IMG/VR virus record: IMGVR_UViG_3300044641_007115
Coordinates: 62,001 to 126,000 of that record
Length of the DNA: 64,000 nt
Strand: one strand, 5' to 3'
In this document: in pieces, positions 1 through 64,000 of the stretch
Position numbering within the stretch: position 1 is the stretch's first letter
Layout of the letters: each line of letters starts with the position of its first letter
Notes under the pieces: generated by a model
What the model was told of the DNA's origin: nothing
Database searches by the model: none
What the model saw: only the letters and a program-made list of their open reading frames with translations
Position numbers and translations under genes: made by a program

Positions 1-572
1 ATGAAGCTATGTCCTTTGCCACCCGGATGGTGTGCGAAGAGATCGGTGGATGCAAGTTCGCATACACCCAAAGCGACGAAGCCAGCTTTCTTGCCACCGA
101 CTACGATACACACGAAACACAGATGTGGTTCGGCGGGAACAAGGCTAAGATCGAAACCATTGCGGCGTCGGCATTCACAGCGTTCTTCAACTACTCCATG
201 ATGAAGATTTCCCCTACTCTCATCGCACAGTTTGATGCCCGCGCCTTCATCATTCCAACACAGCACGAAGTCGTCAACTACTTCATTTGGCGGCAACAGG
301 ATGCCATCCGCAACAGCGTGTCGATGTTGGCCCGTCACCACTTCAGTGCCAAGCGGCTACACAAAGTCTCATCGAAAGATGCTATCGACCTCTTGCGTAA
401 AGAGAAGAAAGTTCGGTGGGAAGAAGATACCCCTGCATGGTTCCGCCGGGGAACTGCCCTCTACAAAAAAGCACCGGGCCGTCACAAAGTCCCAAACTGG
501 TATACTGACAAAAACATCCCGGAGTTCGTCGGGAATCAAAATTTCGTGCGGCAACATATGCCTATCGAATAA
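1..572 (+). CDS. tRNA(His) guanylyltransferase Thg1-like protein (5' part cut by window edge)
   Basis: Thg1/TLP motifs YTQSDE, FDARAF, YFIWRQQDAIRNS, WFRRG. Confidence 0.9.
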   Translation, partial: EAMSFATRMVCEEIGGCKFAYTQSDEASFLATDYDTHETQMWFGGNKAKIETIAASAFTAFFNYSMMKISPTLIAQFDARAFIIPTQHEVVNYFIWRQQDAIRNSVSMLARHHFSAKRLHKVSSKDAIDLLRKEKKVRWEEDTPAWFRRGTALYKKAPGRHKVPNWYTDKNIPEFVGNQNFVRQHMPIE

Positions 573-598
573 AGGAAAGGTGAAACGCCCGTGGTTTT

Positions 599-1441
599 GT
601 GGATTGGTATCGGATCATTTCTGTTAGGGTTGGTCGTAGGATCTGTCATCTGTTTCTTCTACTACCAGAAATCCTTCAGCAAGAAGTTGAAAGGTCTATC
701 AGTTCGTTTTCGCCGCGACTAAATGTCAGCGTGCAACGAATCGACAGACGAATCAAAGGAACTACGATCAATGAACTCTATGCGCCCTATCGGAACGCAT
801 ACGATCTTCTCGAACCGATAAGAGATAGTAGTCTTCGCCCGACCGGTGTATACGACGCCATCATCGCGGATGGTGGCGTCACCAAGAATGGACGCCGGTA
901 CAGCCGCAAGGACTTCCTCAACGCCCAACGTCTATACTTCTCAAACCAGCCTGTCATTGAAGCGGGACAAGATCCTCTTGGCGTCTGCCTTGCCGATGAA
1001 TTCTACCCGGACGGCACGCTACGACTGGATCGCATGATCGGCCAAGTCATCGACATGAAAGTTGTAGACGCGGACAACAGTTGGTATGTGACCATTCGTT
1101 TCGCCATCCATGACATGACCACGCGCGCGAATCCTTGGTACGAAACCATGCAGCCGATCTTCACCAAGCTGCACGGTCACTACAAAGCGATTCCTAGCGG
1201 AATTGTGCCAGACAACTCCGGGGCTATTGTGAACGAGAATGGGGTGGAAGTGGTGACTGGTTTCATGTTGCGGTCGATCATCTTGTCGTGCAACTCCGCA
1301 TTCGAAAAAGCAAACGCGGTTCAGCCGGTATACATGGACGGTGGAAGGATGTCTGCCACCACAACATCCGCGCGCCCGCCGTTGCCACAGCGCCAAACGT
1401 CAATGCAACGCGGGTCAATCTTCGACCGACGACCGATCTAA
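599..1441 (+). CDS. divergent T4 gp21-like prohead protease paralogue, probably inactive
   Basis: TKNGRRYS, EFYP..TLRLDR and NGVEVVTGFML resemble gp21 NRNGRVY, GELxHP..INLDR and G..xV.DF.L; catalytic His and Ser motifs not evident; start uncertain. Confidence 0.5.
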   Translation: MDWYRIISVRVGRRICHLFLLLPEILQQEVERSISSFSPRLNVSVQRIDRRIKGTTINELYAPYRNAYDLLEPIRDSSLRPTGVYDAIIADGGVTKNGRRYSRKDFLNAQRLYFSNQPVIEAGQDPLGVCLADEFYPDGTLRLDRMIGQVIDMKVVDADNSWYVTIRFAIHDMTTRANPWYETMQPIFTKLHGHYKAIPSGIVPDNSGAIVNENGVEVVTGFMLRSIILSCNSAFEKANAVQPVYMDGGRMSATTTSARPPLPQRQTSMQRGSIFDRRPI

Positions 1442-1596
1442 TACGTGACTGTTGCCGTCAACACAGCGGCGGCTATCCAGTATATCGCCCGGCGATAATC
1501 GCCTGAAGCGTAATACCAAACAGCCGCCGCAATGCTCAATCCAATCTGGATTGTTGGGAAAAGTTTCGGTGTGAAAATGATGTCGCGCCAGTTCAT
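1438..1596 (-). CDS. small membrane protein (52 aa, not in ORF track)
   Basis: manual translation MNWRDIIFTPKLFPTIQIGLSIAAAVWYYASGDYRRAIYWIAAAVLTATVTY; abuts upstream gene. Confidence 0.75.
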   Translation of the reverse strand: MNWRDIIFTPKLFPTIQIGLSIAAAVWYYASGDYRRAIYWIAAAVLTATVTY

Positions 1597-1911
1597 TTAG
1601 ACTGCGATTTTCTTACTCATCGCACTCATAATTTTATCGTAACTAGTGAAGGCATCAATTTCCTTTTCGGTCGCCGGACGGACATTCACCTGACCATCCA
1701 CCTTTTGCACCGTGAAGATTCCGCGCGGGTCCTTAAGTTCGACGACTACCGATTGACGTTCCGCCAAAAGCCGGTGAAGCGCCGCCAACATAATTCGCCC
1801 CGTCGCACCCTGATCCAACGCAACGGAAGGTCCACTGTTTGCACTCATTGTCTGTTCTCCTGTTTGCCCAAATTTGGGGTCACCAGTATACTTAGACACA
1901 CTATTCGACAA
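1597..1911 (-). CDS. hypothetical protein
   Basis: ORF tightly coupled to neighbours in a minus-strand run. Confidence 0.6.
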   Translation of the reverse strand: MSNSVSKYTGDPKFGQTGEQTMSANSGPSVALDQGATGRIMLAALHRLLAERQSVVVELKDPRGIFTVQKVDGQVNVRPATEKEIDAFTSYDKIMSAMSKKIAV

Positions 1912-3100
1912 TCAGGCTCATCAGTGACATAGCCGCACGGGTCGTCCCGGCACGCGAAGAAACATAGAAACCGTACTGGCTCCGGGAACTCAGGAAGTCG
2001 CTGTTGACCACGCTGTTGACATCATGCCAATGCACACCGTTCATGGAGATACGGAAGACCCGATCCGCTCCATCGTCTTGGATCTGGAACCAGATCGGCT
2101 GAGCCACCAGACCATACGATGTCGTGAAATATGTCGAGTCAACTGTTGTTTCGTTCGTCCATTTGGTGCCCACCGCACGCAACCATGTGCTTGATCCGAA
2201 GGATGCGCCATAAGTCACAATCCTGCTGTCCGTGCTGTTCCGAAGGAAGATGCCACACTCAGCGGGCGTAGAACCCGTCAGGTATGGATAGAAGGCCGCT
2301 GTGATCTTCCACGGGGCCGCGCTGAGCGATGCTTGCATCAGACGAAGGTTCTCCGACGCTTCCGCCGCCACGGTGTCGATAAACACTCCACCAAGCGAAC
2401 TGGAAGAAACCGCCGATCCGCCTTGGTTGATCCATGAGAACGATCCAAAATTCGGTGTCTCGAACTTCACCAGCGGGCCGAATGATTCGTAGGCAGAACC
2501 CGTTGACCGACGCAAACCGAAACCGGTGCCGGGCAATACCACGCGGCCAGTATTTCCAGTTGCCGGGGAAGGCGCACTTCCATACGCCGTCACGGAAACT
2601 GGATGATCCCACGACCGGCCCGTTGATCCGTCTGTAGACAGGAACCTACCAGCATTGCCACTGGCAGTCGGTAGAAGAGCCGTCACGTCAATCGCAACAC
2701 TGGACGCTGTGGTGATGATACCCTTGGACGACACCTGAACCTGTGCGACCGTCGTGCCGCTTCCATAAGTCGCGCCCGTGACGCCGGAATCGTTTAGATC
2801 GACCGTCGTCTGGTCGTTGCCAGAATCATCCGTCAGAGCGAACCCGGAAGAGAAATTGATCCGGGAACGCTGAGTGAAGGGTGTACCGGCGCGCCGCAAA
2901 GTCTGATATCGAATATCAGTGATATTGGCGATGGTGTGGGTGTGTCCCTCTTTCGACATGGCAAAACCGCCCACTGTCGAGTTGTCGTGAAGGACAAGTG
3001 TCCATTTTGTAGTGTCAACAGTGATTTCGCCAGCCGCGCCGGTAAAGGCGCTGTGGTTCGCAGTTGTACCGCGTCGAAATTGAATCGTGATGCCAGCCAT
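1901..3100 (-). CDS. tail fibre / receptor-binding protein with Mtd_N-like N-terminus
   Basis: N-terminal IQFRRGTTANHSAFTGAAGEITVDT..LHD..TVGG; Ser/Thr/Gly-rich shaft; beta-rich C-terminal domain. Confidence 0.75.
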   Translation of the reverse strand: MAGITIQFRRGTTANHSAFTGAAGEITVDTTKWTLVLHDNSTVGGFAMSKEGHTHTIANITDIRYQTLRRAGTPFTQRSRINFSSGFALTDDSGNDQTTVDLNDSGVTGATYGSGTTVAQVQVSSKGIITTASSVAIDVTALLPTASGNAGRFLSTDGSTGRSWDHPVSVTAYGSAPSPATGNTGRVVLPGTGFGLRRSTGSAYESFGPLVKFETPNFGSFSWINQGGSAVSSSSLGGVFIDTVAAEASENLRLMQASLSAAPWKITAAFYPYLTGSTPAECGIFLRNSTDSRIVTYGASFGSSTWLRAVGTKWTNETTVDSTYFTTSYGLVAQPIWFQIQDDGADRVFRISMNGVHWHDVNSVVNSDFLSSRSQYGFYVSSRAGTTRAAMSLMSLIVE

Positions 3101-3103
3101 GTC

Positions 3104-3361
3104 TTATCGCTCCGTTTGACCGCCCGCGCCCACAATCGGAGCACGCCGGATCATGAATGCGATGGATTCGTCCAGATCCCATACGCCGGGATGACCGACG
3201 ACCAAAGACTGAAGCACACCATTGATCTGATGTTCAAGAGCATCACGCTCCTTGATCCACCGGCGCAAAAGAGTTTGCACAGCGGGTTGAATCGGAAGCT
3301 GGTCGCCTTGTTCGAGTCGGATTTCGGAAGGGGAGTCTTGGTCAACGAAAATAGGTTCCAT
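3104..3361 (-). CDS. hypothetical protein
   Basis: ORF preceded by late-like TCTAAATT 6 nt upstream of ATG. Confidence 0.55.
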   Translation of the reverse strand: MEPIFVDQDSPSEIRLEQGDQLPIQPAVQTLLRRWIKERDALEHQINGVLQSLVVGHPGVWDLDESIAFMIRRAPIVGAGGQTER

Positions 3362-3413
3362 CACTTCAATTTAGACACCACGGAAATGGCATCTTTTGAA
3401 GTGATGGAACCTA

Positions 3414-3632
3414 TTAGACTGGCAGTTGCGATGGTTCGGTCAATTTGGCTTGACACATCATACACGTGTGCTCAACAGCTTGTTCTTCCGTGAACACACG
3501 GCGATACCGGTCCATCGTCACCGGTTCGCCCTTGTGGTTGTTGAACTTGGCGGGCAGACACTTGAAATGCGTGAAACCGCGTTTGGTCAAAGTGCCCGGA
3601 CCACCCAATTCGTAAACCACATGGTATCTCAT
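3414..3632 (-). CDS. hypothetical protein (leaderless start MRYHVVYELGG)
   Basis: ATG 6 nt after a sigma70 -10 element. Confidence 0.6.
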   Translation of the reverse strand: MRYHVVYELGGPGTLTKRGFTHFKCLPAKFNNHKGEPVTMDRYRRVFTEEQAVEHTCMMCQAKLTEPSQLPV

Positions 3633-3638
3633 GACTCC

Positions 3639-3667
3639 ATCATAATGAATCACAAACTATATGTCAA
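3639..3667 (-). promoter_or_regulatory. sigma70-type early promoter TTGACA-17-TATGAT
   Basis: consensus -35 with the phage TTGACATATAG extension. Confidence 0.75.
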
Positions 3668-3906
3668 GCCCCATTTTGGTTGTTGGTGTCGAACTTGATC
3701 CCGATCAGAACTTCGATGCTTTCGATCTTGTGTTTGATCGTTTGCAATTGTTCCGCTACGGACGCCGCGTCCATTTTCACCCACATCCGGCGCAACAACC
3801 GGAACTGATTGTCAATATCGGCAAACAGTTGATCTGCAACGACTCGATTCTCTTCGACGATGTTCAGAAATTTGTTGTGTGGTAATCCTTTATGCGGCAT
3901 GCGCAT
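3664..3906 (-). CDS. hypothetical coiled-coil protein
   Basis: ORF overlaps the stop of the upstream gene. Confidence 0.55.
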   Translation of the reverse strand: MRMPHKGLPHNKFLNIVEENRVVADQLFADIDNQFRLLRRMWVKMDAASVAEQLQTIKHKIESIEVLIGIKFDTNNQNGA

Positions 3907-4666
3907 CGATCCTCAAATGCTTCCTCAAAATGTACCGGGCCAGATCCCGAATGGCTTGCTTATCTGGTTCATCCGGTAGAGAACTTGCGGAAGCTGCTTC
4001 TTTAGATGCTTCTAACAGCCGCAAGATTTCATCCCGGCCTTGCTCATACGTCCACGCGCCTTCGCGGATGGCCTTCAATTCTTCTGCGTCGATCCCGCGC
4101 CGGTCTACCATCAGCACCGCACCATTGCATGAGAAGAACTCTCCGATCATGCGGGCAAGACGAACGGCGTGGTACATGTACTTCGTATCGAAACCGAACT
4201 TGTCACGGATGGCTTTACGCTTGGCACCCATCCGACCAGTCGCCGGGTTGTCTACACCCATCTTCTCAAGCTGGCGGAAAGCGTATCCGGCGAAACTGTC
4301 GATGGCCCTCTTCGAATTGAAAATGCGACGATTTTCGATGAGCACCTGTCCCAACGGGTCAACATGCTCATATTGAGAAACCCACAACAGAGGGATCACG
4401 TTGGGATTGAAATTTTGACAGAGACGCATGAACTTCGTGAGTTCATATGACGTTTCTTCCGACAACAAATTGCCGTCTTCGTCTTTCTCTTTTTTCTCCA
4501 TCGTGCCCTGCGATCCAAACCAGTCGAGTGACAGGTAAACTTGATCGGATGCGGCGACGACTTCCATGAAATCTGTGTCGGATTCCGGTGTCGATGTGCC
4601 ATAAGCATGACTACCGACTTGCGCTCTGATTAGGGTCCTTTCTGGAATTAACTGTGGAACTTGCAT
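3890..4666 (-). CDS. Pol-beta superfamily nucleotidyltransferase (RlaP/YcgL-like)
   Basis: GSHAYGTSTPESDTD motif, NPN, K.MYHAVRL, SSLP..PD. Confidence 0.85.
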   Translation of the reverse strand: MQVPQLIPERTLIRAQVGSHAYGTSTPESDTDFMEVVAASDQVYLSLDWFGSQGTMEKKEKDEDGNLLSEETSYELTKFMRLCQNFNPNVIPLLWVSQYEHVDPLGQVLIENRRIFNSKRAIDSFAGYAFRQLEKMGVDNPATGRMGAKRKAIRDKFGFDTKYMYHAVRLARMIGEFFSCNGAVLMVDRRGIDAEELKAIREGAWTYEQGRDEILRLLEASKEAASASSLPDEPDKQAIRDLARYILRKHLRIDAHAA

Positions 4667-4704
4667 GGGAATATCGAACTAGAGTCCGTATAAACAATCA
4701 TCAC

Positions 4705-5214
4705 ATGGCAAAGAAAACACAACTTTCCTTTTACAAGGTCAATCCCAACGCGGAAGCGCCCGCCTATGGAACCCAAGACTCTGCATGCTTCGATTTCAAA
4801 GCGTGTCTCATCGGTGAACGAGTAAGAGGGTTCGACCGCAACAACAAGGAATTCATCACACCGCTCAGCAACAAAATCGTCATCAATCCCGGCGAACGTG
4901 TTCTGGTCCCGACTGGTTTGATTCTTGACATCCCGGAAGGGTATTCTGTCCGTCTGCACGCCCGTTCCGGGTTGAGTCTCAAGCAAGGTCTGGTCTTAGC
5001 CAATGCGGAAGGCGTCATCGATAGTGACTATGTTGATCCCACGTTCATCATGATTACGAACATGTCCACGGTAATGGCTGACATCAAACACGGCGACCGT
5101 ATCGCACAAGGAGAATTGGTTCCCGTCTACCCGGCAGAGTTCAAGGAAATCAAAGAAGCACCCGGCAAGAAAACTGACCGACAAGGCGGTCTTGGGTCAA
5201 CCGGCGTCAAGTAG
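4705..5214 (+). CDS. dut: trimeric dUTPase
   Basis: motifs ACFD, RSGL, GVIDSDY, RIAQG, RQGGLGSTG. Confidence 0.95.
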   Translation: MAKKTQLSFYKVNPNAEAPAYGTQDSACFDFKACLIGERVRGFDRNNKEFITPLSNKIVINPGERVLVPTGLILDIPEGYSVRLHARSGLSLKQGLVLANAEGVIDSDYVDPTFIMITNMSTVMADIKHGDRIAQGELVPVYPAEFKEIKEAPGKKTDRQGGLGSTGVK

Positions 5215-5220
5215 CCCCGG

Positions 5221-5249
5221 TTGACATATAAGTCGTTCTGTGCTATAAT
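5221..5249 (+). promoter_or_regulatory. perfect sigma70 promoter TTGACA-17-TGnTATAAT, leaderless
   Basis: exact consensus; ATG at 5255. Confidence 0.9.
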
Positions 5250-5254
5250 GGGAT

Positions 5255-5734
5255 ATGCGCCATCTCATCCAGCCCAATTCTAGGACTTGCGGACAAACAT
5301 GCGTTGCGATGGCGGCTGGTATTGACATAGAAGCCGCCATCAAGCTGTTTGGTCACAAACACGGCACCAGCACGCGAAGCATGGTCCGTGTCCTACGTCA
5401 CCTTGGATTCAAACCGGCGGCATGTTTACAAAGGATCACTCCCGACCGGCCCATGCCGAAACGGTCCATTTGCAAGATGCGTTTCCGCCGCCGGGATGGG
5501 CGTGGATGGAAATCCGGGTGGCATTGGGTTCTGATATGGGACGGCGTGTTGTACGATCCGCTTGGTCCTGACTTCGAACACAAAGGGCAGTTCCAACTTT
5601 CCTCATTCTTGGATCTGACCCATCGTACAATAGAGAAGAATGAACTGGAACACAACAAATCTATGGAAGGTCACGTTCGCAACCATCGGCGTCGGCATCT
5701 TCCTGAATGCGATGCACTGGCCGAAAGTCGGTGA
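5255..5734 (+). CDS. C39-like cysteine peptidase
   Basis: Q..TCGQTCVAM, HWVL, YDP. Confidence 0.7.
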   Translation: MRHLIQPNSRTCGQTCVAMAAGIDIEAAIKLFGHKHGTSTRSMVRVLRHLGFKPAACLQRITPDRPMPKRSICKMRFRRRDGRGWKSGWHWVLIWDGVLYDPLGPDFEHKGQFQLSSFLDLTHRTIEKNELEHNKSMEGHVRNHRRRHLPECDALAESR

Positions 5735-5828
5735 ATTCATCGGCATCATCGGCGGCATTGCTTTCATCATAATGTGCTGTGCCCGTTTCGAAGACGTGCA
5801 AAAATTTCTGGACAGAAACAACAAATAG
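5640..5828 (+). CDS. small two-helix membrane protein
   Basis: two hydrophobic segments; overlaps the tail of the previous ORF. Confidence 0.55.
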   Translation: MNWNTTNLWKVTFATIGVGIFLNAMHWPKVGEFIGIIGGIAFIIMCCARFEDVQKFLDRNNK

Positions 5829-5880
5829 CGTCTATATACCTTTCGGATGCCGCATGGCGGGTCCATAGGAGATAGAAACA

Positions 5881-6312
5881 ATGTTCAACAGTCTAGTAAC
5901 TTTCCCTGCCTCTTCAACTCAATGGGGCACCCTTCAAAAAGAAATCTTCGACGCTTTCCGTGACTTCGGTTTCGAGATCATCGGCGGCGATCAGAAGTTC
6001 CCGATCTACAACTGCCGGTACAACGAAGCCAAGGAACTCATCCTTGACTTGGCCGTCGCCGGGTACAGCAAAGATCGCTTGTCCGTCGAACTGGTGGACC
6101 GTGACACGCTGGTAGTCAAGGGAGAGGGTGACACCAACATCTCTTCTGATTTCTTCACCATCCGCAACATCAGCAACAAGAGTTTCACGAAAAGTTTCCG
6201 GCTCTCCCGCGAAGTGGATATCAAATCCGTCACGCTGGAAAACGGAATCCTCAGTGTGACTATGAGTGTGCTTGGTGAGAAGGACAATCGGAAAGTCTTC
6301 AAGCCCGCATAA
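5881..6312 (+). CDS. small heat-shock protein Hsp20
   Basis: P.YN, LAVAGY, FTKSFRL, LENGILSV; AGGAG SD. Confidence 0.9.
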   Translation: MFNSLVTFPASSTQWGTLQKEIFDAFRDFGFEIIGGDQKFPIYNCRYNEAKELILDLAVAGYSKDRLSVELVDRDTLVVKGEGDTNISSDFFTIRNISNKSFTKSFRLSREVDIKSVTLENGILSVTMSVLGEKDNRKVFKPA

Positions 6313-6317
6313 CCCTT

Positions 6318-6350
6318 CGCGCGGGCGTGCTCACGCGGGTGCGCCCGCGC
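6318..6350. terminator. GC-rich hairpin after hsp20
   Basis: gcgcgggcgtgc / gtgcgcccgcgc inverted repeat; no U-tract. Confidence 0.45.
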
Positions 6351-6368
6351 ATCCCATAAATACGTTCG

Positions 6369-7163
6369 ATGCTCAGCTTTCAATCTTTTCTGGCCGAAGT
6401 GTCGAACGCGGAAGCGACCGTAATCAATCTTCTTCGTCTGGCCGATAAACCCGGTACTCCGCAAGAAGGTGCCGTCGCCTTGGCCCAAGCCAAAAAACTG
6501 GCCGCGAAACACGGCTTGAATATCGATGACTTGCGTGCCAAGATGAACGCTCAGCCGCCCCGATCAGCATCCAGCGGCGGATACGATCCACGAAAGAGCG
6601 AAGGTGTGGATGCTGTGTTCGCGATGTGGGAAGCCACCATTCGCGACGCTGATGACCATCATCATGGGTTCCAGTTCACCAAGATGGCCGGTAGTGGTTC
6701 AGACATTTACCGCATCTACAAGAGTTCCAAGTATCCTGATTACGAACTCCGCATCTTCCTCTATCACTTTGAACTGTGGAAGAAAGATCAGGAGATTGCC
6801 AGTGGCACCGGCCACGGTCGAGTAGGCGCATTCCGCATGGTTCTGATTTCGATGGACTACATCAAACGGATCACAGAATGGGCGGAACAAATCCGTACCA
6901 TCGCGGAGAAGGCCGGATACGTGGTCTTCAAAGAACCCGCCGGTCATAACGGATATGAGACATGGTTGCACCACAAAAAGAACAATCGCTTCATCGTGCG
7001 CATCTATGGATACAACACCGACAAAAATGATCGCAGTCGGGGTTCAGCCGTCGCGTTCGATGAGAAGTCCAGTGTACCTATTTTCGCCAAAGCTACAGAA
7101 GACAACCCAAAATCGATCAAGACATTTACCGCCGCTTTGAAAGCCAACAAACCGGTAAAATAG
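6369..7163 (+). CDS. DUF2786-domain protein with capsid-targeting-like N-terminus
   Basis: MLSFQSFLAE; LLRLADKPGTPQEGAVALAQAKKLAAKHGL; late promoter CATAAATA 6 nt upstream. Confidence 0.7.
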   Translation: MLSFQSFLAEVSNAEATVINLLRLADKPGTPQEGAVALAQAKKLAAKHGLNIDDLRAKMNAQPPRSASSGGYDPRKSEGVDAVFAMWEATIRDADDHHHGFQFTKMAGSGSDIYRIYKSSKYPDYELRIFLYHFELWKKDQEIASGTGHGRVGAFRMVLISMDYIKRITEWAEQIRTIAEKAGYVVFKEPAGHNGYETWLHHKKNNRFIVRIYGYNTDKNDRSRGSAVAFDEKSSVPIFAKATEDNPKSIKTFTAALKANKPVK

Positions 7164-7167
7164 AACA

Positions 7168-7482
7168 ATGGAAGGAATCACGACCGATTACTACGATTGC
7201 TCCTGTCACTCTTCGGACCACACGTTGCGGTTCACGCTACACGAAGAGCACATGGGAGACGAACCGGGACTGTACAGTGAAGTACAACTTCAACAATACC
7301 GCCCGTGGTATACGCGCATTTGGCCCGCAATCAAATACATCTTTGGTTACGAATGCCGGTATGGTCATTGGGATTGTTTCCTCTTCGAAAAGGAAACCGC
7401 CATCCGCATGCGCGACTTACTCAACCGGTATCTGAAAATGCTCGAAGAGCACGAAGCTAAGACTTCGCAAGGATCTGATTGA
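7168..7482 (+). CDS. hypothetical phage protein
   Basis: CxCxxxxH near N-terminus; coupled ORF. Confidence 0.7.
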   Translation: MEGITTDYYDCSCHSSDHTLRFTLHEEHMGDEPGLYSEVQLQQYRPWYTRIWPAIKYIFGYECRYGHWDCFLFEKETAIRMRDLLNRYLKMLEEHEAKTSQGSD

Positions 7483-7825
7483 TTTTCTCTTTGTAATTCT
7501 CCACCGGCAAAACGTGAATTGGAACGTGTTCCGTATCCACCATTTTCCAATGGCGTCCCCAATTGTATTGTTTGAAGTTGTGCCCGCGAACAATCTGACC
7601 ACGATTGACTTTGACTAAGCCAATCTTCTCCATCTTCAGAATGCTCTTCAATTCGTTCTTGTTCGCGCCGGGGACATATCCCTCTTTGTCTTTCTTCGAT
7701 ACCGCAACGATCTGCCTGAACAGCTTGGCGTCGTTGACATTGAACACGACACCGCCGGGCAACCGAATTTCCTTCCGTTCCTTTGGTTTGTCTTCCGCTT
7801 CGTTAAAGGCTTGAAAAGATTTCAT
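7457..7825 (-). CDS. putative internal head protein
   Basis: N-terminus MKSFQAFNE resembles T4 capsid-targeting sequence. Confidence 0.65.
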   Translation of the reverse strand: MKSFQAFNEAEDKPKERKEIRLPGGVVFNVNDAKLFRQIVAVSKKDKEGYVPGANKNELKSILKMEKIGLVKVNRGQIVRGHNFKQYNWGRHWKMVDTEHVPIHVLPVENYKEKINQILAKS

Positions 7826-7827
7826 CA

Positions 7828-9339
7828 CTAATCCTTCGGATCGTTGAATTTGTTCTTGAACTGGTTCATCGCCTTCAGAAGTTCTTCAGCGGTATGGCCG
7901 TCTTTCAACGTCAGCGTGCTGTTGCTACCCATACCCATATTCCAATGTTTCTGAAGTGACCAGCGGCCCGTTTTCGGATCAACCACGGCGAAATACTTGC
8001 CGCCTTTGCTGCTGAAATACTCTTTCGTCGGATCGGGCCGATCCAACACTTTGTCGTCCGGGCGGAATCCGAACTGGCCCAAGATGTTGACGATCTTGTC
8101 GAAACCCATTTCGGCTTTCTTCATCAATGCTGATAGCGACCGCTCTAAGGTGTCGGCATCCTTACCCTGTGCTTTGTCACCCAACAGAGATTTGATGTCG
8201 TGGGCGGGCCGCATACCGCCGCCGGGACCCTCTTTACGGACGAACTCAGCCGTAATCATCCACCAGACTTCATCGTCTTTCTTCATCGCGCCGCGCATCT
8301 TGTTCGGACCAAACATGACCCGAAGCATTTCCACGGTGTTTGTCCAGATGTGCTGATTGCCTTGTTTGTCGAAGGGACGGAATCCGAAACTGGTCAACAC
8401 CTTGACCATGTTGTTGATTTCGTTGTGAACCGAGAACGCGGCTTCTCCGCTCTTTCTCTTTGTTGTCACCCACTTCTCAAAAGATTGTGGTCCTTTGTTC
8501 TTCTGGTCGAAACGCTTTGTGTCCAGTTTCCACTTGTTCGAAGCGCTTCCACCCTGACGGGTTTCGTGCCACCAAGCACCATCCGGCCCGACAATCAGCC
8601 GGTATGGATCACTGACCATTTCGCGGTACGATTCTCCCGTGTTGGCGGGTTTCAAAACATATCCGTGCTTCTCTGCGACTCGAACAACAGCTTCAGCTTC
8701 AGCGGTCAGCTTTTGAGCGTTGTTGTATGCCTTCTGTTCCTTTTCCCGTTGTTCCGCTTCCCGTTTGACTCTCAACCCCTTCCAGTCCACGGAGCGAAGC
8801 GCACCGATCAAATCCTGTGCGTTTGTACTCTTGGCAAGCACGTCATCCTTCGAATAACCGCCCGGACGACCGGTCGGGTCGGCATGGACCAAATACCACA
8901 TGATCGGACGTTCTCTTTCATTCTGGATGGGGAGAACAACCAACACAAAGGTTCCCTCATGAGATACACCCCACACAACAACTTCGGAACCGAACTGAGC
9001 ATAGGTGGTCCCGGAACGCATCCGTTCCCCTTTCCCTTTATGGCGGGCACCGGGGACATGACTCATGATGGTGTTGATTTCGATGAACAGCCGGTCAGCC
9101 GGATGAGTAGACGCGGAATTCGACGGCGACCGGCGCACGCTCTGTTGCTTCATCATCGACCGGGCGACTTCCAGATCGATATTGTTCTTTTTCGCTAGTG
9201 CGGTGGCTTGCGCTAAAGCGACTTCGCCTTCGTGGGGAGATCCGGGACGATCAGCAAGCGCCAATAGCTTGATGATGGTGTCCATCGCGTCCCGTTCGCT
9301 CAGAAGTTGTTCACGAAGATAGGTCAGAAAGCCACTCAT
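7828..9339 (-). CDS. DUF2786-domain protein with repeated C-terminal modules, putative internal protein
   Basis: IIKLLALADRPGSPHEGEVALAQATALAKKNNI; late promoter GGTAAATA 6 nt upstream of ATG. Confidence 0.7.
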   Translation of the reverse strand: MSGFLTYLREQLLSERDAMDTIIKLLALADRPGSPHEGEVALAQATALAKKNNIDLEVARSMMKQQSVRRSPSNSASTHPADRLFIEINTIMSHVPGARHKGKGERMRSGTTYAQFGSEVVVWGVSHEGTFVLVVLPIQNERERPIMWYLVHADPTGRPGGYSKDDVLAKSTNAQDLIGALRSVDWKGLRVKREAEQREKEQKAYNNAQKLTAEAEAVVRVAEKHGYVLKPANTGESYREMVSDPYRLIVGPDGAWWHETRQGGSASNKWKLDTKRFDQKNKGPQSFEKWVTTKRKSGEAAFSVHNEINNMVKVLTSFGFRPFDKQGNQHIWTNTVEMLRVMFGPNKMRGAMKKDDEVWWMITAEFVRKEGPGGGMRPAHDIKSLLGDKAQGKDADTLERSLSALMKKAEMGFDKIVNILGQFGFRPDDKVLDRPDPTKEYFSSKGGKYFAVVDPKTGRWSLQKHWNMGMGSNSTLTLKDGHTAEELLKAMNQFKNKFNDPKD

Positions 9340-9368
9340 AGTAGCTATTTACCATTTCCGGGAACAGT

Positions 9369-9680
9369 TCAGGCTACGGTCCAGACATCCCGCTGATGGT
9401 AGTAATTGCCAATCGCGGACAGAACCGGAGTCAATTCCTTCCGAAGTGATGAAAGATTTACCGACTCCCGGACATCCAGTGTTACGTCCACGATAGCGAT
9501 CTGTGATGTCGTTGGACTCCGATCAATCCACGGGCCGGGCACACGGAACTTCCGTCGAACGAAATTTCCATACCCCCGGTCAAACTTTCCGATGTAGACA
9601 GTCGCATACGGATCAGTCGGTTTTGAAAGAACTGGAATCGCCGCGACGATTGGCAGAGCGAACAATTGCCGTCGTGTCAT
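9369..9680 (-). CDS. hypothetical protein with twin-arginine-like signal (MTRRQLFAL)
   Basis: true start likely 9680, 5 nt after TCTAAGTA. Confidence 0.55.
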   Translation of the reverse strand: MTRRQLFALPIVAAIPVLSKPTDPYATVYIGKFDRGYGNFVRRKFRVPGPWIDRSPTTSQIAIVDVTLDVRESVNLSSLRKELTPVLSAIGNYYHQRDVWTVA

Positions 9681-9699
9681 ATTGCTACTTAGATTAACG

Positions 9700-9825
9700 C
9701 AGGGGCGTGACATCCGGCTTAGCGTACCGGAAATGAAGACTGCCATCGCGCGTCAGGCAATCTAACGTCGGACTGTTGATGGAATGTCCGCGCACCGGTT
9801 GATCGATCACTCAATCAACCACCTG
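9700..9825 (-). ncRNA. candidate structured ncRNA downstream of Ro60 (possible non-canonical Y RNA)
   Basis: own late-like promoter GATAAACT (9838-9831); four hairpins with G-U pairs favouring the minus strand; CAGG/CCUG end pairing. Confidence 0.55.
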
Positions 9826-9855
9826 AGATCAGTTTATCATGATCCCGGTCGGCTG

Positions 9856-9888
9856 AAAAACAAAAAGGCCGGACCCGAAGGCCCGGCC
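9856..9888 (-). terminator. intrinsic terminator GGCCGGGCC-TTCG-GGTCCGGCC-TTTTT
   Basis: stem, UUCG loop and U-tract; identical copies at 50286 and 60557. Confidence 0.9.
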
Positions 9889-9907
9889 AGTTTTGTTCCC
9901 CGCCTGT

Positions 9908-11566
9908 TTAGGCGGTCGTGACTTCCGTTTCGTCTTCCGATCCCGAACGGCGGCTGGTGCCACCGCGCATGAAATCGGCCAACAGAACCGGCACGTTGGC
10001 GTCGAAACCAACGAAGTCCATCATACCCATATCCTTCGGATCGGCGATGGAGAACGGCGTCGCCGCCGTTGCGATGACGGCCAGCTTCGCGTTCGGCTTA
10101 TTCCGTTCCTTGCGGTACTTCACAAGCGCTTGCGACGGCTGGATGCTACCGGCCCAAGTTTCGTTGTCCGTGATTACCGTGAAGCAATCGACGTTCAAGT
10201 TGTTCTTGATGCCGTAGATCATCGGCAACGAACAATCCGTACCGCCGCCAAGACCGCGATTCGCCTTCTTCGTTGCCGATTCCAGCGTATCCTTGGCAGT
10301 GATCTTGAGATCGACGAACTGCGTGTCGAACCCACGGATGTCGTAGTTCTGTTCCGTGCGGATGAATACCATCGCTTGCGCGGCGGCAATCATCGCGTGG
10401 GTCAGAGCCGTACCATTCCAACTCATCGTCATCGAACCCGAAAGGTCGATGCCCACCAAAAGGTTCTGTCCGGTCGGCTCCACGTTGGCGAAGGTTCCGT
10501 AGAACGCATCCATCAACGCATCGACAACCGCCGGAACCACCGTCCACGAACCGTTACCACGCTGACCGTGACCGGCACCATAGGTACCGTAGGCCAGCAA
10601 CACCTGAAGCGGGTGGACCCGCGACCGGCGCAAGTATTCGGCATCGCGCAACCGGCTGGCGACCAGCTTGGAAGCATCAGACAGCGGGGCCAACAGGCCA
10701 GACTTCGACATGTTGCCCAAGTTGCGGATCATCGCAGTCAGCGGCATCTTTTGCAAGAGCGCTTCCTGAACCGTCGCGTCGTTGAGGAACTGAGTCGGAA
10801 TCATTTCGCGCGTCAAACCGTAGTCGGACACGATCTTGATGACTTCCTTGGCCGAAGTTGCCTTCTTTGCCAACTCAACGCCGTCGATCACGCGGGACAC
10901 GTCCGGCTTGTACTCACCCTTGGCCGCGTAACGGTAGATCGCGGAGCGAACTTCGTCTTCCGGCTTCGGGTGCGCCAAACGGAGAATGTCGCGCTGTGCC
11001 CATCCTTCACGCTGTTGGTACTTCGCCAACTGGTAGGCCAGATCGCGGGGCGACTTGGCAGAATACCAGTCCTTCACAGCACGGGCCAGAACAGCACCCC
11101 AACCGCGAAGCGAAGTTGCGTAGGAAATGAACGAAAACAGATGCGTGCCCGTGCGCGCGACCACCGGCAACTTGGACGCCGCGTACTGGCGCGTCTCAAT
11201 GACCGGGGAGTCGGTCGGGGACATGGCAAGTGCCAGCGCAAACAACGCCGGATCGTTCTTCGGTGCCCGGCCCGCGTCGCTGATGCCAGCGATCACATCG
11301 ACCGTGCGCTTACCGTCTTCCTTCAGACAGGCGATCACGTTCTTCGCGTGTTCGCGGGTCAGCTTTTCCGCCGAACCACCACTTGCGTAGTAGGCCGGGT
11401 TCTCAGACCCAAGGATCAGGAAGCGCTCCAAGAGCGTCCACTTATCGACGGTGAAAACGAATCCACCGTGGGCGTTCTGCGCCATTTCATTCTCACGTCC
11501 CGGAATCGGCTGATTCTGCGGGGTCGTCTTCCGGCTTGCGCCGTGCAAGCTATAGATGTTTGCCAT
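9908..11566 (-). CDS. rsr: Ro60 / TROVE-domain RNA-binding protein (Rsr orthologue)
   Basis: NAHGGFVF, LERFLILGSE, RTGTHLF, KYQQREGW, ALIRNLG-like AMIRNLG, RVHP, vWA DLSGSM, GGTDCSLPM, ITDNETW, DFVGFDA; start M8 after AAGAGG. Confidence 0.95.
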   Translation of the reverse strand: MANIYSLHGASRKTTPQNQPIPGRENEMAQNAHGGFVFTVDKWTLLERFLILGSENPAYYASGGSAEKLTREHAKNVIACLKEDGKRTVDVIAGISDAGRAPKNDPALFALALAMSPTDSPVIETRQYAASKLPVVARTGTHLFSFISYATSLRGWGAVLARAVKDWYSAKSPRDLAYQLAKYQQREGWAQRDILRLAHPKPEDEVRSAIYRYAAKGEYKPDVSRVIDGVELAKKATSAKEVIKIVSDYGLTREMIPTQFLNDATVQEALLQKMPLTAMIRNLGNMSKSGLLAPLSDASKLVASRLRDAEYLRRSRVHPLQVLLAYGTYGAGHGQRGNGSWTVVPAVVDALMDAFYGTFANVEPTGQNLLVGIDLSGSMTMSWNGTALTHAMIAAAQAMVFIRTEQNYDIRGFDTQFVDLKITAKDTLESATKKANRGLGGGTDCSLPMIYGIKNNLNVDCFTVITDNETWAGSIQPSQALVKYRKERNKPNAKLAVIATAATPFSIADPKDMGMMDFVGFDANVPVLLADFMRGGTSRRSGSEDETEVTTA

Positions 11567-11604
11567 GTTATTTTGACCTCTTTTCAAACACTACACCGTG
11601 TTAA

Positions 11605-12276
11605 CTACTCCTGTTCATCTTCCAAACTACGCATCACGTCTTCGAAAGGCACCAGTTCGGCCCGGCCTTCTTCCACTTCATTGATGCGTTCCTTCATCTC
11701 TGCCAGAAACTCTTCGTTCTCTTTAGGACCGCCGTGAAAGCTGATATCCCAATAGATTCCTTCCAGAAATTCCAACAGACTGAGAACTCTTTTGCCGCTG
11801 AGAATTGATTCCGTCCAGTTCCGGCGGATCGTAAACGTCTCATCGATCACAACCGGGATATGCGCCAACTGGTACATCGGTGAGTACGAAACCGACCAAC
11901 GTTCTCCTTGCGCATCCACTCCAATGAAGTCCGTCGAAATGTTGAAATCATTCGTGCCATCATGCTCGAAAACTTCACCGTAGGAACTGACAACCAATTT
12001 GACCAGCGATTCTTCCAGATCCTTACGTGGCTCACGGGCCTGTGCATGGAATTCATCGATTGCCCCACACCATGCATAATGTGCAACAACTTCCTTGAGA
12101 GTCGGATGTTGATCCACAATCGCAAAAATCTGACCCAAAGTCACGCCGTCGTCAACCTTAACCCGAACTCGAAGATCGGTCAGGCGAAACGGCTTTTCGA
12201 CGTAATCCTTCTTTTCCTTTCCATCCCACTCATACGCCGCTAGGCGGTCGCTGTGGAACACAACGTAATCACTCAT
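11605..12276 (-). CDS. hypothetical phage protein
   Basis: 223-aa ORF in operon with Ro60. Confidence 0.75.
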   Translation of the reverse strand: MSDYVVFHSDRLAAYEWDGKEKKDYVEKPFRLTDLRVRVKVDDGVTLGQIFAIVDQHPTLKEVVAHYAWCGAIDEFHAQAREPRKDLEESLVKLVVSSYGEVFEHDGTNDFNISTDFIGVDAQGERWSVSYSPMYQLAHIPVVIDETFTIRRNWTESILSGKRVLSLLEFLEGIYWDISFHGGPKENEEFLAEMKERINEVEEGRAELVPFEDVMRSLEDEQE

Positions 12277-12713
12277 GTTGGTTCGTATATCTCCAGCCCC
12301 GGTATGAAACCAAGGGAATCCACAATCATGGGTCTAACGACAGACCATTGAAGTCCGCCTAAGCCACAACCGATGGCCGGGATCGCAAGACTCGAAATCT
12401 CATGATCCTTGCACCAGTCAACAAGGACCACCAGACCAGCTTCAATCCACTCTATCTTCGAGGGGTTTCGCCAATGATCCTTGGTCGCAAAGCAGACGAC
12501 CCATTTTGGCGGTGGGGTGGTGTCATGCTGAGGCAACACGATGATGTTGCCCGGAAAAAGCGTTTTTGGTTCAGCACAAGCATGACGATATGAATTTAGC
12601 ACACCCGGAAACCGATTTGCAAACTTTTTTGCAAGACCGGCTCCCATCACTCCCACACAGTTCACCGGGTTGACCCAAACCTGTGCTTGGGACCGGAACA
12701 TATCGCCCGGCAC
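12273..12713 (-). CDS. macrodomain ADP-ribosylglycohydrolase (DarG/TARG1-like)
   Basis: GD.F, NPVNCVGVMGAGLA, FATKDHWR, IPAIGCGLGGL. Confidence 0.9.
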   Translation of the reverse strand: MPGDMFRSQAQVWVNPVNCVGVMGAGLAKKFANRFPGVLNSYRHACAEPKTLFPGNIIVLPQHDTTPPPKWVVCFATKDHWRNPSKIEWIEAGLVVLVDWCKDHEISSLAIPAIGCGLGGLQWSVVRPMIVDSLGFIPGLEIYEPT

Positions 12714-12717
12714 CGGA

Positions 12718-13137
12718 TCACTCCAATTCCTTCAACTGTTTCAACAACTCTTGCCGCTTCCGTTCCTTCTCAGATTCATCCGGGCGTGACGGCATCGACA
12801 GCACGCGGAAATCGGTTACCCAAACACCCGCGTCGCCGCTACATGGTCCGCTGAAATTCGACTTCGTGTAGGTGACTTCAATTTCCTGTTGATCTTCCAT
12901 CACCTTCAGCAACCGCTTGTAGAGAGCTTCGTCTTTGACGCTGAAATGAAACGCGGACCCATTTACTCCACTACCGCCATTGAATCCGCCCCGGACCAGT
13001 TCACCTTCATAGGTGTCACAGACCATTCCATACTGGCCCATCTTAACCACTTGGCCGATCTTCTTGCCGTCGCCGCTTTTGATGCCATAGCCACAACCGA
13101 CCAAGAACAATCCCATCAACACAAGAACGTATCGCAT
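12718..13137 (-). CDS. phage lipoprotein
   Basis: signal peptide with lipobox LVGC; G.VVK..TYEGEL..FHFSV. Confidence 0.75.
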   Translation of the reverse strand: MRYVLVLMGLFLVGCGYGIKSGDGKKIGQVVKMGQYGMVCDTYEGELVRGGFNGGSGVNGSAFHFSVKDEALYKRLLKVMEDQQEIEVTYTKSNFSGPCSGDAGVWVTDFRVLSMPSRPDESEKERKRQELLKQLKELE

Positions 13138-13170
13138 ACATCCATTGTCTATCCGATACCACAGCGCACA

Positions 13171-13209
13171 AAAACAAAAACGCCCCGGCGGAACTCACCG
13201 GGGCGTTTT
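13171..13209 (-). terminator. intrinsic (bidirectional) terminator
   Basis: aaaacgccccgg / ccggggcgtttt. Confidence 0.85.
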
Positions 13210-13235
13210 GTCGTCGGGAACCAGTCCCAACTCTA

Positions 13236-13559
13236 TCACTTCGTTGTGGTTGTGATGAAACCCGAAGTGGCTGGTGTATTTGTGCCGGTTGTCGTACCAA
13301 TCACTTGGTTCGGCCCACACAAAGTCCAACGCTCCCAATTGTTCCAAGGAAAGTACGGCTTCCACACCGGTTGCGGCACTGGCACCGGCGTCGGCACGAA
13401 CTGTACCTTGTCTTTCCCCTTGACTTCTACGACCTTGATTTTCTCCACAACTTTTTGTTTGACTTGCACCTTGACGGTGTTTGTCTCTTGGTCGAAGAAA
13501 ACCTGTGCGTCGTTTGCGCCATCGATCTGAATTTTCAATCCGTTGATGGTGACTTCCAT
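13236..13559 (-). CDS. hypothetical protein
   Basis: coupled to the vWA gene; Pro/Trp/Thr-rich C-terminus. Confidence 0.65.
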   Translation of the reverse strand: MEVTINGLKIQIDGANDAQVFFDQETNTVKVQVKQKVVEKIKVVEVKGKDKVQFVPTPVPVPQPVWKPYFPWNNWERWTLCGPNQVIGTTTGTNTPATSGFITTTTK

Positions 13560-13561
13560 TC

Positions 13562-14230
13562 TTACTTCCTCTTCCCGGTGCCGGTAGTCGTGGTGAACGT
13601 CACGTTGTTTAGAACAGCTTCGTCAACATCTGCCGTCAGATTCATCGACCGGGCGGCACCAGACATTCCTTTCGACACATTCGAAGTGTAGGTGCTCCGA
13701 ACAGCACTGGTCGCATACATCGCTCCCGCTGTGTTCGCCGAAGCGTAATTGACCGAATTCATGATGTTGATGCTCGAAGCCGCCGCCGCCGCGTCCATGT
13801 CCGCGCCGAAGTAGGTGAATCCCCATCCTTGCTTTTGCCGGATGTCGATCAAGGCTTTGATCGCTTCATGGCTGAAGTTCTTCGAAGAGTTCTCCGCACC
13901 ATCGGTGAAGATGTACACCAGAACGTTTTGTTCTCCCTCTTCCGCCGTGTCGATCCGCATGCCGACAGCATCATACAATGCCGTCATTCCATTCGGAGTG
14001 TAATCGGCGGTCCCGATTTCCTTCACTTCGCTCAAGGGCTTGTCAGCAAACACCACTGTAGCTTCAGATGAGAACTTGGTGAGACTGACCGTGTACTCAA
14101 CGTCCTTGGTCTTCTCTTCCTTTCTCATTTCCTGAATCTGTTCATTGAATCCATTGATGACGGTCTTCTGTTGACCTTGCATCGACCCGGATTCGTCCAA
14201 GATAAACTCAACTCTGATTTTGTTCTTCAT
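13562..14230 (-). CDS. vWA-domain protein
   Basis: MIDAS DESGSM, TALYDA, TDG.EN.S; SD AAGGAG. Confidence 0.9.
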   Translation of the reverse strand: MKNKIRVEFILDESGSMQGQQKTVINGFNEQIQEMRKEEKTKDVEYTVSLTKFSSEATVVFADKPLSEVKEIGTADYTPNGMTALYDAVGMRIDTAEEGEQNVLVYIFTDGAENSSKNFSHEAIKALIDIRQKQGWGFTYFGADMDAAAAASSINIMNSVNYASANTAGAMYATSAVRSTYTSNVSKGMSGAARSMNLTADVDEAVLNNVTFTTTTGTGKRK

Positions 14231-14266
14231 GCTCCTTTCCTTGGGTGCATCTTGCCACCCCTATGT

Positions 14267-14446
14267 TTATGTAGACTGTCCACCAACGGTTTTCGTGCGC
14301 AAAGTCGAATTCTTTTCCAACTTTTCACGCAACCGCCGGGCGGCGTCCAGTTTGAGGAAGGCAATCTCATAGTTGCCGTTCTTCTTGGCGGACTCCGCTT
14401 CGAGTTCGCACCGGTCAATTTCAGCTTGAATCAAATCACGATCCAT
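14267..14446 (-). CDS. small helical protein, UVR-motif-like (59 aa, not in ORF track)
   Basis: MDRDLIQAEIDRCELEAESAKKNGNYEIAFLKLDAARRLREKLE... Confidence 0.55.
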   Translation of the reverse strand: MDRDLIQAEIDRCELEAESAKKNGNYEIAFLKLDAARRLREKLEKNSTLRTKTVGGQST

Positions 14447-14474
14447 GACCTTCTCCCAACCCCTAAAATGAACT

Positions 14475-14879
14475 TTACCTACTGGTAGTGCTGACTTCGG
14501 AAAACGAGATCGGTGGTGTGTGCTCGAAATCGTAATCCATCACTTCATCATGAGCAATCATCGCCATTCGGTAGTGATGCCGATCTTTGTGCATGATGAT
14601 GCGAATGATGATATTGTCATCGCTGAAATTCGGCAAGCAATCGACAAGGAACCCATCCACGATATTCTTTTCTTTCGCAACGTTCAGAACCGGCGTCAAT
14701 GCCATCTTGAGTTGCGAACAGGAAAAATTGTCTGTGAATAGACCTAGTTGAGCCGCCCGCTGAACCACACCAAATAGATTGTCGCGCAAACCATTCAGGT
14801 CATTGAACCCGGATGGTATGGGCCACATTTCTTCGGTATCAGCACCGACAACTACATCATTTGATAATCGAAATGCCAT
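14475..14879 (-). CDS. protein resembling the C-terminal domain of T4 gp18 tail sheath
   Basis: AAQLGLF..F..SQL...LTPVL....IVDGFLVDC parallels gp18 AA...LFE.ND.FTR..F...V.P.L...GI.DF.VVC. Confidence 0.45.
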   Translation of the reverse strand: MAFRLSNDVVVGADTEEMWPIPSGFNDLNGLRDNLFGVVQRAAQLGLFTDNFSCSQLKMALTPVLNVAKEKNIVDGFLVDCLPNFSDDNIIIRIIMHKDRHHYRMAMIAHDEVMDYDFEHTPPISFSEVSTTSR

Positions 14880-14903
14880 TGACTTCCTTCATCGTAGCGT
14901 GGA

Positions 14904-15110
14904 CTATCCCAAGCGAAAACTGACAACTTTTCCTTCATTCACCGTGAAGGTTACACGGTTTTGTTTCACGTCATTGGTTAACGGGACCGGCATGCCGGGT
15001 TGAATCACGCGCACTTCCATGCCTAGCTGTGTCGCTTTCGCTGTGGCTTCGGTGATCGGCTGTCCCATGAAATTCTGTTTGACGGCAATCGCTAAGGCTT
15101 CATTCAACAT
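14904..15110 (-). CDS. I78/potato-inhibitor-I-like peptidase inhibitor
   Basis: RVIQPG..LTND...NRVTF.V..G.V....G. Confidence 0.55.
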   Translation of the reverse strand: MLNEALAIAVKQNFMGQPITEATAKATQLGMEVRVIQPGMPVPLTNDVKQNRVTFTVNEGKVVSFRLG

Positions 15111-15369
15111 CTGGTTCTTCCTCTTCATCTTCTTCTTCGTCTTCATCAGGTTCCCGGCTGAGCCAAAGAACAATGACCAATACCAACGCACTGATAGAAA
15201 CAAACGCTCCTGACCATGCGGCAATCACAACAACCGGATTGGACGGGAATGTGTGAATGGACCAATTGACAGAAACGTAGAGCGCTGTCAATAGCAGGAT
15301 AAGAAGATTGATCCCACCGAAAACAGCGGCGTATTCAGCAATGCGTGAACGGATTTTGTCGGGTTGCAC
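15100..15369 (-). CDS. membrane protein with acidic tail
   Basis: two TM segments; GTG 6 nt after TCTAAATC. Confidence 0.7.
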   Translation of the reverse strand: MQPDKIRSRIAEYAAVFGGINLLILLLTALYVSVNWSIHTFPSNPVVVIAAWSGAFVSISALVLVIVLWLSREPDEDEEEDEEEEPDVE

Positions 15370-15384
15370 GTGATGGATTTAGAC

Positions 15385-15801
15385 ACGCCAGAAGACGGCA
15401 TCCCAATCATATTGAGTCTGTTGTGCAATTGCTCGGTTCGGTGGAAATGGAATCTACCTAGCGCGGGCTACTCCGCTAAGTCGATTCCCTTTCGCGTCTG
15501 TCGTGCTTCGGACAGGCGGTCGCCCTTGATCTTGGTGGTCGCTACCAGTGGTTCTCTATCGGTGGCTCCGGGGTCATACCACATTCTTCCAAGTTCCCCA
15601 CTGAAGGGGTCAGGTATGGGTCCGGTAACTGACGACACTCCACACGCCGCTCTACATGGTCTGTTGTGGGTATTCCCACCGTTTGCCAAAAGCCATGCAG
15701 CCGGGTCAATTCCCGACGAACTGCGGTCCTACGTGCCGGGCACCTTTCGGTGCCGATATTCTGCGATTAGGCTTGGGTGACTGAGAACGTCTTGAGCGCC
15801 T
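15385..15801 (-). ncRNA. large structured ncRNA of unknown class (~417 nt)
   Basis: 5'/3' closing helices (AAGACG/CGUCUU; UCUCAGUCA/UGAUUGGGA), many internal stems, GAAA tetraloop, no credible ORF, promoter-like GCTATATA at 15815-15808. Confidence 0.75.
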
Positions 15802-15854
15802 GATTCCTATATAGCATACAGGTTCGTTGTTCAGAACCTAAAACGGCGAAGTCC

Positions 15855-16289
15855 ATGAAAACATTCCAAAGATTCCTTCGAGAGTCATACGAACTCTTGC
15901 CCGGCACCCTGCTCTTGATCGTTCAGGGTGGCGGATTCAGCCGTCGTATCCAGTATGGCGTAACGACCGGGCGGGTGGTTTTCAAAATCAACAACCTTCA
16001 TCAGCACGGTCATGAGTTCAAAGGCACACCGACACATGAAGTGATCGACATCGGCGGAATGCAAACTGAAGTTCTTTTGCCGGGCGTCAAGCCCGGCGAC
16101 ATCATCCAAAGCCATTTGCAGTTGGATGGTCTTCCCGGTGGGTCGATAATTGAATCCACCTTGCCGGGGTCGGACGGCCAGTACAAGAAAACGGATTCGA
16201 TGAAGTGGACCAAGGTTGGTTCTCCGACCGGCGCGAAATTTGACTCGTTTCACTTTGACGCATCGCTTAAATACAAGTGGGTCAAATAA
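15855..16289 (+). CDS. putative internal head protein
   Basis: N-terminus MKTFQRFLRE (capsid-targeting-like). Confidence 0.65.
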   Translation: MKTFQRFLRESYELLPGTLLLIVQGGGFSRRIQYGVTTGRVVFKINNLHQHGHEFKGTPTHEVIDIGGMQTEVLLPGVKPGDIIQSHLQLDGLPGGSIIESTLPGSDGQYKKTDSMKWTKVGSPTGAKFDSFHFDASLKYKWVK

Positions 16290-16292
16290 TCT

Positions 16293-16847
16293 ATGCCAAT
16301 GGACACTACAGCCGAACAACTCATCGGCATCATCAAACGCCAGCCTTCGAACCCCAACTTTTTGAATGCTCATCGTTTTCGGATGGTTCTTCATCGCACG
16401 CCGTCGATGATCTACTTCATGCAAGAAGTCAACCTTCCGGGAATTTCCACTGGTGCGCCGATTCAACCAACGCCGTTTGTGGACATCCCGCATCACGGCG
16501 ACAAGCTGGTGTTTGAAGATTTGACGGTGAGTTTCGCTATCGATGAGGACATGAAGAATTACAGGGAAATCCAACAGTGGTTGTATGGATTGACCTTTCC
16601 GCAACGGTTCGAACAACATGCCGATCTTGTGCAAGGAATGCATAACCGGTACTCCGATATTCTACTGGTGATCCTCAACAGCAACTACAATCCACAACAC
16701 TACGTCATGTTCCGTCAGGCGTGGCCGTCTTCGCTTGGATCGATCCAGTTCAATTCGAAGGATCAGGACGTGGTTGTACAGCCGGTTTCTGTCACATTCA
16801 AGTATGCGTATTATGAATTTTTGGATATCGGCGACGTGTCATCATAA
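16293..16847 (+). CDS. gp3: tail completion / sheath stabiliser (T4 gp3-like)
   Basis: NFL...F...QEVNLPGIS, GDKL.FEDL..F.IDEDMKNY; position upstream of uvsY. Confidence 0.85.
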   Translation: MPMDTTAEQLIGIIKRQPSNPNFLNAHRFRMVLHRTPSMIYFMQEVNLPGISTGAPIQPTPFVDIPHHGDKLVFEDLTVSFAIDEDMKNYREIQQWLYGLTFPQRFEQHADLVQGMHNRYSDILLVILNSNYNPQHYVMFRQAWPSSLGSIQFNSKDQDVVVQPVSVTFKYAYYEFLDIGDVSS

Positions 16848-16880
16848 GTCCTAAGTGATTCACTCACGAAAGGACAACTC

Positions 16881-17459
16881 ATGCTCGAAACAATGCTGGC
16901 TCTAACGGGCCTTGCGTTTTGGACGGTTGCAATCGGCACCGTCATTTTCTGTCTCATCATTATGGCCTTGGTAGAGTACAACCGGCCATTTTGGGCGACG
17001 ACCCTGATGATCGTCACGATCAGCGGATTGGTGTTCGTTACCAAGTACCCGCTGTGGGACGAAATCCGTGCAAACCCTCTTTTGCTGGTCTACTGGACCA
17101 TCGGCTATTTGCTGATCGGTGCCGGTTGGTCTTTATTCAAGTGGTGGCGGTACGTGGATCGGACTGTCAAGCGTTGGTCGAAGAGCGACTATTCCGGTCA
17201 TAAGCGAAATCTGGAAATGATTCGGTCAGCGGATTCAGATTCTACGGTCCAACTGCCATCGGAAATTGATCCGGGGAACAACAAGGATCGTTTCTTCGGC
17301 TGGACCTTATACTGGCCCTTCTCCGGGATCTGGACATTACTGGATGATCCGCTCCGGGCGGCGTTTGAGTTCATGTATGAACAGTTTGGTCAAATCTATA
17401 CCAAGATCGCTCAGCGTGTGGCCCGGCGGATCGCTTCGAGTGTCAAACTGACATCCTAA
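16881..17459 (+). CDS. multi-pass membrane protein
   Basis: three N-terminal TM segments; Y..IGAGWS.FKW; W.LYWPFS. Confidence 0.75.
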   Translation: MLETMLALTGLAFWTVAIGTVIFCLIIMALVEYNRPFWATTLMIVTISGLVFVTKYPLWDEIRANPLLLVYWTIGYLLIGAGWSLFKWWRYVDRTVKRWSKSDYSGHKRNLEMIRSADSDSTVQLPSEIDPGNNKDRFFGWTLYWPFSGIWTLLDDPLRAAFEFMYEQFGQIYTKIAQRVARRIASSVKLTS

Positions 17460-17467
17460 ACACGAAC

Positions 17468-17938
17468 ATGGTACTGGAAGACTACGCGGCTCTGGCAGAC
17501 AAAGAGCTTCGGATTGATGTGACGCGGCTTGTCGAAGAAGCCGCGTCCATCGCCTATCTCCACGGTCGGTGGATGAAGTTCTACGAAGAAGAGAAGAGGC
17601 AATTCCGCCGGATGAAGCGGGAAGTCGCCAAGATGTACACGAAGCGGTTCAACTTCTATCGCGGCACCGGCGACCCTGATGATTTTCCGAATGAGCGCCC
17701 GCCGGATTTGATTCTCGATACATCCATGAAGACCGGCACGAAGAAGCGTAGCCATACGCCGGTCAACGTGGTCGAAATGTACATGGAATCCGACGATCTG
17801 TATCAGGACATGAAAGACAAGCTGGAAGATCAAGAAGTTCTTTTGGACTATCTCGAACAATGTCTCAAGGGTATTGCCTTCCGCCGGAACCAGATCGATA
17901 CCATCAACGAAACCCGCAAGTTCGAGTTTGGAAGGTGA
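17468..17938 (+). CDS. uvsY: recombination mediator UvsY
   Basis: size, FY.G motif, C-terminal R..QI...I...KF..G; synteny with uvsW. Confidence 0.85.
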   Translation: MVLEDYAALADKELRIDVTRLVEEAASIAYLHGRWMKFYEEEKRQFRRMKREVAKMYTKRFNFYRGTGDPDDFPNERPPDLILDTSMKTGTKKRSHTPVNVVEMYMESDDLYQDMKDKLEDQEVLLDYLEQCLKGIAFRRNQIDTINETRKFEFGR

Positions 17939-18035
17939 GCATGGGTGGATTGTTCAAATCAGTGACGGGCTTACAGTGTTGGGGATTGATGTTCTTCTCT
18001 TTTTGCATGGGATTATTGGTAGCGAAGGTGTTTTC

Positions 18036-18251
18036 ATGAGTGCATTCTATTTCCACTTCAACAAACCAGCCACACAGCGCGCCGGGAAAGTGCAAGTCAG
18101 TCTGCACTACAAAGACACTTGTCATGTGATCGATAACATTGACTGTCGCGTGCCCGTGCGCGGGCGCATACGCAAGACTCAACCCCGGTTTGTCATGGCC
18201 GGGAAAGCGAAGTCCGTTCGCTTTGAAGATGGCGTGGCGGTGATCGAATGA
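18036..18251 (+). CDS. hypothetical phage protein
   Basis: MSAFYFHFNKP...QPRFVMAGKA; overlaps the next start. Confidence 0.7.
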   Translation: MSAFYFHFNKPATQRAGKVQVSLHYKDTCHVIDNIDCRVPVRGRIRKTQPRFVMAGKAKSVRFEDGVAVIE

Positions 18252-18571
18252 AAGTCTACCAAGACCCGGTATACCGGTTCAATTTCGACAAGATGACCCG
18301 CCGGGACATGTGGGCCTTTTTGTTGATGCTGGTGACGGCTCCGTCGCTGGCCGTTCAAGCGTGGAAGATGTACAAGGCACCGAAGACGGTTGCCAGTGCA
18401 TTGATGGTTGGCTACAAAGGAACAACTCCATTTGAAGCCGGTTTCTTCTATGCGCCATACATTCCGCTGCAAATGGTTTCGCCCATTCCTACGACAAAAC
18501 CGCCGGTGGCGTTCAAAACTCGATACGGAACATATTCAGGTTCGAGTTACTATAGAAAGGTACAGCTATGA
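18248..18571 (+). CDS. mini-protein carrying a T4 gp23 major-capsid C-terminal segment behind a Tat/TM-like leader
   Basis: VGYKG.TPFEAGFFYAPYIPLQMV...P.VAFKTRYG is the gp23 C-terminal signature. Confidence 0.75.
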   Translation: MKVYQDPVYRFNFDKMTRRDMWAFLLMLVTAPSLAVQAWKMYKAPKTVASALMVGYKGTTPFEAGFFYAPYIPLQMVSPIPTTKPPVAFKTRYGTYSGSSYYRKVQL

Positions 18572-18831
18572 AGAAACTGTTTCTGATTCCTCTTCTTATC
18601 CTTGCCGGGTGCGCCACGACTCCCATGCAAACCCTCTCTACCAACAACCCGGAGTTGCAGATCGATGTTGTCGGTAAAGCGGATGGATGTACCATATATC
18701 GTTTTCGCGACGCCGGTAAGAACCACTATTTTGTCAAGTGTATCGAAGGCACCGCGCAAGCCATGTCGATGCAATCATGCGGTAAGAATTGTCAGTATGA
18801 GGATCGCATTCAGACCGTAACCACGCACTAG
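18568..18831 (+). CDS. small lipoprotein
   Basis: MKKLFLIPLLILAGC lipobox; DGC.IYRF.D. Confidence 0.75.
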   Translation: MKKLFLIPLLILAGCATTPMQTLSTNNPELQIDVVGKADGCTIYRFRDAGKNHYFVKCIEGTAQAMSMQSCGKNCQYEDRIQTVTTH

Positions 18832-18874
18832 ATCCCGCGTCTAGTGCTCAAAATGGCCGCGTATAAACACATGC

Positions 18875-20392
18875 GTGGTCGTCATTCGCAAAGTCAACGA
18901 ATCCTATCTTCAGGTTGACGCCGATCCCGGAATCGTTCGAGAGATCAGCGAAGTTCTAACCTTCGAAGTCCCGAACGCACATCACATGCGCCGCATGATG
19001 GAGAAGCGCGGGCGCAAGATGTACAACAATTGGGATGGGCGCATCAAGCTGTTGGACTATCGCAACGGCGCGGCCTATCTTGGTCTTCACCGTTTCATTC
19101 GTCAGTACTGCGAAGAGAACAACTATGAAGTCCAGTACGAAGACAACTTCGATTCAGAAAACCCTTTCTCCCTGTGGGAAGCCCGTAAGTTCTTCGAGTC
19201 ACTAAACCTGTCTGTACAGGGTAAACCGCTGGATGTGCGCGACTACCAAGAGCGTGCATTTGTTCACGGGGTTCAGCGCCGCCGGGCCATTCTCGTTTCT
19301 CCCACGGCGTCCGGCAAGTCGCTCATCATCTATCTTCTGTTGCGGTATCTGCAAGAGTACAAGATGGGAGACACGGGGAAAATTCTTGTCATTGTTCCCA
19401 CGACATCGCTGGTCGAACAGATGTACTCCGACTTCGCCGATTACAGCGCGGCGGACCCGAATTGGAATGTCGAAGAGAATGTCCATCGCGTCCACTCCGG
19501 GGCGGAACGAAACACCGATCTTCCAATCACTGTGACGACGTGGCAGTCCATTTATCGGATGAACGATGAGTGGTTTTTACAATTCCACGGGGTTGTCGGT
19601 GACGAAGCCCATCAGTTTGACTCCAAATCGCTCAGCAAGATTATGTCGTCGCTGGTGAACGCGGAGTATCGTTTCGCCACGACCGGCACATTGAAGGGAT
19701 CGATGGTCAATGAAATGGTGTTGGAAGGTCTGTTCGGTCAGGTCTACAACGTCACCACGACCCGCGAACTCATGGATGCTGGTACGGTCGCGGATCTGAC
19801 AATCAAAGCGCTGGTGCTCCGTTACTCCGATGAAGATTGTCAAATGGTCCGGGGTGCCGACTTCCATGCGGAGCGGGACTACATTTCCGCACACACGACC
19901 CGCCGGAACTTTGTGCGCAATCTGGTGTTGAGCCTGAAAGGAAACACGCTGGTTCTTTTCGCTCTTGTCGATAAGCAGGGGAAGCCGCTGTATGAGTCGA
20001 TCATGGAGCGGGTGGAACCGGGCCGAAAGGTCTTCTATGTCTCCGGTGAGACGGAAGCCGATGACCGGGAACAGGTGCGTCAGATCACGGAACAGGAAGA
20101 GAACGCCATCATCATTGCCAGCTACGGCGTCTTTTCGACCGGTGTCAATATCCGCAATCTGGACAATCTGGTATTCGCCGCCGGGACGAAATCGAAGATC
20201 CGTACCCTACAAAGCATCGGTCGCGGCCTTCGGAAAAGTGATCGGAAATCCACGGTGACGGTCTTCGACATCGTGGATGATTTGAGCGTTAAGTCTAAGA
20301 AAAATTTCGCCTTAATGCATTTCGCCGAACGCTTGGCGTTCTATGCGGCGGAACAGTTCCGGTACAAGATTTACCGGATCGACCTGTCGTAA
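18875..20392 (+). CDS. uvsW: SF2 DNA/RNA helicase UvsW
   Basis: WDGRIKL, SPTASGKS, DEAH, QSIGRGLR. Confidence 0.95.
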   Translation: MVVIRKVNESYLQVDADPGIVREISEVLTFEVPNAHHMRRMMEKRGRKMYNNWDGRIKLLDYRNGAAYLGLHRFIRQYCEENNYEVQYEDNFDSENPFSLWEARKFFESLNLSVQGKPLDVRDYQERAFVHGVQRRRAILVSPTASGKSLIIYLLLRYLQEYKMGDTGKILVIVPTTSLVEQMYSDFADYSAADPNWNVEENVHRVHSGAERNTDLPITVTTWQSIYRMNDEWFLQFHGVVGDEAHQFDSKSLSKIMSSLVNAEYRFATTGTLKGSMVNEMVLEGLFGQVYNVTTTRELMDAGTVADLTIKALVLRYSDEDCQMVRGADFHAERDYISAHTTRRNFVRNLVLSLKGNTLVLFALVDKQGKPLYESIMERVEPGRKVFYVSGETEADDREQVRQITEQEENAIIIASYGVFSTGVNIRNLDNLVFAAGTKSKIRTLQSIGRGLRKSDRKSTVTVFDIVDDLSVKSKKNFALMHFAERLAFYAAEQFRYKIYRIDLS

Positions 20393-20393
20393 G

Positions 20394-20401
20394 TATAAAT
20401 A
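20394..20401 (+). promoter_or_regulatory. T4 late promoter TATAAATA
   Basis: exact T4 gp55 consensus. Confidence 0.7.
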
Positions 20402-20504
20402 CGGGGATTGTCGTCGCATTTGGAAGGGTGCGGCGAATTCTCTTGGTGAAACGAGTTTTTCAGTGCGACATCGCGCGCTGATAATGGAAGTTAGGTCGGT
20501 GTGT

Positions 20505-20636
20505 CTAGTACCCGAAATGAGCTTTGATAAGGTTCATCACCAAGATGAACCATGCAATGCCAACGACGGACATCAAGATCCATCCGGCGAACAAAGCTAT
20601 CGCGATCTTCAAAGTGAATCGCAGAAAGGATAACAT
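20505..20636 (-). CDS. 43-aa membrane peptide (not in ORF track)
   Basis: MLSFLRFTLKIAIALFAGWILMSVVGIAWFILVMNLIKAHFGY; own sigma70 promoter. Confidence 0.65.
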   Translation of the reverse strand: MLSFLRFTLKIAIALFAGWILMSVVGIAWFILVMNLIKAHFGY

Positions 20637-20644
20637 ATGCTTCA

Positions 20645-20673
20645 AGCATAACAGGGATGGACATATAAGTCAA
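20645..20673 (-). promoter_or_regulatory. sigma70 promoter TTGACT-17-TGnTATGCT overlapping the gp55 start
   Basis: spacing and extended -10. Confidence 0.7.
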
Positions 20674-21251
20674 TGGAGCGCAAGAAAAATCAGTACGTGG
20701 ACAACAAGAAGCTGTACGATGCCCTAGTCGAATGGCTGAAGGACCGGAAGGCGGCACAACGCAATAAGCAAAACCTCCCTCCGCTCCCCGACTATATTGG
20801 TGAGTGTATCTTGTTGATGGCAAACCGTTTGGCTCAAAAAGCCAACTTCGTCAACTACACTTTCAAAGATGACATGATCGGCGATGCGATGGAATCGTGT
20901 TTGCGGTATCTGCACAATTTCAACCCGACGCGGAGCACCAACGCTTTTGCCTATGTGACACAGATCCTTCACAATGCGTTTGTGCGCCGGATTCAGCGGG
21001 AACGGCGGAACAGCTATACCAAGGCGATGTTGATTAGCCACGGTATGCCGGGGTATTCGGTGCAAGAAGGCGACGAAACGGAATACACCAACACCTACGT
21101 CGATTTCCTTCAAGAGAATGTCACCGACGTGATTGAAAAGTTCGAGTCCGCCAAGAAACGGAAGAAGGACCGGCAACAGAAGAAGTTGGGTCTGGAAAGT
21201 TTCTTCGTGGAAGAACCAACCGAACAAGTAGTCGGGGCCGGTTCACAGTAA
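20673..21251 (+). CDS. gp55: late-transcription sigma factor gp55
   Basis: YVDNK, YIGEC, NF.NYT...DMI.D, NAFAY.TQI..NAF.RRIQ.E. Confidence 0.95.
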   Translation: MERKKNQYVDNKKLYDALVEWLKDRKAAQRNKQNLPPLPDYIGECILLMANRLAQKANFVNYTFKDDMIGDAMESCLRYLHNFNPTRSTNAFAYVTQILHNAFVRRIQRERRNSYTKAMLISHGMPGYSVQEGDETEYTNTYVDFLQENVTDVIEKFESAKKRKKDRQQKKLGLESFFVEEPTEQVVGAGSQ

Positions 21252-21272
21252 GAACAATTTTGGTGCGGTAGG

Positions 21273-21311
21273 AAAAGGCGGGATGTGCGCTCCATCCCGC
21301 CTTTTTCTTTT
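21273..21311 (+). terminator. intrinsic terminator
   Basis: aaaaggcgggatg / catcccgcctttttctttt. Confidence 0.9.
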
Positions 21312-21335
21312 GCTCAAAACATACATAGAGTGTGT

Positions 21336-21677
21336 ATGGCCGTTGAAACTGTTTCGACGATGATAGGGTACGATCTTCGGGATCACCGGTGGGTAGCATT
21401 TTGTCCGCACTACGATCTGGACGCGCACGACACGACAATTGAATCTAGTTGGGACCGGCTAGTCGATTTGTGCAACGGGTGGGTCGAATGGTGCCTTCTG
21501 CAAGGATTGCCGGAATTGAGCGAAACACACGCGCCTTATCTCAATGTGATTGAAGAGTCGATCAAAGAACCATATGCGACGGTGGAACTGGCCGGGTTGA
21601 GCATCGAAATGACCGGCTGGCTGATTCTGGATCGGTTGCCGGGTAATTGGCAACAGGGACGAATTCTGGACGCCTAA
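21336..21677 (+). CDS. HicB-like protein
   Basis: W.AFCP.YDL.A..TTIE.....L pattern of the HicB N-domain. Confidence 0.5.
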   Translation: MAVETVSTMIGYDLRDHRWVAFCPHYDLDAHDTTIESSWDRLVDLCNGWVEWCLLQGLPELSETHAPYLNVIEESIKEPYATVELAGLSIEMTGWLILDRLPGNWQQGRILDA

Positions 21678-21685
21678 ATGGATGT

Positions 21686-22135
21686 ATGAGTAAGAAATCA
21701 GGGGCGGCAACCGCCGCCAAAAACGAATACATCCCTCTTGACAAATTCCGTTTGGAGTTCACCAGCATTCCCGGTGTGAAGGAATTGGCTGGTATCAGTC
21801 AAAGTGTCCGACAAGTTAATCTGCCCGGCGGTGAACGTGGTAAGTCGAACACGATGATCTGTGATTCGATGACTGTGACTTTCGTAGAGACGACGGATTT
21901 GAATTTCGTCAAGTTCGTCTCATGGCTCCAAACATCATCCGGTGATCTGGCGACCGCGAAGTTGTACATTCAGAATCAATCGGAAAAAGACGTACTGTGT
22001 GTGTCTATGGAAGGCATGGAGATCACACAGGTGTGTAGTGTTAGCCTTGGCAATTCGGCCTTGATCGGAACGACTGGCAATATGGAATTTGATGTTGTGT
22101 TCCGTGTCGGACGGACCAATTACACCGTCCTCTAA
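21686..22135 (+). CDS. divergent tail tube/gp3-fold paralogue
   Basis: F.L.F..IP, V.QVNLPG, MTVTF, A.L.I.N, FDV.F. Confidence 0.5.
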   Translation: MSKKSGAATAAKNEYIPLDKFRLEFTSIPGVKELAGISQSVRQVNLPGGERGKSNTMICDSMTVTFVETTDLNFVKFVSWLQTSSGDLATAKLYIQNQSEKDVLCVSMEGMEITQVCSVSLGNSALIGTTGNMEFDVVFRVGRTNYTVL

Positions 22136-22150
22136 TTCTCTTCAACATGT

Positions 22151-22188
22151 GTGGCCGCGTTTTCAAAGCGCGGCCACTTTCCATTTTT
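22151..22188 (+). terminator. intrinsic terminator
   Basis: gtggccgcg / cgcggccac followed by a T-rich tract. Confidence 0.7.
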
Positions 22189-22220
22189 GCGGGCGTTTCT
22201 CGATACGACAATAGAGAAAG

Positions 22221-22364
22221 ATGTCGGACCCGCGATACCTTCACAGTGCGGTGGTGATTGCCTTCACCATACTCGTTTCGCTTGGCCCTGTCATCTGTGA
22301 CCGAATGATCGCACTTTACCGACAACATGTGAAGGGAAAGGCCCAATTATCGAGGTTTGAATGA
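22221..22364 (+). CDS. 47-aa membrane peptide (not in ORF track)
   Basis: MSDPRYLHSAVVIAFTILVSLGPVICDRMIALYRQHVKGKAQLSRFE; ATGA overlap with gp47. Confidence 0.6.
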   Translation: MSDPRYLHSAVVIAFTILVSLGPVICDRMIALYRQHVKGKAQLSRFE

Positions 22365-23524
22365 AGATTGCATTGCTGGCGGACACGCATTTCGGCGTCC
22401 GCAACGACATGGCGGCGTTCTATGACACGTTCGATAGTTTCTACACCAAGACGTTTTTTCCGACAATTGATCGGCGCGGGATCAAGCATATTTTGCACTT
22501 GGGTGATGTGTTCGACCGTCGCAAGTACGTCAACTTCCAGACCTTAGAGAAGACCCGTCAGGTGTTTTTCGATCCCATGCGCGCGCGTGGGATGCAGATG
22601 AAAGTCATCTTGGGCAATCACGACGTTTACTACCGATCCACAAACCGGCTGAATGCTGTCTCTTTGCTCTTGGGTGAGTATCTGAAGAATCCGACCAATG
22701 ATCCCAACGAAGGCAAATTGGTTGAAGGTGGGCTACCGCTTCCGTACCTACATGACATCGACGTATACGAACAGCCATGTGAAACCGATATCTTCGGTAT
22801 GGACTGTGTTGTCATGCCGTGGATCAACGGAGAAAATTACGAAGCCGCGATGAAAATTGCGAAGGGCGCGCGCGGTTCGAAACCGGTGTTCGGTCATTTG
22901 GAACTCACCGGATTCAACATGTATCGCAACAGCGTATGCGAACACGGACTGGACCCGAAGGTCTTCAATCGTTTCGACATGGTGTTGACAGGTCACTTTC
23001 ACCACCAATCACAGAAGGGCGGCATCCGCTATGTAGGCGCGCCATACGAAATGATCTGGTCGGACTATGATGATCCGCGTGGTTTCCACATCCTTGACAC
23101 GGAAACGTTCGAGCTTGAGTTTGTCAGGAACCCGGATCAGATGTTCTACAAAGTCCGCTATGATGATTCTGCGGATGTGCCGGGACGTTCCGCTCCGGGG
23201 CCGGACATCGAACCATCGGCGGACTGGAAAGGCAAGTTCATCAAGATCATTGTCATGCGGAAGAAAGATCCGTATGCCTTCGATCAATTCATGGACGCGG
23301 TGTGGGCAACCCAACCACATGATGTGTCGCTGGTCGAAGATGAAACCCTTGACATCGATAAGGTGCTCGAAGGGAAAGATGAAACGCTCATCATCGACGA
23401 CACTCCAACTGTGTTGAATGCATACGTGGATGCGATCACTACACAGGATGTGAACAAACCGGCACTGAAGCGACTGATGTTAGAACTCTACACAGAAGCC
23501 GTGGCGACCAGTGGAAAAGACTGA
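22361..23524 (+). CDS. gp47: Mre11-like recombination nuclease gp47
   Basis: DTHFG, GDVFD.RK, GNHD, GHFH, D.RGFH. Confidence 0.95.
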   Translation: MKIALLADTHFGVRNDMAAFYDTFDSFYTKTFFPTIDRRGIKHILHLGDVFDRRKYVNFQTLEKTRQVFFDPMRARGMQMKVILGNHDVYYRSTNRLNAVSLLLGEYLKNPTNDPNEGKLVEGGLPLPYLHDIDVYEQPCETDIFGMDCVVMPWINGENYEAAMKIAKGARGSKPVFGHLELTGFNMYRNSVCEHGLDPKVFNRFDMVLTGHFHHQSQKGGIRYVGAPYEMIWSDYDDPRGFHILDTETFELEFVRNPDQMFYKVRYDDSADVPGRSAPGPDIEPSADWKGKFIKIIVMRKKDPYAFDQFMDAVWATQPHDVSLVEDETLDIDKVLEGKDETLIIDDTPTVLNAYVDAITTQDVNKPALKRLMLELYTEAVATSGKD

Positions 23525-23709
23525 TGCAATTTGAAGGTCTGGTGTTTCGTTATTGGGTCGATGATGGCATCGGCTATCTTCGAACGAAAGAAGGTTACGT
23601 GTATCTGTTCCGGGATACACGAATTGATGGTGTGGTCGCGAACGGAAAGATTGTTGATTTTGATGTTGAGGGCGATCAAGTTGTCCGGGGCATCGTCAGG
23701 GAAAGATAA
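23524..23709 (+). CDS. cold-shock/OB-fold-like small protein
   Basis: G.V..Y....G.GYL, G..V.F.V; coupled between gp47 and gp46. Confidence 0.5.
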   Translation: MQFEGLVFRYWVDDGIGYLRTKEGYVYLFRDTRIDGVVANGKIVDFDVEGDQVVRGIVRER

Positions 23710-25421
23710 TGCTTGAATTCCAATCCATTCGATACAAAAACTTTCTGAGCACCGGCAACAATGAAACGGTCATTCAGATCAACACGTCGCCAACGACTCT
23801 CATCTTAGGCGACAACGGAAGCGGCAAGTCAACCATGCTGGATGCATTGTGCTTCGGGTTGTTTGGTAAGCCGTATCGCAAGATCAAAAAAGAACAGCTT
23901 ATCAATTCCATCAATCAACGCGATTGTCTGGTGGAGATCGAATTCCATACGCGCGGAGATCACTACAAGATCCGGCGCGGCATCAAGCCGAACTTCTTGA
24001 ACATTCTCAAGAACGGGCAATTGCTCGAAGAGAATGCGGCGGTGAAGGACCAGCAAGAATATCTCGAAACTCACATCCTGAAGCTGTCGATGAAATCCTT
24101 CACTCAGTTGGTCATTCTCGGTTCCGCTAGTTTCGTGCCGTTTATGCAACTGAGCGCGGCTGACCGCCGGGCGCTGGTCGAAGATATCCTTGAGATTCAA
24201 GTCCTGTCAGAAATGAATGAAGTTCTGAAGGGCCGGGTGTCGAAGATCAAGCAAGAAATCGCCTTGGTAGAACAGCAAGTTCTCAGTACCAATGAAGCGA
24301 TTCGGTTGGTGGAAGACTCCATCAATTCCATGAAACAACAGGCCGATCAGGAACGGCAACGGAAGCTGGATCGCATCGCGGAGATTGAAACGCAAATCCA
24401 AGCGATCACAGATGACATACAAGTCAAAACCGAAGAAGTTGAAGGCGTGTTGGCCCGGATTGCCGACGAACCCGCTGTCAATGAGAAGCTGTCTGACTAC
24501 AGCGAAAGAAAGACGAAAATCAAGTCCAAGGCTCAAGAGTTGACGACGGAGATTCGGTTTTTCCAAGACAACGACACATGTCCGACCTGTACACAGCCGA
24601 TCCAGACGGATTTCCGGGACAAGACGATTGCAGACAAGAAGACCTTCTTGGCGAAACTGAAGGACGGTCATACTGCACTGACAGAGAAAGAATCGACCTT
24701 TCTACATCGCCGGGAAGAAATTTCTCAGTGCCGGTCGCAGATTCAATCGATCCGTCAGGAGATCGCGGCGCGCCGGGCTGAGTCCAACACACTCAACACT
24801 GAATCGCGGCGGCTGAGTCTTGACATACAGAAGACGGACAGCACGCTGATCGCCAAGGAAGAAGGAAAACTGGAAGAGTTGCACCGGCGCGAAGAAGAGT
24901 TGGAAGTCATGCGGAAGCATTTGGCGGAAACCAAACAGCTTCAGGATGTGGCCGCTATCATGTTGAAAGATGGAGGGATCAAGACTAGTATCATCCGTCA
25001 ATATCTGCCTGTCATCAACAAGGTGGTCAATCGTTTCCTCTCCGCGTTGAATTTTCCGGTACAATTCAGTTTAGACGAAACATTCAACGAAACCATCAAG
25101 GCGCGACATAGGGATGAGTTCAGCTACCCATCCTTCTCCGAAGGGGAAAAGTTGCGCATCGACTTGGCAATCTTGTTTTGCTGGCGGGAAGTCGCCCGCC
25201 TCAAAAACAGTATGGCAACGAACTTGCTCATTCTTGATGAAGTAGTCGATTCTAGTTTGGATGTGACCGGAATTGACGCCTTCATGACGGTGCTGGCGGA
25301 ATTGTCTGAAACGACTCACGTGTTCGTTATCTCACACAAATCCGATGCCTTGGCCGAAAAGTTTGATCGCACGATCAAATTTGTGAAACGGGCGAACTTC
25401 TCACAGATCCAACTAGCGTAG
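23709..25421 (+). CDS. gp46: Rad50-like ATPase gp46
   Basis: KNFLSTGN, GDNGSGKST, CPTC hook, FSEGEK, LDEV.DSSLD, ISH. Confidence 0.95.
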   Translation: MLEFQSIRYKNFLSTGNNETVIQINTSPTTLILGDNGSGKSTMLDALCFGLFGKPYRKIKKEQLINSINQRDCLVEIEFHTRGDHYKIRRGIKPNFLNILKNGQLLEENAAVKDQQEYLETHILKLSMKSFTQLVILGSASFVPFMQLSAADRRALVEDILEIQVLSEMNEVLKGRVSKIKQEIALVEQQVLSTNEAIRLVEDSINSMKQQADQERQRKLDRIAEIETQIQAITDDIQVKTEEVEGVLARIADEPAVNEKLSDYSERKTKIKSKAQELTTEIRFFQDNDTCPTCTQPIQTDFRDKTIADKKTFLAKLKDGHTALTEKESTFLHRREEISQCRSQIQSIRQEIAARRAESNTLNTESRRLSLDIQKTDSTLIAKEEGKLEELHRREEELEVMRKHLAETKQLQDVAAIMLKDGGIKTSIIRQYLPVINKVVNRFLSALNFPVQFSLDETFNETIKARHRDEFSYPSFSEGEKLRIDLAILFCWREVARLKNSMATNLLILDEVVDSSLDVTGIDAFMTVLAELSETTHVFVISHKSDALAEKFDRTIKFVKRANFSQIQLA

Positions 25422-25431
25422 AAAAAATGAA

Positions 25432-25460
25432 TTGCTTCCTTCATCGGTTTCTGGTATGCT
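25432..25460 (+). promoter_or_regulatory. sigma70-type promoter TTGCTT-17-TGnTATGCT
   Basis: spacing and extended -10. Confidence 0.55.
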
Positions 25461-25537
25461 TGGGATCGACGGAGAGGCGTGCGTACTTTTAGAACTATCG
25501 CCGTTACGTTGGGAAACGTAAAGAAAGAGAGCTTGAT

Positions 25538-25756
25538 ATGGCCCGGAACAATGTGGTTGAGGTTAGACCACCCAAGGGTTCGAACTTGGATACGGTCCTA
25601 GTGGCTTTGCACGGACTACAGGAGCAACAGGCAGAGTTGCGGGAAGGAATCAGTAGCATCCGTTCGCAACTGAACCGTCTGCGGCGACCGGTGCGCAAAT
25701 CTGTCAGTCGTATTCGCGTGGTGCCAGTATCCGGCATTCACGCAATTGCCGGTTAA
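25538..25756 (+). CDS. small basic coiled-coil protein
   Basis: ORF with purine-rich upstream sequence, behind a promoter. Confidence 0.5.
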   Translation: MARNNVVEVRPPKGSNLDTVLVALHGLQEQQAELREGISSIRSQLNRLRRPVRKSVSRIRVVPVSGIHAIAG

Positions 25757-25759
25757 CAC

Positions 25760-25789
25760 TTGACATATAGGTCCGCATCATGCTATCTT
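25760..25789 (+). promoter_or_regulatory. early promoter TTGACATATAGGTC...TGcTATCTT
   Basis: repeated phage motif; ATG 7 nt downstream. Confidence 0.75.
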
Positions 25790-25796
25790 GAGTGTG

Positions 25797-28001
25797 ATGC
25801 GGATCGAAGTAAACGAAACACTAGCCCGGATGCTGGCAACGGAAAATCTTCACATCCGTTACAGTCCATCTACGAAGACTGCCCATTTCGAAGTCAAGAC
25901 CCGTCTCTTGACCCTTCCGCTATACTCCCGCCTAGAACAAATCGTACATTTGCTGTTGGCCGGTCACGAAGCATTCCATGCGTTGTGGACGAAGATAGAT
26001 CGTGCCACCGCTTCGCGCCTGATTGACGCGAACCCGAAGAATGAGAAGCGCGCCGCCCGGTACTTCAACATTTGTGAAGACGTTCGCATCGAAAATTTGG
26101 GCAAGGAACTGTATCCGGGAATGCGCGCGGTTTTCCGTGACGGGTACAAGCTGATGGTCAAGGCCGGATTCTTCGGTGATATGACCAAGATCGACCAGAT
26201 GAGCCTGATCGACCGGGTGAACATCTTCTTCAAGGCCGGGGCGACGGTGAATGTCTCGTTTTCCGAACAAGAAACTCCGCTGGTCCAAGCGATCAATAAA
26301 GCCCGGTCGTTCGATGAAATGATCGCGGCGTGCCGGGCGATCTACGAATACGCCAAGCAACAACAGCAACCCGAAGACGAACCGGATCAGGATCAAGATC
26401 AGGACGACCAGCAACAGCAACAGTCGAAGTCCAAATCGAAAAAGAATCAGAAGGAACGTGAAGAGTCGGAAACCGATGACAGTGACGATTCTGAAGAGTC
26501 TGAAGACGGGGAAGATTCTGAGGATGATGAATCGGATTCCGATCAATCTGAGGACAGCGAAGAGTCTGCCGGTGATGAATCCGGTGATGACGAACAAGAC
26601 GGTGATGATGAATCTGATGCCGGGGATTCGGACGATGCGGACGGTGACGAATCCGATGCCGACGCGGATGATGCGGACGGCGAAAGTGACGATCAACAGG
26701 AAGCCGACAGCGACAAAAAAGAGGCAAAGTCCAAGTCCAAACCGCAAGACAAGAAACCGGAAGAGGGAAGCACCCAAGACGAATTCGATAAGCACCTTGC
26801 CGATCACTGCGATCCGCAACAGTCTTACATCTACACGACTTTGCCGAAGGTCAAGATGGACGCGGCGGTCGTCGATTACAAAATCGTGATGGATGATTTG
26901 ACGAAAGCCTGTGCAAAGGCGTCGTCTGAAACCACGACCCGCCGGACGAAATATGTGCCGAAAAAAGTCTGGTTCGATCATATCATGCGGTCACTCGAAC
27001 CGGATGTGCTGTACATGGTCCAACAGTTCATGATGATGCGCCGGGCAGATCAACACGCGCGCACGCGCACGGCTTCAACCGGGGATCTGGACATGACGAA
27101 GCTGTGGGCGCACCGGATCACCGAAAACATTTTCGCCACCACTGAAATCGTACCTGACGACAAGAATCATGGTTTGGTGCTGGTCGTCGATTGGTCCGGT
27201 TCGATGAAGGGACCGCTGTTTGATGTGCTGGTTCAACTGTTGGCACTGATGTTGTTCTGTCGGAAAGCGGGCATTCCATTCGAAGTGTTCGTCTTCATCA
27301 CGCGCCCGTCTGACAAGGGTGACAGTTTCATCCCGGCGAAAGATTCCGTGTCGGTCAATGGCTTGACCCGGCTCTACAACCTGTTCTCTAGCAGGATGCC
27401 TCAAGCGCACTTCTATCAGATGTGCCTGATGATTTTCAGTTCGTTCGACAATCGGGATTTCAATCCGCCGCTGGCATATCTGGACCCGTCGAAGTATGGC
27501 ACTCCGTTAGGTGAAGCGATGTTGATTGCCAGCGAATTTGTCCCGGAGTTCCAGAAGAAAAACCGGCTTCAGTTCGTTCACACAATCTTCCTCACTGACG
27601 GCGACGGTAATAGCTCCATGACGGTGTGTACGAATCAGCTTGAAGATCAGAAAACACGCCGGACGTATAGCCCTGAACCGAATGAACAGACAGTTGAAAT
27701 TCTTCACCTGTTGCCCCGGATCATCCGTGATCGGACGCGGGCGAAGATGATTGGGTTCTATGTTGGATTGCCGACAGCGCGCATGCTGCAAGACTCGAAG
27801 ACGAAATATCAGGCCGCGAATGACTTGCTTCAAAAAGAGGGCTTCATGTCGGTCAGCGGGACGCATTACGATGCTTTCTACGTGCTGAATCCGGCCATGA
27901 GCGTGCCCACTGTCAGTACCACCGGTGATCCGACCGAACAGATTCAGATGCGCCGCAAATCGCGGGTCATGCTGCAACAGTTTATCAAGATGATCGCTTG
28001 A
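25797..28001 (+). CDS. CobT-like metallopeptidase/vWA protein with acidic linker
   Basis: LARMLATENL, GHEAFHAL, ED.RIE, D/E/S-rich linker, DWSGSM, LTDG. Confidence 0.85.
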   Translation: MRIEVNETLARMLATENLHIRYSPSTKTAHFEVKTRLLTLPLYSRLEQIVHLLLAGHEAFHALWTKIDRATASRLIDANPKNEKRAARYFNICEDVRIENLGKELYPGMRAVFRDGYKLMVKAGFFGDMTKIDQMSLIDRVNIFFKAGATVNVSFSEQETPLVQAINKARSFDEMIAACRAIYEYAKQQQQPEDEPDQDQDQDDQQQQQSKSKSKKNQKEREESETDDSDDSEESEDGEDSEDDESDSDQSEDSEESAGDESGDDEQDGDDESDAGDSDDADGDESDADADDADGESDDQQEADSDKKEAKSKSKPQDKKPEEGSTQDEFDKHLADHCDPQQSYIYTTLPKVKMDAAVVDYKIVMDDLTKACAKASSETTTRRTKYVPKKVWFDHIMRSLEPDVLYMVQQFMMMRRADQHARTRTASTGDLDMTKLWAHRITENIFATTEIVPDDKNHGLVLVVDWSGSMKGPLFDVLVQLLALMLFCRKAGIPFEVFVFITRPSDKGDSFIPAKDSVSVNGLTRLYNLFSSRMPQAHFYQMCLMIFSSFDNRDFNPPLAYLDPSKYGTPLGEAMLIASEFVPEFQKKNRLQFVHTIFLTDGDGNSSMTVCTNQLEDQKTRRTYSPEPNEQTVEILHLLPRIIRDRTRAKMIGFYVGLPTARMLQDSKTKYQAANDLLQKEGFMSVSGTHYDAFYVLNPAMSVPTVSTTGDPTEQIQMRRKSRVMLQQFIKMIA

Positions 28002-28026
28002 CATGTATGTCAATTCCGGGTACAAT
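27998..28026 (+). promoter_or_regulatory. early promoter TTGACA-17-TACAAT with TTGACAT-GT-ATGTCAA palindrome
   Basis: consensus elements; ATG at 28034. Confidence 0.8.
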
Positions 28027-28033
28027 GGGACTG

Positions 28034-29179
28034 ATGACAAAACTGACCAACGAACAAAAGAAGTTTCTGGCGGCGGTGGCGGCGGAATTCAGCACGAACG
28101 GTGAACTCCCTTCATCTATCACCGTTTCGCAAATATCTCTTTTGGTCGGTCGCGGATACAAACGTCCGAACTGGCTCATGACGCGCGACAAGCAAATGTC
28201 AAAAGATCGTTTCATGCTTTCTGAAGCGTTGTGGCAATCGGCGGATTTACAGGCCCCGGAAACCGTTACGACTGCGGGTACACTGGATGATGAAGACACT
28301 GTGCAACCTCTTACCGAATTCATGCCTGACCGTGACCCGCTCTATGTCCCGGAAGGTGCCTACTTCAAACTTGTGAAGTTGTTCAAGTCGAAGCGATGGG
28401 TCCCGATGTGGATCACCGGTCCTACGGGCGTCGCCAAAACAATGAGTATCGAACAGGCGTGTGTCGCCGCCGGGCGGGAATTTTTCCGCATCCAGATCAC
28501 GAAAGAATCGGACGAAGCTGCGTTGTTGGGCACGTTCCATTTGCGGAATGGGGAAACCGAGTTTGTCCAGTCGCGTGTCATTACGGCGATGGAGCGTGGC
28601 GGCGTTCTTCTTCTGGACGAATGCGATTTGGCGTCGGATAAGGCCATGTGCCTTCAGCCGGTGCTTGAAGGGAAGTCGGTGTACCTGACCCGCGCGAATC
28701 GCACGGTGACGCCCGCGCCCGGTTTCCAGTGCGTCGCTACCGCGAACACGAAGGGACGCGGCGATGACACCGGAATGTACTTCGGCACCAACATGGTCAA
28801 CGAAGCCTTTCTGGACCGCATTGCGGCCATGACAGTGGATCACGGGTATCCGAACCCGGCCAATGAGCGCACGATCTTGAAGCGTGTCATGCAAGCGGCG
28901 GGCATCATGGACGAACAGTTCATTGTCCAGCTTGTTGCGTGGGCCGGGAAGTGCCGTGAGAACTATGACCAAGGGGTTATCTCCCACACAATTTCCCCGC
29001 GCCGGTTGTGCCGCATCGTCGAAGCCTACGCCATTTTCGAAGACAAGGATGATGTGGTGGATATGTCGCTGGCCCGCTTCAATTCAGTGGATCGTGCGGC
29101 GATGAAACAGTACTTCACCATGTTCAACGGCACGACGATTCCACCGGATCACTCTTCGAATCAGTCTCAGACGTGGTAA
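28034..29179 (+). CDS. CobS/MoxR-like AAA+ ATPase
   Basis: GPTGVAKT, LLLDECD, ATANTKG.G, NEAFLDR, IS.RRL. Confidence 0.9.
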   Translation: MTKLTNEQKKFLAAVAAEFSTNGELPSSITVSQISLLVGRGYKRPNWLMTRDKQMSKDRFMLSEALWQSADLQAPETVTTAGTLDDEDTVQPLTEFMPDRDPLYVPEGAYFKLVKLFKSKRWVPMWITGPTGVAKTMSIEQACVAAGREFFRIQITKESDEAALLGTFHLRNGETEFVQSRVITAMERGGVLLLDECDLASDKAMCLQPVLEGKSVYLTRANRTVTPAPGFQCVATANTKGRGDDTGMYFGTNMVNEAFLDRIAAMTVDHGYPNPANERTILKRVMQAAGIMDEQFIVQLVAWAGKCRENYDQGVISHTISPRRLCRIVEAYAIFEDKDDVVDMSLARFNSVDRAAMKQYFTMFNGTTIPPDHSSNQSQTW

Positions 29180-29264
29180 GTCGGATTCCAAATTTTACTC
29201 TCCATACCCCGTGATAGCTTGGTCTAAGAGCCACCGATCACGGGGTTCTACTTTTTGGAGAGCA

Positions 29265-29990
29265 ATGTCAATCAAACTCACACCAGACACCATCGCAATT
29301 CTCGAAAACTATGCTGCCATTGCGAAGGGAGTCATCCTCAAGCCGGGCCGGGAACTCAAGACCCTGAGTAAGTCCGGTGCATCGGCGGCGGCGGCAACGA
29401 TCACGGAAGATTTCCCCCATCAGGTTCCGATTCACGACATTCTGAATTTCCTGAATGTCTTGGGCCTGTTCAACGAACCGCTCATCGACTTCAACGAAAA
29501 CAACAACTACATGACCATCACGGACGCGACTGACCCGTCGCGGAGCACGCGGTTCATGTACAGTGCGCCGGAACTCATGCGTTCACCGTCCGGTCGCATC
29601 AAGCCGAAAGGCCCGGAAGTCTGTTTCAAGTTGACCGAATCTCAGTTGTCAGTTCTGGTCAAGGCGACGGCGGTTTTGAAGAAGCCTGAATGGGCGGTCA
29701 TCAGCAACGGCAAGACGATCAAGCTGGTCACCTACAACAGCAAGGAACCGAACAGCAACGACTTCTCACTGATCGTTGAAGGCGAACCGAACGGCGTGGA
29801 ATGCACTTCGGTGTTCAGCTTCGAAAACATCCGCTTGCTCAAGGGCAATTACGATGTGATCGTGACTGAGCAACTTGCGCAATTCACCAACACGGATCGC
29901 GCGTCATCTGGCGGCGAACTGGTCTACTGGATCGGAGTCGAAGCCAGCACGAAGTTCAACACCAAACGCGGCGAAGCCGCCGGGAACTAA
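29265..29990 (+). CDS. gp45: DNA polymerase sliding clamp gp45
   Basis: KL...T..IL.N, I.D...FL, EN..LL.G.Y.V, YWI..E; synteny. Confidence 0.9.
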   Translation: MSIKLTPDTIAILENYAAIAKGVILKPGRELKTLSKSGASAAAATITEDFPHQVPIHDILNFLNVLGLFNEPLIDFNENNNYMTITDATDPSRSTRFMYSAPELMRSPSGRIKPKGPEVCFKLTESQLSVLVKATAVLKKPEWAVISNGKTIKLVTYNSKEPNSNDFSLIVEGEPNGVECTSVFSFENIRLLKGNYDVIVTEQLAQFTNTDRASSGGELVYWIGVEASTKFNTKRGEAAGN

Positions 29991-29998
29991 ACATCCAC

Positions 29999-30940
29999 AT
30001 GGAAACGAACGACCGCCAATTCTTGTGGGTGGAAAAATACCGTCCAACCAAGATCGCGGATTGCATTCTGCCGGAAGCGATGAAGAAAACCTTCGTGGAC
30101 ATCGTTGCTTCCGGCTCAATGCCGAACATGATCTTCTCTGGTCGTCCGGGCATCGGTAAGACTACCGTTGCCCGCGCGCTGTGTGAAGAAATGGACCGCG
30201 ATTACTTGTTCGTTCCGGCCAGCGAACAGGGCAACATTGAAACGCTCCGGTACACCGTTCGGCAATACGCCGGGACGATGGCTTTCAACGGCAAACCCAA
30301 GGCGGTGATCTTCGACGAAGGCGACGGCATGACCAAGGCCGCGCAAGATGCGTTGCGGTCATTCATCGAAGAGTTCTCCGTCAACTGTAACTTCATCTTC
30401 ACGGCCAACAACAAAGGTAAGATCGCGGAAGCGATTCGTGAATCCCGGCTGGTCCCGGTTGACTTCACCATCCCCAAGGTGGAGAAGGCAACGCTGGCCC
30501 GGCAATTTTTCGAACGGGCGAAAGAGATTCTGGATTCGGAGAAGATCGTCTATGATCCGAAGGCCGTCACTCAAATCGTTCTTCGGAACTTCCCCGACTT
30601 CCGTAAGATTCTGAACCAGCTACAGTACCATAGCAAGTCTGGTACTTTGGTCTTCGAAGAAGGTGTCGGGACGGCACAGATCAAAGAGGTCATTGACAAG
30701 CTGGCCGAAAAGGATATGTCCTTTGTCCGGCAATGGGTTGCGCAAAATGCGGAGAATGACACGCAACACATCTACCGCCGGATCTATGACGTGCTCTACG
30801 ATAGGCTGGTACCTTCGACCATTCCCGATGCGATTGTTGCTCTGGCAAAATATCAGCATTGGGCAATCACGGCGGCGAACCAAGAAATCAACCTCATGGC
30901 TTGCTTAGTTGAGATTGCGGTAGTGTGCCAATTCAAGTAA
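29999..30940 (+). CDS. gp44: clamp loader large subunit gp44
   Basis: LWVEKYRP, GIGKTT, ALR.FIEEFS.NC, FPDFR. Confidence 0.95.
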   Translation: METNDRQFLWVEKYRPTKIADCILPEAMKKTFVDIVASGSMPNMIFSGRPGIGKTTVARALCEEMDRDYLFVPASEQGNIETLRYTVRQYAGTMAFNGKPKAVIFDEGDGMTKAAQDALRSFIEEFSVNCNFIFTANNKGKIAEAIRESRLVPVDFTIPKVEKATLARQFFERAKEILDSEKIVYDPKAVTQIVLRNFPDFRKILNQLQYHSKSGTLVFEEGVGTAQIKEVIDKLAEKDMSFVRQWVAQNAENDTQHIYRRIYDVLYDRLVPSTIPDAIVALAKYQHWAITAANQEINLMACLVEIAVVCQFK

Positions 30941-31041
30941 GAAGGACATCATGCAAGAAAATCAACAACCCGATCCAGACGACGTGTTGGCGGACGTAAT
31001 TCGCGCGTTCGCCCCGCACTTCATTCGCTACATGGAAGAAC

Positions 31042-31458
31042 ATGGAACTGAAGGACGTACTGACTAGTCTGTTCAAGACCAAGGAAGACTTGGCAACAGA
31101 GATTGACGGCCAACGGGAACTGGTGGAAGCACCCGGCCCGTGGGTCATCAATCGCATGGTTTCATTGTTCCCGGATTGTGTTGGTGATGTCAACGAAATC
31201 AACACAATCCAAGGGATCGATGCGGTCATGCAATATGACTTCCTTCGGTTCCGGTTGAAACCGCGCGCGAAGACGTTTACACCGTGGCTTAAAGCGGAGA
31301 AGCCGACCGAAGATGTGAAGTTGGTCATGGAGTATTACAAGTACTCCGAAGAGAAGGCGCGCGAAGCGCTGGAACTTCTGACTGACGATCAGTTGGAGTT
31401 GATCCGGGAGTCGTTTTTCGAAGGCGGGGTAGTGAAGAAAAAAGGAAAGAAAGACTAG
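31042..31458 (+). CDS. gp62: clamp loader small subunit gp62
   Basis: INR.S.FPD, MQYDFL, YY.YS.EKA..AL..L. Confidence 0.9.
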   Translation: MELKDVLTSLFKTKEDLATEIDGQRELVEAPGPWVINRMVSLFPDCVGDVNEINTIQGIDAVMQYDFLRFRLKPRAKTFTPWLKAEKPTEDVKLVMEYYKYSEEKAREALELLTDDQLELIRESFFEGGVVKKKGKKD

Positions 31459-31682
31459 CTTTTCGGCGGCGTTTGCGGAATCAACTTCGCAATACGCGGT
31501 TTGAAGATTTTCTGATCGCCCTTGTTTGTATGCGCGACGGGCTGACCATGTTCGTCGCGCGAAAATCCTTTGATCGTCGCCCGGCGATTTTTGAATTTGC
31601 CCACCATCAACTCATCACCGACTTCCAGCTTGGGAAGTTCTAGTTCGGCGATGAACTCAGCGAAAGATTTCACGGGCACCAT
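31455..31682 (-). CDS. putative internal head protein
   Basis: KSFAEFIAE; ACTAAATA 5 nt upstream of ATG; GKFKN motif. Confidence 0.7.
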   Translation of the reverse strand: MVPVKSFAEFIAELELPKLEVGDELMVGKFKNRRATIKGFSRDEHGQPVAHTNKGDQKIFKPRIAKLIPQTPPKS

Positions 31683-31696
31683 GCTAGTATTTAGTT

Positions 31697-32188
31697 ATGG
31701 CCTTCTACATCGAACTTCCTCCCCGTGGTCCGCTGAAAACTCATGAGTTCAAATCGCCACAACAGGCGGATCGAATTCTGTCAGAGATTTTCAAGGGCCG
31801 GAAGTATGAAGAGGGTGAGCACTTCGGCGGGGTGTGGATTTGCGCCGATGGCAACTGCTACTCCGAAACGGAATGGCCGATGAATCAGTACATCGCCGGG
31901 GTGCCGGGGACTGTCGTTCTGACCAACCGTGGACCCGGTTTCTCTTCTGGCGAAATCTCCCGCGCGTGCGCGAACGTATCCCGGAACTGGATGACCATCG
32001 ACGAAGCGGAACAGCACCGCCCGCCGGTCATCCAGATGGAATTGAATGTCAACTACTGCCGGGTGAAGATCATCGGTGAATCGACGCCGGAAGGTATGTT
32101 CTCTGTCGATCCGTTTCTGGATTATGTTCGTTCGACGGCGAAGCAGAATGATGCTGTTGTTGAAATTGAACGGGTCGTCTCTGCCTGA
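31697..32188 (+). CDS. hypothetical protein
   Basis: 163-aa coupled ORF. Confidence 0.6.
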   Translation: MAFYIELPPRGPLKTHEFKSPQQADRILSEIFKGRKYEEGEHFGGVWICADGNCYSETEWPMNQYIAGVPGTVVLTNRGPGFSSGEISRACANVSRNWMTIDEAEQHRPPVIQMELNVNYCRVKIIGESTPEGMFSVDPFLDYVRSTAKQNDAVVEIERVVSA

Positions 32189-32514
32189 TGTCTGGCCGGA
32201 TTGTCCACTGCCGGAAAGAACCCTACGACATCTATATCGGTCGCGGGAAATGTCCGGCGACCGGGAAACCTTCCATATGGGGCAACCCTTATTCTCACAA
32301 ACCTGATACAGCCGCCCGCTTTCGCGTGGAAAGCCGCTCTGAAGCCATCGCCGCCTATGAACGGTACATCCGCTCCCGCCCGGATTTGATCGCAGCCTTG
32401 GCCGATTTACGTGGCAAGACGCTAGGATGCTGGTGCCATCCGAAGCCGTGCCACGGATCGGTACTGATTCGGATGGCCGAAGAATTTCACGGACTGGCTT
32501 CCTTTTTCTCTTGA
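32188..32514 (+). CDS. DUF4326 family protein
   Basis: YDIYIGR, WGNPY, L.GK.LGCWC.P..CHG.VL. Confidence 0.85.
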   Translation: MSGRIVHCRKEPYDIYIGRGKCPATGKPSIWGNPYSHKPDTAARFRVESRSEAIAAYERYIRSRPDLIAALADLRGKTLGCWCHPKPCHGSVLIRMAEEFHGLASFFS

Positions 32515-32539
32515 CATATAGGTCGGATCTTGCTATTCT
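32511..32539 (+). promoter_or_regulatory. early promoter TTGACATATAGGTC...TGcTATTCT
   Basis: 17-nt spacer; leader GGAGAGAACG shared with the 62557 promoter. Confidence 0.8.
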
Positions 32540-32559
32540 GGCAATGGAGAGAACGACCA

Positions 32560-33816
32560 ATGACGACTTCACCCGCTGTCAAAGAAACGATGCCCGCGAT
32601 CACGCTGGCTTACTACCAGATTCCCGATATCAACTTCACCGCTCTTGAAGAGAAGATCGCGAAATTATCGCGTCGCTCCAAGCGCTTCGGGATGGGTGAG
32701 ATCACGATCAATGTCACGAACGTGACTCCGCACGAATCCGGCAAGTACAACTTGTTGACCGTCGAACTCAAAGGTGCTGAGCCGGTCGTCACCGGCTGGT
32801 ACTTCGTCGCCAGCATCAGCCACGATCACGAAACCGGCAACATCCTTCGCTACACCCCGCCGTTCACCGCCGCCAACGTCGATGAGAAGTACCGCACGAC
32901 CGCCGCGATCTGCGAACACTGCAAACTGAACCGCCAGCGCAAAGACACCTACGTCGTCCGACACCAGACCACGGGCGAAGAACGTCAGGTTGGTCGCACG
33001 TGCCTTGGTGAGTTCTTCAACGGTGCGAATCCCCATCACATCGCGGAATACAGCGAAATGTTGGGCAACATCGGCATCCTGATGGACGAAGCGACTAACC
33101 CGCCCGTCGCGACCGGATCGATGATGCGCAAGCCGCTCTTCTACAATCTGAAGAGCCTTCTGACGACCGCCGCCGCTGTGATCCGTGTCAAGGGCCGCTT
33201 CGTGTCGGGTGGTCAGGCTTACAACGACCGGAGCTTGGTTTCGACCGCCAGCATCGTCAAGGACATCCTGTGGTTCGTGAATCCTGAATTGGTGGCGATG
33301 TACGCTCCGACTCCGGCGGACGAAGCGATGGCCGAAGCCGCGATTGAGTGGGGTGCGAACGTCGAAGCCGACGCCAGCAACGACTACCTGTGGAACGTCC
33401 GTGTGCTCTGCACTTCGGAAATGCTGACGACACAGCAGATCGGTTTGGCTGTCAGCATCGTGGGTGTCTACCTTCGGGAAAGCGCTCCGAAGCCCGCTGG
33501 CAACGCTTACGTCGGCACCAAAGGAGAACGGCTGACCTTCACCGGAACGCTTCTGGAGATTCGCCCGACTCAGTTCTCTACGCTCTACAAGTTCGTGGAT
33601 GACGCCGGGAACGTCCTGAAGTGCTTCTCCAAGTCGCTCGAAGTTGAAGTCGGTGCCAAGGGAATCTTCACCGGCACGGTGGTGGATCACAAGGAATGGA
33701 AGGGTGCCAAGGAAACGGTCCTGACCCGCATGATGGTCGGTGCGCCCAAGGCCAAGGCTAAGGCCGATAAGCCAGTGAACACCAAAGAATTTGCCACCGT
33801 CGAAGTGCCCTTCTAA
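32560..33816 (+). CDS. early phage protein with Zn-finger and C-terminal OB-fold
   Basis: CEHC...R.R..TY, QVG.TCL; C-terminal G..GER...G.V..H.E.KG...T.L.R. Confidence 0.7.
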   Translation: MTTSPAVKETMPAITLAYYQIPDINFTALEEKIAKLSRRSKRFGMGEITINVTNVTPHESGKYNLLTVELKGAEPVVTGWYFVASISHDHETGNILRYTPPFTAANVDEKYRTTAAICEHCKLNRQRKDTYVVRHQTTGEERQVGRTCLGEFFNGANPHHIAEYSEMLGNIGILMDEATNPPVATGSMMRKPLFYNLKSLLTTAAAVIRVKGRFVSGGQAYNDRSLVSTASIVKDILWFVNPELVAMYAPTPADEAMAEAAIEWGANVEADASNDYLWNVRVLCTSEMLTTQQIGLAVSIVGVYLRESAPKPAGNAYVGTKGERLTFTGTLLEIRPTQFSTLYKFVDDAGNVLKCFSKSLEVEVGAKGIFTGTVVDHKEWKGAKETVLTRMMVGAPKAKAKADKPVNTKEFATVEVPF

Positions 33817-33856
33817 GGGGCGCTTCGACATATGAATCGGATGTTATACTGATTTC

Positions 33857-34837
33857 GTGAGCACAGAATCGGTCGCTGTAATCGTCGGGAGATTCCAGAT
33901 CCCGTCAATGGATGACGAATTCAAAGTCATGATCCGGCTGGTCAAAGAGGCCCACCAGTTCACGATGTTGATGTTGTCTAGTAACCCGGTGCCCGGAAAC
34001 CGAGAAGAACCGTTGAGTTACGTCATGCGCTGCATGATGATCCATGAAGTCTTTCCAGATTTGTTCATCGCCCCGCTGATGGACATGGCAAGCGCGAAAA
34101 AATGGGTGGCGGTTCTGGAAAGCCGCGTGCGTGAGTCTTTTCCGCTGATGACGGCACGTATCTATGCAGCGCCGGAAATCGTCACCATGTACAAAGACTC
34201 CGGTGGTGTGTTGCCGGTCACTGAATTGACTGGACCCAACATCACCAAAATTCTCCCGGCGGTTCGGGAGAAGATCGTCAACAATACTGATTTCCGCAAG
34301 GGAGTCATCTATGCAACGAATCACACACACAAAAAAGTCCTTTCGACTGTAGACGGAGCAATCATCCGGGGTAACGAAACCCTGTTAGGACGGAAGCACA
34401 ACGAATCGGCATGGCGGTTCATGGGCGGCTTCACGGAAGTGACCAGTGAATCGGATGAAGAGGATCTGAGCCGCGAAGCGATGGAAGAAACCCGCCTCAA
34501 GATCAAGCCCGATGACTGGTATTACCTTGGCCGGGTTCGTGTTAATGACTGGCGATATATCAACAGCGGAGACGTGATTCGCACCGGGTTCTATGTCACA
34601 TTCGATTTTGAAGGGGAACCTGTCGCCGGGGACGATCTGGCGGAAGTTCGTTGGGTGAGTCTGGACGCTGAGTCGGATGAGATCCCGTTGGTCCATGAAC
34701 ACCGGCATCTGTGGGACCGGCTTCAAGCGGCAAGGAACGCGGTGTATGAACAGCACACCGCGAACAAACGCGCGGAAGAGGCCCGGCGGAAGCTGATGGA
34801 ATCGATCACACAACAGGAAGAAGACGTACCATTCTGA
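33857..34837 (+). CDS. NadM-like NMN adenylyltransferase / Nudix fusion (HxGH degenerate)
   Basis: VIVGRFQ, PL....R, DFR.GVIYA, Nudix box GGF...RE..EET, AGDD. Confidence 0.8.
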   Translation: MSTESVAVIVGRFQIPSMDDEFKVMIRLVKEAHQFTMLMLSSNPVPGNREEPLSYVMRCMMIHEVFPDLFIAPLMDMASAKKWVAVLESRVRESFPLMTARIYAAPEIVTMYKDSGGVLPVTELTGPNITKILPAVREKIVNNTDFRKGVIYATNHTHKKVLSTVDGAIIRGNETLLGRKHNESAWRFMGGFTEVTSESDEEDLSREAMEETRLKIKPDDWYYLGRVRVNDWRYINSGDVIRTGFYVTFDFEGEPVAGDDLAEVRWVSLDAESDEIPLVHEHRHLWDRLQAARNAVYEQHTANKRAEEARRKLMESITQQEEDVPF

Positions 34838-34856
34838 AAGGAAGAAAAACAGACGC

Positions 34857-36245
34857 ATGATTTTACGACGGACGGACTCCTACAAGGTAGGACATTTCGG
34901 GCAATACCCGCCGGGAACGAAGATGATTCATTCGTATCTCGAAGCGCGTGGTGGCATGTTTCCACGGACTGTAGTCTTCGGAAACCGCTACTACATGGAA
35001 CGCTACATGGCCGGACAACAGGTGGATTTGCCGTCCATCGATCAAGCGGAGAAGCACGCCTATCATCACTTCGGTAACGGTGACATGTTCAACCGGGCCG
35101 GTTGGCTCCATATCCTCGAAAAGCACAAAGGGCGGCTTCCGTTGCGGATCTGTGCGCCGCCGGAAGGCACGGTGGTTCCGACTGGCAACGTGCTGATGAC
35201 CATTGAAAACACGGATGAAGCCGTTCCGTGGTTGACCAACTACGTCGAAACGATGCTCATGCGGGAATGGTACCCGTACACGGTTGCTTCGCTGAGCTAC
35301 TACTGTCGTGACATCATCCTCAAATACCTGATCGAAACCGGCACGCCGGAAGACATCTGGTTCAAGTTGCATGATTTTGGCGGACGGGGCGGATCGTCCA
35401 CGGAAACCATCGAAATCGGTGGTGCTGCCCACTTGGTCAATTTCAAGGGAACTGACACCCTCGAAGCCATCGACTTCCTGTTCCGGTGGTACGACGCCAA
35501 CTTCGAAAACTATCCGGCCTTCTCTGTCGCCGCGTCTGAACATTCCACGATGACGACGTGGGGCCAGAAACGGGAACGCGACGCTTATGCGAATATGCTG
35601 GAAAAGTATCCGACCGGCATTGTCAGCGTCGTCAGCGATTCGTGGGACATCTTCAACGCGGTAGACAAGATTTGGGGACAGGAACTCAAGGATAAGGTTC
35701 TGAACCGCAACGGGCGTGTAGTCATCCGGCCCGACTCCGGTGAAGTCATCCCGACTTTGATTGCCATTTTCCGGTCACTGGAAGCCCGCTACGGCATGGA
35801 AACGAACGCGAAGGGATACAAGGTCCTTCCGCCGCAAATTCGCGTCCTGCAAGGCGACGGCATCACGTCCTTGACCATCGAACCGATCCTTCAGGCGCTC
35901 AAGGCCGAAGGCTGGTCCGCTGACAACATCGTGTTCGGTATGGGCGGCGGTCTTCTTCAGAAGGTGGACCGGGATACCATGTCGATGGCGCTGAAGTGCT
36001 CCCGCGCCCTCATCGGCGATGAAGAGATCGATGTCTACAAGGCGGCGCGCGGTAAGGGTTCGAAGCGTGGTCGGTTGGCATTGATCGCCAATGGCGACAG
36101 CTTTAGCACGGTGCGTATCAATGAAGCGGAGATCCCCGGCAACGTTCTCAGTCCCATCTTCCTTGACGGTGACAGCACCAGCAAGCCGACCATCTACGAC
36201 ATTCGCAAACGCTCCACCCCGGCACTTCTCCGGGCGGCGGCATGA
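34857..36245 (+). CDS. nadV: nicotinamide phosphoribosyltransferase
   Basis: TDSYK..H, LHDFG.RG, ASEHS, VSDSWD, IRPDSG, QGDG, FGMGGGLLQ. Confidence 0.95.
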   Translation: MILRRTDSYKVGHFGQYPPGTKMIHSYLEARGGMFPRTVVFGNRYYMERYMAGQQVDLPSIDQAEKHAYHHFGNGDMFNRAGWLHILEKHKGRLPLRICAPPEGTVVPTGNVLMTIENTDEAVPWLTNYVETMLMREWYPYTVASLSYYCRDIILKYLIETGTPEDIWFKLHDFGGRGGSSTETIEIGGAAHLVNFKGTDTLEAIDFLFRWYDANFENYPAFSVAASEHSTMTTWGQKRERDAYANMLEKYPTGIVSVVSDSWDIFNAVDKIWGQELKDKVLNRNGRVVIRPDSGEVIPTLIAIFRSLEARYGMETNAKGYKVLPPQIRVLQGDGITSLTIEPILQALKAEGWSADNIVFGMGGGLLQKVDRDTMSMALKCSRALIGDEEIDVYKAARGKGSKRGRLALIANGDSFSTVRINEAEIPGNVLSPIFLDGDSTSKPTIYDIRKRSTPALLRAAA

Positions 36246-36306
36246 ACCAGCGGGTTATTGTCGGAGAGGTCGCGGGTCTGCAAATCAAGTCACAGGAAAA
36301 ATCAGA

Positions 36307-36783
36307 GTGAGAAACAAACTGATTGATGTTGTTCGATTCGTGCGGCACTACCTACCAAGGTGGTGCCGTCCGTATTTTCAATGGACTGTGTACCGGCTCC
36401 GTCGTCTGCATGAGATTCGGTGCTATGGATTGCGCCCCGGCTATCATGACGCGCGCGAACGCATTCTGTACGGATCGTTCGCGGCACTGGTCGATTTTGT
36501 CGAACATGATTGTGCGTGGGAACACCAGCGGTCGGAGAACAAGCCCGGTCGCCGGTCGGTCGAAGATGGATTGATCTATCTGGACTGGTGCGCTGGTCTG
36601 AAAGATGGTCCGCCACATCAAGTAGAGTGTGGACGGCTTGCCAAGGAATTGTACTTGTGGTGGACTGTTGGACGACCGGCCCGGCCTGAAATAGAAACAG
36701 CGGAACAAGAGATTGCGCACGATATGGAAGACCAGACGATGTTGAAAAAATTGGTCAGTATCCGGCTGGATCTATGGACTTAG
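36307..36783 (+). CDS. hypothetical phage protein
   Basis: PGYHD..ERILY..F..LVDFVE; LY.WW...RP.R; start uncertain. Confidence 0.65.
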   Translation: MRNKLIDVVRFVRHYLPRWCRPYFQWTVYRLRRLHEIRCYGLRPGYHDARERILYGSFAALVDFVEHDCAWEHQRSENKPGRRSVEDGLIYLDWCAGLKDGPPHQVECGRLAKELYLWWTVGRPARPEIETAEQEIAHDMEDQTMLKKLVSIRLDLWT

Positions 36784-36804
36784 GGGATGACTAACTAGTT
36801 TGTG

Positions 36805-37041
36805 ATGTCACACGAACTAGATCAAGAAATCGATTCTACACTCAAGAATTTCAAATTCCACATCGGCACGGTGGATTTCCAAGACGGTGCCGGGTATCAA
36901 GTCGTTGTGTATTTGGCTGAAAAGAACTTGGCACTGTGCCTTTCGCCGGAAGGTGCCCGTTCGATGGCCTACGCTTTGACGCGGTGCGCGGATGAATTGC
37001 AGCCGCCCATGATTGAATTGGACGATACGGAAGTGGATTGA
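36805..37041 (+). CDS. hypothetical protein
   Basis: coupled ORF. Confidence 0.6.
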   Translation: MSHELDQEIDSTLKNFKFHIGTVDFQDGAGYQVVVYLAEKNLALCLSPEGARSMAYALTRCADELQPPMIELDDTEVD

Positions 37042-37514
37042 TGCCGTCTTTCTCGACAATCACAAAACAGCCAAACGAAGCCGCTGGTGTGCTTCCCATT
37101 TGTGTGAAGACACAGCGGATGTGTTTCTTGTGGCGCGCGCCGGGATCGGACTTTGGTAACGTGTGGGGATTGCCCGGCGGCGGTATGGATGAGGGAGAGA
37201 CACCGGAGCAATCGGCCCGGCGGGAGTTGATCGAAGAAACCGGCTACGAAGGTCCGTTGAAATTGGTTCCCTCTTACGTGTACGAATCGGAAAAGCTCAT
37301 CTTCCATAACTTCATCGGATTGGTGCCGCAAGAGTTCTCATTCCGTCCGAAGGACTTTGAGTTTGCTCAAGAACACACCCGGATGGAGTGGATGTCGTGG
37401 ATTCAATTCTGTGCCCGGCTGGATGCGAACATCAAAAATTTCCATCCCGGCATCGTTGAATTTTTCTTCCATCATCAGGACGACATCAAGAAGCACATTC
37501 GATACCAGTGTTGA
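37041..37514 (+). CDS. Nudix hydrolase
   Basis: WGLPGGGMDEGETPEQSARRELIEETG. Confidence 0.9.
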   Translation: MPSFSTITKQPNEAAGVLPICVKTQRMCFLWRAPGSDFGNVWGLPGGGMDEGETPEQSARRELIEETGYEGPLKLVPSYVYESEKLIFHNFIGLVPQEFSFRPKDFEFAQEHTRMEWMSWIQFCARLDANIKNFHPGIVEFFFHHQDDIKKHIRYQC

Positions 37515-37539
37515 CATATAGGTGTTAATGTGACAAGAT
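37511..37539 (+). promoter_or_regulatory. early promoter with TTGACATATAGGT motif
   Basis: -35 motif clear, -10 (CAAGAT) weak. Confidence 0.55.
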
Positions 37540-37548
37540 GGTAGTTCT

Positions 37549-37800
37549 ATGAAGGAATACTGGCTCAACGGGCGGAAGGTCGCCTTCACCACTTCGTACA
37601 CTCCCGGATTTGGGTTCTCTAAAGTCGGGGACGTTCAAGTGATGGAAGAGACTATCATCGGGATCGGTGATGATGATCCTCCTTCTACCATACGGTATCA
37701 ACACACCGCATCGTTCATTGTGATGGGCGATGCGGTGACGTATTTGCGCGGCAAGTACCCGGCGGCGGAAGAGCGTATGACCAGAAAGGTGGTGTCGTGA
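37549..37800 (+). CDS. hypothetical protein
   Basis: first ORF after the promoter. Confidence 0.6.
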   Translation: MKEYWLNGRKVAFTTSYTPGFGFSKVGDVQVMEETIIGIGDDDPPSTIRYQHTASFIVMGDAVTYLRGKYPAAEERMTRKVVS

Positions 37801-37976
37801 TGGCGAAACGATTGGAAGATCAGTTGGCGATGTGTGAGCGGGATATGTCCCGGCTGTTGTCGATGAACGACCGCCGGTGGATGACATCCACGTTCCAACT
37901 GATCGACGGGAAGATCACGACGTTGAAGAAAAAGATCGCAGCGCGGGAGAGAAAGAGAAATGGCAAAGTCACGTAG
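37800..37976 (+). CDS. 58-aa basic helical protein (not in ORF track)
   Basis: MAKRLEDQLAMCERDMSRLL...; overlaps both neighbours. Confidence 0.55.
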   Translation: MAKRLEDQLAMCERDMSRLLSMNDRRWMTSTFQLIDGKITTLKKKIAARERKRNGKVT

Positions 37977-38625
37977 CCAGTCGAACGGCAAGCTCATCGA
38001 TACATGGTGGTATGAGTACAGTGGCGTCCCGGCGCATCAAAGCGATGACCCGGACGCTGAGCCGGAAGTCAAGCCGATCAAGGTGCCGGTCAAGCTGTAC
38101 ATCCTGAAGAAGTTCAAAGGGGATACGCCGCCGCTGGCGACCAAGGAAGTTTGGTTTGAAGTGGTGTGTGAGAACCCGGAGTTCTCTTTCCAAGGGCCGG
38201 ATATCGAATCACTCCGGGCGACCATGTGGGGAGAACTGAACGATCACTACAAGGTCGGGTGGGAAGAGTACTACCTTGTCAGCATTGACCACCGTGCGCC
38301 CTATGAAGGTATGGGAACCGGTCTGTCGTTCGGCTATGAGACGGTGTGGAAGGGCACCGCATTTGACGGCACCCTGTTGTTGAAGCAATACCGCTACGGT
38401 CGCGGTGAAGTGATTGAACCGTGGCCCGGTGAGTTCAAAGACAAACAGGGAAATGTCACGGCATGCATCCCGGCTAACAAATCGAATCGTGGATCGCTTG
38501 AAGAGTTCTCCCGCCGAATCGATATCCTTCGGGAGAAACTGGTCGATCTGGTGCGCCCGGAGAAGATCGACCAGACGTTGTTAACGTTGGCTACCAACAA
38601 GCTGTTGCCGTCAGGCGACGACTAG
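37960..38625 (+). CDS. hypothetical protein
   Basis: 221-aa ORF with phage-like codon usage. Confidence 0.7.
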   Translation: MAKSRSQSNGKLIDTWWYEYSGVPAHQSDDPDAEPEVKPIKVPVKLYILKKFKGDTPPLATKEVWFEVVCENPEFSFQGPDIESLRATMWGELNDHYKVGWEEYYLVSIDHRAPYEGMGTGLSFGYETVWKGTAFDGTLLLKQYRYGRGEVIEPWPGEFKDKQGNVTACIPANKSNRGSLEEFSRRIDILREKLVDLVRPEKIDQTLLTLATNKLLPSGDD

Positions 38626-39170
38626 GCCGGAAGGGTACCAATCTCACTCCACACAGCCGCGTGTTCCAAGCTGATCTTGCCTTCTTTGATGGAGTTGATG
38701 ATGTTGACGGTCGATTCGGTGTTGTTTTTGTGATAGACAGCCACCCCGCCCGCGCGCGCCCATTCGCGCACGTTGGTTTGATTGTCATCGATCAACACGT
38801 TGCGCGTTCCATCCAGATTGCGGGCAAAATGGAACTTGTCTTCGCGCATACATACCTTGACTTTCCAGTCGGGGATCAACAGTTCGCGCCGGACCCATTC
38901 CAGTTTGCCGATGATGGTGGACTGCATGACTTCTTTGTTGTAGGCACTCAAGATCCACGGGTCCATCGATTTGACAGCTTCCCACAGTTCCCGCCCGCCC
39001 GGTTGCCATTCCATGTGCGCCCAAAAGTCCGTGTCATATTCGATCATCTTCCAGTGGTGGTCTTCGATGTCATACCACCCCGACCCGTCCGGTTTGAAGC
39101 CCCATTTGTCGCATGCTCGTTTATCGAAAAAGCACAGAACGCCATCCATGTCGCAGTAAATTCGTGTCAT
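38622..39170 (-). CDS. HAD-family 5'(3')-deoxyribonucleotidase
   Basis: DMDGVL, K..WV, LIDD...N..EW...GG. Confidence 0.85.
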   Translation of the reverse strand: MTRIYCDMDGVLCFFDKRACDKWGFKPDGSGWYDIEDHHWKMIEYDTDFWAHMEWQPGGRELWEAVKSMDPWILSAYNKEVMQSTIIGKLEWVRRELLIPDWKVKVCMREDKFHFARNLDGTRNVLIDDNQTNVREWARAGGVAVYHKNNTESTVNIINSIKEGKISLEHAAVWSEIGTLPA

Positions 39171-39216
39171 TCTGTTTCTAGTTTATGAGTGGAGAAACGC
39201 ACGGTAAATTGGAAAC

Positions 39217-41805
39217 GTGCAACCTTTCTACACATGGGTCGGACGGCATCGCGATGAAATTTTGGTTCGGGAAGTGCGGGATGGGAAACGCAAGAATTTT
39301 CAAGTCAATCATAAGCCCACCCTCTATACACCGGCCCCGCCCGGCGAATCCTACGAACTGACCACGCTTGAAGGTCGCGGCGTCGTTCCTCTTCATTTTG
39401 ACTCCATGAGTGCCGCCCGGCGGCACGTGCAAGAATCTGCCGGGGTTGACGGATACACGTTGTACGGCAACGACATGTATCAGTATGTCTACATTGCCGA
39501 AAACTACCCCGGCCACATTGAATACGATCCCAAACAGATCGTTATCGCCAACGTCGATATCGAAGTCGGAGCGAAGAACGGGTTCCTGTCGGCACTCAAC
39601 ACCGTTGATACGCCGGAAGAAGTGACAGCTATCACGATGAAGCTGTCCACCGAAAACAAGTTCCGGGTGTTCGGTATGAAGGATTTCATGCCGACCGAAG
39701 AGATCGAATACATCCATTGTGACGACGAAGGCGATTTGTTGGAACAGTTCTTGGCCGCGTGGATCGCCACGTACCCGGACGGCATGACCGGCTGGAACAT
39801 CACCGGTTACGATATCCCGTATTTGGTCAATCGGATCACCAAGCGGCTGGATAAGAAGCGCGCCGCCAAGCTGTCGCCTTTCGGACACATCCGTCAAATC
39901 ACATTGCGCCGGTTCGATTCGGAGTACATCAGCTATTCCATTGCGGGCGTCAACAATCTTGACTACCGCGAACTCTACCGCAAGAACGTTCTTGAGCCGC
40001 TGGAATCATATCGGTTGGATTACGTGGCGGAAATTGAGTTGAGTGAACGCAAACTGGACTACTCCGAATACAGGAATCTGTGGGAGATGTACCAGAAGAA
40101 TCACCAGAAATTCATCGAATATAACGTCCATGACGTTCGTCTGGTGGATCGGCTGGAAGCCAAGAAGCGCATCATCGATCTGCAAATGCTTGTCGCGTAT
40201 CGCTCGAAAGTGAACATGGAAGACGTGATGAGCCAAGTCCGCACGTGGGACGCGGCCATCTACAACCATCTTCGAGACAGGAACATTGTGGTGCCGTTCC
40301 GCGAAATTGACGACAAAGATACACAGTATGAAGGCGCGTTCGTCAAAGAGCCGGTCCCGAAGCTCTACAAATGGGTTGTCAGTTTCGACGTGAACTCTCT
40401 GTATCCGTCGTTGATCGCCGCATTGAACATCGGAGTCGAAACAAAGATTGACCGGGAAATGTGGGAACCCGCACAGCGGAAAGTCGTTGACACGATGAGT
40501 GCTCATCGCATGCTCCAAGGCCCACCGGAATGGTCTTTATTTGAAGGGTTGAACATTTCGATGGGATCGAACGGGGCGACCTACGACAGAGGGAAGAACT
40601 CGATTTTCACCACCATGATTATTGAGTTGTTGGCCGCGCGTAAGGAATTCCGTAAGATCGCGGAGTCGTCTGAAAAGGAACTCGAAGAAATCAAGCGTCA
40701 GTTGAAAGATACGCCGGATGACCCGGAACTGAAGCGGCGCTACAACGAACTGGACTACACCAAGAGTGAGTTCGACCTGAAACAGAAAATGACCAAGGTC
40801 CTGAACAACAGTCTCTATGGTTGTGTGGGAAACGAGTTCTTCCGGTTTTACGACACTGAGAACGCGGAAGCCATCACTGTCACCGGCCAGTTCGTCATTC
40901 AGTACGTCGAACAGTCGTTGAATCGCTTCTTGAACAAGAGTTTTGGCACCGGTGATTTCAACTATGTCATCGCGGCGGACACGGACTCGAACTACATCAA
41001 CCTTGATCCAATGGTTCAGAAGTATCTTCCGAATGAGAAGGACCCGAAGAAGATCGTGGACTACATCGACAAGGTGTGCAAGAAGATCATCGAACCGGAG
41101 ATTGACCGGATCTTCGCGGAGATTCGTGACGTGTTCATCCACGGCAATGGCAACTACCTTGCAATGAAGCGCGAAGTCATCGCGGAGAAGGGCATCTGGA
41201 CGAAGAAGAAGCGCTATGTGCTGTCGATTTGGGACAAGGAAGGTATCCGCTACGACAAGCCCAAATTGAAGTACACCGGGCTGGAAATGAAGCGGTCAGA
41301 TACGCCGAAGACGTGCCGGGTTGCAATGATGAAGTGCTGTGAGTACATCATGCACGGGACACAAGAAGAACTGTATGAGTATGTCGGCAAGTACTATCAG
41401 GAATTCATGGCATTGCCAATTGAGGATATTGCGAAGCCCAAAGGCGTGAAAGAATTCAAAGAGAAGTACATTGACCCGCGTTCGGTGACGGCACATGGGT
41501 GCCCGCAACATGTTCGCGCGGCGCTGTGGCACAACCACTTGATTAAAGAGAAGGGATTGGAATCGGTATACCCGCCCATCCTCGAAGGTGACAAGATCAA
41601 GCTGGCCTATCTCAAGATGCCCAATCCCACGGATCAGAATGCGATTGGGTTCGTTGGTAATCTCCCGCCCGAATTTGGGCTGGACAAGTATGTGGATCGG
41701 GAAGCCTTGTATGAGAAAAATTTCCTCGAACCGATGGCCCGGATCGCGGACGCGGCGGAATGGAAATTGGTCAAAAAAGCCAATATAGCTGACCTGTTTT
41801 CGTAG
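39217..41805 (+). CDS. gp43: family B DNA polymerase gp43
   Basis: DIEV, GWN..YDIPY, SFDVNSLYPS, K...NSLYG, DTDS, KKRY. Confidence 0.97.
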   Translation: MQPFYTWVGRHRDEILVREVRDGKRKNFQVNHKPTLYTPAPPGESYELTTLEGRGVVPLHFDSMSAARRHVQESAGVDGYTLYGNDMYQYVYIAENYPGHIEYDPKQIVIANVDIEVGAKNGFLSALNTVDTPEEVTAITMKLSTENKFRVFGMKDFMPTEEIEYIHCDDEGDLLEQFLAAWIATYPDGMTGWNITGYDIPYLVNRITKRLDKKRAAKLSPFGHIRQITLRRFDSEYISYSIAGVNNLDYRELYRKNVLEPLESYRLDYVAEIELSERKLDYSEYRNLWEMYQKNHQKFIEYNVHDVRLVDRLEAKKRIIDLQMLVAYRSKVNMEDVMSQVRTWDAAIYNHLRDRNIVVPFREIDDKDTQYEGAFVKEPVPKLYKWVVSFDVNSLYPSLIAALNIGVETKIDREMWEPAQRKVVDTMSAHRMLQGPPEWSLFEGLNISMGSNGATYDRGKNSIFTTMIIELLAARKEFRKIAESSEKELEEIKRQLKDTPDDPELKRRYNELDYTKSEFDLKQKMTKVLNNSLYGCVGNEFFRFYDTENAEAITVTGQFVIQYVEQSLNRFLNKSFGTGDFNYVIAADTDSNYINLDPMVQKYLPNEKDPKKIVDYIDKVCKKIIEPEIDRIFAEIRDVFIHGNGNYLAMKREVIAEKGIWTKKKRYVLSIWDKEGIRYDKPKLKYTGLEMKRSDTPKTCRVAMMKCCEYIMHGTQEELYEYVGKYYQEFMALPIEDIAKPKGVKEFKEKYIDPRSVTAHGCPQHVRAALWHNHLIKEKGLESVYPPILEGDKIKLAYLKMPNPTDQNAIGFVGNLPPEFGLDKYVDREALYEKNFLEPMARIADAAEWKLVKKANIADLFS

Positions 41806-41902
41806 GGCGGTTATATAGCGACCCGCTGATTTTTGAGGGTTCGGGTGCTAAATCATTCCGAATTCCGATCAGCCGATTCAAGGCTACACTAGGAGACAAA
41901 TC

Positions 41903-43123
41903 ATGGCAAAGAAGAAAGGAACTGAAGAAAACGATCAACGCAAAGCCGACAAGAAAGCCAAGGCGAAGAAAGCCGCCGGGCTGTTTTCCAAGCTAGGCGA
42001 AATCATGAAGAACCCGCTTGCGGCACCCGCAAGCGCTGAGCATCATTCCGGGTTGACCAATGGATTCATTGACACCGGATGCTACTTGCTCAATGCACTC
42101 ATCAGCGGATCGATGCATGGCGGCTTTCCCGGCAACCACATCACCGCACTGGCGGGCGCGCCGTCCACCGGCAAGACCTATTTCGCATTGACAGCCGTCA
42201 AGCGCTTCCTCGACAAGAACCCGGAAGGTTATGTCCTGTACGTGGAAACGGAAGGCGCGGTCTACAAGGAAATGCTGGAAGAGTGGGACATTGATACGGA
42301 ACGCTGCATCATCGTCCCGCTGAACACTGTCGAAGAACTCAAGCATCAGCTTTCGAATTTCATCGCGGCCTATCGCAAAGAAGACAATGCTGTGCCCTGT
42401 TTCGTCGTGCTGGACTCCGCTGGTATGCTTTCCACGACCAAGGAAGTCACGGACGCCTTGGAAGGCAAACAGGCCCGCGACATGACCCGCGCGCAACTGT
42501 TGCGCGGCGCTATGCGCATCCTGACCTATCCCTTGCGTCAGGCGCAAGTACCCTTCCTGTTCACCAATCACACCTACGATGTTCCCGGAGCATATGTGCC
42601 GACCAAGAATATGGCGGGCGGTGATGGTCTGGTCTACGCCGCTTCGGTGGTGATCGAACTTGACAACCGCCGGTTGAAGGAAGGTCACAAGGACGTTGCA
42701 ACCAAGGAATTCACTGCGAAGGATGCGGTGGGTGGAGCGGCTGAGAAGAAGGCCAAGGATGTGGTTGCCAACATCGTCAAGGTGAAGCTGAAGAAGGGCC
42801 GGTTCACGCGCGACGGCAAGGAGATCGAAGTTTATCTGGATCACCGGCGCGGCCTGTTACCGTACTTCGGTCTGGTGGAGTTCGGATTGAAGCACGGCAT
42901 CTTGAAGAAGGAAGGCAACTACGTGCATTTCCCGACCGGTGCCAAGGGTTTTGTAAGTGCGATCAACACGAAGCCCGAAGATTATTTCACCGACGAAGTG
43001 ATGGCTAAACTGGAAGAAGCCTGTATCGCAGAGTTCACTTTCAAGGGTCGGCTTTCAAGGCCGGATGAAGTCGAAATCGAAGCGGTGACAGGAGAAGAAG
43101 AGGAACAACCCGAAAATGAGTAA
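41903..43123 (+). CDS. uvsX: RecA-like recombinase UvsX
   Basis: DTG.Y.LNAL.SGS, G..STGKT, DMTRAQ, TNHTY. Confidence 0.95.
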   Translation: MAKKKGTEENDQRKADKKAKAKKAAGLFSKLGEIMKNPLAAPASAEHHSGLTNGFIDTGCYLLNALISGSMHGGFPGNHITALAGAPSTGKTYFALTAVKRFLDKNPEGYVLYVETEGAVYKEMLEEWDIDTERCIIVPLNTVEELKHQLSNFIAAYRKEDNAVPCFVVLDSAGMLSTTKEVTDALEGKQARDMTRAQLLRGAMRILTYPLRQAQVPFLFTNHTYDVPGAYVPTKNMAGGDGLVYAASVVIELDNRRLKEGHKDVATKEFTAKDAVGGAAEKKAKDVVANIVKVKLKKGRFTRDGKEIEVYLDHRRGLLPYFGLVEFGLKHGILKKEGNYVHFPTGAKGFVSAINTKPEDYFTDEVMAKLEEACIAEFTFKGRLSRPDEVEIEAVTGEEEEQPENE

Positions 43124-43514
43124 CGACCGCGCCTTTGAGAATTATGACGACGCATATGAAGTCGTCGAACATCCTTCAATGGCGGCGGGTAACTACTGCA
43201 TCCGGTTCCGGCAAGCACCATTTGCCGGAACCGTGATCGCACCAAAGACCTTCCAGTTGACAGGTGTTGAAGGGACCGAAGAGATGAAGATGGACTTCGA
43301 ATACGATATCCTCGAATCACCTACCGGCCCATCAGACGAATTAGAGAAAGACCCGACTTTCCAGTTGCATGTTGGTCGCATCATCCTGAACCTGTATGAG
43401 CGCACGATGGCGACGGTCATTGAGCCGGGTGAGACAGTCGTACATGACGACGGAACTGTTGAAGTCCAGTATGAGATCAGTGACGCGCGCCCGCACGGAG
43501 AGGTAGTCGAATGA
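43116..43514 (+). CDS. conserved T4-like protein (gp40-like position)
   Basis: lies between uvsX and gp41; PF.G, FEYDI, G.I..L. Confidence 0.55.
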   Translation: MSNDRAFENYDDAYEVVEHPSMAAGNYCIRFRQAPFAGTVIAPKTFQLTGVEGTEEMKMDFEYDILESPTGPSDELEKDPTFQLHVGRIILNLYERTMATVIEPGETVVHDDGTVEVQYEISDARPHGEVVE

Positions 43515-43813
43515 CACTCGAAGAGTATCTGGAACGACAACAGGTTTGGTCAGAAGCAACATTTGGTCCCGGCCAGCGTACCGGCGGGATCACCAAGCAC
43601 ATCGAAAAAGAGATCAATGAAGTGCGGGAGAACCCGCGCGACTTGTCCGAATGGATCGATGTGATGATTCTTGCTATGGATGGCTATTGGCGACATGGTG
43701 GAACCCCGGAAACCCTGATGCGGGACCTGATCGCTAAGCAAGCTGAAAATTTCAGTCGCCGATATGTGCCGCCCACATCGGAAGACGAACCATCGGAGCA
43801 CATTCGCACATGA
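43511..43813 (+). CDS. DUF550 dATP/dGTP pyrophosphohydrolase
   Basis: WS..TFG, KH..KE..E, EW.D..IL..DG, K...N..R, HIR. Confidence 0.85.
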   Translation: MTLEEYLERQQVWSEATFGPGQRTGGITKHIEKEINEVRENPRDLSEWIDVMILAMDGYWRHGGTPETLMRDLIAKQAENFSRRYVPPTSEDEPSEHIRT

Positions 43814-44181
43814 TCCGCCAAGAAACAACAGATCGTGCCGTGGAGATCACCAAAAAGAGCTTCCCGGATCGTGCCTTCAACAAAGACACGTTTGATCGTT
43901 TGATGGCCCGTCTGTTGGAAGAGGGCGGTGAGTTGTCCGGGGCCATTCGATCCTACTTCGGGCGGAAATACCGGCCCGATGTTGCTACCGGCAATATCGA
44001 AAATGTGAAGGGTGAAATCGGCGATATCCTGACAGTGATGAATGGTGTTTGCACACTCTTCGGCATCACGATGGACGAATGCCTGTCGATGGCGAACGAC
44101 AAACTACAGCGGCGATACGATCAGGAACAAATGCGTGTCGCCGCCGCTGCGCTTCCTCCGTTTGAGCGGATCGATCACTAA
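43810..44181 (+). CDS. MazG-like nucleotide pyrophosphohydrolase
   Basis: L.EE.GEL..AI, EIGDIL, KL..RY. Confidence 0.8.
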   Translation: MIRQETTDRAVEITKKSFPDRAFNKDTFDRLMARLLEEGGELSGAIRSYFGRKYRPDVATGNIENVKGEIGDILTVMNGVCTLFGITMDECLSMANDKLQRRYDQEQMRVAAAALPPFERIDH

Positions 44182-44217
44182 GAAGCGTCCGGCATAAACC
44201 ACCTATAGAAGAGGCCA

Positions 44218-45693
44218 ATGAGCATTAGCCCTACACGTGTGGAACCACTTATTTTGCGCGAACTCTTTAGAAATGAAGAGTTTATGCGGAAGGTGAGTCC
44301 TTTTCTCAAACCCGACTACTTCGACGACAAGGCCGAACGGTTGGTGTATGAAGCCGCGTCGAAACACATTCAGGAGTACAATCACGCCCCTTCGACCGAA
44401 GTTATCCGCCTGAATTTCAGTCAGCGCGGCATGGACGGAAAAGAGTTCGCTGATTGCATGGAAGTCGTTGGCGAATTGGAAAACGAGATTCCGAAAGCGG
44501 AACCGGTCCAATTGAAATGGATGTTGGACACCACCGAAAAATGGTGTAAGGATCAAGCCATCGCGAACGCAGTACTTAAAGCGGTAGAGATTCTGGAAGA
44601 GAAGAGCGGCAAAGACCGTGGTCATATCCCCGGTATGCTGTCCGAAGCCCTTGCCATCAGTTTCGATAACAAGATTGGGCATCGTTACTTTGACGAAGCC
44701 AGCGACCGGTACGACAGTTATCACCTGAAAGAATCGAAGATGCCATTCAACATCGGTAACTTCAACCGGGTGACGGATGGTGGTGTGCCTTCGAAAACGC
44801 TGAACATTGTCATGGCGGGCACCGGCGTCGGTAAGTCGTTGTTCCTCTGTCATCATTCCGCGCACTGTCTCAAGATGGGGAAGAACGTGCTTTACATCAC
44901 GCTCGAACTCTCTGAGAAGGCAGTCGGTGAGCGTATCGACGAAAATCTGTTGAGGATGACCCGTGAAGATTTGCGGGGCATGGAAAAGGAACAGTATCTT
45001 GCTGAACTTGCCAAGATGCAAGAACAGTACAAGAGTCATCTGGTGATCCGGGAGTTCCCGACATCATCCGCGCACGTCGGTCATTTCCGGGCTTTGTTGA
45101 ATGAGTTGCTGTTGAAGCAAAAGTTCAAGCCGGATGTCATCATGATCGACTACTTGAACATCTGTGCCAGTCAGCGCTACAAGAGCATTGAATCGTCGTA
45201 CAGCTACGTCAAGGCCATCGCGGAAGAGGTTCGCGGTCTGGCGGTCGAATTCGATGTGCCGATCTTCTCCGCGACTCAGGTCAATCGGGGCGGCTTCAAT
45301 GATGTGGATATCGATCTGACTGACACTTCGGAATCGTTCGGTTTGCCGTTCACGGCAGATTTCTTCTTCGCGCTCATCGAAACTGAAGAGTACAAAACGA
45401 TGAAGAAGCTGAAGGTCAAGGTGCTGAAGAATCGTTACGGTACCCTTGGCAATCCGTTCATCATTGGCGTGGACAAGGCCCGGATGATGCTCTTCGAAGC
45501 GGAAGACGAAGCCCAAGCCGACATTCATAACAGTGATGTTTCTATCGCCAAGTATGAGCAAAAGAAAGCGACGCTGCGCATGAATCCCGAAGATGCGGAA
45601 ACGGATTCGGAGAAAAAATTTCAAGCCCGTTTTTCGCGTGGGATGCAAATCATGTCACAATTGACGGGCGGTAAGGATGATATGAAATGGTAG
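44218..45693 (+). CDS. gp41: replicative helicase gp41
   Basis: AGTGVGKSL, IDYLNIC, ATQ.NR, TSESFGLP.TAD, KNRY. Confidence 0.95.
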   Translation: MSISPTRVEPLILRELFRNEEFMRKVSPFLKPDYFDDKAERLVYEAASKHIQEYNHAPSTEVIRLNFSQRGMDGKEFADCMEVVGELENEIPKAEPVQLKWMLDTTEKWCKDQAIANAVLKAVEILEEKSGKDRGHIPGMLSEALAISFDNKIGHRYFDEASDRYDSYHLKESKMPFNIGNFNRVTDGGVPSKTLNIVMAGTGVGKSLFLCHHSAHCLKMGKNVLYITLELSEKAVGERIDENLLRMTREDLRGMEKEQYLAELAKMQEQYKSHLVIREFPTSSAHVGHFRALLNELLLKQKFKPDVIMIDYLNICASQRYKSIESSYSYVKAIAEEVRGLAVEFDVPIFSATQVNRGGFNDVDIDLTDTSESFGLPFTADFFFALIETEEYKTMKKLKVKVLKNRYGTLGNPFIIGVDKARMMLFEAEDEAQADIHNSDVSIAKYEQKKATLRMNPEDAETDSEKKFQARFSRGMQIMSQLTGGKDDMKW

Positions 45694-45706
45694 GGGTACA
45701 CCACAA

Positions 45707-46279
45707 ATGAGTTTCATCAGTGATTACATTCGCGTCTATCACAATGTTCTTCCTCTCAATCTTTGTCAGGAGTTGATCGTCCGGTTCGACGAACATCCGG
45801 CGGTGATTGAAGGGGCGATCAACACAGAGCATGGCGAACACAAAGAAGAGATCCGGCGCTGCACGGAACTCAACATCAGCCGTCAGGATGATCTGAAAAA
45901 TCATCATGACGCCCTCACCAAGATTGGACAGGTCGCATTGGCGAAGTACCAGTCGGACATCAAACATGCGATCTTCCCGGCGCAATACGGATTCGAAGCC
46001 TTTCGCATGAAGAAGTATGCGCCGGAACGCGGCGATCATTTTGCTCTTCATGTCGATGTGGCGGACTATGCCAGCGCCCGGCGGTTCTTGGCTTTCTTCT
46101 GGTATCTCAACGATGTGGAAAAAGGCGGGGAAACATACTTCCCCGACATGAACATCCAAGTTCGCCCGCGCGCGGGAAGCCTCTTGATGTTCCCGCCGCT
46201 TTGGATGTATCCGCACATCGGCCAGAAACCGATCAGCAACAACAAGTACATCGTCGGAAGCTACGCTCACTATCTGTAA
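45707..46279 (+). CDS. 2OG-Fe(II) oxygenase
   Basis: HVD, YLNDV..GGET.F, FPP.W.YPH, KY. Confidence 0.9.
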   Translation: MSFISDYIRVYHNVLPLNLCQELIVRFDEHPAVIEGAINTEHGEHKEEIRRCTELNISRQDDLKNHHDALTKIGQVALAKYQSDIKHAIFPAQYGFEAFRMKKYAPERGDHFALHVDVADYASARRFLAFFWYLNDVEKGGETYFPDMNIQVRPRAGSLLMFPPLWMYPHIGQKPISNNKYIVGSYAHYL

Positions 46280-46296
46280 AGAAAGGAACCAAGGGA

Positions 46297-46605
46297 ATGA
46301 TTACTCCCGCTCTTCTGTCCGATCTTCGGACGATCATGAGGATTCTGAAGGAACAAGCGACCAAGTATGTCGCAGAGACGACGAACAAGACAACGTTAGG
46401 CCGGTTCATGATTGCCCGGTTGGATACGTTGAATCGGATTGATGTTTACATCACCGCCGCTTCGCCCGGCGATTCCATCGGAGAACTCCGCGACTCCATC
46501 GGCATGATTCGGGATGAACGATTGGCTGAGATCGACGGTAGTGAAGAAGTCGAAACGCTTGCCGTCTACATGACAGCCAAAGAGTTTTGGAACTACTTGG
46601 GTTAG
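46297..46605 (+). CDS. hypothetical protein
   Basis: SD AAGGGA upstream; followed by terminator. Confidence 0.6.
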   Translation: MITPALLSDLRTIMRILKEQATKYVAETTNKTTLGRFMIARLDTLNRIDVYITAASPGDSIGELRDSIGMIRDERLAEIDGSEEVETLAVYMTAKEFWNYLG

Positions 46606-46624
46606 GCAAAATCGGAGAGTTCCA

Positions 46625-46661
46625 AAGGGCGCTCGACAGAAATGTCGGGCGCTTTCCTTTT
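46625..46661 (+). terminator. intrinsic terminator with GAAA loop
   Basis: gggcgctcgaca-gaaa-tgtcgggcgctt followed by a T tract. Confidence 0.8.
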
Positions 46662-46667
46662 GTTAGG

Positions 46668-47144
46668 ATGGTTTTAGTGCAAGTTACAGCCTTCTACACC
46701 CGCCGAATGGTTGATCCTAAATCGGCTGATTTCCTTCAACAGTGGTTCGATGAAAATGAGATACCGAATACCATCCCGGTAGACCAACTTCACTGTTCGG
46801 TCATCACGGCGATGGAAGAGATTCCTTCCTATCGACCCGATCCGGTGCCGGTGTTGATCCGCCCCAAAGAATACCGGCTCACGTTCCTGAAGGAAGCACT
46901 GGTTATCGCGTTTGATTCGCCGATGTTGAAGCGGGCTTGGGACCGGGCGGTCCAGATGGGTGTGGGGCTGAAGTATCCAAAATACGTGGGGCACGTGAGT
47001 GTATCCTACTCCGTGCCCCTTGAGTTTGAATTGTCCGAAGTGAAACCGCCTACGTTTCCGATCCGGCTGTTAGCCGAAGAGTCCGCGCCGGTCACTCCAC
47101 TGTGGTTTAGTGCAAGCCCAACTTCTGAACCTGTAGCGGCGTAA
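46668..47144 (+). CDS. acb1: 2H phosphodiesterase, anti-CBASS Acb1 / T4 gp57B-like
   Basis: two HxS motifs (LHCSV, GHVSVSY) in Acb1-like context; start may be GTG 46677. Confidence 0.75.
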   Translation: MVLVQVTAFYTRRMVDPKSADFLQQWFDENEIPNTIPVDQLHCSVITAMEEIPSYRPDPVPVLIRPKEYRLTFLKEALVIAFDSPMLKRAWDRAVQMGVGLKYPKYVGHVSVSYSVPLEFELSEVKPPTFPIRLLAEESAPVTPLWFSASPTSEPVAA

Positions 47145-47886
47145 GTGCCCACTTACTATCCATATCAAGTTCACCATTGCTGCGGACTAGTTCTTGATAC
47201 CACTTACCTCTTTTGGTCTTGTAGACATATGCTCCTTTGTAACCATTAGACCGGTCTTTTTTGCCTAGTGCCGTCATGAACTGTGATGTGGTGAAAAACT
47301 TGTAGTCCGCGTATTCATTGCCGAACTTCTTGAAGTGTTCGTCCGCGTCGATGCCTTCCGTCAATTTGCCTTTCGGTTCAAACGAATTGGCAAACGATGT
47401 AATCGGCGACCGGCTACCACGACCCTTGTTGTAATCGGACGGCCACGGCATGCGCTGATTAAACTTCGCATCCTTTTCCGCCTTGCTCATCGGTTTCTTT
47501 TCGACTGCCTTGAAGCCTTTGTGGTCCGGGTTGGGTTGCGGCGTCACAATCCCGCCAATGCTCTTGGCGTAGTGATTCGCGGCATTTTTGTCAGCGAATT
47601 CGCGCGCACCGACCCACACATGCTGTGGAGCTTCTTTCAGCTTTGCCGCGTTGGTCCATTCATCGACTTTCTGTTGCTTGGCGGCTGAGAACAAATCGAT
47701 TTCCGGGTTGATGATGATGTCTTCTTTTTCGCCGGACGGTTCAGACAGTTCTTCTTGGTCGTCTTCGTTTACTTCCGCACAGCCGCATGTGCCAGCTTCG
47801 TCGCCGCATACTTCACATACCGGCATGTTGTCAATCACTTCGCGGATCGACTTTAGAACGGCTTCGTCAACTTGCATGAGGTTCAT
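47107..47886 (-). CDS. late protein, probably virion-internal
   Basis: GATAAATA 6 nt upstream of ATG; LxE-type processing-like sites. Confidence 0.6.
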   Translation of the reverse strand: MNLMQVDEAVLKSIREVIDNMPVCEVCGDEAGTCGCAEVNEDDQEELSEPSGEKEDIIINPEIDLFSAAKQQKVDEWTNAAKLKEAPQHVWVGAREFADKNAANHYAKSIGGIVTPQPNPDHKGFKAVEKKPMSKAEKDAKFNQRMPWPSDYNKGRGSRSPITSFANSFEPKGKLTEGIDADEHFKKFGNEYADYKFFTTSQFMTALGKKDRSNGYKGAYVYKTKRGKWYQELVRSNGELDMDSKWALTPLQVQKLGLH

Positions 47887-48002
47887 GTTCTTTATTTATC
47901 GCCCGGCGTTGATATCCAAGAACATATAGCCGATCCACCCCCACCCCTACCCCTCGAAAATGATGTGTCTCTAAATAGAATTGGAGGTTTCCTCAAGACA
48001 AT

Positions 48003-50264
48003 ATGAGTTGGTCACTAACACAACCACCCAATTGGGTACCGGATGCAATCGCGACGGATCGTGGATGGGTTGATCCCGCCACGGGCGAATTGATTGTTGC
48101 AATTCGTGGATTGAACGTCAAGAATGCTGGTCCCGCCGTCGTGAAGGTTTCACGTATCGGCAACATCACAAAGTATGGCCGGACGACTACACTGTCGTTC
48201 CGCGTCAAGTTTAACGAAGTCGTCGTGGTTACGGGTACGCCGCGTATCCCATTGACGATTGGTGCGAATAGCAGTTTGTTTGCGACGTATGCATCTGGAA
48301 CCGGCTCTTCGAGCTTGGTTTTCAGCTATGCGATTCAGAACGTCGATTCTGGCGCGATTTCGATTGCAAGCCCGATTGCTTTGAACAGCGGCACGATCTT
48401 GGATGCGTCAAACACCCCGGCGGTGTTGACCTTTACCCCGCCGAACACGGCGGGCATGACGGTAGACACCACGTTGCCGACCGCTGATGATTCGGAAGAC
48501 ATCACCCCCACGGCTTTTGTGACAGGAGACAACATCGATGTCATCGTCAATTTCAGTGAGCCGGTGGCTGTGACTGGTGTTCCGCGCGTCGAACTGGATT
48601 TTAACGGAACTCAGAAATTTGCGAATTATGCATCAGGTTCCGGTACCAGCGCTTTGACGTTCCGGTACACCGTACAAGAAGCTGACTCGGTTAATGCTGG
48701 TGATTTCGATGTTGTGAACACGACGGGTGATGCAACCATCGACTTGAACGGCGGTACGATCAAGGACTTGGCTGGTAACTCAACCGGTACGCCGGACTTT
48801 ACCATTCCGACCAACTTGGCGTCTGTTTCGGTGAATTCGACTGCCGCCCCGACGATTACGGGTGTGACGTTCGATTCCGGCAACGGCCCGCACAGCTTGG
48901 CGAAGACCAGTCTTCTGAACTTCACGGTCAACTTCAGCAAAGCTGTTGTTGTGACTGGTTCTCCGCGCATGACTCTTTCGGTCAACGGAAACGCCAAGAA
49001 CGCCACCTATTTGAGCGGATCTGGTTCGAAGGCTTTGGTCTTCCAGTATGCTGTTGTTTCGGGTGACAATGCGACGGCTAGCCAGTTCAGTGCTTCTAGC
49101 CCGTTGACGTTGAACGGCGGAACGATCAAGGACATCTACGGCACTAATGCCACATTGTCCTTCACCGCTCCTACCACTTCAGGCGTTGTGATCGACAACA
49201 CAGCACCCGCCGCTCCGTCTGTTGCATTCGTACAGGGTGCGGGCAACTACAACGCTGGCGACGTGTTCGAGTTCACGGCAACCTATGTCGGCAATATCGC
49301 CGTGGTTGGTTCGCCGCGCATTCCGTTCACGATCAACGGAGTTCAGCGTTATGCGTTGTTCTCAAGTGTTGCATCGAACGTAGCGACGTTCTCTTACACG
49401 GTTCAGGCGTCGGACGCCGCGACCAGCGGTCAGATTGTCTTGACTTCGCCTATCGATTTGAATGGCGGAACGATCAAGGATCTGGCGGAAAACAATGCTG
49501 TTGTGACCTTCACCCCGCCGTCGATGTCGGGTGTTGTGATCGACAACGTTGCGCCGGTCATCAACACGGTGACGGGTCCGTCCGGTGGTCCGAACTACAA
49601 GTTGGGCGACACGTTGACCTTGACAGCGACCTTCAGCGAAGCTGTTACGGTTACGGGCACCCCGCGCATTGCGATGGACGTGAACTTCACGACCAAGTAT
49701 GCGACCTACGCTTCGGGAACTGGTACTTCGACTTTGACCTTCACCTACACGGTGGCGTCGAACGACAATGCCAATTTGCCGGGTCAGTTCGCACTGATTT
49801 CGCCGATGCAATTGAACGGTGGAACGATTGTGGACGCCGCTGGCAACCCGATCACGAACCTCAGCTTCAACTTGCCGGACAATTCCGCCAAGCGTGTTGA
49901 CGGCGTGGCACCGGCATCCCCGGTTGTTACGATCAGCGGCGACACGGCCAATGCGTTTGTCACTGGCAACGTGTTGACCTTGACGGCAACCTTCAACGAA
50001 GCTGTAGTGGTGACCAACACTCCGCGTATCGCTGTGACTATCGGTAGCAATACCCGTCAGGCGAACTACGCTTCGGGTTCTGGAACCAATGCGTTGGTCT
50101 TCCAGTACACCATCGTCGGTGGCGACAGCGCAACGGCTGGCAACGTCACGACGGGCGCGGTGATCGATCTGAACACCACGGGAACGGTCAAGGACGTGGT
50201 TGGAAACAACGCTACCTTGTCCTTCTTGCAACCCAACTTCATCGTCGCAAAGACGGTCAACTAA
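48003..50264 (+). CDS. virion surface protein with about six tandem Ig-like repeats
   Basis: repeated F.E.V.VTG.PR...A.YASGSGT..L.F.YTV...LNGGTIKD..GN unit of ~120 aa; late promoter TCTAAATA. Confidence 0.8.
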   Translation: MSWSLTQPPNWVPDAIATDRGWVDPATGELIVAIRGLNVKNAGPAVVKVSRIGNITKYGRTTTLSFRVKFNEVVVVTGTPRIPLTIGANSSLFATYASGTGSSSLVFSYAIQNVDSGAISIASPIALNSGTILDASNTPAVLTFTPPNTAGMTVDTTLPTADDSEDITPTAFVTGDNIDVIVNFSEPVAVTGVPRVELDFNGTQKFANYASGSGTSALTFRYTVQEADSVNAGDFDVVNTTGDATIDLNGGTIKDLAGNSTGTPDFTIPTNLASVSVNSTAAPTITGVTFDSGNGPHSLAKTSLLNFTVNFSKAVVVTGSPRMTLSVNGNAKNATYLSGSGSKALVFQYAVVSGDNATASQFSASSPLTLNGGTIKDIYGTNATLSFTAPTTSGVVIDNTAPAAPSVAFVQGAGNYNAGDVFEFTATYVGNIAVVGSPRIPFTINGVQRYALFSSVASNVATFSYTVQASDAATSGQIVLTSPIDLNGGTIKDLAENNAVVTFTPPSMSGVVIDNVAPVINTVTGPSGGPNYKLGDTLTLTATFSEAVTVTGTPRIAMDVNFTTKYATYASGTGTSTLTFTYTVASNDNANLPGQFALISPMQLNGGTIVDAAGNPITNLSFNLPDNSAKRVDGVAPASPVVTISGDTANAFVTGNVLTLTATFNEAVVVTNTPRIAVTIGSNTRQANYASGSGTNALVFQYTIVGGDSATAGNVTTGAVIDLNTTGTVKDVVGNNATLSFLQPNFIVAKTVN

Positions 50265-50285
50265 GGTTGATTTTTTCCCTCTACA

Positions 50286-50317
50286 GGCCGGGCCTTCGGG
50301 TCCGGCCTTTTTCTTTT
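50286..50317 (+). terminator. intrinsic terminator (copy 2)
   Basis: GGCCGGGCCTTCGGGTCCGGCCTTTTT. Confidence 0.9.
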
Positions 50318-50351
50318 CAACAGTCTCGTTTCGCGAAGAGTAAATATCGGT

Positions 50352-51839
50352 GTGAAACGGATAATCTACGAAGCCCCGACGTGTGACCCCAACCATGTCG
50401 TTACACAATCAGATTTGGATGCTCTTGAACGGCATCTGGACAAAGTATGGAACAAGTTGGGGATCGATATTGCCTTCACGCGGCATTTCTTGGACCGGGT
50501 GAACGACGCCCGGAACGGAAAACAGATCACGCTCTGTGAACTGGCCCGAATTTTTCTGGAAACATTCCGTCAACACGGAAAGAAGTTGACCGGCATCAGC
50601 ACCCGTGATTGGGAAGCTGTGTTGTCAGACAAGATAACGAATGTGAACGTGCCGTTCGTTCTGAAACATAATGGCAAAGAAGTGGAGATCGTGGCGAAGA
50701 CGGTGATGCGGAAGCCCAATTTCCACACGCCCGATCCGAAATTGGTAGTGGCGCATTTCCGTCAGGGAGACAACAAGATGTCGAAAACATTGCGTGAGTG
50801 GACCGGTCTAGGTCTGCCTCAGAATGATCCTGTGGCCGGTGTCTATGCCGTCGATGATGTCGATGTCAACCCGTCCCAAATCGATGACCCGGAAGTACTC
50901 ACGATGTTGAACGGCTTCCTTGCGTCATTGACCAAGAAAACGTTCATCAACCCGTACTACCCGGTACAACAGGCGTTTGCCAAACTGAGCGCGGTCGGAC
51001 TTTCCTTCCAGCTTCGTGGTTTGGATTTGGGCGGCGATACGGGTGTGGTGCTCATCCCGGTTTCTCATTTTGGTGGTCGTTTGGGGCGGAACCTTGATGG
51101 GTCTTGGGCGGACAACGATGGAATTTCAGAGAAGATCCCCGGCGGCATTTTCCTGAAGGTCACTTACACACAAACCAACGGAGAGTTTGTGGTGAACATG
51201 CAGTTGGTCCCGGCGGAAGAAGGTGTGGAACTGGACACCACCGACATCGAAGAGGATGTCACTACCGGCACGTCCGATGCGACGACTGATGAGTATCCGT
51301 TCGATTCTGATTTCCAACCGACACAAGACGGAGAAACCATTTTTGATGCGGTGAACTTCGAGTCGTTCATTCAGAGGGGCCGGAAGATTGCGGAAGCAGC
51401 AAATAGTATCACTGTCAAGCCTTCGACGCGGAAGAAGGGAATGTATGATGTCATCGTCGGAAACATCCCACGGGTCACCAAGCCCACTGTGAAGGGTGCC
51501 AATGGTTATGCCAGCCGCATCGCCAAGGAAAATCCGCATATGAGTTTCACCCCGCTCAAAGAAGCGGAACTGAACGAAGCGGATGCGAAAGTGGTGTTGA
51601 ACATTCCCGGCGTTCCCTCGAACTATGCCAATTTACCGCTTGGTCGAAAGATGGATCATCACGCCGCCATCAAGAAGTTCAAGGATGAAGCCAAGCGTAC
51701 TCACTTCGGTGCAAAGGGCAAACCGATCATGAAAGCCTTTGGAGAATTCAAGCGACTAAACAATGTTAGCCAATGGTACTTCTTGGATCGCGGGCCGCAA
51801 GGGATGAAAGACGATTCCGTGGAGATTTGGTACAAGTAA
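50352..51839 (+). CDS. conserved T4-like multidomain late protein
   Basis: FTRHFLDRVND.RN, AKTVMRK domain; GTAAATA upstream. Confidence 0.7.
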   Translation: MKRIIYEAPTCDPNHVVTQSDLDALERHLDKVWNKLGIDIAFTRHFLDRVNDARNGKQITLCELARIFLETFRQHGKKLTGISTRDWEAVLSDKITNVNVPFVLKHNGKEVEIVAKTVMRKPNFHTPDPKLVVAHFRQGDNKMSKTLREWTGLGLPQNDPVAGVYAVDDVDVNPSQIDDPEVLTMLNGFLASLTKKTFINPYYPVQQAFAKLSAVGLSFQLRGLDLGGDTGVVLIPVSHFGGRLGRNLDGSWADNDGISEKIPGGIFLKVTYTQTNGEFVVNMQLVPAEEGVELDTTDIEEDVTTGTSDATTDEYPFDSDFQPTQDGETIFDAVNFESFIQRGRKIAEAANSITVKPSTRKKGMYDVIVGNIPRVTKPTVKGANGYASRIAKENPHMSFTPLKEAELNEADAKVVLNIPGVPSNYANLPLGRKMDHHAAIKKFKDEAKRTHFGAKGKPIMKAFGEFKRLNNVSQWYFLDRGPQGMKDDSVEIWYK

Positions 51840-51846
51840 GTTTCGC

Positions 51847-52254
51847 ATGGATTTCGCTAATCTGACAAATGATAACGTGTTGCTCTACGCGATACGCGCC
51901 TACGACAACCCTTCGGCTCACGGGTCGAAGGAATTTGAAGAAGACTTCGAGCGCTTCAAATACGTCAAACGACTGTTGAAGCGCTACGTGAAGAAAGGCG
52001 TTATCAAGGAACGGCTGGTACTGAATCACATTCAAATTCTGTACAACGTTTTCGGGCTGTCATCCACACGAATTCTGTTTCTGAAAATGGAGCCGGACCT
52101 GTATCCGGCTCTGAAAACATTTTTGATCGCGATCAGTTTTATGCCGGACACGGTACCGGGAATCAATGGGAAGACGATTCGTTCGAGCGACATTATGCCG
52201 GACCCAATTCTAGTCAATCTCATTCGGAACAGCACACGGGCAATCGCAGCATGA
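51847..52254 (+). CDS. conserved T4-like hypothetical protein
   Basis: EF.ED..RFKY.KRL..RY, LNHI..LYNVFG. Confidence 0.8.
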   Translation: MDFANLTNDNVLLYAIRAYDNPSAHGSKEFEEDFERFKYVKRLLKRYVKKGVIKERLVLNHIQILYNVFGLSSTRILFLKMEPDLYPALKTFLIAISFMPDTVPGINGKTIRSSDIMPDPILVNLIRNSTRAIAA

Positions 52255-52817
52255 GCATTATTGACACATGGATCGTTTATCGCGTACTTCGAATCCTCTC
52301 TACGTCTTGGGACGAAATGGATGCATTCAAGTATGGGATCATCGACGCCAGTGGTCACGTTCTCAGGAAGCAAAAGGAACTCCGAAAGTCGGAAGAGAAA
52401 AGCGCATACACGCTTTTACACCGTCTGGTTTTCAACCTGAAACGAATCTTGGAGAAATTGCCGTTCGGCAAAACCAAGCTGGCCCGGTACGCGACCGCGC
52501 TTTTCTTATTGAAAGAGCATGTGAAGACACGAAGAGGTAAATGGATGTTGGAAGAAGGATTCAAGTCATTTCTGGCAAAGCATGCCAATGAAGCCGTGGT
52601 CATCAAGGAATCCGCGCCCGTTGGCCTACCGGCTGGCCGGTACAAGATCCTAAACCATATGCTCGATGCTGACTCCCGAATTGTGAAGGCTGGATCGGTC
52701 ATCAGCGTTCGGAAACCGGTCAGAGGTCAGTTTGTGATGGGTGTGGAAGTGTTTCCGGTGATGACCACGACCGGGCAAGAACTTGCCGTCAGTCACGACG
52801 ATATTGAGGCAGTGTGA
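52251..52817 (+). CDS. conserved T4-like hypothetical protein
   Basis: AFK.GIID..G, AYT..HRLVFNLKR, YA.ALFLLKE. Confidence 0.8.
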   Translation: MSIIDTWIVYRVLRILSTSWDEMDAFKYGIIDASGHVLRKQKELRKSEEKSAYTLLHRLVFNLKRILEKLPFGKTKLARYATALFLLKEHVKTRRGKWMLEEGFKSFLAKHANEAVVIKESAPVGLPAGRYKILNHMLDADSRIVKAGSVISVRKPVRGQFVMGVEVFPVMTTTGQELAVSHDDIEAV

Positions 52818-53500
52818 TGAAGACCTATCGACAGTTCAAAGAAGAAATTGGCAATACCGCCGGTAGCGGGGCTATCGCTGGTATCGGGGTTGGTCCACAA
52901 GGCGAACCCGGTGTGAGTATGAAGGACGATGAGTTGCGTTCCAGTTCATTGGCGGCGAAGACTCCGGTCTGGCCGATGATGAAGCGAAAGAAGCCGACCG
53001 GTCTGGATGAAGATGTCAAACTCAATCCCGGTGAACTCAACATTCTGGACCTGTTCGTCACAGAAACACTGTTCTTGAAGGGATCAAAGGTTGGAAAGAT
53101 CAAGCGCCGGATCAGCGGCGAACAGGTGAAGTCAAGGACGCTGGAATCGTTGCTTGACAAGAAAATGATCGACTTCCAAGTCAATACCAATGTCGGGGAA
53201 GGTTATGCGGCAACCCCGTTGGGTTTCGAGTACTGGAAGAAGAGCAAGCAACTCAAAGAGGATTTGTTCGCCGGTGCGGAAGTGTTTGACGTGTCGCCGG
53301 AAGTCTTTTCGAACTGCCGTCTTGGGAAACTACGATATCATCGGTGGGCGCGGTACGTTGGCGACGACATGATCGGTCAAAAGATCCGCGACTACGGTAT
53401 TGCCAATCCGAACAAAAGCATCGTGATCCGGGACAAGCGTACCGGGGCTATGATGTTCCTACGGCACGCCGCCCTTCCGTCATTTGCTTCGTTTTGCTAG
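52817..53500 (+). CDS. conserved T4-like late protein with capsid-targeting-like N-terminus
   Basis: MKTYRQFKEE; FAG..VF.V, TGAM.FLR. Confidence 0.75.
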   Translation: MKTYRQFKEEIGNTAGSGAIAGIGVGPQGEPGVSMKDDELRSSSLAAKTPVWPMMKRKKPTGLDEDVKLNPGELNILDLFVTETLFLKGSKVGKIKRRISGEQVKSRTLESLLDKKMIDFQVNTNVGEGYAATPLGFEYWKKSKQLKEDLFAGAEVFDVSPEVFSNCRLGKLRYHRWARYVGDDMIGQKIRDYGIANPNKSIVIRDKRTGAMMFLRHAALPSFASFC

Positions 53501-54333
53501 ATCAGGCCGCAATCTTGAAGTAGGTCAAGATCCTTGTTGGTGCTGGTGAGCAATTCCACGTTTTTCTTTTCGACAGCATCCAGCATTTTTACACCAAGCT
53601 GGTCTTCCGGCACCATTTTCCGATATATTTCCTCGAAGGCGGCAAAATCTTTGATGAAGCAATGTCCGCCCGCTCCCCGGCCACTTTTGTGCATCGGGTC
53701 CAAGTGCGTTGCTCCCAAACGCGGATCGGCGGCGATAGCGTCCTTGATCGGCTTCCAGTCCAGATAGAGAGATTGGGAAAGATCGTATAGGATGTTGGTG
53801 AAGATCACCTTCAGATACAACAGACAGTTGCCCGCATACTTGACCAGTTCCGCCGATGAACTATCCATGACGGCGTTGAAAGGAGCCTTCGGCAACACAC
53901 TGAGCACAGCTTCCGCTTTCTCCCGATAAGTTTCATTGTCCACCGGAATGCCAATGATGTTACGCATCGGATTGGCTGCATCGTGTTTGGCCGTCGCTTC
54001 CACTAGGAATTCAGGCGAATGGAAGACGAATAGATCCGGGAAACGATGTTGTAGGGCCTTGGTCGTTCCGGGGATCATCGTTGATTTGATGACGGCAGTA
54101 GTGCCGGGGTTGAGAAGTTTTAGGCATGCCGCGACGATGGATGCGTCAAATCCTTCCGCTGTGGTGGGCGTCGGGACTGCAATGAAAACGATGTCGCAAT
54201 TCTTGATTGCTTCTCGATTTTCATTGTACGGCGGTTCGAGTGCGTAACGGGTGACCGGGAAGCCTCTGCTTTCAAGGTCGTCTGAGTAGTTCTTACCAAT
54301 CCATCCCTGTCCGATGAAACCGATTTTGTGCAT
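53497..54333 (-). CDS. UDP-glucose/GDP-mannose dehydrogenase family protein (short form)
   Basis: GQGWIG, AVPTP, KST..PGTT, PEFL, AE..KY, GGHCFIKD. Confidence 0.85.
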   Translation of the reverse strand: MHKIGFIGQGWIGKNYSDDLESRGFPVTRYALEPPYNENREAIKNCDIVFIAVPTPTTAEGFDASIVAACLKLLNPGTTAVIKSTMIPGTTKALQHRFPDLFVFHSPEFLVEATAKHDAANPMRNIIGIPVDNETYREKAEAVLSVLPKAPFNAVMDSSSAELVKYAGNCLLYLKVIFTNILYDLSQSLYLDWKPIKDAIAADPRLGATHLDPMHKSGRGAGGHCFIKDFAAFEEIYRKMVPEDQLGVKMLDAVEKKNVELLTSTNKDLDLLQDCGLI

Positions 54334-54366
54334 ATCTGAAGGTATCTATCATAAAGAGAGTCTTCA

Positions 54367-55458
54367 ATGAGCCTACTGACCGATATCCAATTCGCGGGCC
54401 GGGTGTCAGTCTACGTCCGTAACTTCAAGCAAAAAGGGGACTTCATTTGGAATTTCTCTTGTCCGATCTGTGGAGATTCCAAGAAGAAACGGGGCAAGGC
54501 GCGTGGCTATCTCTATCGGGTCGAAGATCGACTGTTATTCAAATGTCACAATTGTGAATTGCCGCCCATGTCATTGGGACGGTTCTTCCAACAGATCGAC
54601 GAAAGCCTCTACAAAGAATACATCGTCGCATCGGCCATAGAACGCAACAAAGGCCGCATAGGGCGACCGAAGAAGGATTGGAAGGAACAGATCCGGGACA
54701 TGGACTTCAGTCGTCCTGTGGTCGCTGTAGACCCATTTGCGGGCCTTCCTACGCTGGCATCACTCCCGGACGATCATCCCGCCAAGTCGTACATCGTCAA
54801 CCGTAAGATACCAAACTCGTTTCTCAACGTGCTGTTGTATGCGGAAGACTTTGCGGCGGTGGTGGACAAGTGGAAACCGAACGGCCCGGCGTTGGTCCAC
54901 GAACCTCGAATCATTATTCCATTCCGCAACCGAAAACGAATCTTGGCGATCCAAGGACGGAGTTTGGAGCCGGACGCCGCTCTACGGTATATCACGATCA
55001 AAGCGGATGATGACACCCCCAAGATTTTCGGGTTAGACAGGATCGATCTGACGGCGGATCGCATCTATGTGCTCGAAGGTCCCTTCGACAGCATGTTTTT
55101 GCCGAACGCGCTGGCAATGGCGGGCGCGGATTTGCCGAAGATTCTACCCAAACACAAGACGATTGTGGTGTATGACGACGAACCACACAATGCGGAGATC
55201 GTCGCCAAGATGGACGCGGCAATCCGGTATGGATACCGGGTATGCATCTGGCCGCGCCGCCAACAGAACACAGGACGAAAGGACATCAATCAGATGGTTT
55301 TGGACGGTCAAACGCCGGAAGAGATCCAGCAGATCATCGAAGAAAACAGCTATTCAGGGACGGCGGCTAAGATGTGGCTGACTAAATGGAGAAGAGACGA
55401 TTATGAACGACGAACTCAGCAAAATCGAAGCAACCGAAACGGAATTGCCGGGAACTGA
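54367..55458 (+). CDS. gp61: DNA primase gp61
   Basis: CPICGDS, KCHNC, QGR, EGPFDS.F, KDIN.M. Confidence 0.95.
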   Translation: MSLLTDIQFAGRVSVYVRNFKQKGDFIWNFSCPICGDSKKKRGKARGYLYRVEDRLLFKCHNCELPPMSLGRFFQQIDESLYKEYIVASAIERNKGRIGRPKKDWKEQIRDMDFSRPVVAVDPFAGLPTLASLPDDHPAKSYIVNRKIPNSFLNVLLYAEDFAAVVDKWKPNGPALVHEPRIIIPFRNRKRILAIQGRSLEPDAALRYITIKADDDTPKIFGLDRIDLTADRIYVLEGPFDSMFLPNALAMAGADLPKILPKHKTIVVYDDEPHNAEIVAKMDAAIRYGYRVCIWPRRQQNTGRKDINQMVLDGQTPEEIQQIIEENSYSGTAAKMWLTKWRRDDYERRTQQNRSNRNGIAGN

Positions 55459-55711
55459 AGCGCTGGACGCGGATGGTCTGGAAGAGTACGAACTGACACT
55501 GAACAACATGGATGGAGTGGACGGATACGACACTCTCATGGAAAGCCAGTTTGAAGAACGTACCATTTACACGAAGGCCCGGAGTCTGGAAGAAGCAACA
55601 GAGAAATTCACAGCGTATTTTGACCAATTGGTTGAAGCTCATGGATACAACGGCGCGCGCCCGATGACGTTGTGGTTGTTTCAGCGGATTGAAGACGGAA
55701 CACGAATTTGA
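55403..55711 (+). CDS. acidic hypothetical protein
   Basis: SD GGAG/GAGAG upstream. Confidence 0.6.
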   Translation: MNDELSKIEATETELPGTEALDADGLEEYELTLNNMDGVDGYDTLMESQFEERTIYTKARSLEEATEKFTAYFDQLVEAHGYNGARPMTLWLFQRIEDGTRI

Positions 55712-55729
55712 TCGCCCGAAGATCGCGAT

Positions 55730-55918
55730 ATGTTGGATCTAGTGCAAGTATCTGATGAGTTGATCGCACAGATGACGATTCGCCAACGCGAAGAGTTTCT
55801 GACTATTCTCGAACAACAAAAGGCATTGGTCGGGAAGACCATTTCTTTGCTGGAACAGGTGGCGAAAAATCATATCGTGATCGCTTCGCGCCGTCGTTGT
55901 ACCCACAGAAAAATATGA
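55730..55918 (+). CDS. small helical protein
   Basis: ATGA overlap with thyX. Confidence 0.55.
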   Translation: MLDLVQVSDELIAQMTIRQREEFLTILEQQKALVGKTISLLEQVAKNHIVIASRRRCTHRKI

Positions 55919-57204
55919 ATCTACGCATTCTCAAGAAAGAGGCCGTACCAGAAACAGGTGATCTGAGCCGGGTCCTGTTCCTACTTCCATCCGAAAACGA
56001 ACCGACTGCCGAAGACCTTGCAATGCTGCAAGCTCTTTACTCACGCGATCCACGGCCAATCGACGCGGCGGTGAAGTTGCTGAAGACATCCAAGTCAGGC
56101 GATTTCATGAACAAGTTCTACGTCGGTTATGGTCATGAATCCATCGCCGAACTTGGTGATGTCGTGATCGCTGTTGAAAACGTCCCGATGCCGGTAGCGA
56201 AGCTCATTCAGCACTACCAGCTTTACAAGGGTCAGGAGTGTTCCACACGGTATATCGACTTCAGCAATCAACCTTTCATCGCGCGCACGGACGCGGGGAA
56301 GGCATACCAAGAGAAGTTGCGGTCGTTCTATCTCAAGGCATTGGAGCCGACGACGGAACATTTGATCGCCCGGTTTGGTATTGATCGTGACAACGCCAAT
56401 GAAATGCGCGGCGCAAAGGCGGCGGCATTTGACGTGCTTCGTGGGTTCCTGCCTAACGGTGCGGTTACGAATCTGGCGTGGAAGACTGATCTTCGCTACC
56501 TGAACAACCGTTTGCATGCATTGAGCGATCACATCGAAGATTTCCCGGAACTCAAGGTGGTCATCGACAAGATCCGTGCGCTGGCGATGAAAGCCTTCCC
56601 CAATTCGATCCGTGAAGAGCGCAACGTCAACACCGATCCGCTCGAATGGCCTTTCGGCGGGGATATGGCAGAGTTCTGGATGTCGGATGTCAAGTACATC
56701 CCATTACGTCCCGTCAACGGAGAACAGCGCGGCATTATCGAATGGACCGATACCATCGACTTTGCCTCATGGCGCGATCTGGCCCGGCACCGGAGCGTCT
56801 ATCAGACCTTCCCGGTCATCGGTACCGACTACGGCTTTGAATGGTGGTACCACGATCAATTGCCGCCATCTTTGCAAGAAGAAGCCGAAGCCTTGGTCGA
56901 AGAAGGCCGCGCTATCAAAGACGATGTGTACGCCATCCCGATGGGGTTCAAAGTACCGTTCGTGGTGTCCGGCCCGTTGGAGAAATTCCGCTACATCATC
57001 CGGCTTCGTTCCGGGCTGACAGTTCATCCGACTCTTCGTGAGGCAATCTATTCTTTGGCTGGCCGTCTCACGGCACAATATGGATTGACTTTCTCCCGGC
57101 TGAATAGTTTGGCTTGGGTTGTAGGTGGGAAACGGGGCACACAGGACATCGTTCAGAAGGAAGAACAACCCCGTAATCCAGTGCTGCTACAGGAGAACGA
57201 ATAA
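55915..57204 (+). CDS. thyX: FAD-dependent thymidylate synthase (long, tandem-domain ThyX)
   Basis: A.YSR, GYGHESIAE, E.STRY, R.FLP, DLARHRS. Confidence 0.8.
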   Translation: MNLRILKKEAVPETGDLSRVLFLLPSENEPTAEDLAMLQALYSRDPRPIDAAVKLLKTSKSGDFMNKFYVGYGHESIAELGDVVIAVENVPMPVAKLIQHYQLYKGQECSTRYIDFSNQPFIARTDAGKAYQEKLRSFYLKALEPTTEHLIARFGIDRDNANEMRGAKAAAFDVLRGFLPNGAVTNLAWKTDLRYLNNRLHALSDHIEDFPELKVVIDKIRALAMKAFPNSIREERNVNTDPLEWPFGGDMAEFWMSDVKYIPLRPVNGEQRGIIEWTDTIDFASWRDLARHRSVYQTFPVIGTDYGFEWWYHDQLPPSLQEEAEALVEEGRAIKDDVYAIPMGFKVPFVVSGPLEKFRYIIRLRSGLTVHPTLREAIYSLAGRLTAQYGLTFSRLNSLAWVVGGKRGTQDIVQKEEQPRNPVLLQENE

Positions 57205-58025
57205 TGAGCGGAACAGGAACAGCCAAGGCACTTGAGGCGGCGGTAGAGAATATCACCCCGCCCGTCGCCCGCGACTATCTGAAGCTGAACAAATCCAACA
57301 ACCGGCCCATGAGCAACACCATTGTTCGTAGCTACCGGATGGATATGCTCAGCTACAACTTCAAACTGACGGGAGAACCCATTCAGTTTGATGTGAATGG
57401 TGTATTGGTCAACGGACAGCACCGCATGGAAGCGTTGGCGGGAATCGCGGATGACACTTTCTCGGTTCCCATGCTGGTCGTGCGGAATGTCCCGGAAGAT
57501 GCTTTCCGCTACATGGACAATGGTCTTCGTCGGTCCACTTCACAGGTTGCACAGATGGAGAACATTCCCTATGCATCGACTGTGGCGGCGGTCGGTCGCA
57601 TCATGTACATCATGGAGAACTATGGCCCGCACTACTTGAAGGGCGGAAAGAATCCTACCCGGATTCAGATCCTTGATTATGTGCGCAACAACTTCGAAAT
57701 GATTCAACGGGCCGCACAGATCGCGGATAGCTGTCGGGATCTGGTCATGCAGAGCGTTACCGGTGCATGCTTCTGCCTCTTCTACAAACAGAGCGGGCCG
57801 TCCGCTGAAACATTTTTCGAACGCTTGCGCACCGGCATCAATTTGACGGAATCGGACGCGGTGTATCATCTTCGCCAAAGGCTGATCGCCAACCGTGCCC
57901 GGCGCGGTAAGCTGGCTCAAGTCGATTTGATGGCTCTGTTCATTCTGGCTTGGAAGGCATTTCTGAATGGAAAGCCGATGCGTAAACTATACTGGAAAGA
58001 AGGGACAGAATTCCCAACACTCTAA
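57204..58025 (+). CDS. ParB-N-like (NGQHR) DNA-binding protein
   Basis: N..NR, GEPIQFD..G.L.NGQHR, D.G..R. Confidence 0.75.
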   Translation: MSGTGTAKALEAAVENITPPVARDYLKLNKSNNRPMSNTIVRSYRMDMLSYNFKLTGEPIQFDVNGVLVNGQHRMEALAGIADDTFSVPMLVVRNVPEDAFRYMDNGLRRSTSQVAQMENIPYASTVAAVGRIMYIMENYGPHYLKGGKNPTRIQILDYVRNNFEMIQRAAQIADSCRDLVMQSVTGACFCLFYKQSGPSAETFFERLRTGINLTESDAVYHLRQRLIANRARRGKLAQVDLMALFILAWKAFLNGKPMRKLYWKEGTEFPTL

Positions 58026-58027
58026 CT

Positions 58028-58528
58028 ATGCGTTTACTCATCACATCGTTTCTCTTCGTCGCGTCCGTGTTCGGTCAGACGAAGAATGATCTGTTCGTTA
58101 TGGCCGGGTCCAGTTTTTTCAGGCCCGGTCTGGCGGCGAAATCCTCTTTCAATCTTGGCTATGGTTATCTGCCAGACAAGTTGAAAGGCAACAAATTCAT
58201 CAATGAATTGACGGTTGGCTACACCTATGAGAACTGTGGTTCCGGGTTTTGGCCGACCGGAAATGGTGGTTGTCACACCCCGGCGGTTGGTGTCATGCGA
58301 AACTTTGACGTGCATCCGAAAATCACTCTCTACGGGTGGGTACAGGCGGGTGCAACTGGCATCACAGGCGGTAAAGATGTGGCGTGGCGATTCTATTCTG
58401 GCTACAGCGCTGGAATGATATATAAGCTACCACACAACTATTCCATCTGGACGCAAGTGACTCTAAACAAAGTAGTTACCGCGCCGGTGTATCCGAATGT
58501 GATGACAGGTTTGACGAAGAGTTGGTAG
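58028..58528 (+). CDS. secreted outer-membrane beta-barrel-like protein
   Basis: Sec signal peptide, alternating aromatic/Gly strands, C-terminal W. Confidence 0.55.
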   Translation: MRLLITSFLFVASVFGQTKNDLFVMAGSSFFRPGLAAKSSFNLGYGYLPDKLKGNKFINELTVGYTYENCGSGFWPTGNGGCHTPAVGVMRNFDVHPKITLYGWVQAGATGITGGKDVAWRFYSGYSAGMIYKLPHNYSIWTQVTLNKVVTAPVYPNVMTGLTKSW

Positions 58529-58668
58529 TGCTCCAATCTTCTAAATACCCGACAGCTTTCAGGATTCGATAGTTTTCAAACCGACAGAATCTTATTGGCG
58601 GGCGCGTCAGCCATCGCTGCCTGACGCGCCATTTTTGTCGCCAAAAATACGTGGCGAAGGAAGGAGTA

Positions 58669-60534
58669 ATGAATAAAGACTGGTCTAATCTTGCGAAGAT
58701 TGTCTATCGCAGAACGTATTCCCGACGTGATACGGGAGTTTTAGAGGGATGGAAAGAGACGGTTGACAGAGTGATCGCCGGGAACACCCGAACTGTTCCG
58801 GTGAGCGATCAAGAGAAGGAACGATTGCGGTATTTCATGATGAACCGCAAGGCGATTCCTGCCGGTCGCGGCTTGTGGTTTTCGGGTGCTCCGTCGCATG
58901 AGAAGATCGGCGGTTGTGCTCTGAACAACTGCTACTACTTCAACACAGCCGACTGGAACAACTTCGTGATCGCTCAAGACATGTTGATGTTGGGCGGCGG
59001 TGTTGGCATGAGTGTTGAGAACCGGTTCGTGTCGAAGTTGCCCAAGGTCAAGCGTGATGTCACGATTGTCCACAAGGACACGAACGATGCCGACTACATC
59101 GTGCCGGACTCCCGCGAAGGTTGGTGTGAGCTAACGCGCCGCGTGCTCGAATCGTTCTTCGTGACCGGAAAGTCCTTTTCGTATTCCACGGTTTGCATTC
59201 GTGGATATGGTCAGAAGATCAAAGGGTTTGGTGGTGTTGCATCCGGGCCGATTCCGTTGATTGGCTTCGTGGAGAAGCTGTGTGCCATTCTCAAGGAACG
59301 GGAAGGCAAGCATATTCGCCCGCTGGACGCGGCGGACATGATCTGTGTCACTGGTGAAATGGTCGTTGCTGGCAATGTCCGCCGTTCTGCCATCATCGTT
59401 CTTGGCGATCCTTACGACAAGGTGTATTTGGCGGCGAAACGCTGGTCCCTTGGCAACATTCCGACGTACCGGGCCTTTGCCAATTTCAGTGTCGTTGTAG
59501 ATGATGTGGAAGACCTTCATCCAGCGTTCTGGAAGACCTACGAAGATGGTGAACCGTTCGGTATCGTCAACCGCACGAACATCCAGAAGTATGGCCGTAT
59601 GGGTGAGTTGAAGCCGGATACAGCGGAAGGCGTCAATCCGTGCGCTGAAGCGACATTGGAGTCGGGTGAGAACTGCAATCTTCAGGAACTCCCGCTGATG
59701 AATCTCGAAGACGAAGGGGAATTCATTGAAGGCGCGCGGCTCATGCATCGGTATGGTAAGCGTGTTGCGATGGAAACCTACCATCAGCCGTCGATTCAAT
59801 CCGTTGTGCATCGGAACATGCGTATCGGGACCGGCATCACGGGATGCTTGGCAAGCCCGCTGTTCAACCCGAAGACGTTGGATAAGGTCTATGCCGCTAT
59901 CCAAGATGAGAATGTTCGCTACTCCAAGGAACTGAAGGTGCCGGAATCGATCCGCACCACGGTTGTCAAGCCGTCCGGCACGGTCAGCAAGTTGCTTGAC
60001 CAGCAAGGATATGAAGGCATTCATCCGGCGTTCTCCCGCTACATCATCCAGCGTGTGCGCTTCGCGGCGAACGATCCGTTGATTCCGATTCTTCGTGCTG
60101 CTAAGCATCAGATGGAACCGGTGATCCGTTTCGATGGCACCTACGACAACAACACGATAGTGGTAGACTTCTACGTCGAAGCACCGGAAGGCATGCCGGT
60201 CGCTGATGAAGATTGGGATACGTGGAAGCAACTGGATGTCGTCAAGATGGCCCAAGAACATTGGGCGGATCAGTCGGTGTCTGTGACGGTCTACTACAAG
60301 AAGGAAGAGATCCCGGAACTGAAGGCGTGGTTGGCTGAGAATCTTCAATACATCAAGACGATCAGTTTCTTGTGTCATTCTGACCACGGGTTCAAGCAAG
60401 CCCCGAAGGAAAAGATCAGCAAGGAGCAATTCCAGCGTTTGTCTTCGCGGGTCAAAGCTATCGACTTCGATCAGATTGCCGAAGGTGATTTGGAGTCTCA
60501 AGAATGTGTTTCGGGCGCTTGCCCGATTCGCTAA
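58669..60534 (+). CDS. nrdJ: class II (adenosylcobalamin-dependent, monomeric RTPR-type) ribonucleotide reductase
   Basis: RTYSR, GRGLW, NNC, GNVRRSA, NPCAE, KPSGT, C-terminal C.SGACP. Confidence 0.85.
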   Translation: MNKDWSNLAKIVYRRTYSRRDTGVLEGWKETVDRVIAGNTRTVPVSDQEKERLRYFMMNRKAIPAGRGLWFSGAPSHEKIGGCALNNCYYFNTADWNNFVIAQDMLMLGGGVGMSVENRFVSKLPKVKRDVTIVHKDTNDADYIVPDSREGWCELTRRVLESFFVTGKSFSYSTVCIRGYGQKIKGFGGVASGPIPLIGFVEKLCAILKEREGKHIRPLDAADMICVTGEMVVAGNVRRSAIIVLGDPYDKVYLAAKRWSLGNIPTYRAFANFSVVVDDVEDLHPAFWKTYEDGEPFGIVNRTNIQKYGRMGELKPDTAEGVNPCAEATLESGENCNLQELPLMNLEDEGEFIEGARLMHRYGKRVAMETYHQPSIQSVVHRNMRIGTGITGCLASPLFNPKTLDKVYAAIQDENVRYSKELKVPESIRTTVVKPSGTVSKLLDQQGYEGIHPAFSRYIIQRVRFAANDPLIPILRAAKHQMEPVIRFDGTYDNNTIVVDFYVEAPEGMPVADEDWDTWKQLDVVKMAQEHWADQSVSVTVYYKKEEIPELKAWLAENLQYIKTISFLCHSDHGFKQAPKEKISKEQFQRLSSRVKAIDFDQIAEGDLESQECVSGACPIR

Positions 60535-60556
60535 ACTGAGAGCGATTCCGTCAAGA

Positions 60557-60583
60557 GGCCGGGCCTTCGGGTCCGGCCTTTTT
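60557..60583 (+). terminator. intrinsic terminator (copy 3)
   Basis: GGCCGGGCCTTCGGGTCCGGCCTTTTT. Confidence 0.9.
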
Positions 60584-60617
60584 GTGTCTAACATACGGGT
60601 TCCTGTAAATATCGGTG

Positions 60618-60899
60618 ATGGCAGAACCGATCAGCATTTCCGTGGAGTTTGCTTCGTATAGCCGCACCAAGGACAACGAATATCTTGGCGAAGAGAAATT
60701 CACCGGCACTCGTTTAACACAATTGGCGCATAGCATCGCGGCGCATCTTCTCCCGCTCGAACGGTTCCATTCCGGTGTCGAATTTGAGATCGTCTCCTAT
60801 CATCGGCATGACGTGTCTTTCGACTCCCGGTGCAAACGACAACTGGAAGGAATGACGGAGCTTTTTCGAGTCCTTGTAGATCAAGTACTTAAGAGATAA
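60618..60899 (+). CDS. hypothetical late protein
   Basis: ATG 6 nt after TGTAAATA. Confidence 0.6.
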   Translation: MAEPISISVEFASYSRTKDNEYLGEEKFTGTRLTQLAHSIAAHLLPLERFHSGVEFEIVSYHRHDVSFDSRCKRQLEGMTELFRVLVDQVLKR

Positions 60900-60944
60900 C
60901 CGCACTTGTATGTCAAAAATTGCGGACGCCTAAACAGTGTCAGC

Positions 60945-61118
60945 ATGAGTGACTTTCGGAAACTTAGCATCATTTGCCAGTACTGTGAATCGACGTTTGT
61001 GTTGCGATTCGACGAAGCCTTTGACGGGCCACAATTCTGCCCATTTTGCGGAGAGCCACTGGACCTAGAAGAAGATGACGATGACCTAGAACCAGCGGAT
61101 GAGGATGATGACGACTAA
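60945..61118 (+). CDS. small zinc-ribbon protein with acidic tail
   Basis: CQYC...CPFCG followed by a D/E tail. Confidence 0.7.
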   Translation: MSDFRKLSIICQYCESTFVLRFDEAFDGPQFCPFCGEPLDLEEDDDDLEPADEDDDD

Positions 61119-61291
61119 AGCCAGTTCCATGTCCGACGCTTCCAGATGTGATGAGCAGCAATCATTTTTCCATCAATTCGAAAAGAACCATATCGACCAT
61201 TGGATGACAGACACCCTGTCCATTTCCAACAGGTTTCACTTTTCTGAACTTTTGACCAAAACCGGTTTTGGTGTTCGGCGGTAACTAGCAT
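61115..61291 (-). pseudogene. internally deleted HNH homing endonuclease remnant (58 aa)
   Basis: RFWSKV.K..TCW.WTG....YG.F...GK...AH joined directly to C-terminal I..RRTW.WL; HNH core absent. Confidence 0.7.
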
Positions 61292-61862
61292 GTGTCGTTA
61301 TGTAGTTGGAATAGATTACAGTATGACATGTCCGGCGGGCGTCTGCATCGATATGCACGCGCCAGCCGATTTTGCATCTACCAAGTTCATCTACGTGATG
61401 GATTCGAAGAAGGCGTCGCCATTGAAAAACATTGAAGCGGTTCCATACCCGGAAACCGATTCACAGGAAGCCCGGTTCGATTTCCTTGCACAGACTTTCG
61501 TGGGATGGATCGATATGGAAACCGGCGGCGATGTGGAAGTGTGGCTGGAAGACTACGCTTTCAACGCACGCGGGAAGGTGTTCCACATCGGTGAGAATAC
61601 CGGCCTGTTGAAGCATCATCTGTGGATGAAGGGTCGGACGTTTCATGTCATTGCTCCCACGGTCGCAAAAAAGCATGGAACGGGCAAAGGGACAGCCGAC
61701 AAACCGGCAATGTATGAGGCTTTTAGCAAGCGCATAAACATGGATTTGAAGAGCGTGTATGGGTCGAAAATGAAAGGAACAGGTAGTCCCTTCTCAGACC
61801 TTGCGGACGCCTACTTCATCGCACAGTATGGTGCGACCCAAGTTCTATGCCGAAAACCTTAA
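61290..61862 (+). CDS. RuvC-like nuclease / Holliday junction resolvase
   Basis: GIDYS, LEDY, I.ENTG.LK, G.G.A.K, D..DAY. Confidence 0.8.
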   Translation: MCRYVVGIDYSMTCPAGVCIDMHAPADFASTKFIYVMDSKKASPLKNIEAVPYPETDSQEARFDFLAQTFVGWIDMETGGDVEVWLEDYAFNARGKVFHIGENTGLLKHHLWMKGRTFHVIAPTVAKKHGTGKGTADKPAMYEAFSKRINMDLKSVYGSKMKGTGSPFSDLADAYFIAQYGATQVLCRKP

Positions 61863-62560
61863 TCGTTGCTGATATCCACGAAGACGACATCTATCTTCAA
61901 CAGGCCGAAGAGCGCGCGGCGCAAGCCGATGCGGTCGTTTGCCTTGGAGACTATTGGGATTCGTGGAACGGTGTGACGGAAGTCACCCACACGATCACTG
62001 AATGGGTCAAGAAGAAGCTGTATGACCCGAAGTGGACGATGCTGTGGGGAAATCACGATCTTCACTACGCATTCGATATCCGGGCCTTCCGTTGCTCTGG
62101 ATACTCTTCCTTGCGTGCGTCGATCATCAAACCGAAATACACCATGAAAGATTGGGCGCGGATGCGTTGTCATGCTTTCGTGGATGGTTGGTTGTTAACG
62201 CATGCCGGGGTTGTGCCGCAATTGGTGACGGTGCCGGATGGAATGTCCTTTCCAGACTGGATGCATCAACAGGAAGCGGATATTCGCCGGGCACTAGGTC
62301 AGGCGGTTCCGCACCCGTGGCTTGAGGCTGGCCGGTCGCGTGGTGGAAGTTTCCACAACGTCTATGGCGGTCTGGTGTGGGCGGACTGGTCGGAGATGGG
62401 TGTGATTCCCGGTGTCAATCAGTTGGTCGGTCACACCGAAGCCCGGCAAGTCCGGCGCATCGAAGTGGACGGATTCCAGTCTGTTTGCATGGACACACAA
62501 CGTCGTCATTTTGCTTGGATCGAAGATGGTATTCTGAAGTTCGAGCAAGTGAAGAATTGA
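61847..62560 (+). CDS. calcineurin-like metallophosphoesterase
   Basis: DIH, GDY.D, GNHD, THAG, GHT. Confidence 0.9.
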   Translation: MPKTLIVADIHEDDIYLQQAEERAAQADAVVCLGDYWDSWNGVTEVTHTITEWVKKKLYDPKWTMLWGNHDLHYAFDIRAFRCSGYSSLRASIIKPKYTMKDWARMRCHAFVDGWLLTHAGVVPQLVTVPDGMSFPDWMHQQEADIRRALGQAVPHPWLEAGRSRGGSFHNVYGGLVWADWSEMGVIPGVNQLVGHTEARQVRRIEVDGFQSVCMDTQRRHFAWIEDGILKFEQVKN

Positions 62561-62585
62561 CATATAGGTCGGTATGATGTATACT
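62557..62585 (+). promoter_or_regulatory. early promoter TTGACATATAGGTC...TATACT
   Basis: 17-nt spacer; leader GGAGAGAACG. Confidence 0.85.
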
Positions 62586-62601
62586 GACTTTGGAGAGAAC
62601 G

Positions 62602-62991
62602 ATGCCGGATCAGGAATTAGTCATGCCTAAACCGCGCCGGGCCGCACGCCCCGTTGTGAAAAATTTTCGTTTGGTTCCGCCCGTAGTTGATCCAGCCAGC
62701 TTCCTTGGCTCTTTGAATGCGCGGGCGGAATTTCACGTCAAGTTGTTGAAGGTGATCGAATCGAATGGAACGCGCTACTGGAAAGTGGAAACCCGCGAAC
62801 ACAAGATTGGAATCATCCCGGAGTCTGCGGTATCCTATGCGTCAATGGTTGAAATTGTTGAAGTGAATGATTGCTTCCTGATGTCGGGCACTGTTCAGCG
62901 ACAAGCCGCGACGGAATCGGGCGAAGCGCAAACGTTTTTCCGTGACGTAGAGATCACACGGAACTTCGGAACACCTACGAAAGCGAAGTGA
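62602..62991 (+). CDS. OB-fold-like hypothetical protein
   Basis: first ORF after the early promoter, SD GGAGAG. Confidence 0.6.
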   Translation: MPDQELVMPKPRRAARPVVKNFRLVPPVVDPASFLGSLNARAEFHVKLLKVIESNGTRYWKVETREHKIGIIPESAVSYASMVEIVEVNDCFLMSGTVQRQAATESGEAQTFFRDVEITRNFGTPTKAK

Positions 62992-62995
62992 TGGT

Positions 62996-63655
62996 ATGAA
63001 AAAGGTTCGAACCGAACCATTCTTTCGGGGCGATACATTCACCGGATCTGTCTCTGAAGCTCTGACATGGTATCGCAAGAACAGTACGGCCACCCAACAA
63101 AAACAATGGGTGATCGACTTCCTCATCTATCACAACCGCATAACTCGGTTACCGTTCACTGACGAAAAGCCATTCCCCGCTGATGTAGTGGATCGCGCCC
63201 GCGCGTGTGATGAGCACGGGTGTATAGGCGTCGGATCTGTTGCCCGACTGTTGACCAAAGGGGTCCCGCTGGACAAGAAAACGGTCACCCGCCTATACGA
63301 TCACATCCGGTCGCTGAAACCCAAACCGCCCCGTGCCGCCCGGCCCGTCGAAGACTCCGAACTCACCAAAATTCGCTACTACATCGATGGTGTGATCGAT
63401 GATATCTGTCTTCATCGAAAACCCAAACTACCGTCGCCAAATCGGGAGAAGTGGCGGGAGTCTTTGACATTGGAACAGCGGGCGATATTGGCCCGCGTTT
63501 ACCAGAAGACCTACGATGAGATTTTCGCGGCGGCATCGGAAGAAGACGAAGAGTTGATGGAAGCCTACAGCAATATGAGTGTTTTCCAGATGGATGCGCT
63601 GGTCAACTATTTGCAAAGCATCGTGGTCTACAAGAAAGCGAAGGCGGGCAAATGA
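62996..63655 (+). CDS. hypothetical T4-like protein
   Basis: AL.WY; DEEL.EAYS.M. Confidence 0.65.
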   Translation: MKKVRTEPFFRGDTFTGSVSEALTWYRKNSTATQQKQWVIDFLIYHNRITRLPFTDEKPFPADVVDRARACDEHGCIGVGSVARLLTKGVPLDKKTVTRLYDHIRSLKPKPPRAARPVEDSELTKIRYYIDGVIDDICLHRKPKLPSPNREKWRESLTLEQRAILARVYQKTYDEIFAAASEEDEELMEAYSNMSVFQMDALVNYLQSIVVYKKAKAGK

Positions 63656-64000
63656 CCGAAGAACAAGTACGGGCGATTGCGGTGCGCATCTATTCCGTGA
63701 TTCGTGCTCTGAACAATGAGTTTGGGAAGTTGTACCCTGCATGGGAGCACGCCGGGGATGACCAGCAAACTACGTTTATTGAAGGTGTCCGTTTTCATCT
63801 GAACAACCCGGACATGACGCCGAAGGAAACGCACGATTGGTGGATGGAAGACAAGGCGGCGAAGGGATGGACCTATGGGCCGGTCAAAGATGAAGTCGCT
63901 AAGCATCATCCAAGCATGATCCCTTACGAAGACCTTTCCGAACTGGAACGCGGCAAGGATGTGGTGTTCATCGAACTGTGCCGAATCCTTTCTTCGCTGG
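63652..64000 (+). CDS. RyR-domain protein (3' end cut by window edge)
   Basis: manual translation: H..WM..K...GW.YGPVKD...K.HP.M.PY..L...ER.KD. Confidence 0.8.
   Translation, partial: MTEEQVRAIAVRIYSVIRALNNEFGKLYPAWEHAGDDQQTTFIEGVRFHLNNPDMTPKETHDWWMEDKAAKGWTYGPVKDEVAKHHPSMIPYEDLSELERGKDVVFIELCRILSSL

What the first reader, a model, noticed from the sequence alone, without database searches (positions are those of the whole stretch)
9700..11566. Phage-encoded Ro60 followed by its own structured small RNA: candidate non-canonical Y RNA
Seen: a full-length Ro60/TROVE gene, its terminator, a late-like promoter (GATAAACT), then ~125 non-coding nt. These fold into GGUUGAUUG/CGAUCAACC, GGAC/GUCC, AGAUUGCC/GGCAGUCU and UCCGG/CCGGA stems, with a GACGU/AUGUC junction helix and CAGG/CCUG ends. 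The next gene has a separate promoter. The RNA contains GUCCGA, which occurs in the Ro-binding 5' strand of Y RNAs, but I see no tRNA-like T-loop typical of YrlA. Established: bacterial Rsr genes usually have Y RNA genes next to them. Inference: a phage Ro60 ribonucleoprotein with a new type of partner RNA, perhaps used to scavenge or protect damaged RNA or to redirect PNPase.
Basis: partly seen in the sequence, partly recalled or inferred. Interest (0 to 1): 0.85.

Follow-up and report, generated by a model that had tools for sequence, protein, structure and literature searches.

The report
Structured phage RNA, not Y RNA
A phage gene for the RNA-quality-control protein Ro60 is followed by a genuine, conserved structured RNA of about 110 bases, but this RNA lacks every hallmark of Ro60's usual Y RNA partners and belongs to an undescribed RNA family that in other phages sits just in front of a tRNA gene.

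Summary
The sequence features are real: an intact Ro60/TROVE gene (9908-11566, minus strand), its terminator, a conserved extended -10 promoter, and a non-coding RNA of about 112 nt (about 9824-9713). The two closing helices (GACGU/AUGUC, CAGG/CCUG) and the GUCCGA 'Ro motif' are not conserved.

The RNA is not a Y RNA. It has no terminal bulged stem, no GNCGAA motif and no tRNA-like domain. It matches neither Rfam nor a covariance model I built from canonical Y hairpins. Those hairpins do sit next to Ro60 in syntenic sister phages and in most of the other Ro60 loci fetched.

On the Ro60 tree this RNA replaced the Y hairpins once, at the base of the window's clade, and was later lost cleanly at least twice. 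Its core is CGUU, a hairpin with a GC-palindromic loop, UCA, and the hairpin CCGGUACGNNAAGCCGG. The same core recurs in about 45 unrelated phage contigs, 7-9 nt upstream of tRNA-Met, with no Ro60 or Y hairpin nearby.

Best reading: an independently transcribed RNA cassette of a new phage RNA family, possibly self-pairing through the palindromic loop. Its function is unknown. A role as a Ro60 partner is not excluded (about 15%).

The parts
9908..11566 (-). Ro60/TROVE gene, 552 aa, intact
   Evidence: Pfam TROVE and vWA_Ro60; PHROG 850 RNA-binding protein; PDB 2NVO and 1YVP at about 1e-101 to 1e-107. It keeps 120 of the 128 columns that are at least 90% conserved in 36 Ro60s with Y hairpins nearby.
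9857..9888 (-). Intrinsic terminator of Ro60 (9-bp GC stem, UUCG loop, T-run)
   Evidence: conserved in L001-L008, L280 and L282.
9831..9839 (-). Extended -10-type promoter TGATAAACT (TG 9839-9838, hexamer 9836-9831); predicted start near A9824
   Evidence: Same position in relatives: TGATAGACT (L003, L282), TGAGAGAAT (L006), TGGTAGTCT (L280), TGATATGAT (L008), while the flanks diverge. The start site is inferred, not measured.
9713..9824 (-). Structured non-coding RNA, about 112 nt (5' end inferred, 3' end unknown)
   Evidence: Fold z = -2.0 on this strand only. Model R3 scores 100 bits here and finds a single copy in the window. Covariation.
9797..9820 (-). H1 hairpin, 9 bp; sequence free, structure kept
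   Evidence: Stems are GGUUGAUUG/CGAUCAACC here, ACCGGC/GCCGGU in L006, GGCUGAC/GUCGGCC in L280 and AGAUCG/CGAUCU in L008.
9765..9796 (-). Invariant GGUG (9796-9793), then H2 hairpin with the conserved AUUCC...AACA loop
   Evidence: 4 of the 5 H2 pairs show changes on both sides.
9764..9767 (-). Conserved junction CGUU
   Evidence: Invariant in the W and T groups except CGUC in L280.
9737..9763 (-). H3 hairpin, 8 bp, 11-nt loop carrying the palindrome CGCGCG (9752-9747)
   Evidence: Compensatory A-U to G-C change in L003. The outer H3 stem (the four outer pairs) is 99% paired. Loop palindromes are GCGCGC, GUGCAC or CGCGCG across the family.
9732..9736 (-). Conserved linker UCAUU (UCAYN in the family)
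9713..9731 (-). H4 hairpin CCGGUACGNNAAGCCGG; the most conserved element
   Evidence: The 17-mer is identical in all six W lineages, which were found through Ro60 or the small ORF and not through this motif. The outer pair changes U-A to C-G in L003.
9681..9712 (-). Conserved block GUCACGC...CGUUAAUCUAAGUAG upstream of the small ORF. Not part of the RNA cassette; probably the ORF's own -10 region and a very short leader.
   Evidence: Retained in L281, L011 and L015, which lack the RNA. The promoter function is inferred.
9369..9680 (-). Small ORF, 103 aa, N-terminus MTRRQLF (looks like a Tat-type signal peptide; not tested); true start ATG 9680
   Evidence: Homologues P0121-P0124. Indels and an in-frame stop upstream in relatives.

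Best explanation
Downstream of an ordinary, intact phage Ro60 gene lies a self-contained non-coding RNA cassette: its own extended -10 promoter plus an RNA of about 112 nt with four hairpins.

The RNA is not a Y RNA. It is a member of an undescribed phage RNA family with this core: GGUG, H2, CGUU, H3 with a GC-rich palindromic apical loop, UCAYN, and H4 = CCGGUACGNNAAGCCGG. In unrelated phages the same core forms the 5' leader of a tRNA-Met gene, ending 7-9 nt before the tRNA.

Most likely mechanism (inferred):
- The cassette makes a stable small RNA. In the window its 5' end is set by its own promoter. In the tRNA-linked versions its 3' end is set by RNase P cleavage of the tRNA.
- The RNA pairs with a second copy through the H3 palindromic loop (kissing dimer).
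- It offers the invariant H4 loop to an unidentified protein or RNA partner.

In the window's lineage the cassette displaced the canonical Y-RNA hairpins that sister phages carry in the same slot. It was later lost again at least twice without loss of Ro60.

Shown: gene, terminator, conserved promoter motif, hairpins with covariation, family membership, distribution, absence of Y features.
Inferred: transcription start, discrete RNA product, dimerisation, action in trans.
For: Structure:
- Two compensatory pairs and one G-C to G-U change appear already at 97% Ro60 identity.
- Six W lineages keep H1-H4 with different stem sequences.
- On the 31-sequence structural alignment 93.8% of cells pair versus 79.8% in shuffles; 12 of 19 pairs change on both sides; slid controls give 25-54%.
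- G-U pairs fit only this strand.

Not Y:
- No Rfam match at gathering score in the window, and nothing relevant at E<=10. No tRNA.
- Models R1 and R2, built from Ro60-adjacent Y hairpins, gave 84 hits in 91 Ro60 loci, all on the Ro60 strand, with 96.9% pairing.
- The same models give nothing above noise in the 64-kb window or in any locus of the clade with at least 80% Ro60 identity.

Distribution:
- On the Ro60 tree the W clade (100/99 support) is nested inside Y-bearing relatives. L011, which has no RNA, is nested among RNA-bearing lineages.
- L281 and L011 show clean absence of promoter plus RNA, with the flanks intact.

Wider family:
- R3 scores 26-45 bits on about 45 IMG/VR loci, versus 23.7 bits or less (mostly 14-21) for chance carriers of the H4 17-mer.
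- 41 of these sites have a tRNA starting 6-9 nt downstream: 40 tRNA-Met and 1 tRNA-Lys.
- Those loci share no proteins with the window and hold no Ro60 and no Y hairpin.
- R3 finds nothing next to Ro60 in 123 + 75 other Ro60 loci.

Palindrome:
- The H3 loop is GCGCGC, GUGCAC or CGCGCG. The GCGCGC to GUGCAC change is a double substitution that keeps self-complementarity.
- The predicted dimer is about 14 kcal/mol more stable than two monomers.
Against: - There are no expression data. The 3' end is undefined, and no terminator lies between the RNA and the small ORF, so the RNA could simply be the 5' part of a longer transcript.
- Dimerisation rests on loop palindromes and one double substitution. 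L006 and L280 keep only 4-nt palindromes, and L008 has replaced the H3 tip.
- The tRNA-linked members were fetched by the exact H4 motif and come from few independent lineages, many from one metagenome. Family breadth and H4 invariance outside the W group are therefore biased.
- The RNA took over exactly the slot, orientation and promoter position of the Y hairpins of sister phages. This is what a functional replacement would look like.
- Only 64 kb of a 184-224 kb genome could be searched for a canonical Y RNA.
Confidence: 0.55

Rival explanations
1. The RNA is a non-canonical Y RNA: Ro60 binds it in a new way, and it replaced the canonical Y hairpins as the tether or gate of the phage Ro60 particle.
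For: - It lies directly downstream of Ro60 on the same strand in six lineages.
- On the Ro60 tree the switch from Y hairpins to this RNA coincides with a single node.
- The arrangement Ro60, terminator, extended -10 promoter, RNA is the same as in L010, where the RNA is a canonical Y hairpin.
- No canonical Y hairpin was found in the window or in clade loci, so Ro60 has no other visible phage-encoded partner.
- Ro60 is known to bind non-Y RNAs such as misfolded RNAs with 3' tails (PMC12135203 introduction).
Against: - No terminal stem, no GNCGAA/CGAA motif and no tRNA-like domain. GUCCGA is not conserved and sits on the wrong strand.
- Each CGAA nucleotide matters for phage Ro60 binding in the one system tested (PMC12135203).
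- Ro60 persists without the RNA in L011, L281 and L126.
- The family occurs at tRNA-Met loci without Ro60, and none of about 200 other Ro60 loci has it.
- Ro60 of this clade keeps 120 of 128 columns conserved among Y-associated Ro60s, so there is no sign of a changed RNA surface.
Confidence: 0.15
2. The RNA is a cis-acting 5' leader. It is made at the start of a transcription unit and acts on its own transcript, for example as a stabiliser, a processing platform or a put-like antiterminator, for whatever lies downstream (small ORF and DUF2786 gene here, tRNA-Met and HU gene elsewhere).
For: - In both contexts there is no terminator between the element and the downstream gene.
- In the W group and in L040 it follows a promoter-like motif directly.
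- The spacing to the tRNA is fixed at 6-9 nt.
- The cassette brings a promoter with it (L006 versus L281).
Against: - Downstream genes keep their own conserved upstream block and exist without the element (L281, L011, L015), so it is dispensable for their expression.
- The two kinds of downstream gene have nothing in common.
- A conserved palindromic loop and an invariant 17-nt hairpin are more than a stabiliser needs.
- No downstream terminator to be overridden was identified.
Confidence: 0.2
3. The RNA is a small catalytic or ligand-binding RNA (a new self-cleaving ribozyme or riboswitch-like aptamer) whose conserved junctions GGUG, CGUU and UCA form the active core.
For: - It has three to four helices joined by short invariant single-stranded junctions.
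- It occurs as a cassette in unrelated gene contexts in phages, as known small ribozymes do (my own knowledge).
Against: - No match to any Rfam ribozyme or riboswitch even at E<=10.
- No expression platform.
- The GGUG pseudoknot with the H2 loop is not supported in the W group.
- Nothing points to a cleavage site.
Confidence: 0.05
4. The element is not a functional RNA of its own. It is either a decayed tRNA gene in an array, or a DNA-level element such as a palindromic protein-binding site.
For: - In the 67-nt tRNA-linked form the arm sizes (4 bp with 9-nt loop, 5 bp with 7-nt loop, 5-nt linker, 5 bp with 7-nt loop) and the 7-9 nt spacing to tRNA-Met resemble a tRNA in an array.
- The loop hexamers are DNA palindromes.
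Against: - ARAGORN and the Rfam tRNA model do not see it even at E<=10.
- There is no acceptor stem.
- Stems covary with G-U pairs that work on one strand only.
- The core is conserved across unrelated phages and has its own promoter in the W group.
Confidence: 0.05

Closest known systems
Bacterial and phage Y RNAs (YrlA, YrlB; Thermus phage phiLo Yrl1/Yrl2)
   Same: Small non-coding RNA encoded within a few hundred nt of Ro60 on the same strand, here with its own promoter. It occupies the slot where syntenic sister phages carry canonical Y hairpins. Known Y RNAs lie within 4 kb of Ro60 on the same strand (PMC4201824).
   Different: No 5'/3' terminal stem with a bulge, no GNCGAAN0-1G or CGAA motif, and no tRNA-like module. 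No score with Y models R1 and R2 or with Rfam. Not co-distributed with Ro60.
HIV-1 dimerisation initiation site (DIS) kissing-loop hairpin
   Same: A hairpin that exposes a 6-nt GC-rich palindrome in its apical loop. The same two hexamers, GCGCGC and GUGCAC, are the natural DIS variants (my own knowledge). Here too the two forms differ by a double change that keeps self-complementarity.
   Different: This is an analogy of mechanism only. There is no homology and a different biological setting, and dimerisation is untested here.
tRNA-linked small RNAs released by tRNA processing (leader- or spacer-derived sRNAs); tRNA-adjacent phage RNAs such as GOLLD and ROOL
   Same: The family members outside the window end 7-9 nt before a tRNA, so RNase P would release them. 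GOLLD and ROOL are also phage RNAs that sit near tRNA genes and self-assemble through intermolecular contacts (my own knowledge).
   Different: The window copy has no tRNA next to it and has its own promoter. Its size is about 70-115 nt against 500-800 nt. No Rfam match to GOLLD or ROOL.
HK022 put RNA and other promoter-proximal antiterminator RNAs
   Same: Structured hairpins directly downstream of a promoter, with no terminator before the genes that follow.
   Different: No sequence or structural similarity was tested or seen. The element is dispensable for the downstream genes in close relatives. No target terminator was identified.

Membership tests
Y RNA (metazoan Y, YrlA, YrlB, phage Yrl) | Encoded close to Ro60 on the same strand | tested here: met
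   The RNA starts 84 nt after the Ro60 stop codon, on the same strand, in six lineages.
Y RNA (metazoan Y, YrlA, YrlB, phage Yrl) | 5' and 3' ends pair into a stem interrupted by a bulge or internal loop (stem-bulge-stem) | tested here: not met
   The proposed CAGG/CCUG and GACGU/AUGUC helices are lost in L003-L005 and absent in L006, L008 and L280. The consensus fold has only local hairpins.
Y RNA (metazoan Y, YrlA, YrlB, phage Yrl) | Conserved Ro-binding motif GNCGAAN0-1G / GGUCCGA on the 5' strand of that stem (PMC4201824; CGAA in PMC12135203) | tested here: not met
   There is no CGAA in the RNA. GUCCGA is present in 3 of 6 lineages only, on the 3' strand of H2.
Y RNA (metazoan Y, YrlA, YrlB, phage Yrl) | Scores with covariance models of Y RNAs | tested here: not met
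   Rfam 15 gives nothing at gathering score, and no Y family at E<=10 in 9300-10000. R1 and R2 find 84 hairpins in 91 Ro60 loci but score at most 13.8 bits in the window, and that hit is antisense inside an ORF.
Y RNA (metazoan Y, YrlA, YrlB, phage Yrl) | tRNA-like module with T-arm (YrlA subclass) | tested here: not met
   ARAGORN finds nothing in the window, and there is no tRNA or tRNA-like Rfam hit.
Y RNA (metazoan Y, YrlA, YrlB, phage Yrl) | Co-occurs with Ro60 across lineages | tested here: not met
   Absent in L011, L281 and L126 although Ro60 is intact. Absent from 198 other Ro60 loci. Present at about 45 tRNA-Met loci that have no Ro60 within the DNA held.
Y RNA (metazoan Y, YrlA, YrlB, phage Yrl) | Bound and stabilised by Ro60 | not testable with these tools
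   Needs EMSA or RIP.
New family defined here (W group beside Ro60; T groups in front of tRNA-Met) | Order GGUG, H2, CGUU, H3 with GC-palindromic loop, UCAYN, H4 CCGGUACGNNAAGCCGG | tested here: met
   Window scores 100 bits with R3. The W lineages score 63-98 bits and the T groups 27-45 bits, against at most 23.7 bits for chance H4 carriers.
Known ribozymes, riboswitches and phage RNAs in Rfam 15 | Match to a curated covariance model | tested here: not met
tRNA or tRNA-derived gene | Cloverleaf with acceptor stem, recognisable by ARAGORN or the Rfam tRNA model | tested here: not met
   Only the arm sizes of the 67-nt form are reminiscent of a tRNA.

The most novel reading that the evidence does not exclude
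The RNA is a true functional replacement of Y RNA. That would make a Ro60 particle built on an RNA with none of the canonical Ro-binding features, taken from a modular phage RNA family that elsewhere is made as a tRNA-Met leader. Ro60 could then be loaded by structurally unrelated RNAs, which would link Ro60 to a tRNA-associated RNA module.
Probability: 0.15. Interest if true: 0.85.

Novelty: categorically new. Interest (0 to 1): 0.6.

Why it matters
Three points matter.

1. It corrects an attractive but unsupported reading. Being next to Ro60 does not make an RNA a Y RNA. The sister phages show what the real Y hairpins of this lineage look like.

2. It brings out an RNA family that is in no curated library. 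The family has an invariant 17-nt hairpin shared by unrelated phages and a loop palindrome that evolves like a kissing-dimer site. It occurs in two settings: as a stand-alone cassette beside Ro60, and as a tRNA-Met leader. That gives clear bench tests.

3. The one-time swap from Y hairpins to this RNA, followed by repeated clean losses while Ro60 stays intact, is a natural experiment on whether phage Ro60 needs a phage-encoded RNA partner at all.

The label 'categorically new' refers to the RNA family, which has no detectable relative. Whether its mechanism is new is unknown.

Tried and rejected
- **Rfam:** run on the whole window, and at E<=10 on 9300-10000. Only terminator look-alikes came up. 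Also run on the relatives and on a tRNA-Met locus; only true tRNAs were found.
- **ARAGORN:** no tRNA in the window.
- **GGUG pseudoknot:** a pseudoknot between the invariant GGUG and the H2 loop is perfect (GGUG/CACC) in the 67-nt form. It is no better than shuffled loops in the W group, so it is not claimed.
- **Larger RNA upstream in the tRNA-Met phages:** the upstream sequence differs between loci, so the element plus tRNA is the conserved unit.
- **Relaxed DNA pattern in IMG/VR:** gave almost only chance hits in coding DNA.
- **Strict pattern in 185,579 species genomes:** 15 hits, all chance matches in GC-rich genes.
- **blastn of the RNA against 50,697 annotated phage genomes:** no match.
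- **Shared neighbours between the two contexts:** none. The tRNA-Met locus L037 carries an endolysin, an HTH protein, an aminotransferase, a MazF-like protein, HU and TnpB.
- **Ro60 in the tRNA-Met phages:** not in the DNA held and not among the 80 best of 186 Ro60-bearing IMG/VR contigs. This search was not exhaustive.
- **Recurring phage promoter:** TCATGATAAACT with up to 2 mismatches occurs 12 times against 4.5 expected. This is suggestive only.
- **Weak Y-model hit at 54860-54902 (-):** it lies antisense inside a 363-aa ORF and was treated as chance.
Full report
**What is in the window**

On the minus strand, 9908-11566 encodes an intact 552-aa Ro60 protein. It matches Pfam TROVE and vWA_Ro60 and PHROG 850. 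Its closest solved structures are D. radiodurans Rsr (6e-107) and X. laevis Ro60 (7e-101). The window is part of two IMG/VR phage contigs of 184 and 224 kb.

The elements that follow Ro60, in order, are:
- a textbook intrinsic terminator: stem 9888-9867 with a T-run to 9857;
- the motif TGATAAACT at 9839-9831;
- about 112 non-coding nt, roughly 9824-9713;
- a conserved block at 9712-9681;
- a 103-aa ORF that starts at ATG 9680.

The non-coding stretch folds better than shuffled sequence on the minus strand (z = -2.0) but not on the plus strand (z = -0.4).

**The RNA structure is real**

I collected relatives in three ways: through the Ro60 protein, through the small ORF, and by alignment.

Six lineages carry the RNA:
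- window, L001 and L002;
- L003-L005 (97% Ro60 identity);
- L282;
- L006 and L007 (87%);
- L280;
- L008 and L009 (84%).

Already at 97% identity there are two compensatory changes and one G-C to G-U change:
- AGAUUGCC/GGCAGUCU becomes GGAUUGCC/GGCAGUCC;
- UCCGG/CCGGA becomes CCCGG/CCGGG.

H1 has a different sequence in each deeper lineage but always forms a hairpin at the same place: GGUUGAUUG/CGAUCAACC, ACCGGC/GCCGGU, GGCUGAC/GUCGGCC, AGAUCG/CGAUCU.

On the structural alignment of 31 family members:
- 93.8% of cells pair, against 79.8% in shuffles;
- 12 of 19 pairs change on both sides;
- sliding the partner by 1-3 columns drops pairing to 25-54%.

Several pairs are G-U, so the structure works only on this strand. 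The TGnTAnnnT motif (extended -10 type) is kept at the same distance upstream in all six lineages while its flanks diverge. A transcription start near A9824 is inferred, not measured.

- The closing helices GACGU/AUGUC and CAGG/CCUG do not survive even in the 97% relatives, which have a 7-nt deletion and CAGG changed to CAGA. They are absent in the deeper lineages.
- GUCCGA is present in only three lineages. It lies on the 3' strand of H2, with the second C paired and the A bulged.
- The ORF 9369..9746 begins inside H3. Its 22 extra codons contain an in-frame TAA in L006, L008, L280 and L281 (GTAACGC instead of GTCACGC) and frame-breaking indels in L003. The region is therefore not translated as an N-terminal extension.

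**What sister phages carry in this slot**

More distant relatives keep the same gene order: Macro-domain protein, a protein of about 222 aa, Ro60, and, in most of them, the small ORF, a protein of about 500 aa (weak DUF2786 match in the closest relatives) and HSP20. The relatives L010 and L015 (73%), L017 (66%) and L018 (55%) have no such RNA.

Next to the Ro60 gene they carry short hairpins with every canonical Y feature (L010, L017, L018; the L015/L016 copy is degenerate, see 'Seen in passing'):
- a 6-7 bp terminal stem;
- a bulged C;
- a G-U and an A-U pair (GA/UU);
- an internal loop, then an upper stem;
- the motif GCCGAAG.

This motif fits GNCGAAN0-1G of Chen et al. 2014 (PMC4201824) and the CGAA motif shown to matter for Thermus phage phiLo Ro60 (PMC12135203).

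A covariance model built from two of these hairpins found 84 matches in 91 Ro60 loci. All are on the Ro60 strand, usually within a few hundred nt of the gene and often in tandem. The resulting alignment pairs at 96.9%, with 14 of 16 pairs changing on both sides.

Neither this model nor its refined version finds anything credible in the 64-kb window. The best hit is 13.8 bits, antisense inside an ORF. Nothing is found in any locus of the clade with at least 80% Ro60 identity either. Rfam itself recognises none of these hairpins.

**Gain and loss on the Ro60 tree**

In a maximum-likelihood tree, the eight Ro60s with at least 80% identity form a clade with 100/99 support. This clade is nested inside the Y-bearing relatives L010/L015, L017 and L018. 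The deep branching inside the clade is unresolved, and one of the unresolved branches, L008, carries the new RNA. The swap from Y hairpins to this RNA therefore maps to the base of the clade.

L011 lacks the RNA and is nested as sister to window + L003 (97/95 support). Its Ro60 stop codon is followed within about 50 nt by the small ORF.

L281 has the same small-ORF upstream sequence as L006. The roughly 135 nt holding the promoter plus RNA are cleanly missing between the terminator and TGTAACGC.

L126 has a different gene after the terminator.

So promoter and RNA behave as a discrete cassette that was lost at least twice while Ro60 stayed intact. The block at 9712-9681 belongs to the small ORF, not to the cassette.

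**The family outside Ro60 loci**

A scan of IMG/VR for the H4 17-mer gave 107 sites. A model of the window RNA from GGUG to H4 (R3) scored as follows:
- 26-45 bits over its full length on about 45 of these sites;
- at most 23.7 bits (mostly 14-21) on the remaining, chance carriers.

These hits form two types, of 75 nt and 67 nt. They share with the window RNA, in the same order and spacing:
- CGUU;
- a hairpin whose loop holds GCGCGC;
- UCAYG;
- H4.

The 67-nt type also shares the GGUG at the start.

Context of these sites:
- 41 sites have a tRNA starting 6-9 nt downstream: 40 tRNA-Met (CAT) and one tRNA-Lys.
- The sequence upstream varies between loci.
- The loci share no proteins with the window and hold no Ro60 in the DNA held and no Y hairpin.

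Conversely, R3 finds nothing next to Ro60 in 123 + 75 further Ro60 loci.

The family is also absent from:
- Rfam;
- 50,697 annotated phage genomes at blastn level;
- 185,579 species-representative genomes, using a strict pattern.

One caveat: the tRNA-linked members were found through the exact H4 motif, and many come from a single metagenome. Breadth and H4 invariance outside the W group are therefore biased. Within the W group, which was found through proteins, H4 is nevertheless invariant.

**Clues to mechanism**

The H3 apical loop always exposes a GC-rich palindrome:
- GCGCGC in both tRNA-linked types;
- GUGCAC in five loci of the 67-nt type, a double substitution that preserves self-complementarity;
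- CGCGCG in window (9752-9747), L003 and L282;
- CGCG/GCGC in L006 and L280.

Such a hexamer cannot pair within its own 7-11 nt loop. The simplest reading is loop-loop pairing between two copies. From my own knowledge, GCGCGC and GUGCAC are also the two natural variants of the HIV-1 dimerisation loop. The predicted dimer of the window RNA is about 14 kcal/mol more stable than two monomers.

H4 is identical between unrelated phages, which points to a specific, conserved partner. In L008 the tip of H3 is replaced by a second H4-like hairpin.

In the tRNA-linked form, RNase P would release the element with a short 3' tail. In the window nothing defines the 3' end, and no terminator separates the RNA from the small ORF. 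A cis-acting leader role therefore remains a serious rival.

**The protein gives no hint of a new RNA specificity**

Of the 128 alignment columns that are at least 90% conserved in 36 Ro60s with canonical Y hairpins nearby, 120 are identical in all eight proteins of the window's clade. Only A33H and K367Q are clade-wide changes.

**Verdict**

Calling it a Y RNA, or Ro60's own RNA, is not supported. Every testable defining feature fails, and the RNA's distribution follows its own family, not Ro60.

The positional replacement of the Y hairpins keeps a Ro60 link possible; I put it at about 15%.

The best-supported description is a promoter-driven RNA cassette of an undescribed phage RNA family. 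It is probably a stable small RNA that self-pairs through H3 and presents H4 to an unknown partner. This last part is inference and needs the bench tests listed under next steps.

Noticed in passing
L010:4709-4768; L017:4329-4396; L018:4672-4748 and 4761-4829; 84 sites in L127-L205: Short canonical Y-type hairpins (terminal stem, bulged C, GA/UU, GCCGAAG) sit next to Ro60 in most metagenomic and viral Ro60 loci. They are often in tandem and always on the Ro60 strand. Rfam 15 detects none of them.
   Followed up: yes
L037:9055-9121 (-) and about 45 other IMG/VR loci (e.g. L075:7882-7956, L046:4357-4423): Elements of 67 or 75 nt with the same core as the window RNA lie 7-9 nt upstream of a phage tRNA-Met (CAT) gene. 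In L092 an H4-type hairpin precedes tRNA-Lys.
   Followed up: partly
L281:410-495 versus L006:4668-4900; L011:3149-3205: Clean absence of the promoter plus RNA cassette (about 135 nt) between the Ro60 terminator and the small-ORF upstream block in close relatives. The cassette behaves like a moron-type indel.
   Followed up: partly
L008:4710-4765: The tip of H3 is replaced by an insertion that forms a second H4-like hairpin (CGGUACGUUAAAAUGCCG), next to an 8-nt palindrome AUCAUGAU.
   Followed up: no
window 9681-9699 and 9369-9680: The small ORF (N-terminus MTRRQLF; looks like a Tat-type signal peptide, not tested) has no Shine-Dalgarno sequence in this clade. An invariant CTAAGTAG lies 5-6 nt before the ATG, after a -10-like TAATCT, which suggests a nearly leaderless mRNA. 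L011 and L015 have longer leaders with a Shine-Dalgarno sequence.
   Followed up: no
window 11605-13137 and relatives L006, L008, L010, L013, L015, L018: The gene order Macro-domain protein (12273-12713), protein of about 223 aa with no family (11605-12276), then Ro60 is conserved. HSP20 lies a few genes downstream in L006, L015/L016, L018 and L281; whether the window has it was not checked.
   Followed up: no
window 9908-11566 (residues 33 and 367): There are only two clade-wide departures from residues conserved in Y-associated Ro60s: A33H and K367Q.
   Followed up: no
L037:8066-8946 and 11116-12219: In a tRNA-Met-type phage the element and the tRNA are followed by an HU-like gene and a MazF/PemK-like gene. 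A TnpB (OrfB_IS605) gene lies near tRNA-Pro.
   Followed up: no
L015:4669-4720 versus L016:4669-4729: The Y-like hairpin here is degenerate (GCAGAAG instead of GCCGAAG) and is missed by model R2. L016 differs from L015 by a 9-nt tandem duplication just downstream.
   Followed up: no
window 54860-54902 (-): Best window hit of the Y-hairpin model (13.8 bits, E = 0.36). It lies antisense inside a 363-aa ORF and was judged a chance match.
   Followed up: yes

What the first reader, a model, noticed from the sequence alone, without database searches (positions are those of the whole stretch)
15385..15801. Unassigned ~417-nt end-paired, multi-domain ncRNA on the minus strand
Seen: this is the only large ORF-free gap in an otherwise densely coding window. 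Read on the minus strand, its ends pair in a long closing helix (GCGCU/GGCGU, AAGACG/CGUCUU, UCUCAGUCA/UGAUUGGGA). Internal stems include GGCACC-GAAA-GGUGCC, GUCGGG/CCCGGC, CUGCAUGG/CCAUGUAG, GUGGG/CCCAC, CAUACC/GGUAUG, CCCC/GGGG, CUGUC/GACAG, GGAAUC/GAUUCC, CUUAGC/GCUAGG and GUGGAG/UUCCAC. The G-U pairs and GNRA loop work only on the minus strand. The 10-mer CACAACAGAC occurs twice (15416-25, 15659-68). A promoter-like GCTATATA sits 6 nt before the 5' helix, and the 3' helix ends right at the next gene's promoter. It lacks the RNase P (GAGGAAAGUCC), tmRNA and group I intron signatures I could check. Inference: a large phage ncRNA comparable to the GOLLD/ROOL/OLE classes, possibly a new class. 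It heads the minus-strand block that leads to Ro60 about 4 kb downstream.
Basis: partly seen in the sequence, partly recalled or inferred. Interest (0 to 1): 0.92.

Follow-up and report, generated by a model that had tools for sequence, protein, structure and literature searches.

The report
New large structured phage RNA
The gap holds a real, previously uncatalogued ~400-base folded RNA, shared by a small group of uncultured T4-like phages and kept in shape by many paired mutations; what it does is still unknown.

Summary
Real feature, and its main reading is right. The 485-nt gap (15370-15854) between two divergent gene blocks of an uncultured T4-like phage carries a conserved non-coding element on the minus strand.

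I found 10 distinct homologues (44-95% identical), all in uncultured T4-like phage contigs.
- The 16-helix consensus fold is 89.7% paired, against about 36% when partners are slid.
- 45 of 75 pairs show compensatory changes.
- A fold derived from five sequences also held on four sequences found later.

No Rfam 15 family matches. It carries no RNase P, tmRNA, T-loop or Y RNA signature.

- The long 5'/3' closing helix is specific to the window. It does no better than shuffles across homologues, and one homologue lacks the whole 5' part. The 5' end is instead a local modular hairpin.
- GUGGAG/UUCCAC is wrong.
- The repeated 10-mer is not conserved.
- Ro60 linkage holds in one clade only, and a strong terminator separates them.

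New observations:
- A conserved extended -10-like motif (TGnTATAnAn) lies just upstream.
- There are two candidate pseudoknots.
- A three-way covariation points to mutually exclusive helices.
- The gene behind the RNA differs between phages.

Function is unknown. My best guess is a promoter-proximal switching leader; a trans-acting ornate RNA is nearly as likely.

The parts
15807..15816 (-). Promoter-like motif TGCTATATAG, read as an extended -10 (TG-n-TATATA). It ends 6 nt before the first conserved RNA base.
   Evidence: The same motif sits at the same offset in all 12 full or partial homologues: TGCTATATAG or TGATATATAG (window clade), TGGTATAAAT (L025, L046, L044, L048), TGGTATAGAT (L049), TGCTAAGAT (L042). 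It occurs once in the 64-kb window. The promoter function is inferred.
15404..15801 (-). Conserved structured RNA core (about 398 nt). The 5' end is predicted from the promoter motif. The 3' end is undefined; conservation fades after about 15404.
   Evidence: nhmmer E-values of 1e-67 to 1e-127 against homologues. Alignments A7 and A8. Covariation statistics.
15769..15801 (-). H1, a local 5' hairpin built of modules: AGGC-(nnUCAA)-GAC-loop-GUC-(nnnCAA)-GCCU.
   Evidence: The same layout is found in 9 sequences. The inner pair switches from A-U to G-C. L025 has three modules and L042 has none.
15739..15754 (-). H2, a GNRA hairpin (GGCACC-GAAA-GGUGCC).
   Evidence: 5 of 6 pairs show compensatory changes; 94% of cells are paired (helix 2).
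15700..15717 (-). H3 hairpin (GUCGGG-AAUUGA-CCCGGC).
   Evidence: helices 4 and 5: 85-93% paired, with compensatory changes.
15653..15699 (-). H4 (UGCAUGG/CCAUGUA) enclosing H5 (GUGGG-AAUA-CCCAC).
   Evidence: helices 6 and 7. Six of 7 H4 pairs covary. H5 shows a double compensatory change already between the window and L003.
15560..15646 (-). Central domain: H6 (CGUGUGG/CCAC-CG), H7 (CCGG/CCGG), H8 (CAUACC/GGUAUG), H9 (CCC/GGG), and a 2-bp stem that closes the conserved loop UUGGAAGAAU.
   Evidence: helices 8-12. H6 covaries at 7 of 7 pairs and H8 at 4 of 6.
15521..15547 (-). Candidate H-type pseudoknot. UGGU/ACCA (15547-15544 with 15536-15533) crosses CGACC/GGGCG (15541-15537 with 15525-15521). 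The conserved strand AAGAUCAAG lies between.
   Evidence: UGGU/ACCA changes to UGCC/GGCA in five homologues. The crossing helix has 4 covarying pairs (helix 13).
15498..15515 (-). H11 hairpin, CUGUC-CGAAGCAC-GACAG, with a conserved 8-nt loop.
   Evidence: helix 14. It was used as the search pattern.
15450..15488 (-). H12-H14 stem-loop domain: GGAAUC.ACU..GCGG-loop-CCGC..GGU.GAUUCC.
   Evidence: helices 15 and 16: 91-100% paired, 8 covarying pairs.
15587..15591 (-). Loop bases UGGAA. They are complementary to UUCCA at 15452-15448, which is also the 3' strand of H12, so the two pairings exclude each other.
   Evidence: 95.6% paired in 9 sequences, with 3 compensatory pairs. All three strands change together in L011 and L044, and in L049. 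L052 keeps this pairing while an H12 pair is broken.
15404..15447 (-). Conserved 3' tail, mostly unpaired in the model (..CCGAACCGAGC..CACAAC..CAAUAUGAUUG).
   Evidence: CGAACCGA and CACAAC are invariant or nearly so in type-1 sequences and L011. No partner was found.
15377..15387 (-). CGUGUCUAAAU, invariant in the window clade. It lies 7 nt before the GTG start of the membrane-protein gene, and there is no Shine-Dalgarno sequence.
   Evidence: It is absent from homologues that have other genes downstream, so it belongs with the downstream gene rather than the RNA core.
15385..15409 (-). It is present in the window but not conserved.
15100..15369 (-). First gene behind the RNA: an 89-aa predicted membrane protein with an acidic tail, starting at GTG.
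   Evidence: Conserved as a protein (35-75% identity) in L003, L011 and L013.
15364..15780 (+). Spurious 138-aa ORF antisense to the RNA.
   Evidence: Broken by 1- and 2-nt indels in L003. No family hit. No stop-free frame is shared across homologues.

Best explanation
The gap encodes a new family of structured RNA of about 400 nt. It occurs in uncultured T4-like phages.

Shown:
- It is non-coding and lies on the minus strand.
- It folds into at least 16 helices that are kept by compensatory mutations.
- There are two candidate pseudoknots.

Inferred:
- Host RNA polymerase transcribes it from its own extended -10 promoter.
- No terminator follows it, so it forms the 5' part of the transcript that carries the genes behind it.

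Most likely mechanism (inferred, not tested): it acts in cis as a promoter-proximal leader that toggles between two folds. The loop UUGGAA and the H12 5' strand compete for the same UUCCA strand. The toggle would set the expression of whatever accessory gene cassette lies downstream. It could do this by sensing a ligand or protein, or by altering the transcribing polymerase so that it reads through the terminators that lie further down the gene block.
For: RNA and fold:
- 10 distinct homologues.
- 89.7% of cells paired, against 75.4% in shuffles (0 of 500 reach it) and about 36% when slid. 45 of 75 pairs are compensatory.
- Hold-out test: a fold derived from 5 sequences is 85.6% paired in L046 and L049, with 20-21 compensatory changes against the window.
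- No conserved ORF.
- G-U excess on the minus strand.

Leader reading:
- The conserved TGnTATA motif lies 6-8 nt before the RNA in every homologue. In L042 an intrinsic terminator of the upstream gene precedes it.
- A same-strand gene follows in all 9 full-length homologues, and no terminator was found after the RNA in the window. In several cases its start codon lies 26-50 nt from the conserved tail.
- The first gene of the window clade has a GTG start and no Shine-Dalgarno sequence.
- Three-way covariation marks two mutually exclusive helices that are both under selection.
- Strong intrinsic terminators lie inside the downstream co-directional block (13209-13177 and 9888-9867).
Against: - The downstream genes share no single function: a membrane protein, NadE, an RNA ligase and unknown small proteins.
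- No recognisable expression platform was found: no terminator or anti-terminator pair, and no helix that sequesters a ribosome-binding site.
- The distance to the next start codon varies from about 26 to about 125 nt.
- The element is much larger and more sequence-constrained than known leaders of this type.
- In phage genomes with long co-directional blocks, lying upstream of a same-strand gene is weak evidence.
- The three-way covariation rests on few independent events (L011/L044, L049, L052).
- The transcript ends are not known.
Confidence: 0.4

Rival explanations
1. It is a trans-acting, stable, 'ornate' RNA. It would be cut out of, or terminated from, the early transcript. It would work through its three-dimensional fold, as a scaffold, decoy or self-assembling particle, as is suspected for GOLLD, ROOL and OLE.
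For: - Sequence constraint is very high compared with its neighbours. The RNA is 77% identical between the window and L013, while the flanking proteins are 58% and about 35% identical.
- The promoter plus RNA unit is kept intact while the gene behind it is swapped.
- Loops and junctions are conserved as strongly as the helices.
- Its size and pseudoknots are typical of RNAs with a complex tertiary fold.
Against: - No terminator or conserved 3' end was found.
- No tRNA genes flank it, unlike many GOLLD and ROOL loci.
- No partner protein co-occurs with it.
- The two mutually exclusive helices fit a switch better than a static scaffold.
Confidence: 0.35
2. It is a giant Y-RNA-like partner of the phage Ro60. 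It would bind Ro60 and tether or regulate it in RNA quality control or repair.
For: - Ro60 (TROVE plus vWA, 9908-11587) lies 3.8 kb downstream on the same strand in the window, L011 and L013.
- No YrlA or Y RNA hit lies near Ro60, and the 161-nt gap after Ro60 holds only a terminator. The phage therefore lacks a recognised Y RNA.
- Other contexts hold an RNA ligase and a macro-domain protein, which recalls bacterial rsr-Y RNA-rtcB loci.
Against: - Known Y RNAs are 80-130 nt, with a terminal stem formed by the two ends (PMC4201824). Here the terminal stem is not conserved.
- No T-arm-like or UGGUCCGA-like motif is present.
- The called genes in L042, L044, L046 and L049, and the long ORFs of L025, include no TROVE gene inside the fetched flanks.
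- A strong terminator separates the RNA from Ro60 in the window.
Confidence: 0.08
3. It is a ribozyme, for example one that cleaves itself at its 3' side to release a leaderless or differently translated downstream mRNA.
For: - It has a pseudoknotted multi-domain fold with invariant unpaired nucleotides.
- The first gene of the window clade starts at GTG, with no Shine-Dalgarno sequence, at a fixed 7 nt after an invariant motif.
Against: - No match to any ribozyme family in Rfam 15.
- No RNase P or hammerhead core motif.
- The 3' region is the least conserved part.
Confidence: 0.07
4. It is not an RNA at all, but a small protein gene or a DNA-level site such as an origin, a packaging site or a protein-binding array.
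For: A 138-aa ORF spans the gap on the plus strand. The region sits between divergent gene blocks, where DNA control sites are common.
Against: - The ORF is broken in L003 by indels that are not multiples of three, and no frame is shared by the homologues.
- Compensatory changes, and G-U pairs on one strand only, are signatures of RNA pairing.
- No repeat array is present.
Confidence: 0.02

Closest known systems
GOLLD, ROOL and OLE (large 'ornate' bacterial and phage RNAs, Rfam; cryo-EM in PMC12286853)
   Same: Large, multi-domain and pseudoknotted. Strongly conserved. Found in phages or prophages. No known biochemical function. Discovered through covariation.
   Different: No sequence or structure match. 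It is shorter: about 400 nt, against roughly 580-800 by my recollection. No flanking tRNA genes. It lies directly behind a promoter and in front of genes. Oligomer formation was not tested.
Processive antitermination RNAs (phage HK022 putL and putR; Bacillus EAR)
   Same: Promoter-proximal folded RNA at the head of a phage or accessory operon that contains internal terminators. The action would be in cis.
   Different: Those RNAs are, by my recollection, about 70-120 nt with two stem-loops or one pseudoknot. This RNA has no similarity to them, and no Rfam family matched here. Antitermination was not tested. This is a functional analogy only.
Bacterial and phage Y RNAs (YrlA, YrlB), partners of Ro60 (PMC4201824)
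   Same: A non-coding RNA on the same strand and in the neighbourhood of a phage Ro60 gene, with RNA-repair-type genes nearby.
   Different: About four times larger. No conserved terminal stem. No tRNA-like T or D arms. It is 3.8 kb from Ro60 and separated from it by a terminator. Most lineages have no Ro60 nearby.
Bacterial RNase P RNA
   Same: Similar length, several domains, long-range pairings, and an ACAGA-type motif near the 3' end.
   Different: No hit to any RNase P model even at E <= 10. No CR-I sequence (GAGGAAAGUCC, up to 2 mismatches) and no exact ACAGAA in any homologue. No conserved P1 or P4 equivalent.
Large pseudoknotted riboswitches and leaders (cobalamin, T-box)
   Same: An upstream, same-strand position. 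A conserved core with a variable 3' region. Competing helices.
   Different: No Rfam match. About twice their size. No coherent regulon. No recognisable expression platform.

Membership tests
Any Rfam 15 family (including GOLLD, ROOL, OLE, HEARO, raiA, riboswitches, ribozymes, EAR) | Covariance-model score at or above the family's gathering score | tested here: not met
   No hits at gathering score on the whole window. At E <= 10 there were only unrelated noise hits, none inside the RNA on its own strand, and none recurring between the window and homologues L012, L025 and L008.
RNase P RNA | Conserved regions CR-I (GAGGAAAGUCC) and CR-V (ACAGAA..GGCUUA) that form P4 | tested here: not met
   No match within 2 mismatches to CR-I, and no exact ACAGAA, in any of 10 homologues. 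No RNase P model hit.
RNase P RNA | P1 helix formed by the 5' and 3' ends | tested here: not met
   The terminal helix is not conserved: 60.2% paired against 59.5% in shuffles. L042 lacks the 5' segment.
tmRNA | tRNA-like domain plus a tag reading frame (ARAGORN) | tested here: not met
   ARAGORN found none in the window or in 9 loci.
Group I or group II intron | Interrupts a gene, with exons on both sides on the same strand | tested here: not met
   In the window the RNA lies between divergent genes, so there is no upstream exon on the minus strand. No intron model hit.
Y RNA / YrlA | 80-130 nt, with a long stem formed by the two ends that carries the Ro60 site | tested here: not met
   The core is about 400 nt, and the end-to-end stem is not conserved.
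Y RNA / YrlA | tRNA-like domain (T arm, D arm) | tested here: not met
   No GGUUCGAAUCC-like or UUCGAAU motif that recurs in the family. No tRNA-like call by ARAGORN.
Y RNA / YrlA | Encoded next to Ro60 (TROVE) | tested here: inconclusive
   The RNA is on the same strand as Ro60 and 3.8 kb upstream of it in the window clade only, with an intrinsic terminator between them. The loci of five other lineages include no TROVE gene, but their complete genomes were not available.
Y RNA / YrlA | Binds Ro60 | not testable with these tools
   This needs a pull-down or gel shift with the phage Ro60.
Riboswitch (generic) | Upstream of, and on the same strand as, the regulated genes | tested here: met
   True for all 9 full-length homologues.
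Riboswitch (generic) | Downstream genes share a pathway that points to a ligand | tested here: inconclusive
   NadE (L025), a macro domain and Ro60 further down (window clade), an RNA ligase (L042), and unknown small proteins (L044, L046, L049). An NAD/ADP-ribose or RNA-repair theme is possible but not significant.
Riboswitch (generic) | Expression platform (terminator or ribosome-site sequestering helix) coupled to the aptamer | tested here: not met
   No terminator after the RNA in the window. No conserved pairing to the start region was found. Competing helices do exist inside the core.
Processive antitermination RNA | Promoter-proximal position, with intrinsic terminators downstream in the same transcription direction | tested here: met
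   The promoter-like motif lies 6 nt upstream. Terminators lie at 13209-13177 and 9888-9867 on the minus strand. This is position only; activity cannot be tested here.

The most novel reading that the evidence does not exclude
This is a previously undescribed class of large pseudoknotted phage RNA that works as a conformational switch at the head of early accessory gene cassettes. It could be a new riboswitch class for a signal tied to infection or defence, such as an NAD- or ADP-ribose-related metabolite. It could instead be a new kind of RNA that reprograms the transcribing polymerase.
Probability: 0.3. Interest if true: 0.85.

Novelty: new variant of a known kind. Interest (0 to 1): 0.72.

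Why it matters
Large, highly structured RNAs with unknown jobs are rare, and each one found so far has opened a new line of RNA biology. This one has several useful properties:
- It comes with strong comparative support.
- It has a clear transcription start signal.
- It has candidate pseudoknots and a pair of competing helices, which gives an immediate experimental handle: lock each helix and read out the genes behind it.
- It sits in the variable, accessory part of T4-like phage genomes, next to RNA-repair and NAD-related genes (Ro60, macro domain, RNA ligase, NadE). Its function may therefore bear on how phages manage host defence or RNA damage.
- It is small enough (about 400 nt) for chemical probing and cryo-EM.

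Tried and rejected
- **Rfam:** gathering thresholds on the whole window, and E <= 10 on 1 kb, on 10 kb and on three homologue loci. Only noise came back.
- **ARAGORN:** no tRNA or tmRNA in the window. Among the loci, only three tRNA-Ser genes 2.4 kb away in L042.
- **Isolate phages:** BLASTN of four family members against 50,697 genomes found no match.
- **Exact-pattern scans:** four patterns on IMG/VR returned only the window clade, and the fourth also returned five chance matches. One scan of JGI metagenomes gave 14 loci, of which 3 were true (L015 and L017 duplicate L013; L025 was new) and 11 were chance matches. One scan of GTDB genomes gave 6 chance matches.
- **Protein neighbours:** homologues of the adjacent 144-aa protein and of the gp13-like neck protein of L025 gave the useful new loci. 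The 132-aa upstream protein of L046 found only itself.
tested and rejected as a family feature.
- **Other long-range pairings rejected:** GUUCG/CGAAC, GGCACG/CGUGUC, CUUGG/CCAAG, and pairing of the variable 5-mer after H2 to the start-codon region. Each was inconsistent between homologues or clashed with better-supported helices.
- **Group I intron:** a resemblance to the R and S elements (ACAGACU.., AAGAU..) was considered. The order is reversed, the two are not complementary, and there are no exons.
- **Sarcin-ricin-loop-like GUAGGACC and a T-loop-like H11 loop:** both considered and dropped, because the defining features are missing.
- **Literature:** three full-text searches and look-ups in two papers found no description of this RNA.
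- **PHROG and Pfam:** no function for the small downstream proteins.
- **Second 'gap' at 60600-61289:** it holds small ORFs and folds worse than shuffles.
Full report
**Setting**

The window comes from an uncultured T4-like phage.
- It encodes UvsY, UvsW, a gp19-type tail tube, gp46/47-like nuclease subunits, family B DNA polymerase, UvsX, a gp41-type helicase and NAMPT.
- Its polymerase is only about 40% identical to the nearest isolates, which are cyanomyophages.
- The finding lies in a 485-nt stretch (15370-15854) between two divergent blocks.
- The minus-strand block starts with an 89-aa membrane-protein gene (15100-15369). It runs through a VWA protein, a macro-domain protein and Ro60 (9908-11587) to a DUF2786 protein.
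- The plus-strand block starts at 15855 with a 144-aa gene and the tail tube gene.

**Is the observation there?**

The gap is not mechanically ORF-free, because a 138-aa TTG ORF (15364-15780, plus strand) covers it. That ORF has an odd composition and no Pfam or PHROG hit. In the 95%-identical relative L003 it is cut into three frames by 1- and 2-nt indels. Across nine homologues no stop-free frame is shared. The region is therefore non-coding.

The single sequence folds no better than dinucleotide shuffles: z = -1.5 on the minus strand and -1.3 on the plus strand. The comparative evidence below overrides it.

**Homologues**

No isolate phage genome has anything similar. The family members came from three routes:
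- Homologues of the neighbouring 144-aa protein gave L003-L005, L011/L012, L013 and the partial L014.
- One exact-pattern scan of metagenomes gave L025 in a different genomic context, plus eleven chance matches that nhmmer rejected.
- Homologues of the gp13-like neck protein next to L025 gave L042/L043, L044/L045, L046/L047, L048, L049 and L052.

In all there are ten distinct sequences that are full length or nearly so. They are 44-95% identical and all sit in T4-like phage contigs. IMG/VR holds only the window clade, and GTDB genomes hold none. The family is rare in the collections searched.

The RNA is better conserved than its neighbours. The window and L013 are 77% identical over the RNA, while the flanking proteins are 58% and about 35% identical.

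**Structure**

RNAalifold on nine sequences (alignment A7) gives 75 pairs in 16 helices, and 45 of those pairs carry compensatory double changes.
- 89.7% of cells are paired, against 75.4 +/- 1.0% in column shuffles (0 of 500 reach the observed value) and 32-39% when the 3' partners are slid by 1-3 columns.
- The covariation score is 0.493, against 0.233 in shuffles and 0.07-0.11 when slid.

Because that fold was derived from the same sequences, I also ran a hold-out test. I took the fold predicted from the first five sequences and scored it on four sequences found later.
- It is 74.3% paired overall, against 34-43% when slid.
- It is 85.6% paired in L046 and in L049, each with 20-21 compensatory changes relative to the window.
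- The two most divergent sequences, L044 and L042, reach 56% and 68% paired, with 19 and 14 compensatory changes.

G-U cells outnumber A-C cells by 54 to 14, so the fold works better on the minus strand (89.7% against 83.6%). This is a real structured RNA, read from the minus strand.

Supported by covariation:
- the GNRA hairpin GGCACC/GGUGCC
- GUCGGG/CCCGGC
- UGCAUGG/CCAUGUA
- GUGGG/CCCAC
- CAUACC/GGUAUG
- CCCC/GGGG
- CUGUC/GACAG
- GGAAUC/GAUUCC
- the inner part of CUUAGC/GCUAGG

Not supported:
- **The three-part closing helix between the ends.** Across homologues it is 60.2% paired, against 59.5% in shuffles, with no excess covariation. A strong 5'-3' duplex exists only in the window (z = -2.7; about -1 or weaker elsewhere).
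- **L042 lacks the whole 5' segment.** There the RNA starts at the GNRA hairpin, directly after a terminator and a promoter-like motif.
- **The 5' end is a local hairpin instead.** It has the form AGGC-(nnUCAA)-GRC-loop-GYC-(nnnCAA)-GCC. The inner pair switches between A-U and G-C, and L025 has a third module.
- **GUGGAG/UUCCAC is replaced** by CGUGUGG/CCAC-CG, where all seven pairs covary.
- **The repeated 10-mer is chance.** Its first copy is partly a helix strand and changes in L003.

**New structural points**

1. UGGU/ACCA (15547-15544 with 15536-15533) switches to UGCC/GGCA in five homologues. It crosses the helix CGACC/GGGCG, which gives an H-type pseudoknot around the conserved strand AAGAUCAAG.
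2. The conserved hairpin loop UUGGAA (15591-15587) is complementary to UUCCA (15452-15448). That pairing is 95.6% kept in nine sequences, with three compensatory pairs. UUCCA is also the 3' strand of helix H12.
3. All three strands change together.
   - In L011 and L044 the loop, the H12 5' strand and the shared strand all change.
   - In L049 the loop change restores a Watson-Crick pair where H12 gets only a G-U pair.
   - In L052 an H12 pair is broken while the loop pair is kept.

Two mutually exclusive helices, both under selection, are most simply read as a conformational switch. The number of independent events is small.

**Surroundings**

*Upstream motif.* A motif sits 6-8 nt upstream of the first conserved base in every full or partial homologue:
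- TGCTATATAG or TGATATATAG in the window clade
- TGGTATAAAT in L025, L046, L044 and L048
- TGGTATAGAT in L049
- TGCTAAGAT in L042

I read it as an extended -10 promoter (TG-n-TAnnnn) for the host sigma-70 polymerase. A weak -35-like TTGAAA or TTCTGA lies 17 nt upstream in some members. This is an inference from the sequence. The motif occurs only once in the window. It also resembles the T4 late promoter TATAAATA in some members, so the timing of expression is open.

*Downstream.* No terminator follows the RNA in the window, and a same-strand gene always follows. That gene differs between lineages:
- a small membrane protein in the window clade
- NadE in L025
- an Rnl-type RNA ligase in L042, whose true ATG lies just 3' of the RNA
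- unrelated small proteins in L044
- a pair of homologous small proteins in L046 and L049

In the window clade an invariant CGUGUCUAAAU lies exactly 7 nt before the GTG start, with no Shine-Dalgarno sequence.

*Ro60.* It follows the RNA only in the window clade. A strong terminator (14-bp stem plus a U run, 13209-13177) lies between them, and a second terminator (9888-9867) ends the Ro60 unit.

**Comparison with known families**

No Rfam 15 model matches at gathering score. At E <= 10 nothing recurs between homologues. This covers GOLLD, ROOL, OLE, HEARO, raiA, RNase P, tmRNA, group I and II introns, and all riboswitch and ribozyme families in that release.

Motif checks were also negative: no RNase P CR-I within 2 mismatches, no exact ACAGAA, no T-loop, no Y RNA UGGUCCGA, no 11-nt receptor and no hammerhead core. 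ARAGORN finds nothing.

Known Y RNAs are 80-130 nt and end-paired (PMC4201824), and this RNA is neither. Literature searches found no description of it. A catalogue of more than 10,000 candidate viral RNA structures exists (PMC10690425), and I could not check it by sequence.

**How it most likely works**

*Shown:* a conserved, non-coding, minus-strand, multi-helix RNA with candidate pseudoknots and competing helices.

*Inferred:* it has its own promoter and is co-transcribed with whatever lies downstream.

My preferred reading (confidence about 0.4) is a promoter-proximal, cis-acting leader that toggles between two folds and so sets the expression of the accessory cassette behind it. It could do this by sensing a ligand or protein, or by modifying the polymerase so that it reads through the downstream terminators.

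Nearly as likely (about 0.35) is a stable, trans-acting ornate RNA in the manner of GOLLD or ROOL. The very strong sequence constraint favours that reading, as does the way the promoter plus RNA unit is kept while the downstream genes are swapped.

A Ro60 partner (about 0.08) and a ribozyme (about 0.07) remain possible. Protein-coding or DNA-site readings are effectively excluded.

**Verdict**

The finding is real. The proposed end-paired architecture and the Ro60 connection do not hold. The element is a new family within the known kind 'large structured RNAs of unknown function'. It has an unusually clear experimental entry point in its promoter, its pseudoknots and its competing helices.

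Noticed in passing
window 13177-13209 (minus) and 9867-9888 (minus): Two strong intrinsic terminators lie inside the minus-strand block. The first (14-bp stem plus a U run) splits the block between the 107-aa and 139-aa genes. The second lies directly after the Ro60 stop codon.
   Followed up: partly
window 9908-11587 (minus), with 12273-12713, 13562-14230 and 7828-9339: A phage Ro60 homologue (TROVE plus vWA) sits with a macro-domain protein, a separate VWA protein and a DUF2786 protein carrying a weak HicA-like match. No Y RNA or YrlA was detected anywhere in 7000-17000.
   Followed up: partly
window 9747-9866 (minus): The spacer after the Ro60 terminator folds into further stable hairpins (z = -5.7 for 9747-9910, terminator included). 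It contains a TGATAAACT motif that could be the promoter of the next gene.
   Followed up: no
window 18248-18571 (plus): A 107-aa ORF matches only the C-terminal part (profile positions 291-353) of the T4 major capsid protein family Gp23. It may be a fragment or a small capsid-related gene.
   Followed up: no
window 5241-5249 (plus): The only perfect extended -10 (TGCTATAAT) in the window lies 6 nt before the ATG of the gene at 5255-5734. A transcript started there would be nearly leaderless.
   Followed up: no
window 34857-36245 (plus): A NAMPT (NadV-type) NAD salvage gene. Together with the macro domain here and NadE behind the RNA in L025, NAD-related genes recur around this RNA family.
   Followed up: no
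L025 1728-1790 (plus): The 5' hairpin of this homologue has three nested GGC/GCC-type modules, made by tandem duplication of both halves (UCAAGGCA twice, UUCCAGCCG twice).
   Followed up: partly
L042 7544-7845 (minus): Three tandem tRNA-Ser genes (anticodons GCT, TGA, GGA) lie on the far side of the gp13-like gene, 2.4 kb from the RNA.
   Followed up: no
L011, L044, L042, L046: 3' edge of the RNA: AUAUGAUGG is conserved at the 3' edge. It opens a 10-codon ORF in L011, a 13-codon ORF overlapping the ligase start in L042, and the 98-aa gene in L044. It could be a leader peptide start or an RNA-level motif.
   Followed up: partly
window 60906-61118 (plus): A small ORF with a CxxC...CxxC zinc-ribbon-like pattern and an acidic tail, lying in a run of short genes.
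   Followed up: no

What the first reader, a model, noticed from the sequence alone, without database searches (positions are those of the whole stretch)
18248..18571. Major-capsid C-terminal fragment fused to a Tat/membrane-like leader
Seen: this 107-aa ORF carries VGYKG.TPFEAGFFYAPYIPLQMV...P.VAFKTRYG, the gp23 C-terminal signature, behind MTRRDMWAFLLMLVTAPSLAVQAW. It is intact, translationally coupled on both sides, and far from any head-gene module. Established: capsid proteins trigger defences such as CapRel and Lit. Inference: a membrane-tethered or exported capsid mimic acting as an immune decoy, or a membrane anchor for prohead nucleation.
Basis: partly seen in the sequence, partly recalled or inferred. 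Interest (0 to 1): 0.8.

Follow-up and report, generated by a model that had tools for sequence, protein, structure and literature searches.

The report
Exported capsid-fragment mini-protein of phage
A lake-water T4-like phage carries a small, conserved gene that joins a twin-arginine (Tat-type) export or membrane leader to the last ~55-65 residues of its major capsid protein. It belongs to an undescribed family of such "leader plus head-protein piece" genes whose job is unknown, most plausibly envelope-targeted molecular mimicry.

Summary
ORF 18248..18571 (107 aa) matches Pfam Gp23 above threshold (residues 40-100, aligning to T4 gp23 434-479). It sits behind an RR-hydrophobic leader and overlaps both neighbours by ATGA.

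It is not a relic or a split gene:
- dN/dS is 0.18 (0.08-0.20 across pairs).
- The same phage has an intact 444-aa gp23 in a normal gp20-21-22-23 module about 80 kb away.

It belongs to a broad metagenomic family. About 24 clusters among the 150 best representatives have the form Tat-type leader + YKG..DAGxFYxPYIPLQ..FKTRYG. The twin arginine is invariant in 33 aligned members, and several members hit Tat-signal HMMs. No copy was found in 50,697 isolate phage genomes or in cellular genomes.

The same phage group carries sister mini-genes with related leaders. One is fused to a portal (gp20) motif, another to gp23's N-terminal Gol-equivalent motif. The gene evolves fast and is destroyed in a close relative. 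Its neighbours encode exported proteins, including a weakly Cor-like lipoprotein.

The function is inferred only: an envelope-targeted mimic or decoy of linear head-protein motifs (about 0.3). Membrane nucleation, dominant-negative exclusion and lysis or envelope signalling remain open.

The parts
18248..18571 (+). The mini-gene: a 107-aa ORF made of a leader plus a gp23 C-terminal fragment. The stop TGA lies at 18569-18571.
   Evidence: The exact protein occurs on at least 14 metagenomic contigs. Omega is 0.18 against P0002.
18248..18292 (+). N-terminal extension, residues 1-15 (MKVYQDP..FNFDK). It is conserved only within the close subfamily. P0006 starts at Met16, so translation from 18293 cannot be excluded.
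   Evidence: Alignments A1 and A3. A GGTGA sequence lies 5 nt upstream of 18248; there is no SD-like sequence before 18293.
18293..18367 (+). Tat-type / membrane leader, residues 16-40. It has the twin arginine R18 R19, a hydrophobic core ending in Pro32, then A-V-Q-A and W-K.
   Evidence: R18 and R19 are invariant and P32 is at least 90% conserved in 33 sequences. Hydropathy. AF2 predicts a helix with pLDDT ~80-86. Relatives hit the TAT_signal and TIGR01409 models; the window ORF itself does not.
18401..18535 (+). gp23-derived core, residues 52-96. Two retained blocks, (V)GYKG..EAGFFYAPYIPLQ and FKTRYG, are joined by a variable linker.
   Evidence: Aligns to T4 gp23 434-479. It is 63% identical (30/48) to the phage's own gp23 residues 369-416. 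Column conservation in minis versus real gp23.
18536..18568 (+). C-terminal tail, residues 97-107, ending in YYRKVQL. It corresponds to the native C-terminus of gp23.
   Evidence: BLASTP against the ACP17 MCP runs to residue 407 of 411. The own gp23 ends ..PYYRLVKVINLT.
18036..18251 (+). Upstream 71-aa ORF (MSAFYFH..), with its stop overlapping the mini-gene start (ATGA). Function unknown.
   Evidence: Omega 0.043 against L129. It is truncated in relatives that lost the mini-gene.
18568..18831 (+). Downstream 87-aa lipoprotein (lipobox LILAGC), with its start overlapping the mini-gene stop. It gives a weak Cor-like hit.
   Evidence: Pfam DUF4884 E=0.0078, below cutoff. PHROG 1119 Cor superinfection exclusion protein, E=5e-4.
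17468..17938 (+). UvsY, the conserved left flank of the insertion slot.
   Evidence: Pfam UvsY E=4e-18. The flank is the same in L009, L129 and L019.
18875..20392 (+). UvsW helicase, the conserved right flank.
9369..9680 (-). A second mini-gene in the window with the same kind of leader (MTRRQLFALPIV..), 103 aa. Its passenger is of unknown origin.
   Evidence: No Pfam, PHROG or PADLOC hit and no tblastn hit.

Best explanation
WHAT IT IS (shown; about 0.9). The ORF is a functional stand-alone accessory gene of a ~225-230-kb freshwater T4-like phage. It arose by fusing a twin-arginine (Tat-type) signal or membrane leader to the last ~55-65 residues of a T4-type major capsid protein. It is a paralogous fragment, not the capsid gene and not a piece of a split capsid gene.

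It belongs to an undescribed modular family. A related leader (MTRR-x-[ML]-[FW]-A.. / RRxFFxAL.APF..) carries one of several passengers: the gp23 C-terminal motif, the gp23 N-terminal Gol-equivalent motif, a gp20 portal motif, or unknown passengers.

HOW IT MOST LIKELY WORKS (inferred; about 0.3).
- The leader sends the peptide to the cytoplasmic membrane or Tat translocon. In most family members it passes into the periplasm after cleavage at an A-x-A site. In the window subfamily, whose hydrophobic core is followed by W-K-x-Y-K-x-x-K, it may stay tethered.
- The passenger cannot fold alone. It is a linear, beta-strand-forming copy of the most conserved capsid motif.
- It would act as a molecular mimic: a competitive decoy or bait for a host (or rival-phage) factor that recognises conserved linear motifs of unassembled head proteins. 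The known precedents for such recognition are Lit with the Gol peptide, and CapRel.
- It operates together with the co-translated exported neighbours as an envelope-located accessory module.
For: It is a real gene under selection:
- Exact copies occur in many lake metagenomes.
- Six close homologues (52-97% identical) are all intact and 105-121 aa long, and where the locus is known they lie in the same UvsY-UvsW slot.
- Omega is 0.18 at unsaturated dS. At the same time dN is 6-30 times that of the flanking genes.

Family and leader:
- phmmer against 1.84e9 representatives gave 211 hits. About 24 of the best 150 clusters are 68-130-aa proteins with textbook (S/T/N)RRxF(L/F) leaders followed directly by the gp23 C-terminal motif.
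- R18, R19, G65, Y68, Y71, P73 and L74 are invariant in 33 sequences.
- 33/33 hit Pfam Gp23, 6/33 hit Pfam TAT_signal, and 5/33 hit TIGR01409 (best E 7e-6).

It is not a split gene. The own gp23 is intact: 444 aa, covering profile positions 2-376 of 376, in a gp20-protease-scaffold-gp23 module.

The architecture is modular:
- An RR-leader + gp20 motif mini-gene lies in the same genome.
- A leader + gp23 95-135 (T4 numbering) mini-gene lies in sister phages, with a second member, P0166.
- Leaders resemble each other across passenger types.

The passenger is a linear motif:
- AF2 gives a confident leader helix but a disordered passenger.
- Minis keep only two short blocks and lose the linker that is invariant in real gp23.

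Envelope context:
- The adjacent genes encode a lipoprotein (weakly Cor-like), a DPBB lipoprotein plus a secreted protein, and a signal-peptide protein.

Arms-race signature:
- Evolution is fast.
- A relative with 86-90% nucleotide identity in the flanking genes has lost the gene but carries the gp23-N mini instead.
- The gp20 mini is truncated in some lineages.

Precedent for sensing short capsid motifs: Gol/Lit (PMC3014915). Lit and CapRel detect the MCP through short motifs, and the MCP and portal are sensed by several Avs families (bioRxiv 10.64898/2026.01.04.697583).
Against: - No partner or sensor was identified.
- No PADLOC or anti-defence family hit was found.
- Known capsid and portal sensors are cytoplasmic, whereas a cleaved Tat substrate ends up in the periplasm.
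- A Gol-like peptide would be expected to activate, not block, a Lit-type protease.
- The window ORF itself does not reach any Tat-signal HMM, and its motif is T-R-R-D-M-W rather than S/T-R-R-x-F-L-K.
- The flanking charges (about +2 before, +3 after the hydrophobic core) leave its topology ambiguous.
- The minis do not track their own phage's gp23 closely. The own gp23 is only marginally the best real match for the C-mini (62% against at most 60%), and ranks 28th for the N-mini.
- No transcript evidence: no RNA run was listed.
Confidence: 0.32

Rival explanations
1. Dominant-negative 'capsid poison' or exclusion factor. The fragment inserts into, or caps, folding or assembling gp23 of a co-infecting or superinfecting T4-like phage, or times the phage's own assembly. 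The leader keeps it at the membrane, where T4-type proheads are initiated.
For: - The retained residues are exactly the core strands that pack against the rest of gp23: own-gp23 model strands at 366-372, 383-386, 404-410 and 413-416.
- The passenger is disordered alone.
- The sister minis carry portal and gp23-N motifs, that is, several assembly partners.
- The next gene is weakly Cor-like, which suggests an exclusion theme.
- The window subfamily has a basic cluster after the hydrophobic core, compatible with a cytoplasmic passenger.
Against: - Most family members have canonical cleavable Tat signals with acidic mature N-termini, so their passenger would leave the cytoplasm.
- The motif is 63% identical to the phage's own gp23, so self-poisoning would have to be avoided.
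- There is no direct evidence.
Confidence: 0.15
2. Periplasmic or envelope effector or signal unrelated to capsid mimicry, such as an RI-like lysis-timing or antiholin peptide, a superinfection-exclusion helper for the adjacent lipoprotein, or a modulator of envelope stress or Tat traffic. The capsid piece was simply convenient beta-hairpin raw material.
For: - The size and layout (weakly hydrophobic leader plus a ~60-aa domain) resemble small phage periplasmic regulators (from my own knowledge of T4 RI).
- It is translationally coupled to a lipoprotein with a weak Cor hit.
- Exported neighbours occur in three contexts.
- Minis have long branches and lose much of the gp23 pattern.
Against: - Three independent passengers are all the most conserved motifs of head proteins (gp23-C, gp23-N, gp20). 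That is hard to explain if capsid identity is irrelevant.
- The two retained blocks stay close to the gp23 consensus over large divergence.
Confidence: 0.15
3. Membrane anchor that nucleates or tethers prohead assembly.
For: - T4-type heads start on the inner membrane (established knowledge).
- The phage group has leader-fused pieces of both portal and capsid protein.
- The W-K-x-Y-K after the hydrophobic core looks like a membrane-interface motif.
Against: - The gene is destroyed in a close relative that keeps a normal head module.
- It is absent from all 50,697 isolate phage genomes searched, including the many T4-like ones among them.
- Its accessory-island context and fast evolution do not fit a core assembly factor.
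- Canonical Tat signals in most members imply export.
Confidence: 0.07
4. Non-functional relic of a rearrangement or partial duplication of gene 23 that happens to stay open.
For: - The site is next to gp23's ancestral position, gp23-gp3-UvsY-UvsW.
- One relative shows an inverted, permuted remnant there.
- Homing endonuclease genes are common in these genomes.
Against: - Omega is 0.08-0.20 in all pairs.
- Intact ORFs persist down to 35% identity.
- The RR is invariant, and the leader is not derived from gp23.
- Translational coupling is conserved.
- The family occurs in unrelated large phage contigs at other sites.
Confidence: 0.03
5. Trans-complementing C-terminal piece of a split major capsid gene.
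For: The ORF ends with the native gp23 C-terminus.
Against: - The own gp23 is full length, with its own C-terminal motif and tail.
- The mini carries a leader.
- A sister phage with an identical gp23 C-terminus lacks the mini.
Confidence: 0.01

Closest known systems
T4-type major capsid protein gp23 (Pfam PF07068; PDB 5VF3, 6UZC, 7VS5)
   Same: ORF residues 52-96 are homologous to T4 gp23 434-479 and to residues 369-416 of the phage's own gp23 (63% identity). The ORF keeps the native C-terminal YYR-x-V end.
   Different: - Only ~15% of the fold is present.
- The N-terminal 40 residues are a Tat-type leader unrelated to gp23.
- The linker that is invariant in real gp23 is free to vary.
- The gene lies 80 kb from the head module.
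- The passenger is predicted disordered on its own.
Gol peptide of T4 gp23 and the Lit protease (e14) abortive-infection system
   Same: A short linear stretch of the capsid protein is biologically active on its own. A sister mini-gene (L040 12451..12705) carries the region aligned to T4 gp23 95-135. That region lies in the first quarter of gp23 and is its most conserved part, as described for Gol (PMC3014915).
   Different: - Gol is part of full-length gp23, not a separate gene, and has no leader.
- The window ORF carries the C-terminal motif, not the Gol motif.
- No Lit-like partner was identified here.
- The exact residue numbers of Gol are from my memory, not from a tool.
Bacterial twin-arginine (Tat) signal peptides (Pfam PF10518, TIGR01409)
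   Same: - The RR is invariant.
- The h-region is moderately hydrophobic and rich in Gly/Ala/Thr, ending in Pro.
- Many members have A-x-A.
- 5-6 of 33 members reach the HMMs.
   Different: - Here the leader is attached to a ~55-aa unfoldable capsid fragment in a virulent phage.
- The window ORF's own motif (TRRDMW) is non-canonical and gives no HMM hit.
- The leader sequence is conserved across different passengers, which is unusual for signal peptides.
Small phage envelope proteins: Cor/Llp exclusion lipoproteins and T4 RI antiholin
   Same: All are small exported accessory proteins of virulent phages encoded in plastic regions. The gene overlapping the mini's stop is a lipoprotein with a weak Cor-family hit.
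   Different: The mini has no sequence similarity to any of them. None of them is built from a virion protein fragment.
Phage anti-defence proteins that neutralise trigger-sensing immunity (for example DSAD1 against DSR2)
   Same: The proposed logic is the same: a small accessory protein interferes with a sensor of a conserved virion protein (PMC11087589).
   Different: No such protein described in the papers I could search is a fragment of the sensed protein, and none carries an export signal. The function here is untested.

Membership tests
T4-type major capsid protein (PF07068 Gp23) | Sequence match to the family profile above the curated threshold | tested here: met
   46.8 bits against a cutoff of 24.4, E=3.8e-12. 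33/33 family members match.
T4-type major capsid protein (PF07068 Gp23) | Full-length HK97-type subunit covering the whole profile (~400-520 aa) | tested here: not met
   Only profile positions 291-353 of 376 are covered, and the ORF is 107 aa. The own gp23 covers 2-376.
T4-type major capsid protein (PF07068 Gp23) | Encoded in the head module after portal, prohead protease and scaffold | tested here: not met
   The ORF lies between UvsY and UvsW. The true module gp20-S77 protease-T4_CASP-gp23 is about 80 kb away on contig IMGVR_UViG_3300044641_007115.
Tat (twin-arginine) signal peptide | Twin arginine in an S/T-R-R-x-F-L-K-like motif near the N-terminus | tested here: inconclusive
   The RR is invariant in 33 sequences. 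The window ORF has T-R-R-D-M-W and reaches no Tat HMM. 6/33 hit PF10518 and 5/33 hit TIGR01409, best E 7.4e-6.
Tat (twin-arginine) signal peptide | Moderately hydrophobic h-region followed by a c-region with a small-x-small cleavage motif | tested here: met
   Kyte-Doolittle maximum 1.53 over residues 21-39. Pro32 and A-V-x-A are conserved in the subfamily. Many relatives have A-x-A followed by acidic residues.
Tat (twin-arginine) signal peptide | Tat-dependent translocation and cleavage in vivo | not testable with these tools
   Needs reporter fusions in wild-type and tat-mutant laboratory strains.
Decaying pseudogene / gene relic | dN/dS near 1, frameshifts or stops in homologues | tested here: not met
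   Omega 0.18 (dS 0.87), and 0.08-0.20 in the other pairs. All six close homologues are intact. One lineage has lost the gene outright.
Split capsid gene (C-terminal piece supplied in trans) | The resident gp23 lacks the corresponding C-terminal segment | tested here: not met
   The own gp23 (L218 15531..16865, 444 aa) contains the motif and the tail.
Capsid-trigger decoy / anti-defence protein | Binds or blocks a host sensor of the capsid protein and rescues the phage from it | not testable with these tools
   No PADLOC hit. No partner known. Only indirect support: fast evolution, turnover, and sister minis with Gol-like and portal motifs.
Cor-type superinfection-exclusion lipoprotein (applies to the neighbouring gene 18568..18831, not to the ORF) | Profile match plus lipobox | tested here: inconclusive
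   Lipobox LILAGC is present. PHROG 1119 E=5e-4 covers only residues 1-52 and may be driven by the signal sequence.

The most novel reading that the evidence does not exclude
Large environmental T4-like phages possess a modular toolkit: a conserved twin-arginine leader cassette that repeatedly captures short, immutable linear motifs of the phage's own head proteins. The captured motifs seen so far are the capsid C-terminus, the capsid Gol-region and a portal helix. The cassette delivers them to the membrane or periplasm as decoys or baits against host (or rival-phage) factors that recognise unassembled head proteins. This would be a new class of counter-defence or exclusion device made from virion-protein fragments.
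Probability: 0.25. Interest if true: 0.9.

Novelty: categorically new. Interest (0 to 1): 0.78.

Why it matters
Conserved virion proteins are now known to be major triggers of bacterial immunity. Capsid and portal are sensed by Lit, CapRel and several Avs families. How large virulent phages cope with sensors of proteins they cannot mutate is largely open.

A widespread, selected family of small genes that fuse an export or membrane leader to exactly those immutable motifs would be one of two things. It could be a new counter-measure, or a new way for phages to use capsid fragments in the cell envelope for exclusion, lysis timing or assembly control.

It is directly testable with simple constructs in laboratory T4/E. 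coli systems. It also warns annotators that short 'Gp23' or 'portal' hits in phage genomes are not always pseudogenes or assembly errors.

Tried and rejected
1. Megablast of the region against 50,697 phage genomes gave no match. The phage is uncultured.
2. tblastn of the ORF and of P0022 against isolate phages hit only full-length capsid genes. The one near-full-coverage hit (Pantoea phage Phynn) is its real 521-aa gp23.
3. ESM Atlas look-alikes were uninformative: scores under 0.75 and stored-model pLDDT of 0.35.
4. Finding the true gp23 by pattern scans failed. Patterns from A1 found only minis.
5. The upstream walk found about 45 kb of accessory genes followed by gp2/gp48/hub genes, but no head genes. 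The downstream walk finally reached gp20-gp23.
6. The look-up of window 9..572 failed because the gene call on record is longer.
7. The genome-contig scan returned 80 loci, all real gp23 on phage contigs binned into MAGs. It found no mini and gave no host clue.
8. RNA evidence: no RNA run was listed. Laying contigs of four lake runs showed only identical sequence and no variants.
10. Concerted evolution with the resident gp23 is not supported. The own gp23 is only marginally the best real match for the C-mini and ranks 28th for the N-mini. The 78% nucleotide identity over 77 nt is what conserved codons alone would give.
11. A strictly single origin of all minis is not rejected (p-AU 0.64) but is not shown either. 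P0051 is up to 82% identical to real cyanophage-type gp23.
12. The weak gp20 hit in L046 (E=0.009) is spurious. That ORF belongs to the tail-tube family.
13. Literature searches for Tat leaders on capsid fragments, capsid decoys, or second truncated g23 copies found nothing relevant.
Full report
OBSERVATION. ORF 18248..18571 (+) encodes 107 aa exactly as quoted. Residues 40-100 match Pfam Gp23 (PF07068) at E=3.8e-12, 46.8 bits against a curated cutoff of 24.4, on profile positions 291-353 of 376. PHROG 138 'major head protein' gives E=7.7e-11. Against PDB sequences, residues 52-95 align to T4 gp23 434-479 of 521. BLASTP with the Acidovorax phage ACP17 capsid protein is colinear from residue 19 to the last residue and reaches that protein's native C-terminus. 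With Pelagibacter phage HTVC008M the core is 53% identical. Residues 16-40 (MTRRD..AVQAWK) form the hydrophobic leader, with a Kyte-Doolittle maximum of 1.53 at residues 21-39. The start overlaps the stop of a 71-aa ORF (ATGA at 18248-18251). The stop overlaps the start of an 87-aa lipoprotein gene (ATGA at 18568-18571).

GENOME CONTEXT. The window (52% G+C) is from an uncultured T4-like phage. There is no megablast hit in 50,697 phage genomes, and UvsW is at most 47% identical to any isolate. The region reads as follows:
- tail-tube-like gene, 184 aa;
- membrane protein, 192 aa;
- UvsY;
- 71-aa ORF;
- the mini-gene;
- lipoprotein;
- UvsW;
- gp55-like sigma factor;
- gp47 and gp46;
- then the replication genes (DNA polymerase, UvsX, gp41, primase, NrdA).
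Upstream lie about 16 kb of accessory genes: Thg1, an Mtd_N protein, dUTPase, Hsp20, DUF2786, TROVE/Ro60, Macro. In HTVC008M and ACP17 the order is gp20-21-22-gp23-(x)-gp3-(x)-UvsY-(x)-UvsW-gp55-gp47-gp46. The fragment therefore lies far from head genes in this genome but close to gp23's ancestral neighbourhood. The exact ORF is present on many contigs from lake-water metagenomes sampled 2016-2024, including contigs of 133, 157, 185, 224 and 231 kb.

THE PHAGE'S OWN gp23. I walked along the IMG/VR contig that carries the identical ORF (IMGVR_UViG_3300044641_007115, 224,490 bp) and found the true head module about 80 kb downstream:
- portal gp20, 642 aa, Portal_T4 E=3.5e-171;
- S77 prohead protease;
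- T4_CASP scaffold;
- gp23, 444 aa, Pfam Gp23 positions 2-376 of 376, E=2.5e-141.
The capsid gene is complete and includes the C-terminal motif and tail. This rules out a split gene. Treating this contig and the window as the same phage is an inference. It rests on 100% identity of every gene used in the walk. The mini's residues 52-97 are 63% identical (30/48) to own gp23 369-416. In a 50-column core the own gp23 is the best real match, but only marginally: 62% against a median of 54% and a maximum of 60% for 87 other gp23.

A FAMILY, NOT A ONE-OFF. A length-restricted search found six stand-alone homologues (105-121 aa, 52-97% identical), all carrying the Gp23 domain. Those whose loci I fetched lie in the same UvsY-UvsW slot. 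An unrestricted phmmer search of 1.84 billion cluster representatives gave 211 hits. Besides full-length capsid proteins and frameshifted assembly fragments, about 24 of the best 150 clusters are 68-130-aa proteins. Their N-termini are textbook twin-arginine leaders (for example NRRSFLRG.., SRRAFLKG.., SRRGFLGT..), followed directly by (V)GYKG..DAGxFYCPYIPLQ..FKTRYG.
- In a 33-sequence alignment the invariant positions are R18, R19, G65, Y68, Y71, P73 and L74. P32, Y56, K57, G58, P70 and R92 are at least 90% conserved.
- All 33 hit Pfam Gp23, 6 hit Pfam TAT_signal, and 5 hit TIGR01409 (best E 7.4e-6).
- The window ORF's own leader (TRRDMW) is a derived form and reaches no Tat model.
- Distant members sit in accessory regions of a 170-kb T4-like contig and a 375-kb contig, never beside head genes.
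- No stand-alone copy exists in the isolate phage collection or among the best 80 hits in 185,579 cellular genomes.

SELECTION AND TURNOVER. The NG86 estimates for the window against L129 (P0002) are dN 0.158, dS 0.866 and omega 0.18. Other pairs give 0.08-0.20 at saturated dS. In the same genome pair, UvsY has dN 0.005, UvsW 0.010 and the 71-aa ORF 0.028. The gene is therefore constrained, yet its protein evolves 6-30 times faster than its neighbours.
- Compared with real gp23, minis keep two blocks, YKG..(D/E)AGxFY(C/A)PYIPLQ and FKTRYG. They lose the MVRAVG..TFQPKIG linker and the NP motif, which are 84-99% conserved in capsid proteins.
- On a 110-row, 50-column tree the minis cluster: 3 label changes against 25 in shuffles. 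Monophyly is not rejected (p-AU 0.64). Their terminal branches are 0.7-1.5 against a median of 0.044. The alignment is short, and P0051 is up to 82% identical to real gp23, so repeated capture cannot be excluded.
- In three contigs of a relative whose flanking genes are 86-90% identical in nucleotide sequence, the gene is gone. Only nt 18256-18318 and 18143-18165 survive. Both pieces are inverted and in permuted order, and the upstream ORF is truncated.

SISTER MINI-GENES. The walk uncovered the same architecture with other passengers.
- (a) In the same genome, L036 1295..1582(-) encodes 95 aa beginning MTRRNLFAV... A possible lipobox follows, and then a stretch colinear with gp20 portal residues ~259-321. 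This stretch is 43% identical to HTVC008M gp20 over 42 aa and 34% to the own gp20 over 67 aa. All 67 tblastn hits in phage genomes fall in portal genes (best E=2e-4). PHROG portal gives E=0.0025, and Pfam Portal_T4 gives E=0.015, below its cutoff.
- (b) In sister phages, L040 12451..12705(+) encodes 84 aa, inserted right after a ClpP gene. It consists of a leader (MTRQAFFITLL..) followed by a segment aligned to T4 gp23 95-135 (E=3e-9). A second member, P0166, has a full RR leader. This is the part of gp23 described as the Gol region: 29 residues in the first quarter, the most conserved part, which binds EF-Tu and activates the Lit protease (PMC3014915). That the residue ranges coincide is my recollection of the Gol numbering.
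- (c) Window 9369..9680(-) encodes 103 aa beginning MTRRQLFAL.., with a passenger of unknown origin.
The leaders resemble each other across passenger types: MTRR-x-[ML]-[FW]-A within this genome, and RRxFFxAL.APF...R.FP between P0008/P0113/P0148/P0154 and P0165/P0166. The contig that lost the gp23-C mini carries the gp23-N mini, and the gp20 mini is truncated in two lineages.

STRUCTURE. AF2 on the family alignment predicts the leader as a helix (pLDDT ~80-86) and the passenger as disordered (pLDDT ~50; mean 59.8). An AF2 model of the own gp23 is of moderate quality (pLDDT 58.9, pTM 0.53). It places the homologous segment in a run of beta-strands at 366-372, 383-386, 394-397, 404-410, 413-416 and 432-441. 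The passenger is thus a strand-forming piece of the capsid fold that should not fold alone.

NEIGHBOURS.
- The gene overlapping the mini's stop is a lipoprotein (LILAGC) with a weak Cor superinfection-exclusion hit (E=5e-4, residues 1-52).
- P0051 is followed by a DPBB lipoprotein and a secreted protein.
- The gp20 mini follows a signal-peptide protein.
- None of these proteins hits PADLOC.

MECHANISM. These points are shown:
- the gene is real and selected;
- it has a Tat-type leader;
- its passenger is a capsid-derived linear motif;
- the family is modular;
- the gene turns over rapidly;
- its neighbours are exported proteins.
The rest is inferred. The leader takes the peptide to the membrane or Tat system. 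The peptide then acts as a mimic of unassembled head protein, as a decoy or bait for a factor that reads conserved linear head-protein motifs. Lit and CapRel detect the capsid protein through short motifs, and capsid and portal are sensed by several Avs families (bioRxiv 10.64898/2026.01.04.697583). I put this at about 0.3.
The main difficulties are these:
- known sensors are cytoplasmic, whereas a cleaved Tat substrate is periplasmic;
- a Gol-like peptide should activate rather than block Lit;
- no partner is known.
The window subfamily's basic cluster after the hydrophobic core (W-K-x-Y-K-x-x-K) leaves its topology open. That keeps a membrane-tethered cytoplasmic role alive, either a dominant-negative exclusion factor (0.15) or a prohead nucleator (0.07). 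An envelope effector unrelated to mimicry is also possible (0.15). A relic (0.03) and a split gene (0.01) are effectively excluded.

COMPARISON AND NOVELTY. By sequence the ORF is a fragment homologue of gp23, but it fails the features that define a capsid protein: length, fold coverage and module position. Its leader meets the compositional features of Tat signals. The HMM test is met only by relatives, and export itself could not be tested. PHROGs, Pfam and NCBIfam have no model for the family as such. Members are recognised only as 'major head protein'. Five full-text searches found no description of leader-fused capsid or portal fragments. I therefore rate the architecture as a new kind of phage gene. 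The caveats are that its function is unproven and that the literature library is incomplete.

Noticed in passing
L036 1295..1582 (-) (= L038 11179..11466; IMG/VR contig 3300044641_007115, about 45 kb upstream of the finding); L040 11059..11349 (-): A 95-96-aa ORF with an MTRRNLFAV.. / MMNRRSFFAV.. leader and a possible lipobox. It is fused to a segment colinear with portal protein gp20 residues ~259-321 and ends at the WLPR motif. It is truncated to 54 aa in two sister contigs.
   Followed up: yes
L040 12451..12705 (+) (also L041, L042; sister phages): An 84-aa ORF inserted directly after a ClpP gene. A leader (MTRQAFF..) is fused to the gp23 N-terminal motif that aligns to T4 gp23 95-135, the Gol-equivalent region. 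It is absent at that site in the window's phage. A second family member, P0166, has a full RR leader.
   Followed up: yes
window 9369..9680 (-): A 103-aa ORF beginning MTRRQLFALPIV.. with the same leader type. Its passenger has no detectable relative in Pfam, PHROGs, PADLOC, isolate phages, or the ~150 kb of this genome that I read. A further RR-leader ORF of 137 aa lies at L046 16581..16994.
   Followed up: partly
L019 5990..6090 (also L018, L020), compared with window 18143..18318: In close relatives the mini-gene is replaced by an inverted, permuted remnant. Window nt 18256-18318 are joined to nt 18143-18165, the latter a short GC hairpin-like piece (GCCCG-TGCG-CGGGC). The rest of the mini-gene and the 3' end of the upstream ORF are deleted. 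The order of the pieces is not what a simple inversion gives, which hints at a circular or tandem intermediate.
   Followed up: partly
window 18248..18292; L009 10250..10318: The N-terminal MKVYQDPVY of the ORF resembles the gp23 strand motif (R)YKV(F/Y)xDPY that precedes GYKG in real gp23. It also resembles the C-terminal ..RFKVYQDPYFRKVKIG of homologue P0006. From memory, it further recalls the T4 internal-protein capsid-targeting sequence MKTYQEF. This may be chance or a trace of a former tandem copy.
   Followed up: no
window 18568..18831 (+): An 87-aa lipoprotein, translationally coupled to the mini-gene, with a weak match to the Cor superinfection-exclusion family (PHROG 1119, E=5e-4) and to DUF4884 below cutoff.
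   Followed up: partly
window 1901..3100 (-): A 399-aa protein with an Mtd_N domain (the N-terminus of the major tropism determinant, which is the target protein of diversity-generating retroelements) and a tail-protein PHROG hit. I did not look for a reverse transcriptase or template repeat.
   Followed up: no
window 9908..11587 (-), 12273..12713 (-), 9..572 (+), 34857..36245 (+); L036 1944..2537; L211 11501..12091, 17078..18295, 19348..20210: An unusual accessory load for a T4-like phage: TROVE/Ro60 with a vWA domain, a Macro domain, Thg1-like tRNA-His guanylyltransferase, NAMPT, ClpP, ferritin, adenylosuccinate synthetase and a protein kinase. TROVE and Macro also lie next to the distant mini P0008 on a 375-kb contig (L034).
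   Followed up: no
L218 9029..10957: The true portal protein is 642 aa, about 120 aa longer than typical gp20. It has a highly acidic C-terminal extension (runs of D/E).
   Followed up: no
P0009 (222 aa, metagenomic representative): A protein that begins with a gp23 C-terminal-like segment and continues with a segment resembling the central spine-helix region of gp23. The order is permuted. It may be a fusion or an assembly artefact.
   Followed up: no
window 16293..16847 (+) and 21647..22135 (+); L044 11553..12422: Several gp19/tail-tube-family paralogues are scattered outside the tail module. One lies just upstream of UvsY, where relatives have gp3.
   Followed up: no
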